DNA of 63,801 nt, the filler included, from Trichodelitschia bisporula (Eukaryota): assembly GCA_010356995.1 (NCBI GenBank). It is 4 parts of 4 records of this genome, joined end to end, with 100 filler letters (N's around TTAATTAATTAA, not from the genome) between each part and the next. Parts side by side here need not be neighbours in the genome. Positions count along the whole stretch, not along the records: positions 1 to 31,198 come from ML996713.1; 3 more parts are not named here. One strand, written 5' to 3'. The number at the start of each line of letters is the position of its first letter. Within the stretch, counting starts at the first letter, position 1. The notes below the pieces were generated by a model. The model saw only the letters and a list, made by a program, of their open reading frames with translations. It had not been told where the DNA came from and ran no database searches. This document shows positions 1-63,801 of the stretch, one piece after another. The translations under genes were made by a program, and so were the position numbers.

Positions 1-860
1 GGGAGGGTGATGGGATGGGGGATAAGGAGGAGTGAGAAGGTGAGGGTGCGGTGTGGTTTAGCGCCCAGCTGCTTTGCTCCTTAGAGTAATCAGTGTGGAA
101 GCGCCCGGTGAAAAGCGATAAGCCAGGTAGGTGGTATATAGTTCTAGTTCAGACAAGTAATCCAACCCCCCCCACCCCCCCCCGCAATTTCCCATCTCGC
201 CATGCACTCGTCAATGAATACGTCGCTGCTGAAATTCCAGTGCAAGTCGTATCTGCCTGCTAGCATCGCTAGCTTTGGTGGTGAAAGTCCGGCCGTATGA
301 AATGCGAAGTACACCCCTTCCCAAAGCGGAAGGAAGCGACTACCGGCATCTCAGGGATTCCGCAAGGCCGACTTGGCGCGGCGACGCGGGAGACGGGCCG
401 GGTCGGGGCGGGCCGATTTGACCTGGCCGTGGCCGTGGGGCGAGAGGAGGAATATGATGGCAGCGGACTCGCGCGCGTCTTTTGCCCTGTAGGGTACCGT
501 AGGCAAGGCATTAGATATCAACTCATACCAGGTCGGCTCTGTAATCAGATTGTACAACGCTCTCCGCGCACCGACGCAGCGTGCCAGCGAACAAGCGAAC
601 AACGTGAGGAAAAGCCGAATACCGGTTGAAGAATGGTCACTGGCAAAGTAACGCCTTGAGGGATAATCGTGATGCCGAAGTGCATATCCTGTATGCCTAT
701 GCCCCATTGCCTTGGAAAAGCTAACTATCTACCCGGCACGATTTGTATACCCGTATGCAGCCGCCGCAAAACGCCATGCTCCGCTGTGCTGATGTACAAA
801 TTACACCCTCCACCCCCCTTCCCCAGATCAACTCCACCTCCCATATACACCCTCTCTCCA

Positions 861-1453
861 TCACACAAGCCCCACCCCCCTAACCGTCTCCTCACTCCCG
901 CCCACCTCATCATTCACCTCATCCTTCAAGCTCTCCACCACCCCCGGCACAGGCGCCGGCACACTCCCCACACTCCCCACACTCCCCACCATCTTCCCCT
1001 CCACCCCCCCCTTCCCCCTCCCCATCTTCCCCGCCACCCCGCCCTTGAAACTCAACTTCCCGTCTCCGGCACTAGCATCCTTCAACCCATTCTGCTGCGC
1101 AAAATCCTTCCAATTGCGCCAGCCGTCAAAGTCAATCAGCGCCTGCATGCACCCCCACTCCTTGACCTTGCGCTCGAACCAGACGAAGTTGACGGGCTGT
1201 TGCGAAGAAGTGAGCGTTAGCGAACGAGCTTAAAACCACCCCCCTCCCTCACCCCTCAGGAAAGAAGAAGAAACTCACCTTTGTCAAAAAATCATTACAC
1301 CCCGCCGCAAGCGCCTCATGCCGATCACTCTGCAAATTACTCGCCGTAAGCGCCACAATAATAACCGGGCTCTTAAACAAGCGCTTCACATCCTCAAGCG
1401 CATCCCCATCACCCGCCTCATCGCTCCCCGCCCCCTCCTCCCCATCCCCCCCC

Positions 1454-1516
<63 letters not shown>

Positions 1517-3237
1517 ACCCTCACCTGCTGCACCGGCGTTGGCGCCGTACTAAAAGCCCCAATCCGATTAACCCTCTCCAGTCTCCGAATCTCCTTAGTA
1601 GCCTCCAACCCACTCATAATCGGCAACTGTATATCCATCAATACTAAATGAAACCCGCCCTTGCGCCACTTCTCCACCGCCTCCCGTCCATTCACCGCCG
1701 TCTGCCAGCGCACCTTCAACCTGCGTATAAACTGCTCCAAAAGCTTCATGTTGATCATGTTGTCCTCGACGATCAGCACGTTGATCGGCGGGACGCTCGT
1801 ATCCAGCAGCGGCGAGATGGTCAATGCCCCAAGCATCCCCTCCCCGCTACCACCCGAGTGCGTACCCCCCACTTTCCCCCGCCGCCGTTTCCCACCCGCC
1901 GGCGGCCGCTCCGGCACCACCTTTGTCACGGGCGCAGGTTCAACAGCGGGCACCGGCACCGGCGGCGTCGGCAGCGCAGGCGGAACAAGCGGCTGCACCG
2001 GCTTATCCACGGAGCCCACACTATCCAACCTCGGCCTTGTCGTCGGTCTCGGCATAGCAGGCTGCTGCGGCTGGGGTTGGACATTGCTTATCGCAGTCGG
2101 AGAACTCGTGTGTTGCCGCGGATGATTCGGGCGCCTGTGTCGACGGGACCCCGGGGAGGGTAGCGCGGGGAGTTGCCCCGTGGTCAGCACGCTCATGGCG
2201 CGCTCGGGGTGGTGCGGGTGCGGATATGGGTGCGTGGCGTGGGAATGGCGGGAGTCGTGGCTTGTGCTCGTTAGGATGCCGGGACTCACGGCGGGCGGGG
2301 GGCCGGGCGCGGGCATGGGCATGGGCGGGAAATAGTCCGTGCCGGACTCGTGCGGGCGCGTGTCGTCGTAGTTGTAGTAATACGGCGCGGGGGCCGCAGC
2401 AACGGCGTGCACGCGGGGCGAGGCGCGCGGCGTGCGGCGCGCGGGCACATCGATCGTCAGCGCGTCGTCCAGGGTCTGGCCGGCGGGAAAGTAGTGATCG
2501 AGGGTTTGACACAGGGGCTCATCCGGGGCGAGGAGGCGCTCCGTCGGCGCATTGGCCGTGGGCGAAATACGCAGCAGCAGGTCGGGCGCGTCGTACGTCC
2601 GTCCCAACGAGTTGGCAAACTTGCGCAGTATCGCGTCCTTGGCGTCGTCCACGAGGTCGTCTTCCAACACTTGGATCTGCGTCGATGTGCCCCCGGCGCG
2701 CCTGACCCAGACCTTGCGGTGGAGCATGTTCTTTGTCAGGGTGCTTTCGTCGAGGAGGGCGTTTATGACGCGGGTGTCGGAGGGGTGGACGAGGGATTGC
2801 TTGCGTGGGTTTGAGGGGGGGCGGACGGGTGGTGTAGGCGTCGGTGCTTGGAGGGCGAATTTGACGGCTGGAGAGAGGGAGGCGGAGGGGAAGCCTGTTG
2901 CGGAAGGCGAGGGGGTGGGAGGGGAGGCCAGCGTGGTGAGCGGGTGCTTTGTCGGCGGGTTCGGCGCGGGCGGCGCGGGCGGCGCGGGCGGCGCGGACGG
3001 TGGTGTGGACGGGGCGGTTGTAATTGTCGCCAGACTCGACTTTGGATGCTTCGCGCTCGATGGCGACGGGATTAATAATGGTGGTGGAGTTGATGATGGA
3101 AGGGAATGGTGGTGTTGTTGTTGTCGGTGGGGAGATTGTTGGGGCTCGGTTGGCGCGGAGGTAGGGTCGGCTTGGGTGGAGAAGCGGCGGAAAAGCTTGG
3201 TGCGGAGTCTATGCTGAAATTCGGCCATGTTGGGCAT
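861..3237 (-). CDS. SSK1: Two-component response regulator SSK1/SskA/Mcs4 (HOG pathway); exons 3237-1279 and 1196-861
   Basis: Conserved VWVRRAGGTST...DDLVDDAKDAILRKFANSLG block and receiver domain PPINVLIVEDNMIN...HLVLMDIQLP...GCNDFLTK. An intron at 1278-1197 (GTGAGT...CTAAC...CAG) joins in frame to PVNFVWFERKVKEWGCMQALIDFDGWR, the typical SSK1 C-terminus. Start ATG is 3237 or 3228; the 3' end after this motif is less certain. Confidence 0.93.
1455..1516. repeat. 62-nt C homopolymer (poly-G on the SSK1 coding strand, read as poly-Gly)
   Basis: Uninterrupted C run counted directly. Confidence 0.9.
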
Positions 3238-3979
3238 TACGGGGAGGAGATTAGAGAAGCGAAAGGAGAAAAGGGAAGAAAGCGGAGAAGGGAAGAAGAA
3301 GAAGAAGAGCATGCAAAAGAGAGAGAAGAGAGTAAAGGGACGAGAAGAAGATGAAGCTGCAGGAAGGACTGGTGGTGGTGGTGGTGGTTGATGTAGGTAG
3401 CCAAGGGTGATGGTGCTTTGCTTGGAGCTGCCCGCCTCTGCTCTGCTTTGCTCTGCTTTGCTGGGCGCGTTGCTTTGCCTCGCTTCGTGCTTTGCCACAA
3501 GTCACTACTGCACGTCGCGGACGAGCCACAGCTTCGTTGTGCAAGCACAAGCCGGGGCGGAAGATGCGGGGGCTTTTGGTGTGAACTGGGGGGAATGAGT
3601 GGCTGACGGGGGCGGAAGAAGCCACAAACCAAGAGATAATCCTTGACCGTCGGAGATGAAAGTGGGAGTTTGGCGATGTTAGGCCGGGTTGGTGGAGAGT
3701 GAGGTAGAGGTGTAAGAGAGAGAGGGAACGAGGGAACGAGAGGGAGAGATGTTGTTGTTGGGAGAGAAGAGAGGGGAAGAGAAAGAAGGGAAGAGAAAGA
3801 AGGAAGAGAAAGAAGAGAGAAAGAGAAGTGGTCGTCAATTCTCATGCAGACAAGACGTCGGCGAGACGCAGCAGACGATAGTCGGTGACACGGGTATACA
3901 AGGCCGCGGTGGTTCAAGCGGCGGTGCATGGCTTGCAGTACCGGTGCTACTACGTACTGCGGAGTAGGAATATGCATGA

Positions 3980-4034
3980 GATGTGCATGACGATGTGCAT
4001 GAAGATGTGCATGAAGATGTGCATGAAGATATGC
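3980..4034. repeat. 12-bp tandem repeat (GATGTGCATGAA) x~4.5
   Basis: Seen directly. Confidence 0.9.
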
Positions 4035-4147
4035 TTGATAGGATGTGCAACTGTTGGGGCCTCTTTTCCTCTCCCATCGTCTCTTTGCCATCCCTCTCTA
4101 TCGCTTCTCTCTGCCCTTCTGCCTCCTTCCTACGACATTATCTCCCC

Positions 4148-4325
4148 GGAATGCATCGCTAAAAAAGAGACTCTCACTTGAGGAATGCATCGCTAAAAAA
4201 GAGACTCTCACTTGAGGAATGCATCGCTAAAAAAGATACTCTCACTTGAGGAATGCATCGCTAAAAAGGAGACTCCCACTTGAGGAATGCATCGCTAAAA
4301 AAGAGACGCTCACTTGAGGAATGCA
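4148..4325. repeat. 34-bp minisatellite GGAATGCATCGCTAAAAAAGAGACTCTCACTTGA x5 plus a partial unit
   Basis: Five head-to-tail units with 0-2 substitutions each and no spacers. Confidence 0.95.
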
Positions 4326-4613
4326 CCGCACCATACACCAAGAAGCATCGCGTCGCGACAGTCAAGTGTCTCATTCTCCGCATCTCGACTGGCCCTCAAC
4401 AACACACTACCAAATGCAGAGTGCCCAATGCCTACCACCCCCATCACCCCTCGCCTCATTCTTCACCACTCACATCTCGACGATTTACCACCCATCTACC
4501 CACTCACCTTTTGACTATCAGGACTCATCGCCCTATCAAAAATTCGCCGGCACCACCCTACGCAAATCTAGACTTGCACCGCCACGTCAGCCACGTCAGC
4601 CACCTCTACATTC

Positions 4614-4669
4614 GCCACACCACTTGCCACACCACTTGCCACACCACTTGCCACACCACTCGCCACACC
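4614..4669. repeat. 12-bp tandem repeat (GCCACACCACTT) x~4.5
   Basis: Seen directly. Confidence 0.85.
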
Positions 4670-4811
4670 TCCATCGCCAACTCCACCGCGACCCATTCTC
4701 GCACGACGTCTCTCCTCTCGTTTCCGCTGAGACGCTGTACACGCCTGAGGCCGAAACCATCTAGCTGAAAGTATCCAAGTAGACAACTCTTCCCTCCAGA
4801 AGCTCTCCAAT

Positions 4812-5188
4812 CCCACCCACACACCCACACACCCACACACCCACACACCCACACACCCACACACCCACACACCCACACACCCACACACCCACACACCCAC
4901 ACANNNNNNNNNNNNNNNNNNNNNNNNNNNNNNNNNNNNNNNNNNNNNNNNNNNNNNNNNNNNNNNNNNNNNNNNNNNNNNNNNNNNNNNNNNNNNNNNN
5001 NNNNNNNNNNNNNNNNNNNNNNNNNNNNNNNNNNNNNNNNNNNNNNNNNNNNNNNNNNNNNNNNNNNNNNNNNNNNNNNNNNNNNNNNNNNNNNNNNNNN
5101 NNNNNNNNNNNNNNNNNNNNNNNNNNNNNNNNNCACCCACACACCCACACACCCACACACCCACACACCCACACACCCACACACCCAC
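4812..5188. repeat. (CACACACC)n 8-bp microsatellite spanning an assembly gap
   Basis: The same unit lies on both sides of the N run. Confidence 0.9.
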
Positions 5189-5629
5189 CTCCCCAGTGAC
5201 AAGTTAACCACCGACTCCCCGACACCCCCACCGCATTCCATCCAGCACTATACATCCGCACTCGTCTCCCCCCAAACGAACCCAAATTACACCACCCACG
5301 TGACCCCGGCCCGAAAGAGCAATGCTTGCGCCCCCCCCCCCAACCCCGCCGGAACCCTTGCCGCAATCGGCCCCTAAACCACGGGTCCGCGCACCGCACC
5401 TCGGCTCGGGATCTGCGCGCCGTACTCTAAACTTATGAACACCCTTCTATACGCCCATTCCATCATGCTTTCCAGACGCCGTGCTCTACCCGCGGACAAC
5501 CAACCGGGTCTCCTAAAGACTCACCCAGCGTTTTAGTGCAGATATAAGGCAGGCGCACCGGAACCCTCCGCAGCCACCTAATCCACCCCCTCTCACCCAT
5601 TCCAGCGGGCACCTAATCCCTCCATCACC

Positions 5630-7716
5630 ATGGCCGCCGTCCTCCCCCCGCAAACCCCTGCGGCCATCCCAACAACCGCCACAAAAGACCCCCCGCCCTT
5701 CGACCCCACCTTCATCCGCGCCCGCTACGCCGCCGAGCGCGACAAGCGCCTCGCCGCCCGCCCCGAAGGCAACGCGCAGTACAAAGCCATCCACGGGCTC
5801 TTCGACGCCTACCTGGTCGACCCGTACACGCCGCGCACGGAGCGCGATCCCATCTCCGAAGATCTCGATTTTCTAGTCCTGGGCGGCGGATATGGCGGAC
5901 TGTGTCTTGCGGCGCGGCTCGTCGAGGCCGGGATTGCGGATATGCGGGTCATTGACAAGGCGGGTGATTTTGGCGGGACGTGGTACTGGAATCGGTATCC
6001 GGGCGCCGCGTGCGATATCGGTGCGCTGATGTCCCCGGGTTCAAATATTTCTTGGCACTGACCCGCGAGACAGAGAGCTACGTGTACATGCCCCTCCTCG
6101 AAGAAACGGGCTACATCCCGAGCGAGAAATACGCCAAGGCCCCCGAGCTCCTCGCCCACGCCGCGCGCATCGGCCGGCACTTCGGCCTGTACTCGCGCGC
6201 GCTGTTCCACACGGAGGGGCGCGACCTCGTCTGGGACTCGGACATCAGCCGCTGGATCGTGACTACCGACCGCGGCGACACGCTGCGCGCGCGCTTCGTG
6301 GCTACGGCGAGCGGCCCGCTAAATATGCCGAAGCTGCCCGGTGTGCCTGGGATCGAGTCCTTCGCGGGCCACAAGTTCCACACCAGTCGGTGGGACTACG
6401 GGTACACGGGCGGGGATGGGTATGGGAATTTGGAAGGGTTGAAGGATAAGCGTGTGGGCATTATTGGCACGGGCGCGACGGCCGTGCAGGCGGTGCCGCA
6501 TCTCGCGGCGGCCGCTAAGGAGCTCTTCGTGTTCCAGCGCACCCCCTCCTCGGTCGGCGAGAGGAATAATCGCCCCACGGATCCGGAGTGGGCGGCCAGT
6601 CTGACGTCCGGGTGGCAAAGGCGCAGGATGGATAATTTCTTGTCTGTACTTGGCGGTGCCGTGGACCAGGAGGATTTGGTGGGGGATGGGTGGACGGCGT
6701 TTGCGCGGTGGATGCGCGAGCACGGCGTCAAGCGGGGTCCGGGGATGTGGGCGCAGTACGCGACGCTGCTGGAGCAGGCGGACATGGCGAACATGGAGAA
6801 GATACGGGGACGGTGCTTGCAGGTTGTGCGCGATGAGGCGACGGCGCGGTCCTTGATGCCGTGGTATCGACAATGGTGTAAGCGCCCCTGCTTCCACGAC
6901 GAGTTCCTGGCCTCGTTCAACCGGCCCAGTGTCACGCTCGTGGACACGGATGGCCGTGGCGTGGACCGGATTACGGAGAAGGGCGTCGTGGTGCAGGGCA
7001 AGGAGTACGAGCTCGATTGTCTGATCTATGCGACGGGCTTCGAAGTCGGCACGCGCTACGAACAACGCTCGCATTTTGCGATTCGCGGGGAGGGCGGCGT
7101 GGCGTTGGGGGATTACTGGGCGGACGGCGCGAAGACGCTGCAGGGCTTCTATGCGCGGGGTTTTCCGAACTTATTCGTGGTCTCCACGCTGCAGAGCGGG
7201 TATGCGGCGAATTTCGTGCACATGCTCGAGGCGCAGGGGAGGCATTTGGCGTGGTTGGTGCGTCGGTGCCTCGACCGGGGTGTGGTAAGGCTTGAGGCTG
7301 GTGCGGAGGCGGAGAAGGCGTGGACTGAGGGCATTGTTAAGGGGCAGTATAGGAGTGCGAAGATCCAGGCTGAGTGTACGCCTGGGTATTATAATCTTGA
7401 GGGTACGAAGCAGGATGATGATCGGCAGAGGAGTTTTGGGAATTTTGGGGGGGGACCGCTGGCGTTTGCGCGCTTGCTGGAGGAGTGGAGGGCGAAGGGG
7501 GATATGGAGGGGTTGGAGTTTACGGATGGGGAGGGGGAAAGGGTGGTGTGGAAGGTGGAGAATGCGGAGGTGGAGAAGGTGGAGGTGGAGAAAGCGGGGG
7601 CGGAGAAGGTGGAGAAGGCGGAGGTGGAGCCGGAGAAGGTCCGCGTGGATGAGAAGCTGGACATCGTGGAGAAGGTGCCGGGGCTGGCGCTCAAGATCGA
7701 TGAGGTCACTGTTTAG
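5630..7716 (+). CDS. Type I Baeyer-Villiger monooxygenase (FAD/NADPH; CHMO/PntE-like); intron 6021-6073
   Basis: GGGYGG Rossmann motif, [19 protein letters not shown] restored by splicing (GTGCGC...CTGAC...CAG), BVMO fingerprint [24 protein letters not shown] and ECTPGYYN. Confidence 0.93.
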
Positions 7717-8489
7717 GCTTGTGGTAGCTGATTTCGGCGGAGGACATATGTTCGTGCTTGTATTATTTCACTTTTGTATGGTACTGCTCAGGATTTAGAG
7801 ACGCTCTTGCGAGGGATGCATGTACCATAACTATGTCTGCATGCGATGCCTTCTCAAAGACCGGTACGTGGACGGGTGCTGTTGTAGGTGCCGTTGAGCC
7901 TACCCGGCGCATCTGGCATGATAATGAAAGGAAAGGCTTGATGGACTATGGCTATGATCTGAAGTGAAAGTGAATGATGAAACAGACGAAAGAGAGATGA
8001 GAGAGTCAGAGACGCTCGAGACTAAATACATTGTGGGTGCCTAGTATCCTCCGATGCTCTTTGCTCCCGTCGTGCGTACATTACATCAAGTCCGCCTCTT
8101 GCGGTACGTCCCTTCCCAATACTGATATGCTCCTCCCCACAGTAAGCATAATGCCTTGGTGCTATATATACATCAATGCTTTATACGCCTCAGATATCTG
8201 GAGGTATGATTTTGTCATGCCAGCTCGCGTCCCTCTCCAGTAGCGTTCCAAGTTCCCCGAGAACTCCGTCTCCCGTGTCACACTTGCTCCAGTTACGGGC
8301 GTAAAGGTATACTTCGACACGTCCCTAAGAAGCACGGACAAGGACACAGCAGCAGTAGCGGAAATTTCATGTTTGTTCACCGCTCTAATGGCCCGAATGC
8401 TGCTTCCCAGTTGGAGAAGACCGCGTTCAATCGCACATGAATAAGTAGCTTATTCCCCACGCCCTGGAGCAGCCAGCACGGCCATTCAA

Positions 8490-9734
8490 TCACTGAACCC
8501 TATACCGGGGGTCGGTAAGGTCCTCATGGTTGGCTGGGTCAAAGTGCCATTCGCCGCGTTCGATTCCTGAACCCCGCATGTCGAGGCCCGCAAACCCGGT
8601 CAGTACCTTGAACCAACCACCACCCACGGGCGGCCGCTCCAGCACCGCGATATGGTCCCGGAACACGCCCTGCTGCCACGGGAGCAGCGCAACTGGCTCA
8701 AGATTCGGCCCTGTGCGCAGGACCGGCTCAGGTGCAGTAGGTGGAGCTTGAGGCAATGATGGCGGAGGCTGTGTAACCTCCGAGTCATCATGGATCCCGT
8801 TCTCCGACCCAGCCTCCGCATTTTGCGAGGTGATAACCGGATCCTCCTCCTGCCCCTCAGTATCCGAGACCTCATGCTCCGACCGCCCACCCACAGGCGG
8901 CAAGCGTACAATCGGTCCCCGCCCCGGTCCAAGAATGGCGGGAAGCCAGTGCTCGTATTTGATACCCTGCGGCGGCTCCGTCGTGCCCGGCGCGTTCCAG
9001 AACAATGCCCGCTGGCTCGCTTGACATGCGGTGGGCGAGCCGGGCGTGCGTGTCGTGGGCGCCGGGGGTGTCTGCCAGTGTATCGTCAAGTACTTAATCT
9101 CGTTGGCGAGGCCGGTTGGAGAGTCGTCGTTCGCTGGCGTTGGGGGGGTTGATGGAGCAGGGGGGCGAACGGAGGTGAAGTGTCCCGTCCGCGTATTCAA
9201 CATCGACCGACCGCGGAGGCGCGTGTAGAGCTCCGCCGGGTGTTCCAGCGTGACGTACTTTTGTGGCGACGGGGGCTCGATGGGGATGAGCGGCCCGTCG
9301 TCCTCGAGGCTGTTGGCGTGTACCGCGTGGGCCGGGAAGTCAACGTGGGGGAGAGTCGGAGAGATGGCGCCCGGCAGGTTGGCGACGTGCGTGGCGTTGA
9401 TGATTGCGCCGGTCGCTGGGTGAATGATTGCCACGGCCTCGCGCTGGCGGGGAGTGAGGGAGACGGGCGAACTGGCCATATGGGCGGCGTTGCTGATGGC
9501 CCTGGCCTGACTTAGGGAGGAGAAGACGCCGGGCGGACTGGCTGCTCGTGCGGCGTTGATGGCGGTGGCGGTCGCTGTGTTGATGGTTGCGACGGCCTGG
9601 CCCTGGCGCGGGGAGATGGCGCCGGGCAGACTGGCCACCTGTGCGGCGTTGACAACCTCGCGGGTCGCGGGATTGACAATTGAGATTGCCCGACCCTGAC
9701 GAGGGCGGACAAAGAGGGGCGTAGATTGAGCCAT
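8490..9734 (-). CDS. Hypothetical Pro-rich protein with ~31-aa N-terminal repeats (PRQGRAISIVNPATREVVNAA...)
   Basis: Long ORF from ATG 9734 with internal repeats conserved at the amino-acid level. No known family recognised. Confidence 0.6.
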   Translation of the reverse strand: MAQSTPLFVRPRQGRAISIVNPATREVVNAAQVASLPGAISPRQGQAVATINTATATAINAARAASPPGVFSSLSQARAISNAAHMASSPVSLTPRQREAVAIIHPATGAIINATHVANLPGAISPTLPHVDFPAHAVHANSLEDDGPLIPIEPPSPQKYVTLEHPAELYTRLRGRSMLNTRTGHFTSVRPPAPSTPPTPANDDSPTGLANEIKYLTIHWQTPPAPTTRTPGSPTACQASQRALFWNAPGTTEPPQGIKYEHWLPAILGPGRGPIVRLPPVGGRSEHEVSDTEGQEEDPVITSQNAEAGSENGIHDDSEVTQPPPSLPQAPPTAPEPVLRTGPNLEPVALLPWQQGVFRDHIAVLERPPVGGGWFKVLTGFAGLDMRGSGIERGEWHFDPANHEDLTDPRYRVQ

Positions 9735-10780
9735 GGTAGGTGAAGAGTACCGTGGTATTAGGAGTTTGAAGAGATTGTGTGAATGTGCGGCTGCAGGAGG
9801 AGAAGTGGAGTTCACTTCCAGGTGGTGGGTGAAAAAGGTTGGTTGGTTGAGAGCGGCACTCTCGGGTTGTTTATAGAAAGTGGTGTTTGTTGATGGGGGA
9901 AAATGGTTCTGTGTGGGCGAAGAATGCAAGTTATAGTCTTGGAGTGCTCACACAGCGGAGCACAGGCCCTATTGTAGACGAGTGACTGTTTGCTCACTTG
10001 AGAGCGTGGAAGAGGAAGGAACGCTTATGGTTCAGGTGCCCAAGACTTACGTTTGACTACCTAGGTCCATCCCAAGTCCTTTGGGTCCTTTCCGAATACT
10101 GGTCTCGACCAACACTCTGTACCGTGCGTACAAGTCGGAGGCCGACTCGTTCGAAGGAAGGCTAGCTGAGAAAAAGGCAACTGCGGTTCACTCCAACTTA
10201 GCAGCCATTGATAATTCTCAGGGCCTAAAAGGTCGGCCCCGATGCTTCTCAGTTGGAGATTTGGCAGTGTCTTGCGATCGGAACGTTCGCGGCGAAAGTG
10301 GGATCAGACGAGATGTGTGAGCGCGAAGTCGTAGGGACGAGAAGTGAATCAACACGTCGAACAAACATTGCAACAATAATAGTGGGCCAGAGGAGACGCG
10401 TGTTGTCGACATTCCGTCTCGTCTCTCGCGAGCATTGCATTGAGGTTGTGGTGTTCTTAGGGTTCTGATATCTGGTTCGCGCCAAGCCGGCAAGGCTGAA
10501 CCAGGGTCTCTAGCGTGGGATCTTGCACGGCGCGCCGGGGCCGGCTTCGGCTCGTGCCGGGCCCCACTTTGCGACTTTTTCACATCACATCCCACGTCAC
10601 TCGCACATTTTTGCAAAGGGTATCGTGTTGACTACCTAACCACCTCTGGTCTACGGATGTAGTTCTAGGACTCTAACACTATCGCCCGTCTATGCCCAAA
10701 ATTACCAGAACCAGTTGAAGCGCCTACATTTTCCCTTTCCCCTTGTCAAGTCCACATTCCTCCAAATGTTCCTCAGATTC

Positions 10781-12115
10781 CTAACAACTTGCCACGATGG
10801 GTCGACCGCTTTTCGTTGCGCTCAGTTTGCGGATCTGCATGATACGGTTGAGAGGCCGAACGCATAGTAACTCGCATGGCGCTGGGTCCGATGTTTGGGG
10901 ACCGGACTCGATTGGTACGGGGCTTGGCTCGTCGGGTGGTGTGGGCTCGTCTTGATCGGCGGGGTCCGTTGATTCTGAGGGTTCTGCGTTGTCGTTCTGA
11001 TCGGGGGAGGGGGTGGGGTCTCCAAGCTCCGCGTCTTCGCTGTGCTCGGGGGAGGGCGTGGTCTCTCCATGCTCCGTGTCCTCGCTGTGCTCGAGGGAAA
11101 CCGTTGACCCGTTAGGTACCAGGCCCTCGTTTCCATCGCAAGGGACCGCAAACACCTCAAGCTCAAGGTGTTCATCATCGTCCTCGAACGAGCGTTGCAG
11201 CTCCAGACGCGCAAGACGCTCTTGGTCGAGGTCGCGACCTATCGCATGAAGGTACGTGTTCGCTTCACACCGAACCCTCTCACAATGGGCCTGCCATTGC
11301 TGGCGCTCCCACTCGTTTTTGAAAGTCCAGGGAGACTGAGTGGGGGCCCTGCGCCGCGCCACCCACCGTTCGCTGAAACCACACTGATTTGCCGCGGGCA
11401 CATGGCTGCCATGAGGGTGCATTGGGTGGGGGCCCGTTAGGAGCTGCCGGAGCTGAGCGTCCCGGTTCTGTGCGTCTTGAACGAGTCGGTTGTTTTCACA
11501 GATGAGCCGGTTCTGCAACTCCGGATGGGACGGCATCGTCTGGAATGGCGAGTACTCGCCGCCGGCGTACGGCGAATTCCAGTCGTTGAAGACGGCCAGC
11601 TCGCTGCCGGGCGTCATGTTGATTTGTGTTGTATAGTGCACAACCTGGGGTTGAATTCCGGGGTAGGGTGCAATTGGCACAGGCTGGTTGGGAAATTGAA
11701 GGATAGGGGGGCCATATGAGTACTGGCCGAAACAGGGAATTGAAGGAATGCTGTAGTACTGCTGGCCCGCAAGAGGAGGCAGAGCGGCACTGGGTGAGTG
11801 CTGTCCGACAAAGTGAGGCAGAGGGGCTTGATATAATGACTGGCCTGCGAAGGCAGGCAGAAGGACTCCGTTTGACGGCGTGGACGGCTGGCTGCCGAAT
11901 GAGAGCGGAGGGAGGCTGTCTAACACCTGAGTGTAATTGGAGCCTGTAGTTTCCATGTCCGAGTGCGGACTGGAACAACAAGTCTCAGGCAAAGGCACAG
12001 CGGCGGCCTCGGCTTGCTCTACGTCGCGGGCATTGATCACCTCGCCCGTCGTGGGGTCAGTGATGGGAATGACCTTGCGACCGCGAGGCGGAATAGCAAT
12101 TTCGGGAACGTCCAT
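10781..12115 (-). CDS. Hypothetical Pro/Gln-rich protein with N-terminal PRGRKVIPITDPTTGEVINA motif, a coiled segment and an acidic repeated tail
   Basis: Long ORF from ATG 12115. Its N-terminal motif matches the repeat unit of the neighbouring gene. Confidence 0.6.
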   Translation of the reverse strand: MDVPEIAIPPRGRKVIPITDPTTGEVINARDVEQAEAAAVPLPETCCSSPHSDMETTGSNYTQVLDSLPPLSFGSQPSTPSNGVLLPAFAGQSLYQAPLPHFVGQHSPSAALPPLAGQQYYSIPSIPCFGQYSYGPPILQFPNQPVPIAPYPGIQPQVVHYTTQINMTPGSELAVFNDWNSPYAGGEYSPFQTMPSHPELQNRLICENNRLVQDAQNRDAQLRQLLTGPHPMHPHGSHVPAANQCGFSERWVARRRAPTQSPWTFKNEWERQQWQAHCERVRCEANTYLHAIGRDLDQERLARLELQRSFEDDDEHLELEVFAVPCDGNEGLVPNGSTVSLEHSEDTEHGETTPSPEHSEDAELGDPTPSPDQNDNAEPSESTDPADQDEPTPPDEPSPVPIESGPQTSDPAPCELLCVRPLNRIMQIRKLSATKSGRPIVASC

Positions 12116-12514
12116 CGTGCTGAAAATGCACGCTGGAGGTGGTGAGGAAGTAAGTTTGCTTTCTGGTTGTGGTACTTGGAGAACAGGTGCTGCGAATGAC
12201 TGCAAGTGATACAGGTTGGAAGCTCAAGGGAGTGCCGGGGGCTTAAATAATTACAGGCCTCTTCGTCCGCGGTGTGTACACGCAAGCCATGCTTCGATAA
12301 TGTGGATGTGGATGTCTGGATGATACACCCCAAGCCACGACAGTTGTGACATAGGACCCATATGCGGATGACACAGCGAGAGCCATGCGGCGACATAGCA
12401 ACCTCAACTTCAAGCTCAGTATTGGATTCACTGGTACCCTACCCCCGTCCGACGTCCTTATCAACCAAGGTAGTACGTCTTGTCCCCTTCCCTCCATCAG
12501 CACCTGATACATGC

Positions 12515-13203
12515 TCACTTCCTGCAGGCCTGCCAGATGATATGCACCTGTTGGGTGAACGACACCGTAGCATCGTCATCGCTCAAGCTCCCGCGCTGGT
12601 TACGATTCAACGCCGTCAACCAAATGCGATTGTTAACATTCAGAATCCCCGTCTCGCCGCACGGCGACCAAACCACACTGGCCGCAGCTACCACGTCATG
12701 TTTGGTATATTGCGCGCCATCGACGTAGTCACCGCCGGAAATCGTCGCATTGGTTTTGGCCTACGCAATCAGTCCCAAGCTCAAATAAAGGGTAAGAGTA
12801 TACGTACCGTGTTACTCGCATTATTGCTAAAGTAGTACGTACTCGCAAAATGCCCCGTGACACCAGGGTCCAGCTGCGCAAAACCATGGTACGTCGCATC
12901 CATCAGGCTGTACTGGAACCCACCGGGATACTTGAGACTCATATGGATCTGACAGTTCTTGGTTTCGTCCGGCGGGTTGCTGGTGGGCCCGATGAAGGCG
13001 ACGAAGCTGTCGAAGCCGAAGGTTACAATCGTCCGGTCGGGGGAGAAGATGGTGGACACGCTGCCTTGCGGACAGCCGGTGCCGCTGGTTTGCGTGTCTA
13101 TGATGGTGATTTGGTCGGGTGGGGGGGTTACGGCTTCGAAAAAGGGCAGGGCGGCTGGGGAGGCCAGCGCCAGGGCGGGGGCGAGGAAGGCGAGGAGATG
13201 CAT
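12515..13203 (-). CDS. Secreted DUF4360-family protein; intron 12807-12761
   Basis: Signal peptide, SGTGCPQG, TFGFDSF, KNCQIHMSLKYPGGFQYS. Spliced exon 2 gives VWSPCG...LNVNNRI...QQVHIIWQAC-stop. Confidence 0.9.
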
Positions 13204-15844
13204 AATTGCTGATTTGGAGGTGATGAATGTTTGTAGAGCTCCGCTGGTAGAGCTCGGTCGGTGGAACGCGATTATATATCCCGTTTTTTCTCATCCCTTT
13301 CTTCCCCACCATCATATATCCTCACAGCCCATCCCAGCATCGACATTCCACATTTAGCTCAACCCCCGTCTAGCAACGGTCCCATCTCCGCCCTTCACCA
13401 AGAAGAGCAGGAGAATACCCATCTTCACGTGCTTACGCGACGCTCGCAAATCATTGAAATCCACAGCAGCCCTCCTTCAAGCAATCAGCACCCAGGAAAA
13501 CCGGTCCACGGGTCCTCCTTCATGTCACTCCCTTCTCCGCCAGCATCGCCGCCGGCGTCGCCGCTCTATTTTAGCCAGGCGTGCGGGTGACCGAGTACCT
13601 GGGAGCTGCCGGGTTGGGATGGCAATCTCGCGGGTGTGCCTGGATGCTAGGCCCAGCTGCCGGGTTGGGCTGGCGGGTGAGGCTGGTCGACTTGGCGGGC
13701 GGGTGAGCGTATATCGGCGATATTAAGTGGCGCGGCCGGGGGGGAGGTAGTAAGCGAGGCTGCGCAATGGGATTGGGAGATGCAAGGATATTGGTGCTTG
13801 GGAGGTTACATGGAGTGATGAGATCAGGTGAGGAGATTTGAGAATTTACTACGTAAGTTTGGTATGCGGGAAGATAGAGCTGTGGTCTCCTAATGTGGAA
13901 GGGTCAGGCGCGGAGGCGTCCTGACTGGTACTAAACTTTTGGATTTCCGCGTAGAGGCCTCGAAAGCGCGGAATTAAGTTTGCCGGCCGACTAGTTCTGT
14001 GATAGTAAGTGCGGGCGCTAACGTTTAACGCGATCGGATGTCTGCGTCAACCAATCCTCGGCCTGGGGCCCCGGTGTTCAGCCTCGTCTTAGCGTCGTAC
14101 GAGATCTGAGCCTCATGAGATCTGCAGCTTCACATTGCTAGACTACGGAGTGACGATATGACATTGTAATAATGCTTCAATTTCTTCTGTACCGCATTTT
14201 GCAAGCAACTGTATCCGTAGAATCAGTATGGCCGGGTCAGACCGGTACCTGCTCAAGGCCGCAAGGCACTAGTTCTACTACGTAGGACTAGACCCTAGCT
14301 TACCACTGCAGGCGTCCGAAAAGTCGAGACTGTGCTTGTCTACAGAATGCCCTCGTAGACAAGCGGCAATGACTTTATGGGACGCGTAAGACGAGGGTTT
14401 TGGCCAATTGACAAAATTGTAGAGGTCCCCGGTCCCAGGACCCAAGTGTCCTCCCCTCCCCTCCTCTCACTCGGATCGTGCCCACTGGCGTAAGTTGCAT
14501 TTTTGGTTGCTGGCGATGAGATCTCACTATCAAAGCATTCAGGTTTCCACACGCAGGCTACAGGGACGTTCTTCTGCACTCGCACATCAGCAGCTTCCCA
14601 TCCCATTTTCGAAATTTCCTACCTATTAGCCAACCGAGACGTGTCACGGACATATCTCCCGACTCTCGACATGGCCGTAGAAAACCGCAAAATGTGTCCA
14701 AATGGATCATCTTCCCATAGAACGGCTATGGACGAGCCATCAAGATATAGCCTGCTTCCCACACAGCAGATGAGAGCCGCTTCTACACTCAAATCGGGTG
14801 GCGCAACGTTCGTCTCAGCGGCTTTCCCTACATCGAACAGCGGTTGGGTGGCCCCGCCAGATTTTTGCCAAACGCACCAACTCCACCGCTTTGTGCTCAG
14901 CATTGGGAGGTGATTACGCACCTCCCGCAGTGTCTCTCACTCCGTCATGAGCGTCTGGTTGGCATCCTTCACCTCGAGCTAAACGCTAATGAGGCGGTCG
15001 CGCACGATCGTAATGGACGGGGTACGTCTGCCACAGCTCGATCGTTCTTCCTCCGATTGTGTTGAAGAGTGGGGAGCCACTCAACGTAGGATCTGACGCG
15101 TCAGTATGGCAAGCCGGGTAGTTGGACTTAACAGCTTACGAACACTACATCAACTGCGGCCGCCGGCGAAAGGGATCTCCCGTCCAAACTATGCGTATGT
15201 CAAACCGGTACGCTAGCAGATGCGAGCCCAGAGGGGTTGCGAAGCCAAATGTCGACGTTCAGCGTGATCTGAGCGAACTATGATTATGTAGGTAATCGGC
15301 TCGCATGAGTGTCTTCATACGCAAGCACGTGTCCTAAATCTCTGGAAACTGGCGTCGAGGCGGTCATCTCGACTCTCTCTCTCTCGTTAACGGATGAACA
15401 GGTCGGAATCAGCCAATGTGCCGAGTACCGTCCTTCACATTGTATGCCCCGGAGGCACGCGTTGTGACAGTGGGTGCGCTAAACGCCACAGGTGTGCGCG
15501 TCAGACTCGACGTAATGACCTGGTGCTCATTTTCCGCACGGATGAGCTGGTAGCGTCGGCCGACGATCTGTGAAGCTCCGCGAGAGAAGTTCCGTGCGCG
15601 TGCGAACCGGTAACAACATCTACCGCCGAGACATCGTGTGGCTTCTATGCGGCGGCACTGTACGCGGCAACCACGACGACTCAGCGCAACTTCCCCCTCA
15701 GACTCCGACTCCGGACCCTTTACCGTAGTCCGCATAACTCATTCTCAGATTCTTTCTCTCGACAACTACACTTCCCGCAACAACAACTCCCCAACGACAG
15801 CAGCATTTCTACCACACTATCATTTCTCGCTCCAGCAGCTTACG

Positions 15845-17330
15845 ATGGCGGCATTCTGGGAAAAGCCGCCGCACTTCAGGCCCTACTCCCCTTTTCCCCA
15901 CGCGTACATCAACTACGATCGCACCCCCGCTCCCCAATGGAATCCTTCTGACGAGGCAATGCGCGACGCCGAGCTTGAAGACATCCCCTGCAGTGAGCAG
16001 TCGAACTCTGCGCGACAGTCACCATCCTCCGACTCGGACATTCTGTTCGCTCATCCGCACATTCTGTTCATTCACCCATGGATGATCAAGCCGGAGAATC
16101 CTTCGGAGCGCCTCGAGAAGTGGCATCCTCCGCCTTTATCCCCGACGGTGCAAGGCGGCACTTCGTATTTCAAAGCCGATATCTGGGAGGCCATCGGTGA
16201 CCTGTCGTACCCCCAGTTCCAGTTCCCGCCAACCCATGAAAACGAGCTGACACTCGAAGAAGTGGAGTCTTTGATGGAACGCATGGAGCGTGCGAACTCT
16301 GGCCGGAAGGTCCTTGCGCAGTCTGCTGCCAGGTGAGGAAGGCATTGAGGGAAAACTGTTGACCTGTTAACGGAGAATAGTGGAACGACTGATACTCATA
16401 ACGGCTTAACGGATGGCTCTTCTTCCGGCAGCCGGGTCAAACGCAAGCGGTCCGAAGAAAATCTACCCGCACAAGTTCGGGACACGGCAGGGGAACGTGC
16501 TGATGGGATCGGATGTCCCCCTTGGGGACCAGGAGGACAAGAATGGGCCGGGACGCCGCAGGGCAGCGAGTGCGATCACAACAAGAGACGCAAACGCTCC
16601 ATTGTGATTACGAAATCTGCTACATGATCTGGGCTAAACCATTTTGCAGATAGTGTTGCGACGGCTACCCGATGGACGATGGGGTTGGACACGGGAGTAA
16701 GGAGTCGTTGAATATTTTCTGTACTTGTCGACACAGGCACCTGTTACCAAATCAGGCATGGCAAACCGCACCAACGAACAGACTTTCTTACCGGCTTACC
16801 CGAACCCCGACCCGCAAGCTCATATGCAATATGCCATGACCCAAAATGTGCGTAAACCCCCGAACGGGCCCCCGCGCCCATTGGCGGACCTGCAATCTAC
16901 CCAAACACCACCACGCAATATACACCGCACAGGCCCAGGCACACATCCTCGGCCGCGGGAACACACCACCGGGTATCAATCCTCCACCATACCAGCGCAC
17001 TCGCTCTCCTCCCTTCTCATTCGAACTCCTTCGCACCATGCAACGCCAACATATGCCCGCGAGACCGAGCACCCGCCATAATTAGCCCATTTCCAAGACC
17101 TGTATACCTACCGCCGGCTAACCACGACTCGTCGTCCTCGCACGAGCCCCGCGCACCGTCCTCTCCCAAAGTACCGCACAGACCGGCACCCACCCCCCCC
17201 GCCGGTCCGCCGCCGTCCCAGCGCCCAATGCACCGCTGATAAAGGCGTACCGCACCCCAGCCTCCGGCCCAAAGCCTCGAATCCACCCACACCCCAAGCC
17301 CACGCTCGTTATCCACCACACTCGTTTCAA
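15845..17330 (+). CDS. Hypothetical multi-exon Pro-rich protein (3' structure uncertain)
   Basis: ATG 15845 opens a ~160-codon exon ending at an AG|GTGAGG donor (16333), with a candidate TAG acceptor at 16380 and further Pro-rich open frames downstream. No family recognised. Confidence 0.4.
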
Positions 17331-17339
17331 TCCGCCAAA

Positions 17340-18039
17340 ATGAGGCTTCTCGTCGTTCTCGCCGTCGCCGCCCCCGCGCTCGCTGCTCCCGCCCTCCTCA
17401 CCGATCTCACCTCCCTCGCGGGGCTCGCTACGCTCGCCGACCTCGCCAACCTCGCCGCCCCCGCCGGCTCCAAATTAACCAACTTCGCCGCCGCGGGCAC
17501 CGGCTGCCCGGCGTCAAGCGCTAACAGCACCGTCGCGCCTAACGGGGTGCTGCACGTGACGCACGACGCGCTGACCGTCGCTGTGGGACCGGAAGCAGCA
17601 GTCGCGGACGCGTACCGCGCTTGTCAGATCCTGATTGGGCTGAGTTATCCGGCTGGGTGGCAGTATAGTGTTAAGGAGGTGGTGAGTGGGGGGAGGGTGG
17701 AGGTGGGGGAGGGGGTTGGGGGGGGGGTGAGGGGGTTGGTGTATTTTAGTGGGGAAACGGTTGAGGTGAGTCGGGCTTTGCCTCGGATCTCGAATTTCTG
17801 GACTTTTTGATGGCTGGGGCTGATACAAGTAGGCGACGTGGGATACGCCTATCCAGGGCCCGGCGAGCGGGCCGCTGGAGTCCAAGTACGAGCCGGGTGA
17901 GAAGGCGATTTGGAGCCCGTGTGGGCCGGCTGAGGCGACGGTCAATGTGAAGCCGAGTGTGCGGCTGGGGCTGGGGAGCGGCGTGGGCGGCGCGAGCTTG
18001 GAGAACACGCAGGTGCTGCTGCAGTGGAAGCAGTGCTAG
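17340..18039 (+). CDS. Secreted DUF4360-family protein (divergent paralogue); intron 17766-17832
   Basis: Signal peptide, AGTGCP, CQILIGLSYPAGWQYSV, YFSG. Spliced exon gives IWSPCG...LQWKQC-stop. Confidence 0.85.
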
Positions 18040-18126
18040 ACGCGCGAGGATACGGTGAATGGCAAAAAGGAGTAGATATCGCGCTGGCGTGTACATTGAT
18101 AATAGACATTTCGTTCCGTCGCACGC

Positions 18127-18638
18127 CTACGTGACCATCGGCGCCGGGCCGCCCGTTGCCTGGGGATTAGCTGCTTGATTGGGGAAAAGGGAAGGGAGCA
18201 TACCATTGCCTTCATGCTATCGCACTTCTCGAGCCCAACGGCTAGATCCTGCCGCAGTCGTACAAGCAAAGGGACGTCCCCCGGCCCGCCGGTTAGGTTA
18301 TTCGCCACGCCTGCATCGATTGCTTGCGAAGCCATGAGCGCGGCGAGTGCGCGTGTTATCTGCGGGTTTATGGATGAGAGGGGGAGGAGGTTTGCGCGGA
18401 GTTGTGCGGAGGCGGTGAGGAAGGTTTGGAGGTCGGATTTGGCGGCTGTGTGGATTAAGGGGTCTGTGGCTGCGCTAGTGGTTAGGTTTTGGAGGCGGGA
18501 GAGGGCAGTTAGGGCCGCGGACTGCGTGAGGGTGAGGGAGGAGAGGGTGGAGAGGAGTTGGGTTGTTTTGGCGGAGGGGGTGGCGGTTGTGAGGGGGGTT
18601 GCGAGGACGAGGAGGATGAGGGGAATCGGCGACCACAT
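18127..18638 (-). CDS. Small secreted, probably helical protein; intron 18203-18160
   Basis: Hydrophobic N-terminus MWSPIPLILLVLATPLTTA. A GTATGC...CTAAT...CAG intron gives a short last exon ATGGPAPMVT-stop. Confidence 0.7.
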
Positions 18639-19276
18639 GATTCTGGCGGAGATGAAGCTTTGCCAATGTATGCCATGGCTGCGTCGGCGGGATTGTGGGT
18701 TTTATGGTGTGGATTGGGGAAGGCGTTTGGTGTTGAGAGTTTTGTTTACGTAGGGCTTATGCGTTTCATGCGCGTTGCCGGGTGGTGGGTGAGACATGCA
18801 GCGCGCGGGGGGATGCTTTATGGCATGCCGCGCGGGATATGCCATTGAGGTTGTACGATGGTGGGCGTACGGCATATGCATTGGTGAGCTATTTGGGTTG
18901 CTGTTGTGCCGCGCGGTTGGTAGATTAATTGGATCGGAGGAGGGATCGCCGGGCGGGACGGGCGAGGCGCTGTTATGCTGTGGATGTTAGCATAGGTCGT
19001 ACTACGGAATTTGCAGAGTGTGGGATGGCGGCGTCTTAGGATTCGGAGGCTGCGAGCAGGCAGAGAGGCTTGAGCTTGTTGGTGCGTTAAGTCGTGGAAC
19101 TCTACGATGTCGTTGTCTTCGTGGCGTGCGGGGCGCCACTCGGCGGTTCGATCTTCCGACGACAGGCCAAAGCCTCAACATCACGACCATGTCACCGCAA
19201 CAGCACGGTGGTTGGTAGCGAGCCAAGCTGATCATATCTTCTTCACTAACAGCTGCACTCAGAGCTCCCATCGGAC

Positions 19277-20020
19277 CTAAGAACTGCGCTCAGAGCTCCA
19301 TCGAACCCAGCGCTTCCACTCAGCGCTTCCATCGGACACCCTGCGAAGCATATTCCCAACCTCGATCGGTTCCTGCACGGAGTCATGCCGTTCCCTCACG
19401 CTCGTGGCGGGCCTCACTTCCTCCTCCGGCCCGAAAGCAACCGCGGCTCTAAGCGGAGGTACTCCCAAGTTGTCGGGCGGCTTCTCGGCGGCGTTTGCTT
19501 CAAGTGAAGGCACTCCCGGGTCGTCGCGCAGCTTCTCAGAACCGTTTGCTCCTCCTTCCTCGGCCGATTCTGCTGCGCCATCCGCCCCCGTTTCCCGGAT
19601 CGAATCTCTCGTGTGCTCCGCTGATAAATGAGATGTGGAGGCTGCCTTGGTCGTGGACAAGGGACTGCCGGGGTGGTAGAAGACTCCCTGCAGCCTAGCA
19701 AGTGTCAGGTAGGGAAAAGCGTGCTGCACTCGGGCGGGTTCCGGGTCGTCAGGAACTTTCTGCGGTGTGATGGACGCCGGGCGGGGTGAAGAGATGACAA
19801 GTCTGGAGTGGTCGCAGTGAAGTGGGACCGGCGGGAGTGGATCCACTGGCTCGAGAAGCAGTCGGAGTGGTACTGTGTGAGCAACATGAATGATTCTGGA
19901 GTCTGCCGAAGCCGCAGTAGCCGACGCTGATGAATCCGAGAATGAAGCGAAAAACGCCCCGGGCGGCGGTATGGCGGGTGCCCGGTGGTAGAGATGAGTA
20001 TATGGTTTGAATTCTGCCAT
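19277..20020 (-). CDS. Hypothetical protein (247 aa)
   Basis: ATG-started ORF with a short internal duplication (EKLRDDPGVPSL/EKPPDNLGVPPL). No family recognised. Confidence 0.45.
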   Translation of the reverse strand: MAEFKPYTHLYHRAPAIPPPGAFFASFSDSSASATAASADSRIIHVAHTVPLRLLLEPVDPLPPVPLHCDHSRLVISSPRPASITPQKVPDDPEPARVQHAFPYLTLARLQGVFYHPGSPLSTTKAASTSHLSAEHTRDSIRETGADGAAESAEEGGANGSEKLRDDPGVPSLEANAAEKPPDNLGVPPLRAAVAFGPEEEVRPATSVRERHDSVQEPIEVGNMLRRVSDGSAEWKRWVRWSSERSS

Positions 20021-20436
20021 GGTACGAATGCTGAGTGGGAATGGGATTTTTTTGGGGGTATGGGTGATATCATGCGGTCAGAGGCATAGGAGACGGGGGA
20101 TGTGCATATATCCTTCGGTTTTGAGGAGGGTGGGAGAAGGTAGGTCCTCCGTCTTCGTCATGGCAGTGCCACTGCATGCTCGCTGTCACTTCCCATATTA
20201 ATGGGCATACCGAAGCTGCGGAGTTGGTTATATGTGCAGGAGCGGTATTGTGGTCTGAAGCTTCCGCTTGTGTAGGATTTAGAGAACGCAGTAACGGTAC
20301 GTGGGTCCTCACCTGGACAGAATTTACTGACAGTCACAAGTATGTAGTCATTCCGGGGTGGTACAGATTGCGATTTCAGAAATGCTTCAAAGACGCACAT
20401 GAATACATCAGCATCTGACATCCCCTGGCTCTTCCA

Positions 20437-23400
20437 TCAACCTTGGTCTTGAACCCATGAGGTGGGCCCGCTGAAGAACGCGATGGAGGTCAATTTTCGT
20501 CCAAGATTTCGCGCTCTATTATATCTTTGGACTCGCCATTCCCATCGAGCTGGCCAGGCCTCCCATGGTCCCCGATCCCAGGCTGACGAAACGCCAGCTA
20601 GCATGATCAACCACCTCATCGAGCTTACCCTCACCTTTAGGGCCGTGCTCTGGATCCCCCGTAGCCGAAATCTGCTGCAGTCAGCGTATTTCTTCCCCAG
20701 AAATCTCTTAGAGGAATCTCCTCTTAACGTACTACTCTCTCTGGCATGAAGCTTGACATGATCCCAGAGTTTTTTCCAGTCCGGGTAGCAGGTCTTCGCA
20801 CAGTAGGGACAAGGAAACGCCCCATCGACATCTCTGCAGCCCCCCTGCTCCCGCGTGGAATCAATAAAGCTGAGATGCCCCTTAACATGAGAGCTGAAGG
20901 GCTTCCAATGTCTGTAGATTCCCGCACAGTAGGGGCAAGGAAGCATGTTATTGGCATCTCGGCGAAAGCACTGCTCGCCATTGGCTTCCTTTCCCTTCTC
21001 TTTTTTGGTCTTGTCATCGGCTTCCTTTCCCTTGTCTCCTTTGATCTTGTCATCGGCTTCCTTTCCCTTGTCTTCTTCGCCCTCGTCATCAGCTTCCTTT
21101 CCCTTGTCTTCTTCGGCCTTGCTAACGGCATCCAACCCAGTGCCTCCATCCCCCTGGTTGCCAGGGAATGACTGGTTGACGTGCGCGTGTTGACGGCAGG
21201 GTGGGATATAAGCAGAGGTAATAGGGAGCGTGCTCGCGTGGCTGCTCGCCGCTGTGCCTCGAGGCTTTCCCCTGTCCTCTCCGCCCTCGTCGACAACTTC
21301 CGACCTAGTAGTACCTCCGCCGCCCCGGTCGCCAGGGAATGACCGGTTGACGGGCGCGTGTTGATCGGCGGGTGGGAAATAGGCAGGGGTAACAGGGAGC
21401 GTGCTCACGTGGCTGCGAGACTCTGTGCCTAGAGGCTTTCCCCTATCCTCTCCGCCCTTGTCGACGACATCCGACCTAGTACCTCCGCTGCCCCGGTCGC
21501 CAGGGAATGACCTATTGACGGGCGCATGATGACGGTGGGGTGGGATACAGGCAGGGGTAACAGGGAGCGTGCTCGCGTGGCTGCGAGACTCTGTGCCTAG
21601 AGGCTTTCCCCTGTCCTCTCCGCCCTTGTCGACGACATCCGACCTAGTACCTCCACCGCCCCGGTCGCCAGGAGATGGCTGGTTGTCGAGCGCGTATTGA
21701 TCGGCGGGTGGGAAATAGCGAAGCTTAATATAGGGTAAATTGTCGCGGCTGATTCCTATGCGCAGATATATTCCCATATCATCTTCGGCCGTTCCATCGT
21801 CTTCCTCGGCCTTGTCGACGGCATCCGACCCAGTGCCTCCACCGTCCCGGTCGCCAGGTGATGACTGGTTGACGAGCGCGTCTTGACGGTGGGGCGGGAC
21901 ATAGGGGGTGATGAAGAGCGTGGTCACGCCGCTGCGAGACGCTGTGCCTTCATCGCCCCGGTCACCAAGGAATGACTGGTTGATGAGCGCGTTTTGAGAT
22001 GGGGGTAGGAAATGGCGAATCCTAACGTATTGTGTATTGTCGCGGCTGATTCCCATGCGTGTTTCTACTCCCATATCACCCTCGGCCATTCCATCGTCTT
22101 CTTTAGCCTGGTTGTCGACAACCCACCCAGTGCTTCTACCGCCATTGACGTCAGGAATTGCTCGGTTGACGAGCACGAATGGACGGTGGGTTGGGATGGA
22201 GCGAGGGGCAACGTATGGGGTGTAGCTAGGGCCAGTGTGGGGTACGTTGTCGACGGCACCCGACCCAGTACCTCCACCGTCCCGGTCGCCGGGGAATGGC
22301 TGGTTGGCGAGCGCGTGTTGACGGTGGGGTGGGATATAGCCAGGGCCAATGTCGGGTACGTTGTCAACGGCATCTGACCGAATTCCTCCACCGCCCTGGT
22401 CGCTAGGGAATGACTGGTTGACGAGCACATGCTGACGGTGGGGTGGGATATAGGGTGCGTTGTCGCGGCTGCGAGATGCTGTGCTTGGAGTCTCTCCCCT
22501 ACCCTCTTCGGCCTTGTCATCGGCTTCTTTTCTGCAGTCCTCTTCGGCCTCCTCCACAGCATCCAACCAAGTTCCTATACCGCCAGGGTCCCTATGAAAT
22601 AAGTGGCCAACGAGCGCGTGCTGACGGTGCGGTGGCACATAGGGTGCGTTGTCAAGGCTGCGAAATGCTGTGCTTGAAAAATCCTCCCCGTCCTCTTCGG
22701 CCTTGCCATCGGCTTCCTTTCCACCATCCTCGTCGACCTCGTAAATTGTTTCCAAACTCTGGTTTTCTCCGGCCTCATCAACGGCGTTTTTTTCCTTGTA
22801 TTCTTCGGCCTTGTCAACGGCATCCGATCCAGAGCCTCCACCGCCCGGCTCTCCAGCAAAGAACTGCCCCATGAGCCCGAGTTGGCGGTAGGGTGGGATA
22901 TAGCGAGGTGTGTTGGAAGCATTGCGGCTGACTGATACTGCGCTTAGAAATCTTCCCCTATCTACTCCGGCCTCCTAAACCGTTTCCTTTCCTTTGTCCT
23001 CCGGGGCCTTTAAAGCAATATCCGACACACGGCCCTTCTCAACGGCCTCCGACCCAAAGCCCCTGCCAACGGCATCAGGCCCAGTGCCTCCAACGCCTTG
23101 GTCATCAGAGGATAACGGGTTATCGAGCGTGTGTTGAGGGAGGGGAGCGATGTAGCGGGGAGGGACCCATGGGCGAGAGTCGTAGCTAGGAGGAACATAG
23201 TGGCGGCGGTAGGGCTCCCAGCGGGGTCTCCAAGATCCTTCGCTTGGAGACCTCACCTTATCCCATTCGGCCCTGTCATATCCGCCGCGGAGCGAGAAAG
23301 TAACCGATTCACCATCCGCCGCATCGGCTTGATCCTCATCGGCGAACCTATTTCCGCACGATGGTTGATCAGAGCCAGTGCCTCCACCGCCTTGGTCAAC

Positions 23401-25899
23401 ACGTTGCTGAGGGTGAGGGGGCCTGGAGTGGGCAGGGATATTGGGGAGCCAGAGTTGCCAGATCTGGCTCCAAGGGTCTTCGCTTGGAGACTCTCCCCTA
23501 TCTTCTTTAGCCTTGCCCTCGGTTTCCTTTCCTTTCGCCTCTTGACTCCTGTCAACCTCATCCGGCCCATTTCCAGACGGCGGTTCCTCAGCTTCCTCTC
23601 CGCTGGTGTCCTCATCCGCAGAACCGTGTCCGGGCGGTGGTTGATCAGACCCAGTGCCTCCACCGCCTTGGTCATCACGGAACTGAGGGCTGGGGGGGCT
23701 GAAGTGGGGAGGTGGGCGGTTGTAAGCATCCCAGATGGGCCCGTAAAGTGATCTGCTTAGAGACTTCCCTCCGTCATCTTCGGCCTCGTCATCGGCTTCC
23801 TCTCCCTTATCCTCTTCGGCCTTGTCAACCGCATCCAACCCACCTCCAGGCAGCTTTTCTTCGGACCCATGTCCGCCGTGGTCTGAGGAAGCAATCAAAG
23901 TATCGTCCGAGAAAGTAATCGAATCCTCATCCGGCGTATCATCTTGCCTCGAACAGGCAGAACCGTGTCCGGACTCATCCCCACCCCGGTCCGAGATGGA
24001 ATACAAATCATCCTGCTCCTCCTCGTCAGGGCCGACTCCGGGCGATGGTTGAGCCTGGGGTGGGCTGTAGTGGCGAGGAATGTACGGGGCGTAGATGGAG
24101 GGGGTCTCTGGTTCCCGTCCGGTGCTTTGCGGTTCCGTGCATGGACAGTTGCGCAGCATGGCATCGTCCGCCGTCCTCACAATCCGAAGATCCCATGCTC
24201 TCTCCCCGCCGTGCGTAGGCTTGAACGGATCGCTGGGGCGCGCGAGCAAAAAAGGCCCAACGGGCGCCGGGTTAGGCGGGAGCAGAAGGTCGACTAGCGC
24301 GGGGAAATCTGACTGAGCGGGCGCCAGATCAGCGACAGTGACGTGAGGAACGAGGGCCTGGGCGGGTGTAGAGGGTTCCTCGCAGGACGTGCCAGTTGGT
24401 GTGGTCCAGGAGTTGAGTTGAACAACATCGTCATCTTCCTCTGAGTCTTCAGGAGTGAGTGTCAAATCCCACTCGTGGTTCGCAGCTAGGGTCAATTGTA
24501 TGAGCCAGGGGTATGTGCCCACCTTCGGCGCCGTTGTGGTGACGGGTGGAGCGGGCACCGTTTTGGTGACAGGCGGAGCGGGCTTCGGTGGGGCGGTGGA
24601 GGATTGAGAGGGGGTGTGCGGTCCCTTGCTCGGGCCGTGAGATAGTGCGCTCGGAGCGCTGCACGGAAGGGAGTTGTCTGCAGAGGAAGACTGAGCGCGT
24701 TCTGGCTGGCTCTGCTGAGCCACGGGAGGTTGCCCATGCTGAGGCACGAGCGATTGCCCATGCTGAGGCACAAACGGCTGGGCATGTGCAGACACGAACG
24801 AATTTCCATGCTGAGCCTTGAGCGGTTGGCCATGCGTAGGCACGTATGGTTGTCCATGCTGAGGCGCGAGCGGCTGACCATACTGAGGCACGAACGGATG
24901 ACCATGCTGAGGCATGAACGCTTGGCCATGCTGAGGCACGGGCAGCTGGTGACTTTGCCAGTAGCCCGGGAGCTGAGCAGGCCCCAATTGGCCATAATGA
25001 GGCTCGAAGGGGTTGTGAGGTGCGAATGGGCCCTGACATCCAAATGGGCCGTGAGGCCCAAATACGCCCTGAGGCCCAAATACGCCCTGAGGCCCAAATA
25101 CGCCCTGAGGCGCAAATAAGTGCTGAGGCGCGAATAAGTGCTGAGGCGCGAATGGAAACTGAGGCGCGAATGGATGCTGAAGGGGCGGGGGGTTGGAGCC
25201 GAAGCCGGGGGGTACACGGGGGACTTCGCGGGCAAAAGGGTCTGTCTCGTGGAAGCTGTACGCCCATTCGCGCTGAGTAGTGGCATCTTCCGGCCTTGCG
25301 AAATAGAAATTTGCGTTGCCGCTCCACACGGGCGGGGGCGGCTCGGTGGCTTGCCCTGGGAATTCGGGACCTCGCTGGCCATACTCAAATGCGTGGGGCT
25401 GTATGGGTGGTGAAGTTAGCCGCCGGCCGTGGGGTATACGGGGGACTTTGCGGGCGAAAAGGCCTCTCCGGTAGAAGTCGTGTGCGGATTCGGGTAGAGT
25501 AATGGCATCTTCCGGTCTTTCGAAGTCAAAATTTGCGTTCCCGCCCCACACGGGCGGGGGCGGCTTGGTGACTTGCCCTGGGAATGCAGGGCCTCGCTGG
25601 CCATACTCGGGCGCGTGTGAATGGATAGGTGGTATCGTGGGTCGCCCGCCGCGGGGCCAGAGATATGAGCTGGGCTGTGCGATGTTCGAGTCGGGATAAT
25701 GGGCTCCACCGGTTGTGGGACAAAGGGACCGACGTGTACCGGCTCCAGGACGGGAGGACTGACTTCTACCGGCTGCAGGACAAGAGGCCTGACCTCTACC
25801 ATTTGTAGAACGAGAGGAATGACCTCTACCGGTAGATCTCCCGGCGGATGGTTGGTTCTGAAGGTTCTCAGCGGCGTCTTTATTGCTAGACGGGTCCAT
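20437..25899 (-). CDS. Very large multi-repeat protein (FAPQ and PQHGQ repeats, ~50-60-aa Y[IV]PPHRQ repeats, two C-terminal C2H2 zinc fingers) interrupted by one in-frame TAG at 22977-22975
   Basis: ORFs 22975-26052 and 20437-22872 are in the same frame. The 34 codons between them are open (EAGVDRGRF...PRYIPPYRQLGL) and follow the repeat consensus. CPYC-x12-HVKGH and CPYC-x13-HVKLH lie at the C-terminus. Confidence 0.7.
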
Positions 25900-26857
25900 T
25901 GTAATAAGATAAAAACTAATGACGGGTAAATCTGCTTCTAGAACTAGTGATTGATGTTCTCGGTATGAATCTTGCTGTGAGACAATGAGGGCGGAGATGG
26001 TGTTTTTTTTCCATCTCTGTTGGCAGGTGGAAAGAACGGTCTTGACGATCATACAGCCAGACTACTTTCTTTCCGTTTCTCGCAGTATGCAAGTGCTGTA
26101 GGACCGCGATGCAAGTGGCACTGACCTAGCAGTCGTGGCGGCCACGGCGCTCGTGGTGACTGCCAAACACAACCGACCGTTCTGGACCGCCGAGCAGGGG
26201 AGATAGGTCCTAATCCCATCCCGGGGAGTGTGAAACCTCGCACTTGGTTAAGTTAGCTTTGCAGAGTATGTGTATCAGTGAGAATACCCAGGCTAAATGA
26301 TATTCGAAGACTTGTGTCCCTGCAAGTGGCGTCACGGATAGCCTTACACGTGATCTCCTCTCTCAGCCTCGTCCCTCATCTCTCAAGCCCTGATCAAGAT
26401 AATACTCACCCACCTTCTCAATAAGCCCGGAGCACACTCCTAGCCCCCAGCTGCGTCATCGGCCTGCAGCCACCAATTACTTTTACCATTTAGATTTACA
26501 CGTCACTTCATTCAGCACATACGGCCATAGGTCGGAGAATGCAACTACGTTCGCGTTCCCAATTTGGTAAAACTCTGAATTTAGACTAGCGTCAGACATC
26601 CTCTGTCGTCAGGTGGCGAATATTGTACAATTAAAGTTGCCATTATTAAGCGCGGGACTACGGAAGGGAACTGTCGATTCTGCTTTTCAACTTTTCAAAA
26701 CTTCAGGACGACGAATATGGCGTCCTTAGATGCCTTCGGTAGGGGCGCTGTTAGATGGTCCTTAGGAGGGCTGGGAGGCAAACTGCTTAATGCTCTGACT
26801 TAAATCTCCCCGAAGACCAGTGCGGGTTCAGAAGTCAACCTTCTGCCCTCGATCTCA

Positions 26858-27658
26858 ATGTCGACGCACAACTTCGCTCACCTTCTCTCTAGGCTGAAAA
26901 GCCTCCGATATTCCTAATGGAGATGCACTTTTCAGTGACCCTAAAAAGTGTATGGCGGAGGCTGACCCTGAGCTGGTTATGTTGTTCCTGAAATGGACTC
27001 TGGACACGCAAACGAGAATCCGAAAAGGGATAACTATTACGGCCTACTATGACCGGGTGGCACGCCGCTCAAAGGCAAATGCCACATCACCGAATGTGGA
27101 GCCTTGAGTACAGGAAGCGGGTTCTTTCAGTAAGAAACTCATCTTGATAAACTCAAAACTAATTTTGTATAGTTCATCTCTTTGGATTCAGCCTCTGAGC
27201 ATGGACTCAGTAGAGAACGGCAGCCGAAGCCTGTCCTAAGCTTTGCCGATATGGCCATCCTTCTCAACCACCTTTGGAAATGGGACAGGCTGCAGTATAC
27301 CAACGAGAGATTACGAGTCCAAGTGGCCTTGGTTATACTGATTTCGATGACTACGGCAACAAGGCCAGCGGCATTGCTAGAGCCGGTGTACGCCAAACAA
27401 GGTCATGGGGAACTACCCAAAGTTCTTCGTTATGAGCATGTCAGGCTCCTTAGTCCGCGATTCCGAACGGATGAGACAAAAGTTGGTTCTGGGAATCAAC
27501 CTTGTCTTTCACAAAGGATACGAGCGAAATCCCAGACCGCAAGTAACTTCAGTTTGGCATTTACATGCTAATAATCTTCTACAAGAACCACCCGCATTCT
27601 TACCGAGATAGAGGAGCCCATCTTTGATCCTAGAATACTCCTGCTGGTTCTCGCATTC
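26858..27658 (+). pseudogene. DUF3435 tyrosine recombinase (Starship 'captain') 5' fragment, frameshifted and truncated
   Basis: KPVLSFADMAILLNHLW...NERLRVQVALVILISMTTATRPAALLE...LRYEHVRL/LVRD...LVLGINLVFHKG, then EEPIFDPRILLLVLAF. These match the catalytic-Arg and KG blocks of DUF3435. It has an internal deletion relative to copy B, frameshifts, and ends at an LTR. Confidence 0.8.
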
Positions 27659-27799
27659 TGTTAAAATGAAGTGCGAACTTGACTGAGTTGCTTGATCGAC
27701 TAGCAGTGGAAAGTGAGCTGACGATATACCTCGCCAGGAGACGACCCCTGTCTCCTGGCTCCGCTCCAGCCACCCCAGGTTGCCGCCACAAATTCAACA
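27659..27799. mobile_element. 141-bp LTR-like element (TGTTAAA...TTCAACA) with mismatched flanks CATTC/TATCT
   Basis: Homologous to 54576-54716, which has a perfect TATCT target-site duplication. Confidence 0.75.
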
Positions 27800-28253
27800 T
27801 ATCTCCTCCATCAGAACAGTCTGTATGCTCCGTCTGTCCCTCACTGCTCTGCCAAACTCCCACCCAAAACCATGACCGCCACTCCGGCATCCTCCTGAGC
27901 CTGTTTATGCTCGAGCCCTGGCCAGTCTCGATATCTCGTACAGCATCTACGACGCGGGCACAGACGACGCAAGCAGCGTGGGCGGTGCAACATGGATAAA
28001 CAACCGGGTATGTCCTCCAGCGAAGTCTTCGTCTATGAACTGATCAGTTCGTAGGAGAACTTGATGCCCCGTAGCATGTGGCTGTGTCTCCAATCTCGTC
28101 CTCTCCGCGCCCGACAGCTCACAGCCTCATTCTTGGCATTCTGCCCCGCAGTTGAGCTCAGCTCGAAGCCCCAAAGCCTCGCCTTTAACCTCCAGTTCCA
28201 CTCCTGCATTTTCACAAGTCCGCAATTTCTTGACTAGCATCATTATTTCCAAG

Positions 28254-31198
28254 ATGCCACCTGCAAAGCGAATCCGGGCACGGGGCCACTTCTGTGCCTC
28301 TTCCGGCCTTTCACGACCCTCCTCACCTGTTGCTGGCGAGACCACCACGCCTGCCCCCGCGAGCAGTGTCGGCCAGACCTTATCTTTACCACTTGCCCCT
28401 CAGAGAGCCACTAACAGTGGGCCAGCCCGCCGACTTCGTCATGAAGACTATACAATAGGATGGATATGCGCTCTACCGATGGAACTTGCGGCAGCTCAAG
28501 AGATGCTAGATGGGGAACATCAGAGTCTCCCTCAGAACGCGGCTGATTCCAACGTCTATGTGCTTGGCTGCATCGGTGGACATAATGTCGTGATTGCGTG
28601 CCTACCCGTAGGCCAAATGGGAACCAATGCGGCAGCCTCGGTTGCTGCCCAGATGCAGTTGGCATTCAGCTCTGTCCGGCTCGGCCTGATAGTGGGCATC
28701 GGAGGTGGTGTGCCGAGCACAGCTGATGTACGGCTTGGGGATGTCGTCGTCAGTCAACCGTTCAAGGATCATGGCGGAGTAGTGCAGTACGACTTCGGCA
28801 AGACGACACCAGACAAGTTCGAACGGACTGGATCCCTCAATTCTCCCCCACAGGTCTTCTTGAAGGCGATAGCAAGCCTAAAGGCCAATAACCTCCGAGA
28901 GAGAGTCGGGTTCTTACACTCTCTTTCGAAGCTCGCCCAGTACCCAAGATTTGCACGGGACGAAGCCGGACCAGATGATTTATACCACGTTACCTACAAT
29001 CATGAGGGAGGACCTGACGACTGCCAGAAGTGCCGGAAAGAGTACGTGGTACGGCGGCAGCCGCGCGGCGAGGATGTTGTTGTCCATTACGGCACCATAG
29101 CCTCCGGGAACCAAGTCATGCGCGATGCCAAGGAACGAGACAAAGTCAGCAGGAAGCTTGGAGGCGTACTCTGCTTTGAGATGGAGGCGGCGGGGCTCAT
29201 GAACAGTTTTCCGTGCCTTGTTGTGCGGGGAATATGCGACTACTCTGACTCGCATAAGAACAAGAGCTGGCAGCCGTACGCGGCGGGGACGGCGGCAGCG
29301 TACGCTAAAGAGCTTCTATTGTTGGTTCCACCGGCCAAAGTCGAGATGCCAGAATATCCATCCGCGCCGGCAATGCTCCTAAACTTGCCCAGGGCTGCAG
29401 ACACACCATCCAACCCATACGAGCGGAAAAAAGCGTCTTGCCTGATTGGTACCCGGGTCGAACTTCTCAAAGAGATCTACGGCTGGGCTTACGGGGAGAA
29501 TTCGCCAAATATTTTCTGGTTGAGTGGTTTAGCTGGCACCGGCAAGTCCACCGTGGCTCAAACTGTGGCCGCTGAATGTTTTCAGAAGGGAAGGCTTGGA
29601 GCCAGCTTCTTCTTCTCGCGAAGTGGCGCAGATGTCCGGCATGCCGGCAAGTTCGTGACAAGCATCGCAGCGCAACTTGCAGACAATGTGTCGGGGGCAA
29701 AGCAGTCTCTCTACAAGGCACTGGAGGAAAGGGATACCATCACTGAAGAGCCTATCCGCAGTCAGTGGCATCATCTCATCCTCGGTCCCATGTCGAAGCT
29801 TGAAGGCGACACCTCTGCTCCGTACATCCTGGTAATCGATGCCCTGGACGAATGCGAGGGCGAGGACGCCATAAGGGAAGTTCTGGATCTCTTTCGGTTG
29901 CTGAAGAAAACCCGGCTCCGGTTGTTTTTAACGAGCAGACCTGAAGTGCCAATCCGATCTCCGTTATCCGAAATGCCAACAGGCGAGCACCTGGACTGTG
30001 TGCTCCACAGAATTGAGAAGTCGACTGTTGACAATGATATCCGCTTCTTCCTACGACACGAGTTCGAAGGTCTAGCCCGGGAACGCTCTGTTGGCAAAGA
30101 TTGGCCAGGCAAGCAAGTCATCGACACCCTTGCCCAGAAAGCCAGTGGCCTGTTCATCTGGGCTGAAACCGCATGCCGCTTTGTTCAACAAGGCAGAACA
30201 TTGGCACCCAAGAGACTGCGCTTGATCCGCGACCAAGGCCATAGTGCTACGAAAGGGCCAGAGCAGCATCTCGACGAGATCTACGCGACTGTTCTTCGCC
30301 AATACTTTTCCAACTATGACGATGATGTGGAGGAGCTGCGATCGACACTAAAGGAATTGCTTGGAACCATCGTGATCCTGTTCGATCCACTTTCGATCAT
30401 GTCCTTGAGCGAGCTACTCATCCAGAATGTAGCTCTGGCACTGGATGACCTTCACGCCATTTTGGACATTTCAAAGGAACCAGGCGACTCACTCCGTTTA
30501 CATCACCCTTCGTTCCGTGACTTCATTCTCAATCCAGAGAGAAGCGGGAAAACAGGACTCTGGGTCGATAAAGAGGAGGCGCATCGAGCCCTTGCCACGA
30601 AATGCATACAGGTAATGTCTAACTTCCTCAAGCAGGATATGCTTGGAATAGGTCGGCCTGGAGTACTCAAGACTGAGATCGAACGTCATAGGGTTGAAGG
30701 GTCCCTCCATCCTGAGAAGCAGTATGCATGCCTCTACTGGATACAGCATCTTCATAAGAGTGGATCTCAGCTCAATGATGACGGTGAAGTTCATCAGTTC
30801 CTGAAGGAGCATCTCCTTCATTGGCTTGAGGCGCTTGGATGGATGCAAAAGGTTTCCGAAGGGTTCCATGCCATCGTGTCTTTGGAGTCCATGATATTGG
30901 TAAGCTGGACGTAAAGCAGAGTGGGGATACTTGGCTGATACTTGGCTCAGGCGCAGAGGTGTCCCCGACTATCGGAGTTTGTTCATGACATGAAACGATT
31001 TGTCCTCTACAACCGGTCAGCCATCGAACTAGCTCCCTTGCAGACATATTGCAGCGCGCTGGTATTTTCCCCGACAGCAAGTCTTGTAAAAAGGCGGTTT
31101 CAAAGCAAAATGCCTCTGTGGATGCCCGGACTACCGCAGGTTAGGGACAACTGGGATGCCTTGCTGCAAACGCTCGAGGGCCATTCGGGGTCGGTCTT
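28254..31198 (+). CDS. NLR: PNP_UDP_1 (purine nucleoside phosphorylase) - NACHT - WD40 (HET-E-like), truncated by the gap; intron 30900-30950
   Basis: DYTIGWICALP, VGIGGG, RLGDVVV, CFEMEAAG, RGICDYSDSHKNK; Walker A WLSGLAGTGKST; Walker B ILVIDALDEC; TSRPE; GLFIWA; HHPSFRDF; YACLYW; first WD40 LQTLEGHSGSV. Confidence 0.93.
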
Positions 31199-31298
31199 NN
31201 NNNNNNNNNNNNNNNNNNNNNNNNNNNNNNNNNNNNNNNNNNTTAATTAATTAANNNNNNNNNNNNNNNNNNNNNNNNNNNNNNNNNNNNNNNNNNNN
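31199..31298. other. Artificial contig linker (N44-TTAATTAATTAA-N44)
   Basis: The same 100-bp construct occurs at 56617-56716 and 60857-60956. Confidence 0.95.
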
Positions 31299-34221
31299 CA
31301 TTTTCGATTCGATTGCAACGATGCGCTCGAATAGCTCGATCGCCTCGCCTATTCGCCCGTCTTTAAGGTATGCGCTCGCGAGTTGGTGCTGCGATCCTAG
31401 ACGGTCTGAATGATCTTCCCGCAGTACTTGCGATTGGATTGCAACGACGCGTTTGAGTAGCTCGATCGCCTCGCCTATTCGCCCGTCTTCAAGGTATGCG
31501 CTGGCCAGGTAATGCTCCGAATCAAGAGTTGCTGCATCATCTTCTCCGGAATTTTCTTTTCTCCATTTGAAAACTTGCTCATACCAGTATATACACTCCC
31601 GGAGTCTCCTATCCCACATAAAGAAGTGCCCAAGCAGCTTGCATAGGGTGTAATGGCTGGCCAAGTCTTCGCCCTGAGCAGATTGAGCAACTTTTAACGC
31701 GTGGGGCAGGTATTCTCGACACATCGGCATGTTGTCATAGCTGTCCTGGGCATCTGGAAATGCATCCGCAAGGTGCTCCACCGCCTCTTTTCTCGCCTCC
31801 TCTTTCACCAGGGGATGCTTGTCAAGCCAAATCTTGGTCGCCTTTTGCACGAGTCTGTGCATGTCGTACATGTCTTCGTCCCGTTTGGTGAAGAAAGCGT
31901 ATCCAAGAAGGGTACCAATGGCCCTCACCAGTTGTTCTTCGGGCGGCACTAGGGGCAAGATCGACCGAGGTATCGCCTTTGGCTCAATGTAAGACACGAA
32001 GGCAAGGAGGTCGGCAGCTGTTTGATCCGTCAGGCGAATGTGCTCGAACGACACAATCCATGTGTTTGCAATGGCGTTTGGAGCGCCCCGGGGTCGTGTG
32101 AGGTCGAGGAACTCGGCGCTCATGAGATTGGACATATCTTGGTCGGTATTCCTCAGGAGGTGCAAATATCTGGAGATCGACAGCTTGTTTCTGTTGAGGT
32201 AGGCTGCTGCTTGTGCGATCGCCAAAGGGAGGAATGCCAGTTCAGTCAAGAGCTCGTCCGTGATCGAAGGTTTGGAAAGCAAGGTTTTGTCAAGCAAGGA
32301 ATTTGCCAAAAAGTCAAGCGAGTCTCTCTTGCTCATTTCACCCAGTGAAATGGCTCTATCACGCCCCAGGTCCTCTGCAATTTGCCTTACACGCGTTGTG
32401 CAAAGGACAAAGCCGTTCGCGCTTTTCGGAAGAAAATAGGCAATATGCATGGACGGATCGGCGGATAGAGAAAAGATATTCGCGTCGTCGACGTTATCAA
32501 CAATCAAAAGCCAGGGCCCTGCCATTTCGCCACTTAGGTACTCCTTCACCAACTCCTTCACGTCCTTGTCCTTTTCGTTCTCTGAAAGGATCGACAACTC
32601 CCTTGCGATACTGGAGCAGTCTTGAGTAAAGATTGCCGCGCTCACAGCGGAAACCCAAAATACAGAGCACTGAGGATGGTTCTCTTTCACCCAGTAAGCG
32701 AACTGCAAGGCGATTTGCGTCTTCCCAGTGCCGCCGAGGCCGTGAATTGCCACCATTCGGTTGGTTTTGTCTGCGAAGAGGCCTTGGACCTTCGCGAGCT
32801 CAGCTTTCCTGCCGACGAAGTTTTCGTTTGGTTGAGAGGGAATGAAATAGGTCGCTTTGGGGGCACAATCTTAGACATTTAGTCAGGCTGCAAAGCAACT
32901 TAGGTTTGACGCTCACCTTTGGATGAGCCATCCATGGCTAGCCGAGGATCCTCAGGCAGTCGAGAACCAATTTCAGGTGACCGGGCCAAGTCAGTATTAG
33001 CCGTTGCAATGAATTTAAAGACTTACTCCACTAGCCTCCAGTGCATCACGGATCGTGTTTAGGACCTTCAGGTAATTGGAATCTTGTCTGCTGGTGTATT
33101 TGCAAACACCATGATGATCGGCCTGCAAGGACATGTACATTTCCCCGGTACACATAAGTCTAGCCGAGCCTTTGTCCACGACCTGAACCTTGCCCGGAAA
33201 CTTGCGGCTCAGTTGGGCGAATAAGGGGGTCTCCAAAGTCTCCCAGAAGGACGCAAGAAAAAGCTTGCCCGTGTGGTGGCGGAAACCTTCGTTAATGGTT
33301 TCCAAGGTCTCCGAATTTCGTTCCAGACTGTGCCTAAACTGGGTGTCTGAAAGGACGACTGACACTGAAATGAGCTTCCCGAGCAATGGGGCCGCGTCAG
33401 AGCCGATATGGGGCGTCGACAGAAAGATCATAGCATTGACGGAGGAGCCGATTCGGAGGTATTTTGGGTTGCTTTGGGCATTTAGGGCATCGATGTATGC
33501 TTTTTTCACGACCAACCCTCCCATTGAGTGGGCAACAAACAGAATAGGCATGGCTCCGATTTCGTGGCTTTCGCCTGTATCATTATTTCGGCTACGAGCC
33601 ATCAAGGCCAGTAGGTCCATGGCGAAATTCCCAATAGTCTGGTTGTTGGCTTCGGTCGACAGCCAATCCGCGTTGTATCCAAAGGTGAAAATCCTGGCCT
33701 TTTCCATGCCAAGCTCTTTCGGAAGCCATTCACCTGGCCAGAAGAGCTCCGGTGTGCCGTCTTTGGCCCAGGTTGCATGGCTTGAACCGCCTAGTCCGTG
33801 AACGAATATGATATCCACAGCGGGAGAACCGCTTGGCGCCGCGACGAGGGTTAGGGTGCGCAAGTTTGGTAGCGATGTGGGAACAACCGTCTCGCGGCCT
33901 GTGGGGCCGGGACTCGACGATGATCGTGGCACGCGCTGCTCGCTGGGCTCGGTGGAGGGCTGGCCGACGGAGGGACGGAGTGCGACATGATTATCAGCTG
34001 CGCCAGACTTGGTCCCGTCACCGGCTTCATCGCGTTTCTTGCCAGGTTTAGGCCTTAGTATGTTCCGAAATTTTCTCTTGAACACAGTTAGTAAGGACCA
34101 AAAGCAATGGTGGAAAGAGCTCAGATACAGTGAATACAACTGCACCACAAATGGGAGTGAAAACGGCATACATCGGCCTTAAGGAGCAAGGGCAGTTGTA
34201 GCGAAGGAGAATACGTACCAT
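31299..34221 (-). CDS. NLR: alpha/beta-hydrolase (SesB-like/PGAP1-type lipase) - NB-ARC - TPR, multi-exon, truncated by the gap
   Basis: DIIFVHGLGG, FWPGEWLP, RIFTFGYNA, FVAHSMGGLVVKKA; Walker A HGLGGTGKTQIA; WLLIVDNVD; FLPLAIAQAAAY; MHRLVQ; 42-aa TPRs (LASAYLEDGRIGEAIELL). ATG 34221 is followed by a GTACGT intron (34218-34077); further introns lie near 33026-32870. Confidence 0.9.
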
Positions 34222-36110
34222 GATGGTTCAGAGCTGTTAAGACGCTTCATTGCTCAGTCACGAGATGCTGGAGAGGCGAAAAGCTGATGGGAAATGAACC
34301 AGGTCCGCGAGCGACTCGCCCTCAGCTGTGGGATTACTCAGTGCGGGGGGGCTCGGCGCTCCCAGCCCCGTGTACTACGTGGAGGCTGTGATAAGTGCGC
34401 AAAGGCATTCTCGGTCTGTCCTGGCCGTCCAGTAACAGCTGCAGCTGGTCCCGGCACCGGAGGGCGCAGCCTGACCACCGACAGCCTAATCTCGAGGGAC
34501 ACGCTGTCCCCCAACCCCAGAAGGAGGACCAGTGGGAACTCGCCGGGCGAGAAGCGGAGGGAGGGCAGTAGCATCGCAAGCCAAAATGAGTGCAAACGTG
34601 GAGCATCATGTCACTCTCAAAACTGAAGTTGATAGTTTAGTTGACGGCTTGATGTCAAAACTGAGTAGGATGGGATCGGCTTGCAAGGGTCTGACGGGTC
34701 GCGCCTGCGCCTGCGCTTGCGCGAGCCCCACTTTCATCTGCCCCACCGCTCCAGACTGGACACCACCAGCGATCAGCATTGTTAGACGACGTTGAGTAGA
34801 TCTAAGCACCTACGAACCCGCCCGGTGCTTTCCATCTTTGAGGCTAGCTGTGCATAGCTTGAATGCCTCGGCATTGGGAGGATGGTTCGCGGTCCGCTGG
34901 AGTTTAGGACTAGATGCTGGAACCTGTAACTGTTGATGGCGGCCTGAGTGGGCGAAAGCATTGATGGAGGGTAGGTGATGTAGGCAACGCTCAGTCATAG
35001 ACAAAGCGCAAGTAAGCTTTTCAAAAGGTTGGAAAAGGACAAAGAAGACAGCAGCGTCGCGGGGCCCTCAGCAGTATGCAAACAGTAGTCCCATATCGCC
35101 TTCCACTGTCCTGGTCAATACCTGTCCCTAGGCCCAGTGTTGACCGTCACTCCCTGCCCAACTCACAGTTGGGTCCCTTTGTCATGGGCGGATATACCAT
35201 CTCTCCCATGTCAAATCGCCACATACCCTGTGTCGGTCACGTGACTCGGTAAGCTTGATGCCTGATCCCTCCAATTCCAGCCCGGCTGGACTTGCAGGGG
35301 TGAGGACTTGGCGCAGGCTGTGCGCTAGCACCCCCAAACTCCCCCACACTCCGCATTCACACGCGAAACCTTTACACAGTTCTTCAAGCTTTCAATGAAT
35401 GCTATTCCACAACCAATGCTGTGCAACCAGTGATTTGTGCGCCCCTGACATCTACGTCTTGAGTGCCCCGCTACTGGAGTTTCCCCGCTTCGTTTTCCCT
35501 TCCGCATTCACCTATCCCGATCCAGCATCTCCACTAAAATATGCCTTATATGTCGCGAACCTTTGTGCGAAGGTTCTATAATGATCGCGTCCACGGCGTT
35601 CTCTATGCGATTTTCTCCGTCTTTTGGCTCAGTTCATGTGGGCACTAGCGGGGCTTCGGTCAGATCAAGGTGTCTACAGACAATTCAAAAGGCACCCGAA
35701 GCATTATAGCATGAACGCTCTGACCATGGTAACGGTCTTAGCACCGGCAGAGATGTAGGTTTTCCCCGCGGACGAAAAGGGGCTGACGTCGCAGGGTGAC
35801 CTTCATCCTCGCCACAATCCATATTCTCCTTCATATGCAAGCAGTCGGTCCCAAGAGACGAGACTCCGGACCGCCGCCAGCGTCCTACCAGCGGGGGCAT
35901 CACAATGCCGCCACGCCTCCGCAGCTGTATGCTGAGGGAACACTGGCCCGCCGGAGATGCCGCTTACAGGAACGAAGCGTTAGTTCAAGTCGCCATACTT
36001 TCACCATTGCGGGGCTTGTTGCGATTCTTCTGGGAGGCACGGGTTCAAAATTCTTGGGAATTTGGCAAATCATTCAAGTTTTCGCTTCATTAGTCTACAT
36101 CATGTGCATG

Positions 36111-37230
36111 TCACCCACTCACTCGCCAGTGAATCCCATCCCGAAGTTCGGCCCCGGAATTGAACGCTGCATGGTTCTCGGTGTGCCCAGGGTCGACGTC
36201 AGCACTGTTGGTGCGCGACGGATTGGCATCTGCATCGGACATATCGGCGGAGCCCGTGCCATCGTTGTCCTGATCGCGGCGCTCGAACAAGCCGTCATAG
36301 TTGATCTGATACCGGTGGATGATAACGGTCGTTTTGCTAGTGGGCATCGGCCGAAAGATAGGCCCGGTGGCCAACTCGCGAACTGTACACTCCATGGTAC
36401 AATGTTGAGCACTTGTGTGCGATTCAATGTCCCTGGCGCAGCGGCGCGTTGGCATCGGAATCCATTCGGTCCGAACCTCGGCCCAGTCGTGTGGACCGAG
36501 TTCATATTGCGGGACGGCTTCGCCCATGGCAGGCGCTGTGACAATCATCCGATAAGTGACAAGCTCGCGGTAACGCTCGGCTCGAATCCAGTCACACAGC
36601 TTGTTCACGCCGAAGAGGTTGGCGGTCTCGAGGATGTCCGTGTAAAGTTCAAAGTCCCACCCATCCTGCGCCGTCCACAAGAATGGGAAGCGCCCGGTTC
36701 GAACGTACTCGGCGACGTACTTGAACGGCGTGGCGTGGCCGACAGCGACAAATGTCGGAACGTTGAGATTGGGGAGGAGCGTATGTGGGCGTATCTGCTG
36801 TGGATGCTGGCCGGAGAAGAAGCGCGCAAAGTACGACGAGTGCGTGCACAGCTGTTTGATTGTAAAAGCAAACGATTGACCCCCTACCGCGATGATGACT
36901 AACTTATCGGGGTGCCACTCCTGGAGACTGGCTCATCGAGAAATTTGTCATTTGCAGCGGGCTGAGGCTCGGCCAAACATGGATGGCGGCGTCGATTATG
37001 CACGATGAATGCGGGTGGCCGCCCAACGAACCGATCAGGCACCACTGGCGCCGGTGTGCATCGGCCAGCAGAGGGAAAGATATATCCGTCGTCCAATTTA
37101 GGTGCGCTAACTCCAGATATATGTGCTCCTGGGCCCCATGACGGTCGGCCTCAGCGTAGGGAGTGTTTGTAGCATCGGACGCGTCGGGGACGAGCGGTGG
37201 TAAGCCAGGCTGGAGCCCAGGCGTCGACAT
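36111..37230 (-). CDS. T1/KCTD-type BTB/POZ-domain protein (5' exon link uncertain; possibly frameshifted)
   Basis: The frame upstream of the listed 36111-36680 ORF reads IIAVGGQSFAFTIKQLCTHSSYFARFFSG...FKYVAEYVRTGRFPFLW...DFELYTDILETANLFGVNKLCDWI, a fungal BTB_2 pattern. Joining it to ATG 37230 needs an intron or frameshift near 36930. Confidence 0.6.
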
Positions 37231-37968
37231 GGTGTACTAGAGGCGGTTAGTAAACTTTGATTAAGAAGATGCGCAAACTTTGCGCGTGAAGGATAGTACC
37301 AGTGCTGAAGAATTGCGAGGGTGTGGATGTAGCGGTGCTGAGTGAATACGTGGGTGTGGATGTAACGGTGACGAAGATCTCCGGCCGGTGGCAAGCTGCT
37401 AAAGAGCAACCTCGGAGATCGGATTCTCCGAAGGGTGGATTCTCCGAAGGGCCAGGCAAACATGGCTTTCGACTGATGTTGAGGTTGAGATGAAAGAGTG
37501 GAGGGGGGGCTGGGACGGAAGCGTTGCGGGTGAGAAGATGGTACTCCAGACGAAATGACGATTCACCTTCGAACATCACACCAGGGGGTGGATGATCTAG
37601 ACTGGTGCCCAAAGGAACCCATCAGGGTTCTTGAGCGCATGGCTGACAAAAAGCTGGCATACAGTTTATATAAAACCTATGTTGCTATCCTGTGATGTGG
37701 ACATGATCAATGTGTAGAGCGGCGGGGTGCTTGAATACTTACCAGGAGGTTTAAATAACTTGCCCCCATCTTCCGACGAGGTGGGCATCTATGGCAAGAG
37801 TCAGACGCCTTTGGGATTGTACAAATAAGCTATGACAAGCAATGATTGCAGGCAAGGGATGAACAACGGGCGACAATTTCAGTCAGTGCATTGCTCGGTC
37901 CATTGACGGTGACCTGCATGAAAACCAAGAGTCAAATTACTCAACAAAGTCCATTGCTAGTCGAATAC

Positions 37969-39265
37969 TCAAGCTGCGACCACGCCCTCGCGCCAGTTGA
38001 CCGAAGCCGGGTCATAGTACGGCTTCTCGCCGAGCGACACGACGCGGTTGCCCTGGCGCTTGCCCTCGTAGTCGTTCGTCGCGGTGTGGAAGACCGAGCG
38101 GTTGTCCCAGATGGCCAGGTCGTTCAGCCCCCACTTGAAGCGCACCTGCAGGTCATGGTTCTCAGCAATGATCTGCACAAAGTAGGCCTTGAGGATCTCG
38201 CTCTCGCGCGTCGTTACACCATCAATCCATCCCGCATGCACTTGATGTCCAGCACCAAACAGGCTCTTCCAGCCAGTTACCGGGTTGGTCCGGATTACGG
38301 GATGTGACGCCTGGAAGTCGAGGCCCGTGTTCTCCGGCGCGCCGCGGTCCTGGTCGATCAGCTCGACGCCATGCTTCTTCTGGATGTTGACAAAGTTGGG
38401 CTGGTAATGCGTCGCAGTCAGGCTTTCGGCCAGCTTCTGGATCGGCGCGGACAGCCGGCTGTAGGCTTCATAGCCCGAGGCCCACAGCGTGTCGCCGCCG
38501 GCACCATCCCCCGGGAGCTTGGTGATCTTCAGGATGGCGTAGTCCGAAGGGATGCGCTCAAAGGTGATGCTGTAGATGTCAGCTCGGAGTGGGAAACGCG
38601 GACCCCTGAGATACGTACTCGGCGTGCCAGCCCTCACTGGCTAGGCGCTTGGAACCGACCGAAAAGCGGTCATCGTACAGTTTCCGGTTTTGCTCTGGGT
38701 GTTAGTCTGGTCACAGCTAGCAGATCAAACGGCAGCCTTACCTCAGATGAGATGACACTAATTTCGTCATCCAGACGGCCGTGTTCGTCGACGGCAATGC
38801 CGCGCTTGCTGTTGCTCAGGGCATGGCGGTGCAGCTAGCTTGTCAGTGCATGCCTAAGGGGCGGACTTTCACATACCTTCGAGGTCGCTGGCTTGCCGGT
38901 CAGCTCACCGAGCTTCTGACCTAGAGTCTTCTGGTCATCAACGCCAATGTTCTGGTTGCGGAAGAACACGACGCCGCGCTGCGAGACTGATGCCGTCAGC
39001 ACCACCTTCAACATCAAAGTGGCACCGTACCCAGAATGGCAAGGTCGCGGATCTTGCTGTCATCGCCCAGAATGTCCGTGAGCTGGAGCCTGGGAAACTC
39101 CTTGCCAATGACGGGGGTCACATCATGACTCTCGTACACGTCGAGCGAGCCCGAGTACTTGAGCGGCGCAGGGAGGCGCGTGTTGCCGGTCAGAGACTTG
39201 ACAGGAGCGTCAAGCTTATCCTGAGCGCGCACGGCAAGGTCGAGGTCTGCAGCGGGAGGGGCCAT
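37969..39265 (-). CDS. TauD/TfdA alpha-ketoglutarate-dependent sulfonate dioxygenase (JLP1-like), multi-exon
   Basis: DVTPVIGKEF, QRGVVFFRNQ, GWHAD|ITFE (HxD split by an intron), GGDTLWAS, HPVIRTNPVTGWKSLF, AIWDNRSVFH; canonical GT...AG introns. Confidence 0.93.
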
Positions 39266-40702
39266 ATCTGTGATTGATGCTGATTCTGATGCTGAACTGG
39301 AGGTGCTGATGGATGCGGACGAAAAATGAATGCTCGGAAGGGTCGTATATGCTGTTTTATGTTCAGGTTCCCCGCATTCCAAACACCAAACGCGATGAGG
39401 TGACTTTCACTACAATCGCGTCCATGTCGCGACCCATGCTGATACCAGATCGCGGGTGTTCATCATTGGCGATGATGTGCGATGTCGAGAGCTTTGCGTC
39501 AGGTCAGTCCCGTGATTTCATGCAACATCAACGCGTCTCCGCAGATATCGCCGCTGCTGGACCATTGCTGTCTTGCGAGCATCCAGAAGTCGGATAACCC
39601 GGCACGTTCGTAAATCCCGCTATCTTTGCATCATTTTCACGAGCTCAAGTTTCTCCAATAACTGCGGCGTTGCCAGTAGCCAAGGGAAACGACGATGGTC
39701 ATCCGGGGACGAGCTGGCCTGGAGATACGGATCAAAAGCGGGGTTTGGGATACTAAGCTCATGATAGAAGGCGGGGCGTCTATGTTGTGATGATCAGATG
39801 CATCGAAGCGGCTTGTCGACCACGATGGTAGCGTGTTGTGACTGCGGATGGTGGCTCGGACGCGCGCGGGTGCTTCTTGGTGGGTGAGAATCCCTCCCTG
39901 CGTCAATCGGGATCTTCGACTGGCCAGTGGCGAGGCAATCGGCTCCAAGGCAGGTGAGAGGTGAGACGCGATGGCAATGGACACTGCATGCTGGAGGAGA
40001 GCGAGGTGCAAGGGAGAGAGCTCGTACAAGACTGGATGAGAGGAAGTGAGCAACTCTCCTCTCGCCTTGCCCGAGTTCTTGGGCTACTCGCCCCAAGTGG
40101 TGGTTGTTTACATGTCAAAGATCGCGTGTGATGGGACAACTTGTAGTTGCAAATGCATTAGATGTGAGGAGATGGAGAGGAGAGATGTGGACACCAGCCA
40201 GACCAGCCAGATCAGCCCTCTGGTAAACCTTGGCCAGGCATCCTTGGCATGAGGCCTACCCTCATGCCTGAAGCAAATCTCAGCCTTCGGTATCAAGAAC
40301 TCCCCAACAGTCATCATGCGTTCCATGATACTACACACGCCATACTTCCGAATGCTGCTGAAGTCGTCCAAGTACGAATTTGTGTTAGAAGGCTCCTAAT
40401 TCCGCGGTTCCAACAAGGGGATACTTATATCCTCCAATTGTTGCTGCAGCATACAATGTCCTGAATCCCGCTTTGACTATCATCCACGCTGGGTTCCTGA
40501 CACAACACTAGGCATATGGGACCGACTTTCGCCCTTGGCCATTAATGAAAGTATTAAATTATCAATTATCTAGTCTATATTATGCTGCCTCAAGGCGCAA
40601 CCTCGCCAGCCCAGCTCCCTGCGTACGCCCGCTACCATCTTCCGCAGCCGATATTGATGCATACCATCTCTTTACCCATCGACCACTTGCAGCCTTCACA
40701 CA

Positions 40703-41353
40703 CTACCCAGCAATTTGTTCGTCTGAGTCATCAATGGGCTCACTCGGGATGATCGAGGGCCCCGAAAGAGTCTCCGCCGACTGCATCTCGTCAAGCTGAC
40801 GCGTGAGGTAGGCGGTGATCGCATCCTCGACAGTGTAACCATCGTAGAAAGCGAAGTTGGAAGCCAAGTAGCACTGGCCATCCTTCCACGCAACATGGTC
40901 GCAAACCTGAAGGCCGAGCTTGTTGCACTCGCGGACGCACTCGTTCAGAGAGCCCTTGGCCACCGAGCCGAAAGGATTGCCCTCGTGGGTCACGCCGCAG
41001 CGAATGATCCACTGCGAGCCGTCCTTGAGTGAGTATTGCTTGCGATCGTCACCCGGGCAGGTGAGCGAGATGGTTTCAGAGACTGAGGTTGATCCCGAGG
41101 CGGCCATCGTGGCGTGCTCCGCGCGGCGAACCTTATGCTTTGCCGCTGGGGCTGGGGCGGCAGTGCCAGCGTTCATGGAATTCTGGACGGTGACTGTCTC
41201 ATCCACTTGGACCGTGGTCGCCGCATGGCGGATCATTGTCTCGTAGCCAGATTGGGCAAACGAGTCTGCGTCCACAGACGAGTCGGCCGAAGCCATGGTG
41301 GCGGCCGAAGCCAAAGAGGAGGCCAAAGCGGCACACAGGATCGAAGTCTTCAT
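40703..41353 (-). CDS. Secreted protein with a Cys-rich PAN/apple-like domain
   Basis: Signal peptide MKTSILCAALASSLASA; six-Cys pattern CP...IRCG...ECVRECN...CDHVAW...CYL. Confidence 0.75.
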   Translation of the reverse strand: MKTSILCAALASSLASAATMASADSSVDADSFAQSGYETMIRHAATTVQVDETVTVQNSMNAGTAAPAPAAKHKVRRAEHATMAASGSTSVSETISLTCPGDDRKQYSLKDGSQWIIRCGVTHEGNPFGSVAKGSLNECVRECNKLGLQVCDHVAWKDGQCYLASNFAFYDGYTVEDAITAYLTRQLDEMQSAETLSGPSIIPSEPIDDSDEQIAG

Positions 41354-42147
41354 AGTGAAGTTGTTGTCTTGAAGTGTGGTTGTTTAGAAGACGTGAAGCT
41401 GGGGGACTTGGAGATTGTTGTGGAGTCGAGTTGAGAGTTGCTGGTGCGGAAAAGAAAGTTGATGGAGGGAGAAGCCGCAGCCTCTTATCAGCGAGAAGCG
41501 GGATGATTCAAAGGGGGGGGTGGAAAGCGACACGCAGTCGAACCAGAGATGGCTTCTACGTCTGTTCTTCTACAACGGGAAAAAGGCTTCAGGTAACGCC
41601 AGTATGCCGATATGGATCCTGCGTGAAACCCTCAAGTTATCGGTCCGCCAGCGTCACAATCGGGCCCTGGTCACAGTCAGTCCGATCCCCAGTCCACAGA
41701 GCAATCCACACGCCAACTAGAAGACTTCATGCCACTTAGGTCCCAGTCATAGCCTGATATCCGGTCCGGTTCACACGGCAATCCATATACTAACTGGCAC
41801 ACTCCGATTTGCCTCACTCTTCCATCTCTGGTTCCCTAAATCCAACACGTTCCTGTTTATAATTAGCGTACCACGACCCTTGATTCGTCAGTCGGCCGCG
41901 TCACATCAGGTCCTAGGTAAAGTCAGTTCAACCTCCGGTCCAATTCACAGTGAAATCCATAAACTTACTGGGAAAACTCCACGTCACCCACTCCTCCATC
42001 CCTCATCTTCCAGCTTCCAACAGTTGACTGGTCACATAATCAGAACCACGAGCAGCACGCACTAGAACCCGAGTCAAGGAAACGGCTAGTATTACACTTA
42101 AAGATAGACGTGCCCAACCCGCAACCCATGCAACCATCGGAAGCTGA

Positions 42148-45100
42148 TCATGTCTTCTCTGCTGCCTCCCCTCCGGTTCCTGACACCTGCTTGCCCTCAC
42201 CTGCAAGCTCCTTTCCTGCATCCCCATTGCCCGCGTCTTTCTCCAACACCTTCCCCGCCCCCTCCCTCTGTTTCAGCGCCGCCTCGAGAACCGCCAGCTT
42301 CTCCCGGGTGACGCGTACCGCCTCCTGAGCCTCCCGCTCGCCCCCAACAGCGGCCAGCTTACTCTTCATCTCCCGCACCTCCGCCTCAACTCCTGGCCCG
42401 CGGTACAGCAACGCTTCGGCCCCAGTCCGCTCCTCGAGCCACGTCCAAAGACCCTCCTCCTCGCCCTTCCACATCGCCTCGTACGCGGCAACGCGCGCGG
42501 GCTGGTAGTCCCACGGCGCAAGAACACCCCGCGTCGCCGCTGGCCCGGCCCGCCATAGCCGCCACGTAAGCAGCAGCACCATGACCGTGAGAAACCCGAT
42601 CAGCTGCGGCGTGCTAATCATTCCACCGACAAGCGACGTAATCGGTTCGAGCGGCATGCGTAGCGGCTCGAACAAGCCCCACGACTCGCTTCTAGATGCG
42701 GCGGGTTGCATGACCTCAACGTCAGCAGTCGGCTCGGCCTCGCGTCGGCGCTTGCCGCCCTTCTTGCCCGCTTTCCCAGGCCGCAGCGTGGGCTTGACGG
42801 ATACGGCAGCGCGAAGGGCTGCGACCAGGTCTTTGGCGTACTGCGTTTGGCCGTCGTTGGCGCCCTTTTCAATCGGGCCTGCAACTGTTAGTAACCAGCC
42901 CAAGAGAAAAGTAAAAGACTCACCCCTCAACCAGCTCTTCCCCGACCATTCAATCGTGCACGTGCTGATCAACCGTGTCTGGTTGTTCGCCGCCCACATC
43001 AGGCAGTAGCGGGTCTTGACGACAAAAATGTTGCCGCTTGGCACGTCCGGGTTCTGCGTGCTGCAGCCGATCGTCACTGCACGCTCCAGGTCAAACTGCT
43101 CCAGAGTCTGGCTGATGATGCATTTCGTCTGCTTCGGTCCGATGCTCCCGTTCAGCGGCTTTATGTAGCTGTACGTCATTGTCTTGGTGTCCGGCCCAAG
43201 GCCCTTCTTGTCGTCCTCGAGCTGCAGCTCCAGCGACTTTTGGTCCTCCACCAGCCACTTTCGCATAAAAGTGCCGCTCGCTGGCCCAAACATCAAGCTA
43301 TAAACCTTGCCGAGTGGCGCCGGGATAACCGTGTCCGTCAGCAGCTTGTCGTAGTGTTGCGCCGAGTCGCCACAGTCGGTGGCCTCATGCGTCACCGGCC
43401 CGGGAAAATCCTGCGACTGCGAGGCCGCTTCCTCGGCCTTCGCAGCCGGGCTCGTGGGCCCAAAGGCGGCTGCTGACGCCTTGCGCGCGAGTACCTTTGC
43501 AGCTGACTGCTCGGTCGCAGGCTCAGAGCCGGCAACGCTAAAAGCCGCACCGTCATCGAATGATACATCCATGTCTGCCTCGTCATCCTCTTCGGCGTCC
43601 TCGTCGTACACATCTTCCGACACAGAGCCGTCATCGTCCGCGACGGAGCCCGCCTTCTCTGTCTTGTCACCAGTGCCAGTTCCCTCGATTGGCGTGCCGT
43701 TGAGCGATGACCGCAGATTGGGATGCGTAATCTTCCAGATGTTGATGATCAGCCCGTACGTCGTGTCGCGGTTGAGTAGCGACGCAAAGACATTGCGCGC
43801 GTGCAACGTTTGGATAACGATGCCATTTTGGAAGATGACAGCGGTCGACTTTTTCTCCACCGCAATCACCTCTTCAAAACTGATGACCAGGTTCGTGACC
43901 CATCCTAAAATGTTGCTGGAGAAGCACACGTGCCCTTCGGAGATGTAGAGCCGGCCGTGAAGCAGGATATCCCGCTGGAGCGCCGCGCTGTAGTCCTCGA
44001 TCAGGTAGTCGTCGTCGGGCACGCTGCGAAATAGTGCATGGAAGTCGCGGTTGCGCTTAGCATCAGCTACCGCGAAGCCCGTCGGCCGCGCGAGCGTGTT
44101 GGTCGACGGGCTCAGCAGGCCAGGTGGGACGGTGGGCCCCGTGGCAGCCGAGCTACCGCGAGTTCGGCGTCTGCGGCTGCCGCTGAGCCTGCTCCGCACG
44201 CTGCCAGCGCGTCGGATGCCGCTTTCCTCGGGCGCCGGTGCGGCCTGCTCCTCGGGGCGACTCAGCTCACCAGCGAGCGGCTGCTCGGTGTACGCAATGG
44301 ACACGGCACGTGCAGCGGCATCTACTTCCGCCTTGGCCGCGCGGTCGTCGCGCTGCTCTGTCGTCGGCTCATCCGTAAAACCCAAGTGCTGCAGGCTCAA
44401 ATTCCCCGACCCAAGCGTCTCAATCGCCGGCTGGCGCTGCGCGCTGGTGTCTACCTGCGCTTCTTCCGGCAGTATAACCTCCTCTCCTCCGGCTTGTCCT
44501 CTCTCGTCCGGCCCTCGCTTCGTGTTCGACGATGCAATGGTATTCGATAGCGAGTTGGCTGCATTCTGCGCCGCTGAGAACATGGACGAAAAGAACCCGC
44601 CCGTCGCATTGGGCATGTTCTGAGGCGCGGCAAACCCCCCTCCCGGGGTCTTCACCTCCTCTAAAGCAGGCGTCAGGGGCGCCGACATGGCATTGGAGAG
44701 CTTGCTGGGCTGCGTAGGTGTCGACTTTGCGCGCTTGTGCGAGGTCACGCTCTTCTGCGACCGCGAACTGACCTCCGACTCTGCATCCGTCTTCTCGTCG
44801 ATGGCAGCCGCCAGACTGGCGGCTTCCCGATGCGTGTCCGTCGGCGTCGGCGGAGTGACGAAGGTGGCGGGCCCGTTGCTGTTGGGTGGCGTGGCGGGCG
44901 GGTCAGTCAAGATGGGTCGCGGGGCTGGCGCCTTCGGAGACGGTGTCTGCTGCAACGGTTCTTGGAACAACGGGCTGTCAAACACCTGCGAGACCACCGG
45001 GGCGGACGGTGGACTCGTCACTGCCCGCCCACGCTGCTTCTCCTTCTTCTGCTCCTCCTCCTCCTCCTCCTCCGCCTCCCTACGAATATTGGACCGGGAG

Positions 45101-46273
45101 CGGCGACGTGATGGCACAAAGGCGTCCTTTAGGCGGCCGACGGGCGAGGGACTGCGACGCTGCGACGAGCCGGAGGTGACCGGTCGGAGCGTATTGAAGT
45201 CGGACGGTGGGCGCGCGATGGGGCTTTCTGTGGCGGAATCCACGGTTCTGGCTGTGATGAGAGGAGACGAGAGCGTCAGGAATCCCGCGTGCGACTGGTG
45301 CGGCGAGATGACGGGGCGGACGGGGCTGGCAGTTCAAGAGTTCGGTTGTCAGCTGGGGGCGGTCAAAGCGCGGAGAGAAGATGGTATGTGCTTTGCAGAT
45401 GACGAACAACAGCAGCAGCAGCGGCAGCAGCAGCGAATAGAAATTATGGTAAGAAGAATGAGAGGTTTGGAGACAGAAGAAGATGATTCAACGAGTCGAA
45501 GGTGGAAGACTTGATGCTTTGTTTCATCCACAGCTCTTCCCCGTCATCGCTGGGGGGGTGGGGGAGGGGGGAGTGAGCGTGAGCCGCAGCTTTAGGACTC
45601 CAACCAATGGTAAGAAGCTAGACGGAGATGGGGAAGGTGGCGACTTGCGCGCGCGTCTCACTGGTCTGTTTGAGGGGGATGTGCAGCGAGGAAGCGATGA
45701 GATGAAGCTGAGAGCTGAAAGAGGGAGGGGAATTGATGACTACGTGCGGGAATAATGAGGCCCTAAGAGAGAAGCAGAGAGAGGAATATGTGAATGGAGA
45801 AGAACAGGCACAGAACAAGCAGAAACGGGAATAAGAAGAGAGGAAGCAACTCACTCATGATGCCCCTCATCGTCTGTGAACGCCCCGCTGCTATTATCCT
45901 GTGACATGGACAACTGCACATTGCCAAGTGTCTTCGATTCTTGCTGTTGAGGTTGCGATTCGATGCTGGTGCTGCTATTGCGCATTGCTGTCGGTACTCC
46001 TCCAGCCCCCCACGGCACCACTCCGCCGTTCACGATCGGGCCAGCGACGTTCACGCTCGCGCTGCGTCGGCGTCGCGACTTGCTCGAGAGCAGCGCAGCG
46101 AGTTTGCGCCCTCCGGTCTCGTCGGCCTCGACTGGTGCGCCATTGGTGTTGGTCGATGTCAAGCTGGTGAGCGACGCCGTCTCTGAATGCTGCGATGCGA
46201 CCGACGTGCCTTTGCGTCGTTTGAAGGCGTTGGTCAGCCTCTGACGAGACGAAGGCGAGCCTGTAGAGTCCAT
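42148..46273 (-). CDS. GRAM + VASt/StART-like membrane-contact sterol-transfer protein (Lam/Ltc/Ysp2 family); introns 45854-45248 and ~42924-42880
   Basis: GRAM: RNRDFHALFRSVPDDDYLIEDYSAALQRDILLHGRLYISEGHVCFSSNILGW. VASt: SYIKPLNGSIGPKQTKC, NPDVPSGNIFVVKTRYCL, WSGKSWL. C-terminal TM segment. The upstream exon (ATG 46273) splices in frame via GA|GTGAGT...CTGAC...CCAG|A. Confidence 0.9.
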
Positions 46274-46791
46274 GAGGCTATGACGATGCGCGCATGGCAA
46301 TCAATAAGGGAGTGCTGCGGATTCAGAAGAGTACAGTACTTGTAGGCGTAGAAGTACGTAGTAAGGATGTAGAACTACAGTATCCCAGGATGAAAAGAGT
46401 TGGCACAATTGGGCAATGGTCAAGAGAAGAGGCGATATGTGCGTTAGGATGGTTTCTGCAACTGTCGTACTGTGGTATGTCTTGCGGTATGCTTATGGCA
46501 AAAGGTTCAAACAAACGATGTCCTTTCTCTCAGGCCATCCTCCCCTCCCCCCTCTTCACTCTCGCTCTGTCCCGCCTCCCATCACTTCAGCTGCAATCAA
46601 GTAGGCACTAGCCCCTTCGTGCTACTCTCGCCAGCTAGGATACTGTATGCCAAGACAAATGACATCGTTGCCAGTCATTCGTCTCGTGTCTCCCGTGAAC
46701 CACCAAAACACCCGAAACACCAAAGCGTCAAAATACTCGGACATCACCAACTCATCGCCCTCGAGTCGCACTCTTTCCTCTTCGCGCCATC

Positions 46792-48228
46792 ATGGACGCT
46801 GCTCCTCTCACCTCCGCTCACACCCACGCCCGCGCCGCCGCCGTCGAGACCCACAAGAGCAACCTCCCCGCCGCACAGACTAACCACGAGCTAGCAGCGG
46901 GGGACTTTGTCAGTGCCCAGTCCACCACCACAGACCCCGAAGCTCTGCGCATCTTGCATCTTCTCGAGACCCATCATCGTCAGCTTGCACAGCTGCTCAA
47001 TACTCAGCCTACGGCTCCCTCCGAACCCATTAAGTCGACCCCGTCCAGCGCCGCCCCAACCCCGACACTTACGCCGCACACCTCAGACACGCCGAGGATC
47101 GACTCTCCGCCCAAGCAGCCTCCTTCGCTTACCCGACAGTCGTCCTCGTTGCTCCGCTCTCGCCCGCTCTCGTCGTCCATCGCTACCAACCTCGCTGCAG
47201 TGCGCGGGAAGCCTGGTACTCAGCGCCGGCCACCTCCCATCCTCCCTTCCGTCACCCCGCATCACGCGTCAGCCATCCCACCCACACGCCCACAGCCCCC
47301 CACTCAGCAACAAGCGCCTTCTTCCGAGGCTGATGCTTCCTTCAACCGCTTCTTTGCGACGTTTGAGTCGCTCGTATCGAAACTCTCCGCCCCGTTGGCC
47401 TTTACCGGCCTCCCCCTTACGGAGCCGGCTTCCGATCCCCACAAGCGCAGTGATGAGCCGGACCTCACGGCTATATACAGCAAGCCAGCTCTGAGAGCCC
47501 TCCGGGCAGATGGGGCTGTTGGGCCGACTCTTGGCCCGCACGAGAGCTTCTATGTCGTGCCACCCAGCGGCGGCACCATCAGTTACGCCGGCATCGTAGC
47601 GGGGCGTGACCACGAAACACACAAGGGGGGGTTTGATACGATAGAAGAAGATGCCGACGAGTTTGTCGACGCCCACGAAACTCCGCACCCAAGCTCCCCA
47701 ACCTCACTGCGCAACTCCAGCTCCCGGCCCCGCGAAGCAAATAGTCGCAACCTGAAAGACCGAAAGGACGGGTCCGGCGCACGCAGTGAGAAACGCAAGG
47801 ACTCTTCCGCTACGACGCCCAAAACCGCAACCGGTAAAACAATGGAGGAGTTGGAGCTCGAGAATACGGCCCTGCGGCAGACGCTCGATGCGCAGAGCCG
47901 ACGGCTACACATGTGGGAAGCGAGCAGCCAGAGCCAAAGCGCCGCACTTGCGCGCAGTTTCCGCATCGCAGGACGTACCGAGGATGGCTTGTCGCCAGAT
48001 GCCGATGCGCTGCGGCGCGTGGCCGAGCTCGAGGCCCAGCTTACTCGAGAGAAGGCAGAGATGGAGGCCGCAGCGGCGAAGGCGGAGAAGATAGCACGGG
48101 AAAACGAGCGGTTGCAGAGTATGCTTGGGAAGTACCGTGAGAAGTGGGAGATGCTGAAAGCGGGAGCTAGGGAGCGCGAAAGGGCAAAGGGCAAGAGAGA
48201 GGGTCCGGAGAGTGAGGGAGGGAAGTAG
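46792..48228 (+). CDS. MIT-like N-terminal domain plus C-terminal coiled coil; probable Atg38/NRBF2 homologue
   Basis: PLTSAHTHARAA...HELAAGDF...DPEALRILHLLETHH resembles the NRBF2/Atg38 MIT domain. It also has an AIM-like ESFYVV and a KTMEELELEN coiled coil. Confidence 0.65.
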   Translation: MDAAPLTSAHTHARAAAVETHKSNLPAAQTNHELAAGDFVSAQSTTTDPEALRILHLLETHHRQLAQLLNTQPTAPSEPIKSTPSSAAPTPTLTPHTSDTPRIDSPPKQPPSLTRQSSSLLRSRPLSSSIATNLAAVRGKPGTQRRPPPILPSVTPHHASAIPPTRPQPPTQQQAPSSEADASFNRFFATFESLVSKLSAPLAFTGLPLTEPASDPHKRSDEPDLTAIYSKPALRALRADGAVGPTLGPHESFYVVPPSGGTISYAGIVAGRDHETHKGGFDTIEEDADEFVDAHETPHPSSPTSLRNSSSRPREANSRNLKDRKDGSGARSEKRKDSSATTPKTATGKTMEELELENTALRQTLDAQSRRLHMWEASSQSQSAALARSFRIAGRTEDGLSPDADALRRVAELEAQLTREKAEMEAAAAKAEKIARENERLQSMLGKYREKWEMLKAGARERERAKGKREGPESEGGK

Positions 48229-48882
48229 GCCTCGCTTGTCACAGGTTTGGGGATTTATGGATACCCTATTACATCAATTTCCTTTGCTGGGTTAGCGACG
48301 GAGTCTGTTGGATTTCTAGCCTCGACGGTTGAACGGCACCACGTCACTGGGCGAACTGTTCCGGTCCGCCTGCCCCAGCACGAGCGTCCGAGACGCGGGG
48401 CACTTCCATCATCAGGCGACATCGTGCAAGCTGAAGAGGTGCGCGTGGTCTGCATGCATACGGAGCAAAGCCTGAACCGATTACCCAGCCTATCAGTCGT
48501 CCATTCAGTCTTTTTGGGCCCATCAAAAGCCTTGTCACATACAGGCTGCAGCGGCCACTTCATATATGCATCAAAAGCCACATTGAGGTTAGTGTAAGTT
48601 TGCCCGAGACTTTGCTGCCCCGCCTTGCCTCGACAGAGCCTCATGAGAAGATAAGTGTGGGCCGCAGCCTTGCATGACCTGACAACCCCAAGAAAACACA
48701 TCACTCAAGGCCAACGACAAGCTCTCCCTCGAACCACATTTTGCACTCATTCGCCTCCCGCGTTTTTGGGCTTCTTCTGGACAAAGTATTCACTTTTGAT
48801 TTCTTCCACACGGCAGTTGAGCGGAGCAGTGATCAGCAACTCACATCACCGCAGATCAGGTTCCATCAAGTCTTCTTTAAGA

Positions 48883-50882
48883 ATGAGCTCTCCTTATAAT
48901 TCCCTGAAGGGAACCGATCATTTCAGAGTGGTCGATGTTTACCCTGGGAAAATCGGAGAGGAAATCCACTGCACCCTGCGAACGGTATCACCACATGACA
49001 AGCCGCAATACGAAGCCGTCTCGTATACGTGGGGGAATCAGGATCACACAAAGAAGATACTGCTCAACGGTGTCGCGTTCGACGTCACAGAGAACTGCGA
49101 GCAATTCCTGCAGTACTTTCGTTACGAAATAGAACAGCGCCCTTGTGGGTTGATACCATCTGTATCAGCCAGAAAGACATGTACGAACAGGGCCACCAGG
49201 TGTCCATGATGGCCGAGATCTTCGAGGGCTGCGAACGCTGTCTTGCTTGGCTCAGCCCTCCCAACCGAGACCTTGCGATAAAGCCAGAGTCAGAGTCGAC
49301 ATGGTCGAAGTTGAAGAGCAAACTGCGCGCCAGAATGGCACCGGACGAAAACTCAGGCCTGTCGCGGCGTAACGCAATCGCCGAAAGAGATGACGACGAC
49401 CCCTTCATCTTCTTCAAACACTTCCTCGCCAACAAACATTATCACGAGCTTCCTGGATTCAGAGCTGCATGGACTCTGCGGGGCTGGAGAATCGTATTGC
49501 CTGAGACGAGCGCCTTCTATGTGCTATGGTCAAGAACCCGAGACATCTTGACGCGGCCGTGGTGGAAAAGGACTTGGTGCGTACAAGAAGCCGAGCTGCC
49601 GAACCAGGTGATACTCTTTTGTGGCCATCTCTCCATGGCCTTGCAAGACCTCAGGGCTGCCTAGTGAATTTTCAGCGAACATTGCCAGGACTGCTGTTCC
49701 GGGGCGTATTCTCGGCCTCCTTTTGGTACCACTTTGGAACCCGACTCACTCGTCTTTTACCATAGTCTCGTCCGCGAAATGCCACTCAGCGAATTGCTAC
49801 GTAGATGGGCCTACAGGCAGTGCCAGGACGAACGTGACAAAGTATTCAGGGTCCTCGATCTGGCAAAAACCCCCCAACGCAGTATCCCCACAAACTACCA
49901 TCAGAACGCGGGGGTGGTATATCGCCTAGCAATGCAAGAAATCATACGCCAGATGCCGAGAGATTTATCTTACTTGACCGGAAGTGGCTTTTCATTCGCA
50001 AAAGCACGACATGCCATCTTGGGTCAAGGATCCCTCTCAACCACAAAGTTTGGATGATTCGAAAGACGGTACATATAGGGAAATGTCTTACAGGCTTTAC
50101 AACGCCTCGGCAGACCTGGACAGCCAGTTACAAGATGCGTTTCCGGGAGCCCGGCTTTATGACGTCCATTCCAGAGTGCTCGGGATGAATGGCTTTTGTG
50201 TGGGCGCCGTGACCCAACTCGGTGATGCCGACCAAGACAACAGCTGGAAAGAGTTTGCGGAGCTCTTCGAAAATTGGCACCGAATCGCAGGCATATCGCC
50301 GCTTGCGAGCAAGACCATCGCAGACTGACGCTTGCAATCCGACTTTTGGCGCACAGTAATTGCTGATTATGTGTTCTCCAGCGAAACACAGCCCTCGATG
50401 CGACGCTTGATGATGAGAGGGATATGGCTCAGTACAACTCATTAATACATCAGCACTTTCGCGTCGGGAAGCGGCCCAGTAGCCTGGTGTCACACGGGGT
50501 AGGGTATATGGCTACGCAGAATGACTCCCATGAATCTGTGTATGTCTCTATGTACCGGCAGCGGTTCTTCGTCGCGCAAGCAACCAAGACCGATGGGTCA
50601 GCGATCTCGGCCTTAGAAACGCAAGCCGATTCTCAATCAGTCAGATACGGAAAGGGTGGTTCCAACATTGAGGTCGGAGATCAAATTTGGATCCTAGCTG
50701 GTGGAAGAGTACCCTTCATTCTCCGGCCTGTCAAGGACCCGGCTTGTCCGGACGACCTCCCCCATGATGACGGAGATGTCCGACCGTGCTATCATTTTAT
50801 TTCAGAATGTTATCTCCACGGTGCAATGGATGGGGGCATCTTGGGAGACAATGGCAAGGTCAGCAAAATTTTGCTGGTGTAG
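48883..50882 (+). pseudogene. HET-domain (HET-6-like) gene disrupted by frameshifts and stops
   Basis: YEAVSYTWG, then a frameshift near 49140 into LWVDTICISQ...QVSMMAEIF; RPWWKRTWCVQE; TAG at 49662; CQDERDKVF; PSWV; TGA at 50326; GDQIWILAGGRVPFILRP...ECYLHGAMDG. Confidence 0.85.
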
Positions 50883-51959
50883 GAGGATTTGTTGCTTCAT
50901 TCGCGTGTGAGGCGGCCGTTTTTCTTGCTATGAAGTCGTGTATCAAGCTTTCCAAATTCTGTATGCCACTTTCGATCTTAATGATGAAGAGACAGCGCAG
51001 AGAAGAATACAAACCTTTGAAGCGGCATAGTTGAATTCGATTTCAAAGCTGCTCGCACCCTTTCAGGGGCTCCCTCCCCGTTCCCAAAATCTTACCACGG
51101 ACCTCCGCAAGCCGTCGTCTTCATCACGACCGGCCGACAGGCTGACTGATCCAGCGCAAAACACGCTTACACTGCTCATGCCACCACCCCACAGGCTTTC
51201 AACTCCCGCCAGTCTCCATCCCCGGCCATTTTACGGACCTCACTTCTCACGTACGCGACGCCCCCACCGACGCCCACACATTTCAACCCCTTTTCACCTT
51301 CCCGGCACCATTTTGCGTCCTCCGAGCTGCGCCGTGCCTCCCAGACAGCACCCGCTCTCCCTACTCCTGATATGGACCACCGCCATCGTCTTCCACGGCG
51401 CGAATCCCGCCGGCCATGTCCGTCCCACCCCTCGCCAAAGTATCTTTCCCCGAGCCCCCAGGGACAATGGGCAGGCCCGGCCAAATTTGTGCGCGTCCGG
51501 GTGTGGGGTGGGATATGCCGTCGGGGCCGTTGAGTCGATAGGGGTGAGGCGGAGGAGTGAACGACGGGTACATTAAATAATGTTACCAGTATATCAATTT
51601 TACTGCAATCAACCAGCACATACGGCCATAGGTCGGAGAATGTATCTATGGTCGCGTCCCAATTTGGTAAAACTCTGAATTTGCACTGCCGTCATATATC
51701 CTTTGTCATTAGGCTTGGCGAATATCGTCCAATTAAAGTTGCCATTATTAAGCGCGCGACTACGTAAGGGAATTGTCGATTCTTCTTTTCAACTTCTCAA
51801 ATTTCCAGGACGACGAATAAGGCGTCCTTAGATGCCTTCGGTAGGGGCGTTGTTAGATGGTCCTTAGGAGGGCTAGGAGGTAAACTAGTTAATGCTCTGA
51901 CTTAAATATCCCCGAAGACCACTGCAGGTTCAGAAGTCAACCTTCTGCCCTCGATCTAA

Positions 51960-52724
51960 ATGTCGACGCAAAACTTCGCTCACCTTCTCTCTAGGCGGAA
52001 AAGCCGCCGAGTGGAGGCAAGATACTCAAAATCGTCAAAACACAACCTGAGCCGAACCCACCATCAATGGAAAGAGTTCTGTGAAGCTGCACGAACCTCC
52101 GATATTCCTAATGGAGATGCACTTTTCAGTGACCCTGAAAGTGTATGGCGGAGGCTGACCCTGAGCTGGTTATGTGTTAGACGGATTCCCATTTGTTACA
52201 GCCTTCTGATATTGTAAGTTCCTGTATCACTTCGCGCTCGGTATCTTTGTAGCCGGTATCCGTTAGCGCTCGGGATTGCTTACCTCCGTTGTCTTGTTTC
52301 ATCGTATCTTTGACGCGACGCCACTCCCGTTTCATACTTCCTATATAGTACGAGTTGCCCACATGGTACACTCGACAGTTCAGTCTACGTCAATCAACAG
52401 AAACCTTTGTTTCATCTGTTCTCAGCTTCTTCAATCCAACATTATGTTGTTCCTGAAATGGACTTTGGACACGCGAAAGGGAATCCGAAAAGAGATAACT
52501 ATTAACGTCTACTATGACCGGTGGCACGCCGCTCGAAGACAAATACCGCATCACCGAGTGTGGAGCCTTGAGGACAGGAGGCGTGTCAATTCAGTAAGAG
52601 ACTCATCTTGATAAACTCGAAATTAATTTTGTATAGTTCATCTCTTTGGATCTAGCCTCTCAGCATGGACTCAGTAGAGAACGGCAGCCGAAGCCTGTCC
52701 TAAGCTTTGCCGATATGGCCATCC
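51960..52724 (+). pseudogene. DUF3435 captain N-terminal fragment, interrupted by a solo LTR and truncated by a second LTR
   Basis: MSTQNF...HQWKEFC...SDPESVWRRLTLSWL|MLFLKWTLD...IRKEITINVYYDRW, then an intron, then FISLDLASQHGLSRERQPKPVLSFADMAIL. Homologous to 26858-27260. Confidence 0.75.
52175..52441. mobile_element. 267-bp solo LTR with 5-bp TSD TTATG
   Basis: TGTT...AACA termini; TTATG at 52170-52174 and 52442-52446. Copy A has the empty site (GGTTATGTTGTTCC). Confidence 0.9.
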
Positions 52725-52960
52725 TGTCGGCATACCCGATGTCGTGTTACCCAGAAAGGCAGGCTTGGCACGGCGAACACCGAAGTGGCCAAGATGGACG
52801 ACGCCGGAAGTCCGATGGACGACGCCGGAAGTCCGATGAAGTTCAGGAACATCCTGGAGACCCATCACGGATATATACTGTTCATTCTGTAAACTAGAGA
52901 AGGCAACAAGCTGGGCAATCAATCTTTTCTCACACAATTCTTTGAGCACTTCCGCCAACA
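52725..52960. mobile_element. 236-bp LTR (TGTCGGC...GCCAACA) without TSD
   Basis: Imperfect terminal inverted repeats and an internal 21-bp duplication. The left flank is captain sequence (CATCC) and the right flank is copia RNase H (TCTGC). Confidence 0.7.
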
Positions 52961-53364
52961 TCTGCCCCATGTATTCCGCTTCGCATGATGACAACGCAAC
53001 AACACTCTGGCGCTTCGATGATCAGCTTACTGCTCCACTGCCGAGGTTGAAGATGTATCTGGCCGTTGATCGCCTCGTGGATGAATCCCCAGCCCAGTCA
53101 GAGTCGGTGTAACCAGCCAGAGCCTCCAGCGATCCGCGGTACACAAGTTCCACCTCCATGGTGCCCCGAAGGTAGCGAACGATCCTCTTGACCGCCGTTT
53201 CGTGCTGGGGTCCGGGGTTCGCGAGGAAGCGACTGCAGATGGAGACAGCGTATGCGATGTCGGGTCTAGTACCAAGCATGGCGTACATGAGGCAACCGAT
53301 CGCTTTGGCGTACCAGGTCTTGAGGCTCTGAGGGGCCTGGAAGTCATCGGGTGCTGGCACGATC
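52961..53364 (-). mobile_element. Ty1/copia pol fragment (RT end to RNase H start)
   Basis: IGCLMYAMLGTRPDIAYAVS, GYTDSDWAGD, RRST, then a stop, then SSKRQSVVALSSCEAEY. Confidence 0.93.
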
Positions 53365-53964
53365 TGTTAAAAGGGGGTGTGTGGTCAATGGAAACTGTTG
53401 AAAGGGTGATGCGTGATCAACAGAAACGTCACTGCATCACAAGTTGGACCGAAGGTCTGTCCATGAACAAGTTGCTTAATTGTCAAAGAGGTGGGGATCC
53501 CGAGTCTACTTATACCCGAGCCCTGTGGCTGAACCTGGGTAAGGCTGAACACAGCCACCGCTTTCCAACACTCCCCCTCAGACGAAACCCAGTGAAAAGG
53601 CGAGGGGTACGCTCACAAAGACACGAAGCTCCCATATGGACAGACGGCCAGGCCTCGTTAAAACCCTCTGTGAGGGAAAGAGTGCCTGGACTTGCACAAG
53701 GAGGGGCGGCAGATAGATTGATCCTCATGGTTCCCTTCTCCCCCTCACCTGGTGCGAGCCCATTCAAGACCCAATGCCTCCCTGAACTGTTCGAAGCGAT
53801 CCTTTGGCAAGGCTTTTGTAAGGCCATCAGCAACCCGCTTCTCTGGAGGTCAATCTCTCCGGATGCCTGCTTCTCCCTGACGTAGTGGTGCTGAATGCCT
53901 ATGTGCTTTGTTCTCGGGTGAAACTGCGGGTTCTTGGCCAGGGCGATCGCTCCTTGGTTGTCGC
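53365..53964 (-). mobile_element. Ty1/copia 3' end: RNase H C-terminus, polypurine tract (53580-53571) and 3' LTR (53570-53365)
   Basis: Minus strand DNQGAIALAKNPQFHPRTKHIGIQHHYVRE...ADGLTKAL, then TGAGGGGGAG directly followed by TGTTGG...TTAACA. Confidence 0.9.
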
Positions 53965-54137
53965 TGTTGGAATGCGGTGGCTGTGTTCAGCCTCACCCAG
54001 TTCAGCCACAGGGCTCGGGTATAAGTATACTCGGGGTCCCCACCTCTTTGACAATTAAGCAACTTGTTCATGGACAGACCTTTGGTCCAACTTATGATGC
54101 TGTGATGTTTCCATTGATCATACATCCCCTTTTAACA
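53965..54137 (+). mobile_element. Second copy of the same copia LTR in inverted orientation, no TSD
   Basis: TGTTGGAATGCGG...TTTAACA is the reverse complement of 53365-53570, with an internal deletion. Confidence 0.88.
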
Positions 54138-54575
54138 CCGCAAACGAAGAGGTGGTGGAATGGGGTACTTGCGAGGCCGGGAATGCGATAGATACGGGCC
54201 ACATGGGTCCGCTTGATAGACGGGAGGAGCCGCTAGGCTAGTTCGAGGGGAGCTAGGCGCCGTCTATCACTTCAACCTTTTGCCAATGTTGGTCTGTTGA
54301 CGACAAGCTGTGGAGTTGTGGATGGACAATCGTTTCTCCTCGATGGGGATGAGGCCTTTCCTTCGTAGTTGGAATGGCCGCACGCTCCCGCGGGCTCAAT
54401 TGTTCCACAATACTGTATGTTTCTCGAGTCCCGCGCTGAAGACACGATACAATATGACTGATATGATGTCGTCTGCTCAACTCCAATCGAGCCTTTAATC
54501 CAGCACCAGGACGCTTGCTAACACCCATCTTACACATTATCCGGCCACCTCTTCCACAGAATCAACTACGTATCT

Positions 54576-54716
54576 TGTTAAAATGAAGTGTGAACATGAC
54601 TGAGTTGCTTAATTGACTAACAGTGGGAAGTGAGCTGACTATATACCTCGCCAGGAGACGACCCCTACCTCCTGGCTCCGCTCCAGCCACCCCAGGTTGC
54701 CGCCACAAATTCAACA
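54576..54716. mobile_element. 141-bp solo LTR with 5-bp TSD TATCT
   Basis: TATCT-TGTTAAA...TTCAACA-TATCT. Confidence 0.82.
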
Positions 54717-55176
54717 TATCTCCTCTATCAGAACAGTCTGTATGCTCCATCTGTCCCTCACTGCGCTGCCAAACTCCCACCCAAAACCATGACCGCCACT
54801 CCGGCATCCTCCTGAGCCTGTTTATGCTCGAGCCCTGGTCAGTCTCGATATCCCGTACAGCACCTACGATGCGGGCATAGACGACGCAAGCAGCGTGGGC
54901 GGTGCAACATAGATGAACAACCGGGTATGTCCTCCAACGAAGTCTTCGTCTATGAACTGATCAGTTGGTAGGAGAACTTGATGCCCCGTAGCATGTGGCT
55001 GTGTCTCCTTCAATCTCGTCCTCCTCTCCACGCCCGACAGCTCACAGCCTCATTCTTGGCATTCTGCCCCGCAGTTGAGCTCAGCTCGAAGCCCCAAAGC
55101 CTCGCCTTTAACCTCCAGTTCCACTCCTGCATTTTCACAAGTCCGCAATTTCTTGACTAGCATCATTATTTCCAAA

Positions 55177-56616
55177 ATGCCACCTGCAAAGTGGATCCGG
55201 ACACGGGGCCGCTTCCATGCCTCTTCCAGTCTTTCACGACCCTCCTCACCTGTTGCTGGTGAGACCATCGCACCTGCCCCCGCGAGCAATGTCAGCCAGA
55301 CTTCAACCTTACCACTTGCCCTCCATAGAGCCACCAACAGAAAGCCAACCCGCCAACTTCGTCACGAAGACTACACAATAGGGTGGATTTGCGCGCTCCC
55401 GATTGAACTTGCAGCAGCCCAGGAGATGCTCGATGAAGTGCACCAACCTCTTCCCCAGGACGCGTGCGATCCTAATAGCTACACGCTCGGCCGCGTTGGC
55501 GAACGCAATACGGTGATCATGGTCTTGGCGCGGACGGGCACAAACTCGGCCGCCTCGGCTGTTGCTCGTATGAAGTCTACCTTCACTTCGGTTCAGCTCG
55601 GCGTCATGGTCGGCATCGGAGGCGGTGTGCCAAGCCCAAAAGTCGACATCCGGCTTGGGGACGTTGTCGTTTGCGAACCGTCCAAGGATTGTGGCGGAGT
55701 GATTCAGTACGACTTGGGCAAGACCAGGCCGGGCAGAGTTGAACGAACTGGATACTTGAACGCACCCCCAGAAGCCTTGCAGAGCGCGCTGGCGAGTCTG
55801 AAGGCTGGCCATCTGAAAGGAAGAGTTGGTTTCCTAGATCATCTTGCAAAGCTCAGCAACCAGCCCCTTTTCGCTCGCGACAAGGCTGGGCCCGATGTCC
55901 TATACAACGCTGTGTACAACCATGAGGAGGGGGAGGAAAACTGCAACAATTGTAAGGAAGAACATAGCGTGCGGCGCCAGACACGTGGCGAACATGTCAT
56001 GGTTCACTACGGTACGATCGCTTCGGGGAATCAAGTCATGCGCGATGCCAAGGAACGCGACAAAGTCAGCACGAAACTCGGAGGCGTCCTGTGCTTCGAA
56101 ATGGAAGCCGCCGGGGTGATGAACAGTTTTCCATGCCTGCCTGTGCGGGGAATCTGCGACTACTCGGACTCTCACAAGAACAAGAGCTGGCAGCCATTCG
56201 CGGCGGGGACGGCGGCAGCGTACGCCAAAGAGCTTTTGTTGTTGCTTCCGCCGGCCAAAGTCGAGATACCAGAAGATCCACCACCACCTGCGCCGGCAAT
56301 GCTCCTAAACTTGCCCAGGGCCGCAGACACACCATCCAACCCATACGAGCGGAAAAAAGCGCCTTGCCTCACTGGTACCCGGGTCGAACTTCTCAAAGAA
56401 ATCTACGCCTGGGCTTACGGGGAGAACTCACCAAATATTTTCTGGTTGAGTGGTTTAGCTGGCACCGGCAAGTCCACCGTGGCTCAAACTTTGGCCACTG
56501 AATGTTTTGAGAAGGGAAGACTTGGAGCCAGCTTCTTCTTCTCGCGAAGTGGCGCAGATGTCCGGCATGCCGGCAAGTTCGTGACAAGCATCGCAGCGCA
56601 ACTTGCAGACAATGTG
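55177..56616 (+). CDS. NLR: PNP_UDP_1 - NACHT (paralogue of the 28254 gene), truncated by the gap
   Basis: DYTIGWICALP, VGIGGG, CFEMEAAG, RGICDYSDSHKNK, WLSGLAGTGKST, GASFFFSR. Confidence 0.92.
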
Positions 56617-56716
56617 NNNNNNNNNNNNNNNNNNNNNNNNNNNNNNNNNNNNNNNNNNNNTTAATTAATTAANNNNNNNNNNNNNNNNNNNNNNNNNNNN
56701 NNNNNNNNNNNNNNNN
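56617..56716. other. Artificial contig linker
   Basis: N44-TTAATTAATTAA-N44. Confidence 0.95.
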
Positions 56717-57811
56717 CGTTCATAACGCCTTGGCTGTCATCGGCCTCGGGGCAATGTCGCCACATAAGGAGCCGAAATCGGTAGCATTCGAAGATGCCGT
56801 ATCTATGCTCAGTTTTGAAGACATGTTTCATTCGGTCTATCAAGCTCAAAATCGCCACGTTCCTGTCCGATTCGTTGGTGAGTTGAGACTTCGCATATGC
56901 CTCAAAAAGGCGTTGAACAAAGTCAACGGTGCGTGTGTAACCTGACTTGTTTAGTCGTTCAGGAAACCTTGGGTCGAGAAGAAAATATTGCCTGAGAGGG
57001 AGACTGCAATAAATCAGTCAAGCTATCGAAGAGAAAAAATCACACCAGACGTAATGAAATCGAGCCTTACCTTTGAAGTTTGACAAGGTTTTGGCAGCGC
57101 ACACCGTCACCACACTCAAAGTACGTGTAGTTTGCAGTAAAATGAAGAGTTCGGCGAGATAAAGCTCTTTCTTGCAGTACCCAGGCTCTTTTTTGAAGTG
57201 GGGAGGCATCCGCATCGTGCTCGAAGTTTTGAGGAGGAACTGGGCCACGACAAACATATCGCGGTTTGCGAAAGGTGGTTCTGCCTTTGTCATAACGAAT
57301 ATGACGCGGCGGAAGGAATCCTTCCTCCCAGTTCATAGCTGAGCTGGCGGCGAGGGTACAATAAGCTGAATTGAAGACCAGTGCCATGAGCGGAGCTTCA
57401 TCTTCCCAGTCTTTGCTGTCTTCGCCCGATATCGATTGGATAATGCAGAGAGCATCGATCCAAAGATATTGTATTCCAAGTTCCCGCGTAACTTGGACAG
57501 CATCCCGAAAAGTTTTCGGCAAGTCACTTTCGAGGAATCCTGATTTCCGACATTCGTAATTTTCTGAGGTAGTGCAGAATTTCTTTTTGTCATCGTCCGT
57601 TGGGCCACCCCAGCGATGAGAAAGTGCAAGATAGCCGCCTGTACCTGCAAGCCTGCTTTCTTTTGATTTCGTCTCCCAGAGCTCCAACTTGGAATCCGGA
57701 GGACCGACGAAGACGACCCTAGTAGGCCAGGAACGTTCCACCGAGTCGCATTGGTGCTCATTGTCACATGTTTGGAGCCATTGGCGCAGTAGTACAAAGT
57801 ACAAGGGATTC
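56717..57811 (-). CDS. HET-domain protein (partial; ends lost at gaps)
   Basis: WPTRVV, YLALSHRWG, LPKTFRDAV, YLWIDALCIIQ, DWEDEA, AYCTLAA, RAWVLQERALSRRTLHF. After an intron: FLLDPRFP...LTNESDR...YGIF...LLMW. Confidence 0.9.
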
Positions 57812-59659
57812 TGAGACGTTAATACATGAGAAGACGTCTTTGAAAGTTGGTGAGCGTTAAAGAATTCAGCCGCAAATTTATTGTCCTTACGGGGCGTCCA
57901 GATCTTTTAGTCGTATAGTCAGTCACCACAACTTGACAGAGGTTAAAAGCAACACTTGACTTACATCCTACACCNNNNNNNNNNNNNNNNNNNNNNNNNN
58001 NNNNNNNNNNNNNNNNNNNNNNNNNNNNNNNNNNNNNNNNNNNNNNNNNNNNNNNNNNNNNNNNNNNNNNNNNNNNNNNNNNNNNNNNNNNNNNNNNNNN
58101 NNNNNNNNNNNNNNNNNNNNNNNNNNNNNNNNNNNNNNNNNNNNNNNNNNNNNNNNNNNNNNNNNNNNNNNNNNNNNNNNNNNNNNNNNNNNNNNNNNNN
58201 NNNNNNNNNNNNNNNNNNNNNNNNNNNNNNNNNNNNNNNNNNNNNNNNNNNNNACGGTCAGCAATCATCGCATCTTGTCCATATCAAGTAGGTCCACTTA
58301 CCTCCTACATCGGCACTCAAGATTAGCTAGTCAGCCTGACCTGAATTATCTTTATGCATACCCACTAAATTCGCATTACATCTGGGACTTCATCTTCGAC
58401 TTGCGCTTCATACGTACTGTGAAACTTCCATGGGGGCCTTTAACAGTATAAAGGCGATCCCGGAGTACCTTCAACCTTTCTTTCAAAATATTGGGCATCC
58501 TAGTACCGTTTCAGAAATCGAACTGTGTTTCGTCATAAGGCTACGAATTTGAGCGTTGGGGGGACGCGAGGTAGGGGACGGCACTAGGGCTCTACTTGAC
58601 TTAGCCGGGAACGACGCCAAGATAGGCACAGCTGAACACTTCAATTCTTTTGAGCGAGGTGCAGCGGAGGGACAAGGTATCCTGGTAGAGAGCAACCTGT
58701 TAGCAACACCTGCGCGGAGGCTATGTCCTCAGACTGGGACTTATAGCGGGCTAGCCCTTTAGAGCTGAAGCGCAAGCGGCCAGCCACTCTACGTATCATA
58801 CCTGAAAGCTTCTTTTCAAAAACGCCATTTAACCTCTTTTACGTCCCAAAGCGGATGCAGCCTGCGTCTAGCTTCACCTCATAAGAGTCAAAAAATCTGA
58901 TAAACTTATCATCCTATCTAGATGGTATTCATAATTAAGATTGCGAGTAGATTCAGACGAAGACTGCGAGTGACGACGGCGCCTAGTAGCCGTTCGACCC
59001 CCCTTACAGCCCGCGTGAAGTTCCTCTTAGCTCCTAAGTATTCTACCCGTGGATTTGCTCAGTTTATAAACCAGTGTAAGGCGTTGAACGTCACGATCGC
59101 AGCACGGCTGCTCTGTATTCGGGCCAGCCGAAAAAGTTTTAGGCTGCCCCCTGGACTGAATTTACGGAGAGTGGGGGGCATAACTTTCGGCCTGCCGTAG
59201 GACTTACACGCCGCGAGGCAGCGCGAACCGCAAACCGCAATCATTAGACTCCGAATAAGCGACTTAAATATCAACAGCCCTCTCCCTCCCTCCATACCGC
59301 CCCTCGCAGATCATCTAGCTCTAGGGTAACGACCCTGCAATGGCGCTCCGAAAAAGTCCCTGCTGTTCTCAGCGCCGCTTTCGCCGAGGAGGGTGGCTAT
59401 AACATAACGCTCCCTACCTCAGCGGCCGCGGAAGAGGCTTAAGAGAGCTCTTATGTTCTAGGTTGGTATTAACGTGAAAAGCTCAAGGACGAATCATGTA
59501 GTACGTGTACGCCCCGCGCAGGACGGGAACGTGGGATTCGCAGATACGGGCGGCGAGACGTAAGGCAAACGAAGTATGTCTGGCAATGTAGGCACGGCAG
59601 AATAGTAGCCCAAACAGCATCTATACCAGTATGCACCATCGCCATATTATACCACACCC

Positions 59660-60440
59660 CTACAGCACTATACACCACCCGATCCTCCGCCCCCTTACTA
59701 TCCCCTGTACGCCCAGTGGCAAAACCCCTCTCGGCATCAACCTCAACCCGCCCACCCAATCCCACAACTCGCGCGCATACATCTGTACCACCCACGTTCC
59801 CTCTTCATCCAGCGGTCCCGCCAGCGCACCCACCGCCTCGCGCATATGCCGCGACAGCGTAAGCCTATGCCCCCCGCCCCCGCCATCAGCCGCCAATACA
59901 GCCCCAGCAACTCGAGCGACGTATCCTGACGCTGCGCCGCCCACTCCCAGAACAGCATAAACGCGTCCAGCTCCCCGAGCCCCATCGTCCGCCCGGCAGC
60001 CCCGCTGCGCGCACTCGTCTCCGCCCAGGTTAGACGGGCTCCATCATAGGCCTTTTGTTCCTGGGTCAAGAAGGCGCGCACCTCGCCGCGGGGATTCCGG
60101 CGCAGCTCGTCTCGCACGTCGCGTACAAAACACGCACTTAAATTTTTTTTTTTTTCAGCTCCAGCCCCCCGAGCGCCTTGGGGAGGAGCAAAAACGCGTC
60201 CGGTAGGGCGGGGCCGCCGAAGCGCGCCGCCAGCATGGCCTGGAGGTGCGCGATGGCGTTGCCTTCGCCGAAGAGCGTGCGCTGTATGAACTGGTGTATA
60301 CGCAAGATCCTCTCGATATGGGCGCACCCGAAGCACGGCACTAGTGAGCTGAAGGTGTACGAGAAGAAGCGCCCGATGCAGCTGTTCCATGTTTGTACCC
60401 AGAAGAGGAATGAGGGGCAGGCGGCGAGTTGGGTGCGCAT
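59660..60440 (-). pseudogene. rvt: C-terminal fragment of a cellular reverse-transcriptase-related (rvt) gene, with two frameshifts
   Basis: Three successive frames read QLAACPSFLFWVQTWNSCIGRFF...CFGCAHIERIL...RFGGPALPDAFLLLPKALGGLEL / FLTQEQKAY...FMLFWEWAAQRQDTS..L..LY / WVVQMYARELWDWVGGLRLM...LPLG...RIGW. This matches the recalled C-terminus of fungal RVT proteins. Confidence 0.72.
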
Positions 60441-60856
60441 CCGTTGCATCGGGCACATCATTAACCTTGCGGTACAGAGTTTTCTCTTCGCGACAAACAA
60501 GAAGGCAATGGAGGAGGCGCTGGCATGGGCATGGGAACGGGACGATAAGGACGAAGTTGAAGGCTTTTCGGACCGCCTACACGCCCACCTCCTTGAGGCC
60601 CATGATCCGTCACTACCGGTCAGTTTTCGTCGCGAAGCAGGCTGGAGGAGCATCGGAACTCTAGGAAAAGTGCACAATTTGGCCGTTTTTATACGGTCTT
60701 CTCCCCAGATTAGCGATGCATGGGGAGAGCTGGCTCATGAATCTCTGGGAATCGACAATGAGACGCGCTGGAACTCATGGTTCTATCTCCTCGAGAAGGT
60801 CCAGAAGCACCAAGGTCACCTCTTCACTTTCTGTCGAGAGTACTCCAGCAATCAGA
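60436..60856 (+). mobile_element. hAT-family transposase fragment
   Basis: RIRCIGHIINLAVQSFLF (CxxH), LGKVHNLAVFIRSSPQ, DNETRWNSWF. Confidence 0.88.
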
Positions 60857-60956
60857 NNNNNNNNNNNNNNNNNNNNNNNNNNNNNNNNNNNNNNNNNNNN
60901 TTAATTAATTAANNNNNNNNNNNNNNNNNNNNNNNNNNNNNNNNNNNNNNNNNNNN
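60857..60956. other. Artificial contig linker
   Basis: N44-TTAATTAATTAA-N44. Confidence 0.95.
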
Positions 60957-60967
60957 TCAAGCGTGTC

Positions 60968-62161
60968 ATGACATGGACAGACGCGGAGGATCTAGCCAAC
61001 GAGATTCAGGCCCATCCTACCCTGTTCTTCATCGCTTTTGAGTCTCTCCAGGAGAAAGTACATGAGCTTCAGGAAGCCCTCGATGCCAAGCCTCAAGCGC
61101 AGGAGCAAACTCAGGATCCCCAGCTCGTGAACGTTGTCCAAGAGCTTGCGAAGGCACTTGACGCGATGCGTATCGAGAAAGACGCACTCGCCACTCAGCT
61201 TGCGCAGTTCCGGGCAACAGCGGATTCTCCTGCCGCTAGGGCCCTCCGCATGGCTCATGAAGCATTGGAGGGTACATCAGCTTTGCCGGTGCTTACGCGC
61301 CCGGGGAGCCCCTTCGAGAACTACTCCATCAAAGAAATCGACAAGCGTGTTCCGGAACCCTTCGTGTTTGAAGGAGATCGCGCGGATTTCGAGAACTGGA
61401 AGATGAGACTTATCAATCGCCTTACCAACGCTTCTGTTCTCTATCCCACCGAGCATGCCAAGCTCCACTACATCCTGTCCCGCACCAAAGGAAAGGGGTC
61501 CGCTCCGATCGTCGGCCGCATGAGGGAAGATAGCATGAATCATTACCAATCTGCGGAGGAGATGATCAAGGATCTCACTCAGGCCTTTGGTGATTATGAC
61601 GCTACCCGTCGTGCGGAACGCCGCCGCGACGATCGTTCCTACTTCCCGATGAAGGAGAACGAGGATCTCGAGGAGTACATGACTCGGTTTGCTAGCGTGG
61701 TCAACGACATCCCTTGGTACCATATGGGTCCGGGTGCCGAGAGGCAGAAAACCAATCTCTTCCGCCAGAACTTAACGAAGGAGATCCGTCAAGCTGTCTC
61801 CCACATGGACGAGGACCTCGGCTTTGAGGCCATCCGCCGTGCTGCTGCCAACTACTATCATAACGCGGTAGAAGGCACGCGCCCTCAGAACAAGCGGAAG
61901 AACAACGGTCCCGGAGGAGGTCAGAATGACAGCCAGGAAGCAAAGAAGCCGCGAGGTCCCAACAACACCTACCGCAGTGCCGCTCTAAAGAAGCTCCTCC
62001 GCCTGATGAATGCCTGCTTACGCTGCGCGGTGATCGGCCACAAGGCTTCGGACCCGGACGCGCCGTGCCAGGGCAAGGACTACATTTCCAACAAGGAGGC
62101 ACAGAAGATCGCGGAGGCGTGGGCGGCCGCAAACCCGGGAAAAGTGCAGTCCTCGGCGTAA
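60968..62161 (+). CDS. gag: Ty3/gypsy Gag
   Basis: PEPFVFEGDRADFENW, KLHYILSRTKG and a zinc knuckle CLRCAVIGHKASDPDAPC; lies directly upstream of pol. Confidence 0.88.
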   Translation: MTWTDAEDLANEIQAHPTLFFIAFESLQEKVHELQEALDAKPQAQEQTQDPQLVNVVQELAKALDAMRIEKDALATQLAQFRATADSPAARALRMAHEALEGTSALPVLTRPGSPFENYSIKEIDKRVPEPFVFEGDRADFENWKMRLINRLTNASVLYPTEHAKLHYILSRTKGKGSAPIVGRMREDSMNHYQSAEEMIKDLTQAFGDYDATRRAERRRDDRSYFPMKENEDLEEYMTRFASVVNDIPWYHMGPGAERQKTNLFRQNLTKEIRQAVSHMDEDLGFEAIRRAAANYYHNAVEGTRPQNKRKNNGPGGGQNDSQEAKKPRGPNNTYRSAALKKLLRLMNACLRCAVIGHKASDPDAPCQGKDYISNKEAQKIAEAWAAANPGKVQSSA

Positions 62162-62176
62162 GACGCCGTCGGGGAC
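62137..62176 (+). promoter_or_regulatory. -1 programmed ribosomal frameshift signal
   Basis: Heptamer G GGA AAA (62137-62143, in gag phase), a 5-nt spacer, then stem-loop GTCCT-CGGCGT-AAG-ACGCCG-TC-GGGGAC covering the gag stop. Confidence 0.8.
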
Positions 62177-63801
62177 TTCCTACCGCGCAAGCAATCCCTC
62201 ATATCAAGGAAGCTGAGCAGGCAGGATTGGCGGAGCTGACTCTAGATAAGATCAACGCTAAGATGGCTTCTCTAAAAGTCAAAGCTCTCAACCTCTGCCT
62301 CTCCTCCCTACCGCTCACCTCTACCTTGAAATCTCAACCCCGACCTCCTCGTGTCGGGGAACACCTCCTACTGAATGCCGAGCTTAAGGAAGTTAGTGGC
62401 AAGTGCTACTACACAACTCGTTGCATGATTGACAACGGCGCCTCTGGTGAAGCCTTTCTAGACCAAGCGTTCGTGAAGAAATTCAAGATCCAGACTTGGC
62501 CACTCAGCTCCCCTCGTAGACTTGATCTCGCTAACGGCAAACCGGCTGCTCCTGTTACCGATATGGCTACAGTCATCATTCTACACGATGATCACATCAG
62601 TGAAGTGGCCGCCTTCGTTACGGACCTGGGAGGCTCCGTCGACTGCATTCTCGGGCAACCTTGGCTGCAGGAGCACAACCCGAGTGTCGACTGGTCAAAC
62701 AGTGAAATCCGGTACACCTCCAAGAAGTGTAAGACGAGCTGTCTCTGGCAGCGGCCGGGACCGGACAAATCGTTAGACCATGGGGATATTGCTACTATCT
62801 CCGCAAAGGCCTTCCTTCTGATGGCAAAGAGGCAAGAGAATGTCATCTCCTATCTAACGCCGGAAGACTTCGAGCGCCTAGACCGGCCAAAAGATCAAGA
62901 TCGAAACTGGGCTGTCGAACAAGTCCTTGGAGACTTGAGGCTAGCTGCAATCACCCCGGAAGATTATGCGAAGTTCTTCCACAAGCTCAAGTCAACCCCA
63001 AAGAGCTTAGAGGAAATCCGGAAGATTGTACCCCAGCAGTACCACAAGTACATTGAGGTTTGGAATCCGGTGCCTCCGGCTACAAGCCTTCCCCCAGACC
63101 GAGGTCACCTCAACCACCGCATTGAGCTCGTTCCTGGGAAGCCCCCGCCTGCGTATAGGCCCCGGGGAACGTCTAGGGAGACCGCCGAAGTGATCAGAGC
63201 ATATGTGAACGACATGCTAGGGAAGGGACACATCCAACCAAGCACCTCCCCCTTTGCAGCTCCTATCCTGGTTTGTACAAAACCGGGAGGGGGTCTGAGG
63301 GTCTGCGTCGACTACCGGAGTCTCAATGAGATTACTGTTAAGAACCGGAACGTGCCTCCACTGATCCAGGAAACCCTCAGCCGTCTGTCAAAGGCTAGGA
63401 TTTATTCTAAGTTTGACGTGGTAGCAGCCTTCAACGAGATCCGCATTGATCCTGGAGAGGAACACAAGACAGCCTTCACTACGCGCTACGGCCTGTTTGA
63501 GTACAAGGTGATGCCTTTTGGGCTCACGAATGCTCCGGCTACATGGCAGAGATTCATCAACGATGTCTTAAGACCCTTCCTGGACGTCTTCGTCACTGCA
63601 TACCTAGACGATATTCTAGTGTATAGCGAGTCCGAGGAGGCGCATAAGAAGCACGTATCACAAGTGCTAGCCGCTCTTCTCAAGCACCGCGTGTACCTGG
63701 ATATTGGGAAATGCGAGTTCCACACCACGCGAGTCAAATACCTGGGACTGATTGTGTCTGTGAATGGCATGGAGATGGACAGTCAGAAGGTCGAAGCCGT
63801 T
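62137..63801 (+). CDS. pol: Ty3/gypsy Pol (protease, RT) in the -1 frame relative to gag; runs off the window
   Basis: The frame from 62137 carries protease MIDNGAS and ILGQPWL, then RT LRVCVDYRSLN, KTAF, MPFGLTNAPATWQ and YLDDILVY; no stop codon was seen. Confidence 0.93.

Follow-up and report, generated by a model that had tools for sequence, protein, structure and literature searches.

Two remnants of a DUF3435 element, probably Starship-like, at broken 5S rRNA genes ahead of NLR genes in Trichodelitschia bisporula

Trichodelitschia bisporula is a poorly studied coprophilous Dothideomycete, and Starships are already known for carrying NLR genes and for targeting 5S rDNA. In a window of 63,801 nucleotides, which is the whole stretch analysed here and consists of four parts of four records of the assembly GCA_010356995.1, an NLR gene stands twice behind the remains of a DUF3435 recombinase gene, the captain. 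The question raised by these two copies, A and B, is whether they are the left ends of a transposable element that integrated at two sites, as a sequence-only reading had proposed, or whether they were duplicated in some other way.

A self-comparison of the window resolved the likeness between A and B into four collinear blocks on the + strand, with identities of 84–96%:

26513–26908 = 51614–52010, + strand: block 1, 90.2% identical
26902–26986 = 52096–52178, + strand: block 2, 96.5% identical
26977–27261 = 52442–52725, + strand: block 3, 90.9% identical
27659–29690 = 54576–56616, + strand: block 4, 84.5% identical over 2059 columns

Segments of 85, 267 and 1851 bp are present in B and absent from A, and 27262–27658 is present in A and absent from B. 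The blocks bear out the proposed collinearity of 26483–29690 with 51583–56616, and all four parts named there (leader, DUF3435 remnant, 141-bp LTR and NLR) are present, but the limits need correction. The left limit lies at 26508–26517 and not at 26483; beyond 26508 and 51609 the self-comparison found no A/B likeness at E<1e-6, in agreement with the statement that the upstream sequences are unrelated. On the right, homology stops at 56616 because scaffold B (31299–56616; 25,318 bp) stops there, and the limit at 29690/56616 is no biological edge. The visible unit thus measures 4.7 kb in A and 5.0 kb in B before the scaffold ends within the NLR. Nor was one locus reached twice, since A and B lie on two separate scaffolds that are joined in the window by artificial linkers:

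31199–31298, no strand: linker between scaffolds, 44 N + TTAATTAATTAA + 44 N
56617–56716, no strand: linker between scaffolds, 44 N + TTAATTAATTAA + 44 N
60857–60956, no strand: linker between scaffolds, 44 N + TTAATTAATTAA + 44 N

At the corrected left limit, both units open exactly on the first nucleotide (+1) of a 5S rRNA gene, keep 24 nucleotides of it and then diverge:

26517–26540, + strand: copy A, 5S rRNA gene nt 1–24, then break; 22/24 against genuine 5S
51618–51641, + strand: copy B, 5S rRNA gene nt 1–24, then break; 22/24 against genuine 5S

Compared with genuine 5S genes (L023; Rfam 5S_rRNA 86 bits), the 24-mer is identical at 22 of 24 positions of nt 1–24, and past nt 24 identity to 5S is 4/16. 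Within the window it matches at 26517 and 51618 only, and none of 100 shuffles contained a match. The comparison 5S loci were fished with a pattern derived from the window, so that their agreement at the fished positions is built in; what counts as independent evidence is their status as 5S genes and the placement of the match on the first base of these genes. Rfam scored 12 of the 16 metagenome loci tested as 5S at 79–86 bits (cut-off 38), and the conserved 5S box continues after the 24-mer in 114 of 122 fished loci. Rfam reports no 5S at 26517 or 51618, because 24 nt are too short, and the 3' portion of a 5S gene is absent from the window, the interval between captain remnant and NLR included.

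The break has a published counterpart. Nucleotides 20–31 of the 5S gene are the reverse complement of the 12-nt target of the Starship Voyager, published as GCCCTGTATTCT, and the break of both A and B falls inside this site, with only the left junction in view. Among the 222 curated insertion sites of Starships considered in PMC11162782, 23% fall within 5S rDNA. The 5S junction had escaped the sequence-only reading and adds support to its central claim, a Starship left end with the DUF3435 gene first and reading inward.

Inside the break follow a leader and the captain remnant:

26541–26857, + strand: copy A leader, from 5S break to captain ATG; summed contig depth rises above the single-copy flank from ~26520
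51642–51959, + strand: copy B leader, by alignment to A
26858–27658, + strand: copy A captain pseudogene, N-terminal third only (Pfam, tblastn, custom profile)
51960–52725, + strand: copy B captain pseudogene remnant, ending at 52725 (custom profile, weak tblastn)

The 5S and leader block of A (26517–26908) is 90.8% identical to B, and the captain ATG (26858 in A, 51960 in B, + strand) lies ~317 bp inside the 5S break. Profile searches for DUF3435 confirmed A in part: Pfam matched profile positions 3–55 of 418 at E 4.1e-5, with 23.2 bits under a cut-off of 25.8, and a custom profile gave collinear matches across positions 13–220 of 646. Of the two profiles, only the custom one detected B (E 8e-4; positions 23–56 and 76–105 of 646). 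A tblastn search with 18 relatives, full-length DUF3435 proteins, matched 27140–27540 and, weakly, 52625–52726, and nowhere else; DUF3435 itself was present in 9/9 relatives tested, at 75–371 bits. Among the full-length relatives found, identity across the matched part does not exceed 46%, and a 246-aa fragment, P0127, is 38–41% identical. The remnant is ~200 residues long. Neither captain includes a catalytic region, nothing further downstream matches by tblastn or custom profile, and no intact captain of the A/B lineage was found.

The lesions differ between the copies. In A there is an 85-bp deletion after 26908, one extra nucleotide at ~27055 and a loss of two near 27445, besides putative introns, predicted from the sequence alone, at 27128–27172 and 27546–27592. 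B keeps the 85 bp, has lost one nucleotide near 52135, is interrupted by an LTR (LTR2) and is cut at 52725. These frameshifts and truncations uphold the proposed decay of the captains, and the copy-specific lesions together with the unrelated flanks fit separate insertions followed by independent decay. The word 'derelict', which PMC9156397 in its definitions reserves for regions without any DUF3435, fits loosely at best, as a DUF3435 remnant is still present.

Retroelement sequences stand between captain and NLR and, in B, within the captain:

27659–27799, + strand: copy A LTR1, 141-bp solo LTR, TGTT..AACA ends, flanks CATTC / TATCT
54576–54716, + strand: copy B LTR1, 141-bp solo LTR, perfect 5-bp duplication TATCT / TATCT
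52175–52441, + strand: copy B LTR2, 267-bp solo LTR, TGTTAG..CCAACA ends, duplication TTATG on both sides
52726–54137, no strand: copy B retroelement debris, copia-like pol fragment and a third LTR in two copies
54138–54575, + strand: copy B left neighbour of LTR1, without A counterpart

The proposed 141-bp LTR is genuine, with TG..CA ends, the perfect 5-bp duplication in B and dispersed copies; its depth in summed contigs, which does not equal copy number, is ~261 times (X1) and ~209 times (X2) that of single-copy flank. Like other solo LTRs, LTR1 and LTR2 in B combine TG..CA ends and short inverted termini with a 5-bp duplication, and LTR1 is of high copy. Unlike usual solo LTRs, LTR1 is very short, and in A it has no target-site duplication, its flanks not matching. 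Loose ends of mixed sequence occur at both of its edges, 27659 and 27799. Of the nine differences between LTR1 in A and B, seven lie within the first 65 nt. The perfect duplication in B identifies 54138–54575 as the original left flank of LTR1, and the insertion point of LTR2 is an empty site in A. The debris in B, 1.85 kb in all, includes a copia-like pol fragment (~52890–53366, − strand) and the third LTR (53396–53570 and 53965–54137) as an inverted repeat at 91%; among Atlas clusters, those labelled AtMg00810-like / RVT_2 lie nearest to it (scores 0.91–0.92), and Pfam found no match in it. No full-length parent element of the solo LTRs was seen.

Behind LTR1, the NLR genes occupy the remainder of each unit:

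27800–28253, + strand: copy A NLR upstream region and 5' UTR, 97.1% identical to B
28254–31198, + strand: copy A NLR gene, open to the scaffold end (Pfam PNP_UDP_1, NPHP3_N/NACHT)
54717–56616, + strand: copy B NLR upstream region and gene, ATG 55177 (Pfam PNP_UDP_1, start of NACHT)

In both copies LTR1 lies about 455 bp before the NLR ATG, and Pfam found the expected PNP and NACHT domains in both (PNP_UDP_1, E 5.6e-13; NPHP3_N/NACHT, E 4.2e-30). A 5' UTR intron in A at 28008–28054 (GTATGT..TAG) is spanned by a joint 28006→28054 in one contig of run X4 only, and an intron at ~30900–30950 by a joint 30897→30950 in runs X3 and X4 only. The frame 30951–31196 that follows is open in A; Pfam found no domain there, and any C-terminal repeats would lie beyond the scaffold end. 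That the NLR reading frames stayed open holds for the parts present, both genes being cut by scaffold ends. The proteins closest to the A NLR are T. bisporula paralogues (79–89% identity), and one paralogue, P0004, carries WD40 domains. The B NLR is the annotated T. bisporula protein P0202, identical over 138/138 and 149/149 residues, and the contig recorded for P0202 has the same 25,318 bp as scaffold B. The NLR family found behind the captain has many close paralogues in this species.

The NLRs of A and B are mosaics. Their dS is 0.02–0.18 at the ends versus 0.85–3.7 in the PNP domain, and the A NLR is 97% identical to P0003 in the PNP domain but only 82% in the NACHT region. The copies are thus not simple twin deliveries, and since the mosaic reveals recombination among paralogues, some of the A/B collinearity could have been spread by conversion instead of transposition. 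The sequence-only interpretation as a whole is supported in part. Fungal PNP_UDP-NACHT-WD40 NLRs are the NWD-type family of Podospora. As in the fungal PNP_UDP-NACHT-WD40 NLRs treated in the relevant parts of PMC13449251, PNP_UDP_1 is combined with NACHT/NPHP3_N, close paralogues are numerous, segments are exchanged between them and transposable elements are associated; unlike in those, the repeat domain falls outside the window and the gene stands directly behind a captain remnant.

A and B are not the only copies. In a contig that stems from another copy, the match begins at 26517, and the 241 letters ahead of this point are unlike A; the genome thus has at least one more collinear copy at another place. 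Summed contig depth over leader and captain, again no measure of copy number, is 8–18 times that of the flank. Captain fragments are annotated on other scaffolds, for example P0124 (KAF2399618), and two accessions after it comes an NLR, P0204 (KAF2399620), that is 97–98% identical to the B NLR.

We consider it probable that A and B are two of several 5' ends of a DUF3435 element that integrates site-specifically into 5S rRNA genes and is Starship-like. The passages of PMC9156397 and PMC11162782 on 5S-rDNA-targeting Starships name the Voyager, Arwing and Enterprise families, and those on Voyager-type elements describe what is also found here: a DUF3435 recombinase first at the 5' end and directed inward, integration in the 5S rRNA gene ~20 nt from its start, several copies per genome in different 5S genes, and NLRs among the conserved accompanying genes. 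Unlike those elements, the ones here are visible over their first 4.7–5.0 kb only, with a captain reduced to an N-terminal-third remnant, and with respect to the 5S gene they may be oriented differently from Voyager. Neither a right end nor paired direct repeats, terminal inverted repeats or an empty site were seen for A or B. A 'Starship-like' region, as PMC9156397 defines it in the part consulted, is one in which DUF3435 is co-localised with DUF3723, FRE, PLP and/or NLR and duplications are unconfirmed; in A and B alike, a PNP_UDP-NACHT NLR comes after a DUF3435 remnant. The family to which the two sites would belong, Starship-like and targeting 5S rDNA, its captains decayed and followed by an NLR, is a further case of a kind already known.

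The most serious competitor, though an unlikely one, is segmental or ectopic duplication of a dead DUF3435 gene and its NLR, with dispersed 5S genes or LTRs as substrates and no transposition. It draws on the large, recombining NLR family with its mosaic dS and on the near identity of the A PNP domain to that of P0003, on the uneven identity along the unit (79.9–97.1%), and on the fact that neither a right end nor an empty site was seen. Against this, its edge would have to coincide with 5S +1 no fewer than three times (in A, in B and in the other copy's contig), 24 nt of 5S are too little for homologous recombination, and the break coincides with the published Starship target position; the copy-specific lesions mean that the captain was not necessarily dead when copied. 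An assembly artefact, in which alleles, haplotigs or a mis-joined repeat of a single locus simulate two copies, is very improbable: both copies do occupy the edges of small scaffolds whose assembly stops within repeated genes, yet the genes flanking A differ from those flanking B, the copies are 80–97% identical with large copy-specific insertions, and a 1493-nt DNA contig spans 26517, joining unique flank to unit with 0 mismatches.

That the element was instead a small recombinase-only one in 5S genes (Crypton-like, or a cargo-less captain), with the NLR a neighbour and not cargo, is improbable too, though less so than an artefact. In its favour, the visible sequence specific to the element spans just ~1.1 kb ahead of the LTR, and the 438 bp left of LTR1 in B have no counterpart in A. 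Yet the same NLR lineage, with the same LTR insertion, comes after the remnant in two distinct 5S genes, and on a third scaffold an NLR comes two accessions past a remnant, all of which would be unexpected for a chance neighbour; the interval between remnant and NLR lacks the 3' portion of a 5S gene, and all 9 relatives of the remnant that were tested have full DUF3435 domains.

Under the preferred reading, of a Starship-like element in 5S genes, an active element with LTR and NLR already aboard would have integrated into different 5S genes, and the captains would have decayed independently afterwards. The captain of A may have suffered two frameshifts and, between short direct repeats, its 85-bp deletion. 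An LTR that had landed within this captain would have recombined with the one ahead of the NLR, which deleted the remaining captain and left one LTR with non-matching flanks. B would have acquired a frameshift and a solo-LTR insertion, and its captain from residue ~150 on would have been replaced by copia-like debris. The NLR copies would later have swapped segments with paralogues. In the account given in PMC9156397, the captain of an inactive Voyager copy of Botryosphaeria dothidea is likewise interrupted by an inserted LTR; here too the damage to the captains involves LTR retroelements (in B through LTR2, in A at the junction with LTR1), and the LTR–LTR recombination proposed for A is specific to the T. 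bisporula case.

The two sites would offer one further, wrecked example of an NLR-carrying, 5S-targeting Starship, and their 5S junction is a sharp marker for locating every copy in the genome. A and B would document the death of a captain, by LTR insertion in one and by LTR–LTR recombination in the other, the latter fusing a captain stump to the NLR upstream region. A broader and doubtful possibility is that a compact 5S-rDNA-targeting Starship with an NLR behind its captain entered many 5S genes and so seeded about ten NLR copies genome-wide, which later recombined; recombination among these copies and paralogues after seeding would explain the mosaic PNP domains. If so, an NLR family would owe its expansion in large part to the transposition of Starships, and copies without a captain might be mobilised in trans as non-autonomous units. 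With an NLR directly behind the captain in several copies, the role of Starships in the growth of the NLR repertoire is directly testable with a complete assembly.

Copies A (scaffold A, 1–31198, ML996713.1) and B (scaffold B, 31299–56616, ML996716.1) are on two separate small scaffolds. Six-frame stop linkers, each consisting of 44 N, TTAATTAATTAA and another 44 N, occur at three places (31199–31298, 56617–56716 and 60857–60956). The window is thus a concatenation of small scaffolds, and features that seem to span or end at a linker are artefacts. The sequence-only reading had placed the element twice at one locus and had taken 56616 as its right boundary; neither holds, since the copies are on different scaffolds and the homology stops at 56616 because scaffold B ends there. 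Scaffold A, too, breaks off within the NLR gene, at 31198.

Self-comparison of the window by repeat search and BLASTN identified four collinear blocks, all on the + strand.

Sequence blocks shared by copies A and B
26513–26908 = 51614–52010, + strand, block 1, 90.2% identity
26902–26986 = 52096–52178, + strand, block 2, 96.5% identity
26977–27261 = 52442–52725, + strand, block 3, 90.9% identity
27659–29690 = 54576–56616, + strand, block 4, 84.5% identity over 2059 columns

The collinearity proposed from the sequence is therefore confirmed, as is the claim that the upstream sequences are unrelated: the self-comparison detected no A/B similarity before ~26508/51609 and no links besides the four blocks. 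Three segments of B are absent from A (85, 267 and 1851 bp), and 27262–27658 is present in A only, without a counterpart in B. The left flanks are ordinary and different.

Left flanks of the two copies
Copy A: response-regulator protein, FMO-like protein, DUF4360 protein, long repetitive ORFs
Copy B: NB-ARC-TPR NLR, TauD protein, GRAM/VASt protein, HET-domain protein

Both copies open with ACATACGGCCATAGGTCGGAGAAT (26517–26540; 51618–51641). On the evidence of sequence matching, the left limit of both coincides with the beginning of a 5S rRNA gene. Rfam returned no family in the whole window at gathering score, and 5S was absent at E ≤ 10 from 26300–26900, 26450–26545 and 51550–51646; because 24 nt are too short for such a match, the string was instead compared with genuine 5S genes. 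The exact 24-mer had no match in metagenome contigs, and a looser pattern made from it matched at least 122 loci. Rfam identified complete 5S rRNA genes at 12 of the 16 loci tested (79–86 bits, cut-off 38), all 12 beginning one base ahead of the pattern match, and among the matches listed the conserved 5S box, found with our own loose expression, continues in 114 of 122 loci. The best locus among these matches, L023, is identical to the window string at 22 of 24 positions over 5S nt 1–24, identity at the fished positions being by construction, versus 4 of 16 over nt 25–40. Two facts do not depend on the fishing: 5S genes begin with strings of this kind, and the window departs from the 5S sequence after nt 24. 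With up to three mismatches, L023 nt 1–24 occurs in the whole window only at 26517–26540 and 51618–51641 (shuffle control, 0/100), and sequence from the 3' part of 5S was not found anywhere in it.

The reported target of Voyager is GCCCTGTATTCT (PMC9156397). Its reverse complement, AGAATACAGGGC, corresponds to L023 nt 20–31, and the window breaks after AGAAT, within this target site. Among 222 Starship insertion sites that have been curated, 23% are in 5S rDNA, at five or more target positions (PMC11162782). Two metagenome loci (L005 and L105) contain the first ~24 nt of 5S followed by non-5S sequence after GGAGAAT, and may represent similar insertions in other fungi.

Some 317 bp inside the 5S break, reading frames place the ATG of the captain, the DUF3435 tyrosine recombinase of Starships, at 26858 (A) and 51960 (B). 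A Pfam scan matched DUF3435 in one of 42 ORF pieces (27173–27568, + strand, E 4.1e-5), with a score of 23.2 bits, below the cut-off of 25.8, over profile positions 3–55 of 418; the N-terminal captain piece had no Pfam match. A full-library HMMER search with the 27173–27568 piece retrieved 71 proteins at E ≤ 1e-3, of which the top four are short fragments and the longest relatives at most 46% identical; DUF3435 was present in all nine relatives tested (75–371 bits). In tblastn, 18 relatives matched only 27140–27540 and, weakly, 52625–52726. A custom captain profile (16 relatives, 646 positions) gave collinear matches in A, with a frame change, at profile positions 13–53, 79–164, 165–198 and 196–220, and in B at 23–56 and 76–105. 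The DUF3435 remnant predicted by the first reading is thus real, being detected by HMM in A (below cut-off) and by tblastn and the custom profile in both copies. Only the N-terminal third of the captain persists in either; the catalytic region is gone. Of 454 candidates screened for longer relatives, three proteins qualified, all from organisms other than T. bisporula, and neither this screen nor HMMER found a long T. bisporula relative. Three other T. bisporula DUF3435 homologues appear in the Fig. S4 tree of the supplement to PMC9156397. Contigs of runs X3 and X4, which are only guessed to be RNA, pass unspliced through the putative captain intron (27128–27172), which is therefore without RNA support.

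The lesions of the captain are copy-specific. In copy A, 85 bp of coding sequence flanked by short direct repeats are missing after 26908, and one nucleotide has been gained at ~27055 and two lost near 27445, both places where the read data show differences in other copies; its captain ends at 27658, abutting a 141-bp solo LTR (LTR1; 27659–27799 in A, 54576–54716 in B). Copy B has lost one nucleotide near 52135, carries a solo LTR of its own (LTR2) and at 52726 gives way to a 1.85-kb block.

Features of copy B from the captain remnant to LTR1
52175–52441, LTR2, a 267-bp solo LTR with TGTTAG..CCAACA ends and a perfect TTATG duplication
52726–54137, retroelement part, the first 1.4 kb of a B-specific 1.85-kb block
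53396–53570 and 53965–54137, third LTR family, an inverted pair 395 bp apart, TGTTGGAA..TTTTAACA
54138–54575, 438 bp natively adjoining LTR1

The empty site of LTR2 is seen in A. The retroelement part contains a copia-like pol fragment on the − strand, with AtMg00810-like and RVT_2 Atlas neighbours (0.91–0.92) and no Pfam match for its ORFs. Between the leaders (26541–26857 in A, 51642–51959 in B), 18 transitions and 18 transversions were counted, with no RIP-like transition excess.

The unit formed by the remnant and the NLR is a multi-copy family. Contigs of two DNA runs (X1 and X2), compared at ≥80% likeness, showed the flank up to ~26520 to be single-copy (depths of 244 and 414). Relative to this flank, summed contig depths, which are not copy numbers, were 8–18x over the leader and remnant and 16–47x over most of the NLR. 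In one contig the match begins at 26517, preceded by 241 unlike letters; another, from a run guessed to be RNA, matches 27429–27658 and continues with 324 letters unlike A, so that a less truncated captain copy may exist. Annotated remnant fragments are present on other scaffolds: P0194 (in A's 90% cluster), P0124 (~90%) and P0125 (~60%). P0124 (KAF2399618) is two accessions ahead of the NLR P0204 (KAF2399620) on the same scaffold, which makes it a third collinear copy.

LTR1, which the sequence-only reading had recognised, stands: it has TGTT..AACA ends, a TATCT duplication in B and high depth. It is a high-copy solo LTR, with a summed contig depth of ~261x (X1) and ~209x (X2) relative to the single-copy flank, and at both its edges (27659 and 27799) contigs diverge into mixed sequences; no third copy was found in the window. 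The matching TATCT flanks in B mark a clean insertion, 455 bp upstream of the NLR ATG. In A the flanks are CATTC and TATCT, and the left one is foreign. We infer that A's captain had received another LTR of this family, and that recombination between it and the pre-NLR LTR deleted the intervening sequence. Of nine A–B differences in LTR1, the first 65 nt hold seven and the remaining 76 nt two (Fisher's test, P = 0.08 for the LTR alone; P = 0.006 with the downstream 453 nt added), a skew consistent with LTR–LTR recombination in A.

As had been proposed, an NLR follows the remnant: Pfam found PNP_UDP_1 and NPHP3_N/NACHT in both copies. The closest proteins are all from T. bisporula (79–89% identity), and P0202 (KAF2395499, T. 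bisporula) is identical to B's NLR (138/138 and 149/149 aligned residues).

Introns of the NLR gene in copy A
28008–28054, 5' UTR intron, GTATGT..TAG, joint only in X3/X4 (guessed RNA)
~30900–30950, second intron, joint only in X3/X4 (guessed RNA)

X3/X4 gave no cover on 25800–26339. The frame is open from the second intron to the scaffold end, so A's NLR gene is incomplete too; its C-terminal exon piece had no Pfam match, and a repeat domain is absent from the window. Over the exon after the intron (30900–31198), summed read depth is more than 100x the single-copy flank. Very many genes share this stretch, which is probably the reason for the end of scaffold A at this point.

Between A and B, NLR dN/dS is 0.22 overall, and dS is 0.18 at codons 1–60, 0.85–3.7 at 61–360 (PNP domain), 0.18 at 361–420 and 0.024 at 421–480. 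Synonymous sites are saturated in the PNP_UDP domain, and the 5' end and NACHT start are near-identical (28254–29690 vs 55177–56616); the region upstream of the NLR is 97.1% identical. This unevenness indicates effector-domain exchange or conversion among paralogues. B's NLR is 97–98% identical to P0204 (1.0-Mb scaffold), and A's matches P0003 at 97% in the PNP domain and 82% in the NACHT part. On these comparisons, the NLR copies are mosaics from exchange among paralogues.

The best account, and one we consider probable, is a Starship-like element targeting 5S rDNA, with the NLR and LTR behind its captain. Such an element would have integrated in different 5S genes, and its captains would have been lost independently in each copy afterwards. 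A segmental duplication is unlikely, and a recombinase element without cargo still less likely; an assembly artefact is highly improbable. The same evidence stands against all three: the 5S +1/+24 junction is shared by unrelated sites, the same NLR lineage follows the remnant at two 5S sites and a third remnant is followed, two accessions on, by an NLR, and a DNA contig runs from A's unique flank into the unit with no mismatch. A DUF3435 sequence with an NLR, duplications not being demonstrated, is by definition a 'Starship-like region' (PMC9156397), and we use this term for the Starship-like element here rather than calling it a confirmed Starship. Capture and movement of NLRs by Starships have been published (PMC9156397; PMC13449251); no paper mentioning both Trichodelitschia and Starship turned up in a literature search.

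Several other features were observed in the window. Ordinary N gaps are at 4904–5133 and 57975–58253. A 34-bp tandem repeat (six copies) and an 8-bp microsatellite (4114–4363 and 4814–5188) are on either side of an N gap. Directly left of copy A, 20437–26061 (− strand) contains two ORFs of 845 and 1028 codons, both very long, made up of 36-, 24-, 171- and 222-nt periodic repeats with no Pfam match, and resembles a large gene encoding a repetitive protein. An NLR of a different type (31299–34178, − strand; DUF676 lipase-like, NB-ARC and TPR) is cut by the start of scaffold B, and HET-domain ORFs are at 48999–49664 (+) and 57067–57906 (−).

Follow-up and report, generated by a model that had tools for sequence, protein, structure and literature searches.

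Mosaic PNP cores in near-identical NLR genes within small 5S rRNA gene-splitting elements of Trichodelitschia bisporula

Two NLR genes and the elements around them

The analysed stretch of Trichodelitschia bisporula DNA (63,801 nucleotides, filler included; hereafter the window) consists of several contigs joined by N linkers. Positions 1-31198 are the end of contig C27 and carry an NLR gene with its ATG at 28254, here named copy A; a second NLR gene with its ATG at 55177, copy B, is found where contig C30 ends. The two contig ends truncate both genes (Table 1). Copy A runs through 882 codons to an intron and the first part of a WD40 exon, and copy B is an open frame of 480 amino acids cut inside the NACHT domain. 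Both copies match PF01048 (PNP_UDP_1) above the Pfam cut-off (E = 4e-13 and 2e-8). The NACHT NTPase of copy A, with P-loop and Walker B, matches PF05729 and PF24883; copy B is cut past the P-loop region. The 82 amino acids of the WD40 exon left in the window gave no Pfam match, and PF00400 (WD40) matches were obtained on the paralogous proteins P0005 (above cut-off) and P0004. The best named protein matches (79-89% identity) carry the source label Trichodelitschia bisporula, and the top matches outside this species come from other fungi (53-55% identity).

Table 1. Position of features in the window that belong to the two NLR copies and their elements
Feature	Position	Strand	Evidence
5S rRNA gene bases 1-18, left junction of element A	26517..26534	+	5S comparison
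Captain-type left end of element A with truncated, frameshifted DUF3435 stub	26535..27658	+	translation; 89-96% to captain loci
Solo-LTR-like repeat with unlike flanks (CATTC / TATCT), joining captain stub to NLR leader	27659..27799	+	sequence read
Copy A 5′ leader, 47-bp intron at 28008-28054	27800..28253	+	alignment
Copy A exon 1: N-terminal extension, PNP_UDP, NACHT, next helical region	28254..30899	+	PF01048, PF05729, PF24883
Putatively donor-derived PNP tract (subfamily D) in copy A	28534..29255	+	informative sites; A+D in PNP tree, 97/99
Short resident-type patch within this tract, 5 of 6 A-type copies	29123..29145	+	informative sites
51-bp GT-AG intron preceding WD40 exon	30900..30950	+	joint on paralogue L068 in both putative RNA runs and neither DNA run
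Start of WD40 exon, cut by end of C27	30951..31198	+	WD40 matches on paralogous proteins only
5S rRNA gene bases 1-18, left junction of element B	51618..51635	+	comparison with intact 5S genes of the genome
Captain-type Starship left end of element B with interrupted captain stub	51636..52725	+	89-99% to DUF3435 loci
Broken retrotransposon pieces, lying between captain stub and NLR leader	52960..54137	-	three-frame translation
141-bp solo-LTR-like repeat (TGTT...AACA), TATCT at each side	54576..54716	+	sequence read
Copy B 5′ leader, 47-bp GT-AG intron at 54925-54971	54717..55176	+	96.7% identity to copy A
NLR copy B: N-terminal extension, PNP_UDP domain, NACHT start	55177..56616	+	open frame; PF01048, PF24883
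Putatively resident (B-type) PNP core, flagged by the sequence-only reading	55457..56175	+	clusters with 12 other in-frame copies, 91/99

Upstream of the leader, each window copy starts with a captain-type left end that follows a 5S stub (26517 and 51618) and holds a broken DUF3435 stub. In element A, PF11917 matched this stub at 27251-27538 with an E-value of 1.5e-4, under the cut-off. The solo-LTR-like repeat that joins the stub to the leader has unlike flanks here, pointing to a deletion that ran from one such repeat to another. The retrotransposon pieces of element B, which we take to be Ty1/Copia by their motifs, include an inverted repeat (53396-53570 / 53965-54137). The window also holds another NLR gene, with a lipase-like domain (DUF676/PGAP1), NB-ARC and TPR repeats (31299-34178, minus strand, cut by a contig end), two HET-domain genes (PF06985; 48999-49661 on the plus and 57070-57906 on the minus strand) and two adjoining open frames of 845 and 1028 amino acids on the minus strand (20437-26061). 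The latter are built of internal repeats and gave no Pfam match above cut-off.

Two putative RNA runs of one sample (X3 and X4) were used for splice joints only, beside two DNA runs (X1 and X2); none of the runs listed is recorded as RNA. On the paralogue L068, X3 and X4 show a GT-AG joint spanning the 51-bp NLR intron, and X1 and X2 do not. Joints over a captain intron were seen as well, and in X4 also one over a leader intron, again on L068. By these putative RNA runs, some member of the family is transcribed and spliced.

DNA searches of the genome delivered at least 58 and at least 41 matches, from which 40 stretches were taken. Together with the two window copies, 35 carried the PNP anchor and 29 were aligned; six gapped or partial stretches (L073, L076, L078, L091, L092, L094) were left out. 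Nineteen aligned copies have the leader and N-terminal extension in common, here called the frame, and each combines it with one of two PNP cores: type A in six (window copy A, L060-L063 and L071), type B in window copy B and 12 more. In L069, L070 and L071, which are among these 19, the PNP domain is interrupted by a stop or frameshift. Subfamilies D (L080-L082), E and F differ from the frame copies in leader and NACHT.

The NLR copies sit in elements of 5.5-8.4 kb, measured from the left end to the first right junction with scaffold gaps included, which split dispersed 5S rRNA genes. RF00001 has 47 matches in the genome; at the Rfam gathering score no 5S gene was found in the window itself, the stubs being 18 bases long. 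The shared unit has sharp ends. Near-identical captainless left ends occur 13 times, 12 of them preceded by 5S bases 1-18 and the 13th by a partial stub, and no captain match was found behind them. The 200-bp flanks of the captainless elements show no relationship to one another (best local score 14). At their right ends the elements pass into the remainder of the 5S gene, and 5S bases ~10-18 recur at the left and right junctions as a direct repeat. Of 30 intact 5S genes, 29 have base 18 paired with its helix partner. The same pairing across the insert, from base 18 of the left stub to the partner position of the outermost right remnant, holds in 13 of 16 elements (Fisher p = 0.04; tallied by hand and leaving out L061, after which a second element follows), among them all six cases where the right junction's own base fails. 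This indicates that each remnant pair derives from one split 5S gene. Among seven elements examined for terminal inverted repeats, 11/11 bases match in L060 and L075 and four more show near matches; at the captain-type end of L068 the repeat matches in 13/14 bases. There are thus two end types, each with its own inverted repeats. None of the 11 DUF3435 matches, of which the best candidates were scored, showed an intact captain. In this one genome, movement was presumably brought about by a captain acting in trans.

Several further arrangements were observed at 5S sites. At L064, L065, L068, L095, L149 and L154 a unit of ~250 bp with its own end motif lies at the first right junction, ahead of the 5S remnant; this unit may represent either a tiny element of similar type or the right end of a larger element around it. 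The right ends of L060, L063, L064, L076, L077, L097 and L143 have in common a stretch of ~450 bp (5S remnant and spacer) that ends in a complete 5S gene, so that such elements may restore the interrupted gene; tandem 5S genes on C19 (L106) are separated by this same spacer. L143 (C1:1194061-1195843) is a ~1.3-kb element with a captain-type left end, an NLR-type right end and no gene inside. At L145 (C13:327387-329460) a 5S stub is followed by a second captain, divergent and with another left end, which is interrupted by the same 141-bp solo-LTR-like repeat as in the window copies. Dispersed 5S genes (L100-L129) vary at bases 15-21, the insertion site, with compensating changes on the partner strand, which could reflect escape from targeting.

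Mosaic structure of the PNP domain

The sequence-only reading had described copies A and B as almost identical in upstream DNA and at the start of NACHT and as heavily diverged between, synonymous sites included; the peptides quoted for this are found in the sequence. Alignment of 27659-29690 with 54576-56616 bears out this picture, with identities of 90-100% upstream, 54-78% in the PNP core and 92-100% at the NACHT start. Upstream non-coding DNA differs at 3.3% of sites. By the Nei-Gojobori method, the N-terminal extension has a dS of 0.16, the PNP core one of 1.97 (differences at 98 of 141 synonymous sites; dN 0.27) and the 3′ part of PNP one of 0.69; over the 103 codons of linker and NACHT start dS is 0.08 (6 of 75 sites; dN 0.03). 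Five rate segments are favoured over a uniform rate (BIC 1473 against 1671), so the rate is not constant along the gene. The first ~55 codons had been called almost identical as well; this has to be corrected, as 27 of 187 bases differ over the first ~60 codons.

Separate trees, both unrooted, conflict. In the PNP-core tree (29 rows) type A groups with subfamily D (97/99) and B stands apart, whereas the NACHT trees place A and B copies together, intermixed within a single clade (98/100, and 100/99 with window copy B), and D outside it. Forcing A with B in PNP (27 rows, leaving out L087 and L083) was rejected by the AU test at p = 0.00028, and forcing A with D in NACHT (21 rows, leaving out the long branches L087 and L079) at p = 0.0004. 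Mean core distances are 3.3% within A, 7.9% between A and D, 9.4% within B, 33.8% between A and B and 34.0% between B and D; at the NACHT start they are 5.5% for A-B and 27.8% for B-D. As the B-D distance is similar in PNP and NACHT, B and D look like old paralogues in each of these domains. On this comparison of sequences, the A copies are B's frame carrying the core of D, and we regard the mosaic as real.

All six A copies are B-like up to 28448, mixed up to 28533, D-like up to 29255 and B-like again from 29285. The left breakpoint zone (28449-28533 in copy A, 55372-55456 in copy B) is thus an 85-bp mixed stretch with no single point, and the right zone lies at 29256-29284, equivalent to 56176-56204 in copy B. 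The sequence-only reading had placed these breakpoints at ~55340 and ~56200-56290; the informative sites shift both. The two zones lie inside the PNP domain, at the motifs IGWICALP-ELAAA and HKNKSWQP. Between the 215 sites diagnostic for B and D, the right zone is the longest gap (29 bp, 3.3% of the domain), with a run of 22 bases that is identical in window copy B and L080, and the left zone holds the second and fourth longest gaps. The placing of breakpoints in conserved motifs is suggestive in these alignments, long gaps between diagnostic sites being length-biased. The replaced tract comprises ~0.75 kb of the PNP core, and catalytic motifs are retained. An effector-domain swap had been proposed from the sequence. 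Its core, replacement by recombination, stands; but PNP was exchanged for PNP within one domain family (the two PNP_UDP domains are of the same class and 72% identical), with breakpoints inside the domain and no change of class.

Within the replaced tract, the B-type patch is absent from L061. The leaders of the A copies form no clade (AU p = 0.0001) and their N-terminal extensions do (87/93). Our reading is one capture followed by amplification and then by ongoing exchange that fades toward the divergent core.

Other copies are chimeric at other points. In L087 (C29:1-2800, minus strand) the frame leader, N-terminal extension and first ~56 PNP bases are fused at ELAAA to PNP and a P-loop domain that match a family on C10, C15 and C5 at 88-89% identity. 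By its motifs the P-loop domain reads as NB-ARC, and judged from this sequence the NOD class was changed by one crossover. In L083 a frame N-terminus passes into D sequence, which gives way to E near the GIGGGVP motif; L079 has a B-type PNP ahead of a foreign NACHT. L068 differs from window copy B at 5 of 844 bases and then from the A copy L060 at 0 of 196; it is a probable chimera by sequence, with an assembly artefact possible for this copy alone, and none of the 32 contig pieces listed spans the junction. At L099 (C26:217555-217787) a lone B-type PNP fragment of 233 bp lies beside a solo-LTR-like repeat without a frame leader, and short pieces similar to it are found on C24 and C25. Compared with L060, L080 and L084 are 88-99% identical over the last ~370 bases before the WD40 array and 60-75% in NACHT, a 3′ likeness that resembles the concerted evolution of WD40 NLRs.

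Direction of replacement and rival explanations

Diversity and parsimony on the unrooted trees argue for a transfer from D into the B frame, as the in-frame diversity of B exceeds the distance between A and D. The imported tract would then lie in the copy at 28254, and the stretch flagged in the copy at 55177 would be of the resident type. The claim of recombination with another PNP paralogue is hence upheld by a donor lineage in the genome and by conflicting trees, and the recombinant has to be moved to the other copy. The D copies are on average 7.9% away from A, and the exact donor is absent among extant D copies; therefore either the event is of some age or the assembly lacks the true donor.

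We consider it highly probable that a PNP-NACHT-WD40 frame multiplied in 5S elements, that the core of one copy was replaced from subfamily D and that this copy was then amplified. In this course of events, the NLR gene and its leader would have multiplied inside small 5S-targeting Starship-type elements, and one copy would have been repaired from a distant D paralogue by ectopic homologous recombination that began and ended in the best-conserved PNP motifs; gene conversion is the presumed route. The recombinant would then have multiplied to at least six type A copies beside at least 13 of type B. Leader, NACHT and short PNP patches are still exchanged between copies, and the 34%-divergent core would resist exchange, which would explain why two old cores persist in near-identical frames.

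Conversion of the flanks, named as an alternative by the sequence-only reading, is also acting, as seen in the upstream regions of the six recombinant copies. Extended to a full account, it would make A and B old paralogues whose leader and NACHT were homogenised with no import of a core. The scattered A leaders and the intermixed A and B NACHT sequences fit this, as do the last ~370 compared 3′ bases, which D and E share with the frame at 88-95%. A D-type gene would, however, have to be overwritten on both sides out to both element ends, as against one tract of 0.75 kb; a stretch that looks like an intron between PNP and NACHT in D is absent from the A copies, D-type residues are absent from all A flanks, and one shared pair of breakpoints was found. 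Homogenisation accounts for the upkeep of the pattern and not for its origin, and as an explanation of the whole it is improbable. The reverse direction, with A resident, B taken from an unsampled donor and the PNP of D derived from A, draws on the unrooted trees, on the lone B-type fragment at L099 and on the derived state of B, with its deletion of two codons and loss of a widely kept proline. Two events would be required, however, in-frame diversity is greater in B than in A or between A and D, B-D divergence is similar in PNP and NACHT, and 54 matches yielded no full-length B-type PNP outside the frame. We thus hold this direction to be very unlikely.

Hardly any weight is left for positive selection on the PNP domain, for RIP or for an assembly artefact. 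The assembler evidently struggled here, since the WD40 arrays are gapped and each of the two genes stops at a contig end; yet the A-type junctions recur at six places on four contigs and no A copy is identical to any D copy, and an artefact was rejected for these junctions by their recurrence. The 194 core differences between A and B comprise 117 transitions and 77 transversions, with little bias in direction (64 against 53), the frames are open, and the core dN/dS is ~0.14. Neither RIP nor positive selection explains a divergent core of this kind, and both were rejected on this site pattern and ratio.

Predicted function and relation to known systems

Structure models of the A and B PNP domains gave confident folds (pLDDT 89.2 and 89.8), and the A model matches MTA/SAH nucleosidases in Foldseek (E = 1e-14). 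The acidic residues E17, E251 and D269 are conserved in the alignment and present in both types, and ELAAA and EMEAAG keep their glutamates and RGICD its aspartate in A and B alike. In the alignment, the loop that follows strand 3 is two codons shorter in type B, and among the two missing residues is a proline that at least 90% of 52 aligned sequences retain. The shortened loop aligns with the bacterial SGIGK loop, which presumably lines the 5′ group of the substrate. Both types most likely remain nucleosidases and perhaps differ in kinetics or substrate range. By analogy, ATP nucleosidase is the likely activity of both, as ATP nucleosidase activity and toxicity to E. coli have been demonstrated for the PNP domain of a fungal NLR (Cap17-like; 10.1101/2023.01.24.525353). 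Our genes resemble these effectors in the N-terminal PNP on an NLR, the MTA/SAH-nucleosidase fold and the acidic motifs; they differ in the shortened loop of type B, and nucleosidase activity is here predicted from sequence and model.

Domain shuffling in NLRs and 5S-targeting Starships have both been published, and the present case is a variant of the two. Similar NODs with totally distinct classes of N-terminal domain were reported by Dyrka et al. 2014 (PMC4986451, Table 2). Near-identical NACHT sequences with discordant N-terminal domains, incongruent N-terminal and NOD trees and the PNP_UDP-NACHT-WD40 architecture are common to both studies. In contrast to the cases described there, PNP replaces PNP here with breakpoints inside the domain, donor lineage and breakpoints are resolved, and the recombinant was amplified afterwards. 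In Podospora, NWD/HNWD genes exchange WD40 repeats between loci, possibly by ectopic gene conversion and in association with transposable elements (PMC13449251). Dispersed NACHT-WD40 genes linked to transposable elements exchange sequence in both fungi, but here the exchange involves effector core, leader and NACHT, and lineages 34% apart. The account of domain assortments in PMC12258605 leaves Starships unmentioned. In our literature search, which was of limited coverage, no published work on replacement within a PNP domain with a mapped donor was found, and the match on gene-conversion breakpoints in NLRs came from Arabidopsis only.

The Starship Voyager inserts 20 bp into 5S genes and spans 74-124 kb with 10-47 genes (10.1101/2021.12.13.472469). 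Targeting of 5S genes arose at least five times among Starships (PMC11162782), and NLRs are common cargo (PMC10104507). The elements described here share with these Starships the insertion ~20 bp into 5S genes, direct and inverted end repeats and NLR cargo, and with Voyager, in some copies, a left-end DUF3435 captain, here as a broken stub. The giant size (27-393 kb in the founding Starship paper) and many cargo genes are not found in units of 5.5-8.4 kb with one gene. Unlike Voyager, they also have 13 captainless left ends with their own inverted repeat and are stacked at one site. The sole small Starship in the literature search was the engineered mini-Hephaestus. No published natural one-gene 5S elements lacking a captain were found, though the supplementary element tables of Starship papers could list some, nor did this search yield a paper on non-autonomous Starships in 5S rDNA. 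Among the titles listed for Trichodelitschia, none concerned NLRs or Starships.

Fungal NLR shuffling has mostly been inferred from protein trees, whereas in this one genome the recipient can be seen together with the donor lineage, the breakpoints and the patches added later. The pattern points to homology in conserved domain motifs as a route of shuffling, and L087 indicates that the same route can switch the NOD class behind a promoter. A wider proposal, which we put forward as tentative and rather doubtful, is that captainless mini-Starships serve as an NLR diversifier: a single promoter-leader-NLR cassette would spread over dispersed 5S genes, its copies would recruit effector cores, NACHT domains and an entire PNP-NB-ARC gene of other subfamilies by crossovers in conserved PNP motifs, and selection would keep two functionally different cores in the same frame. 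The A and B cores form a natural pair in one frame for comparing substrate or toxicity of PNP domains, and NLR expansion in this fungus is linked to small 5S-targeting elements.
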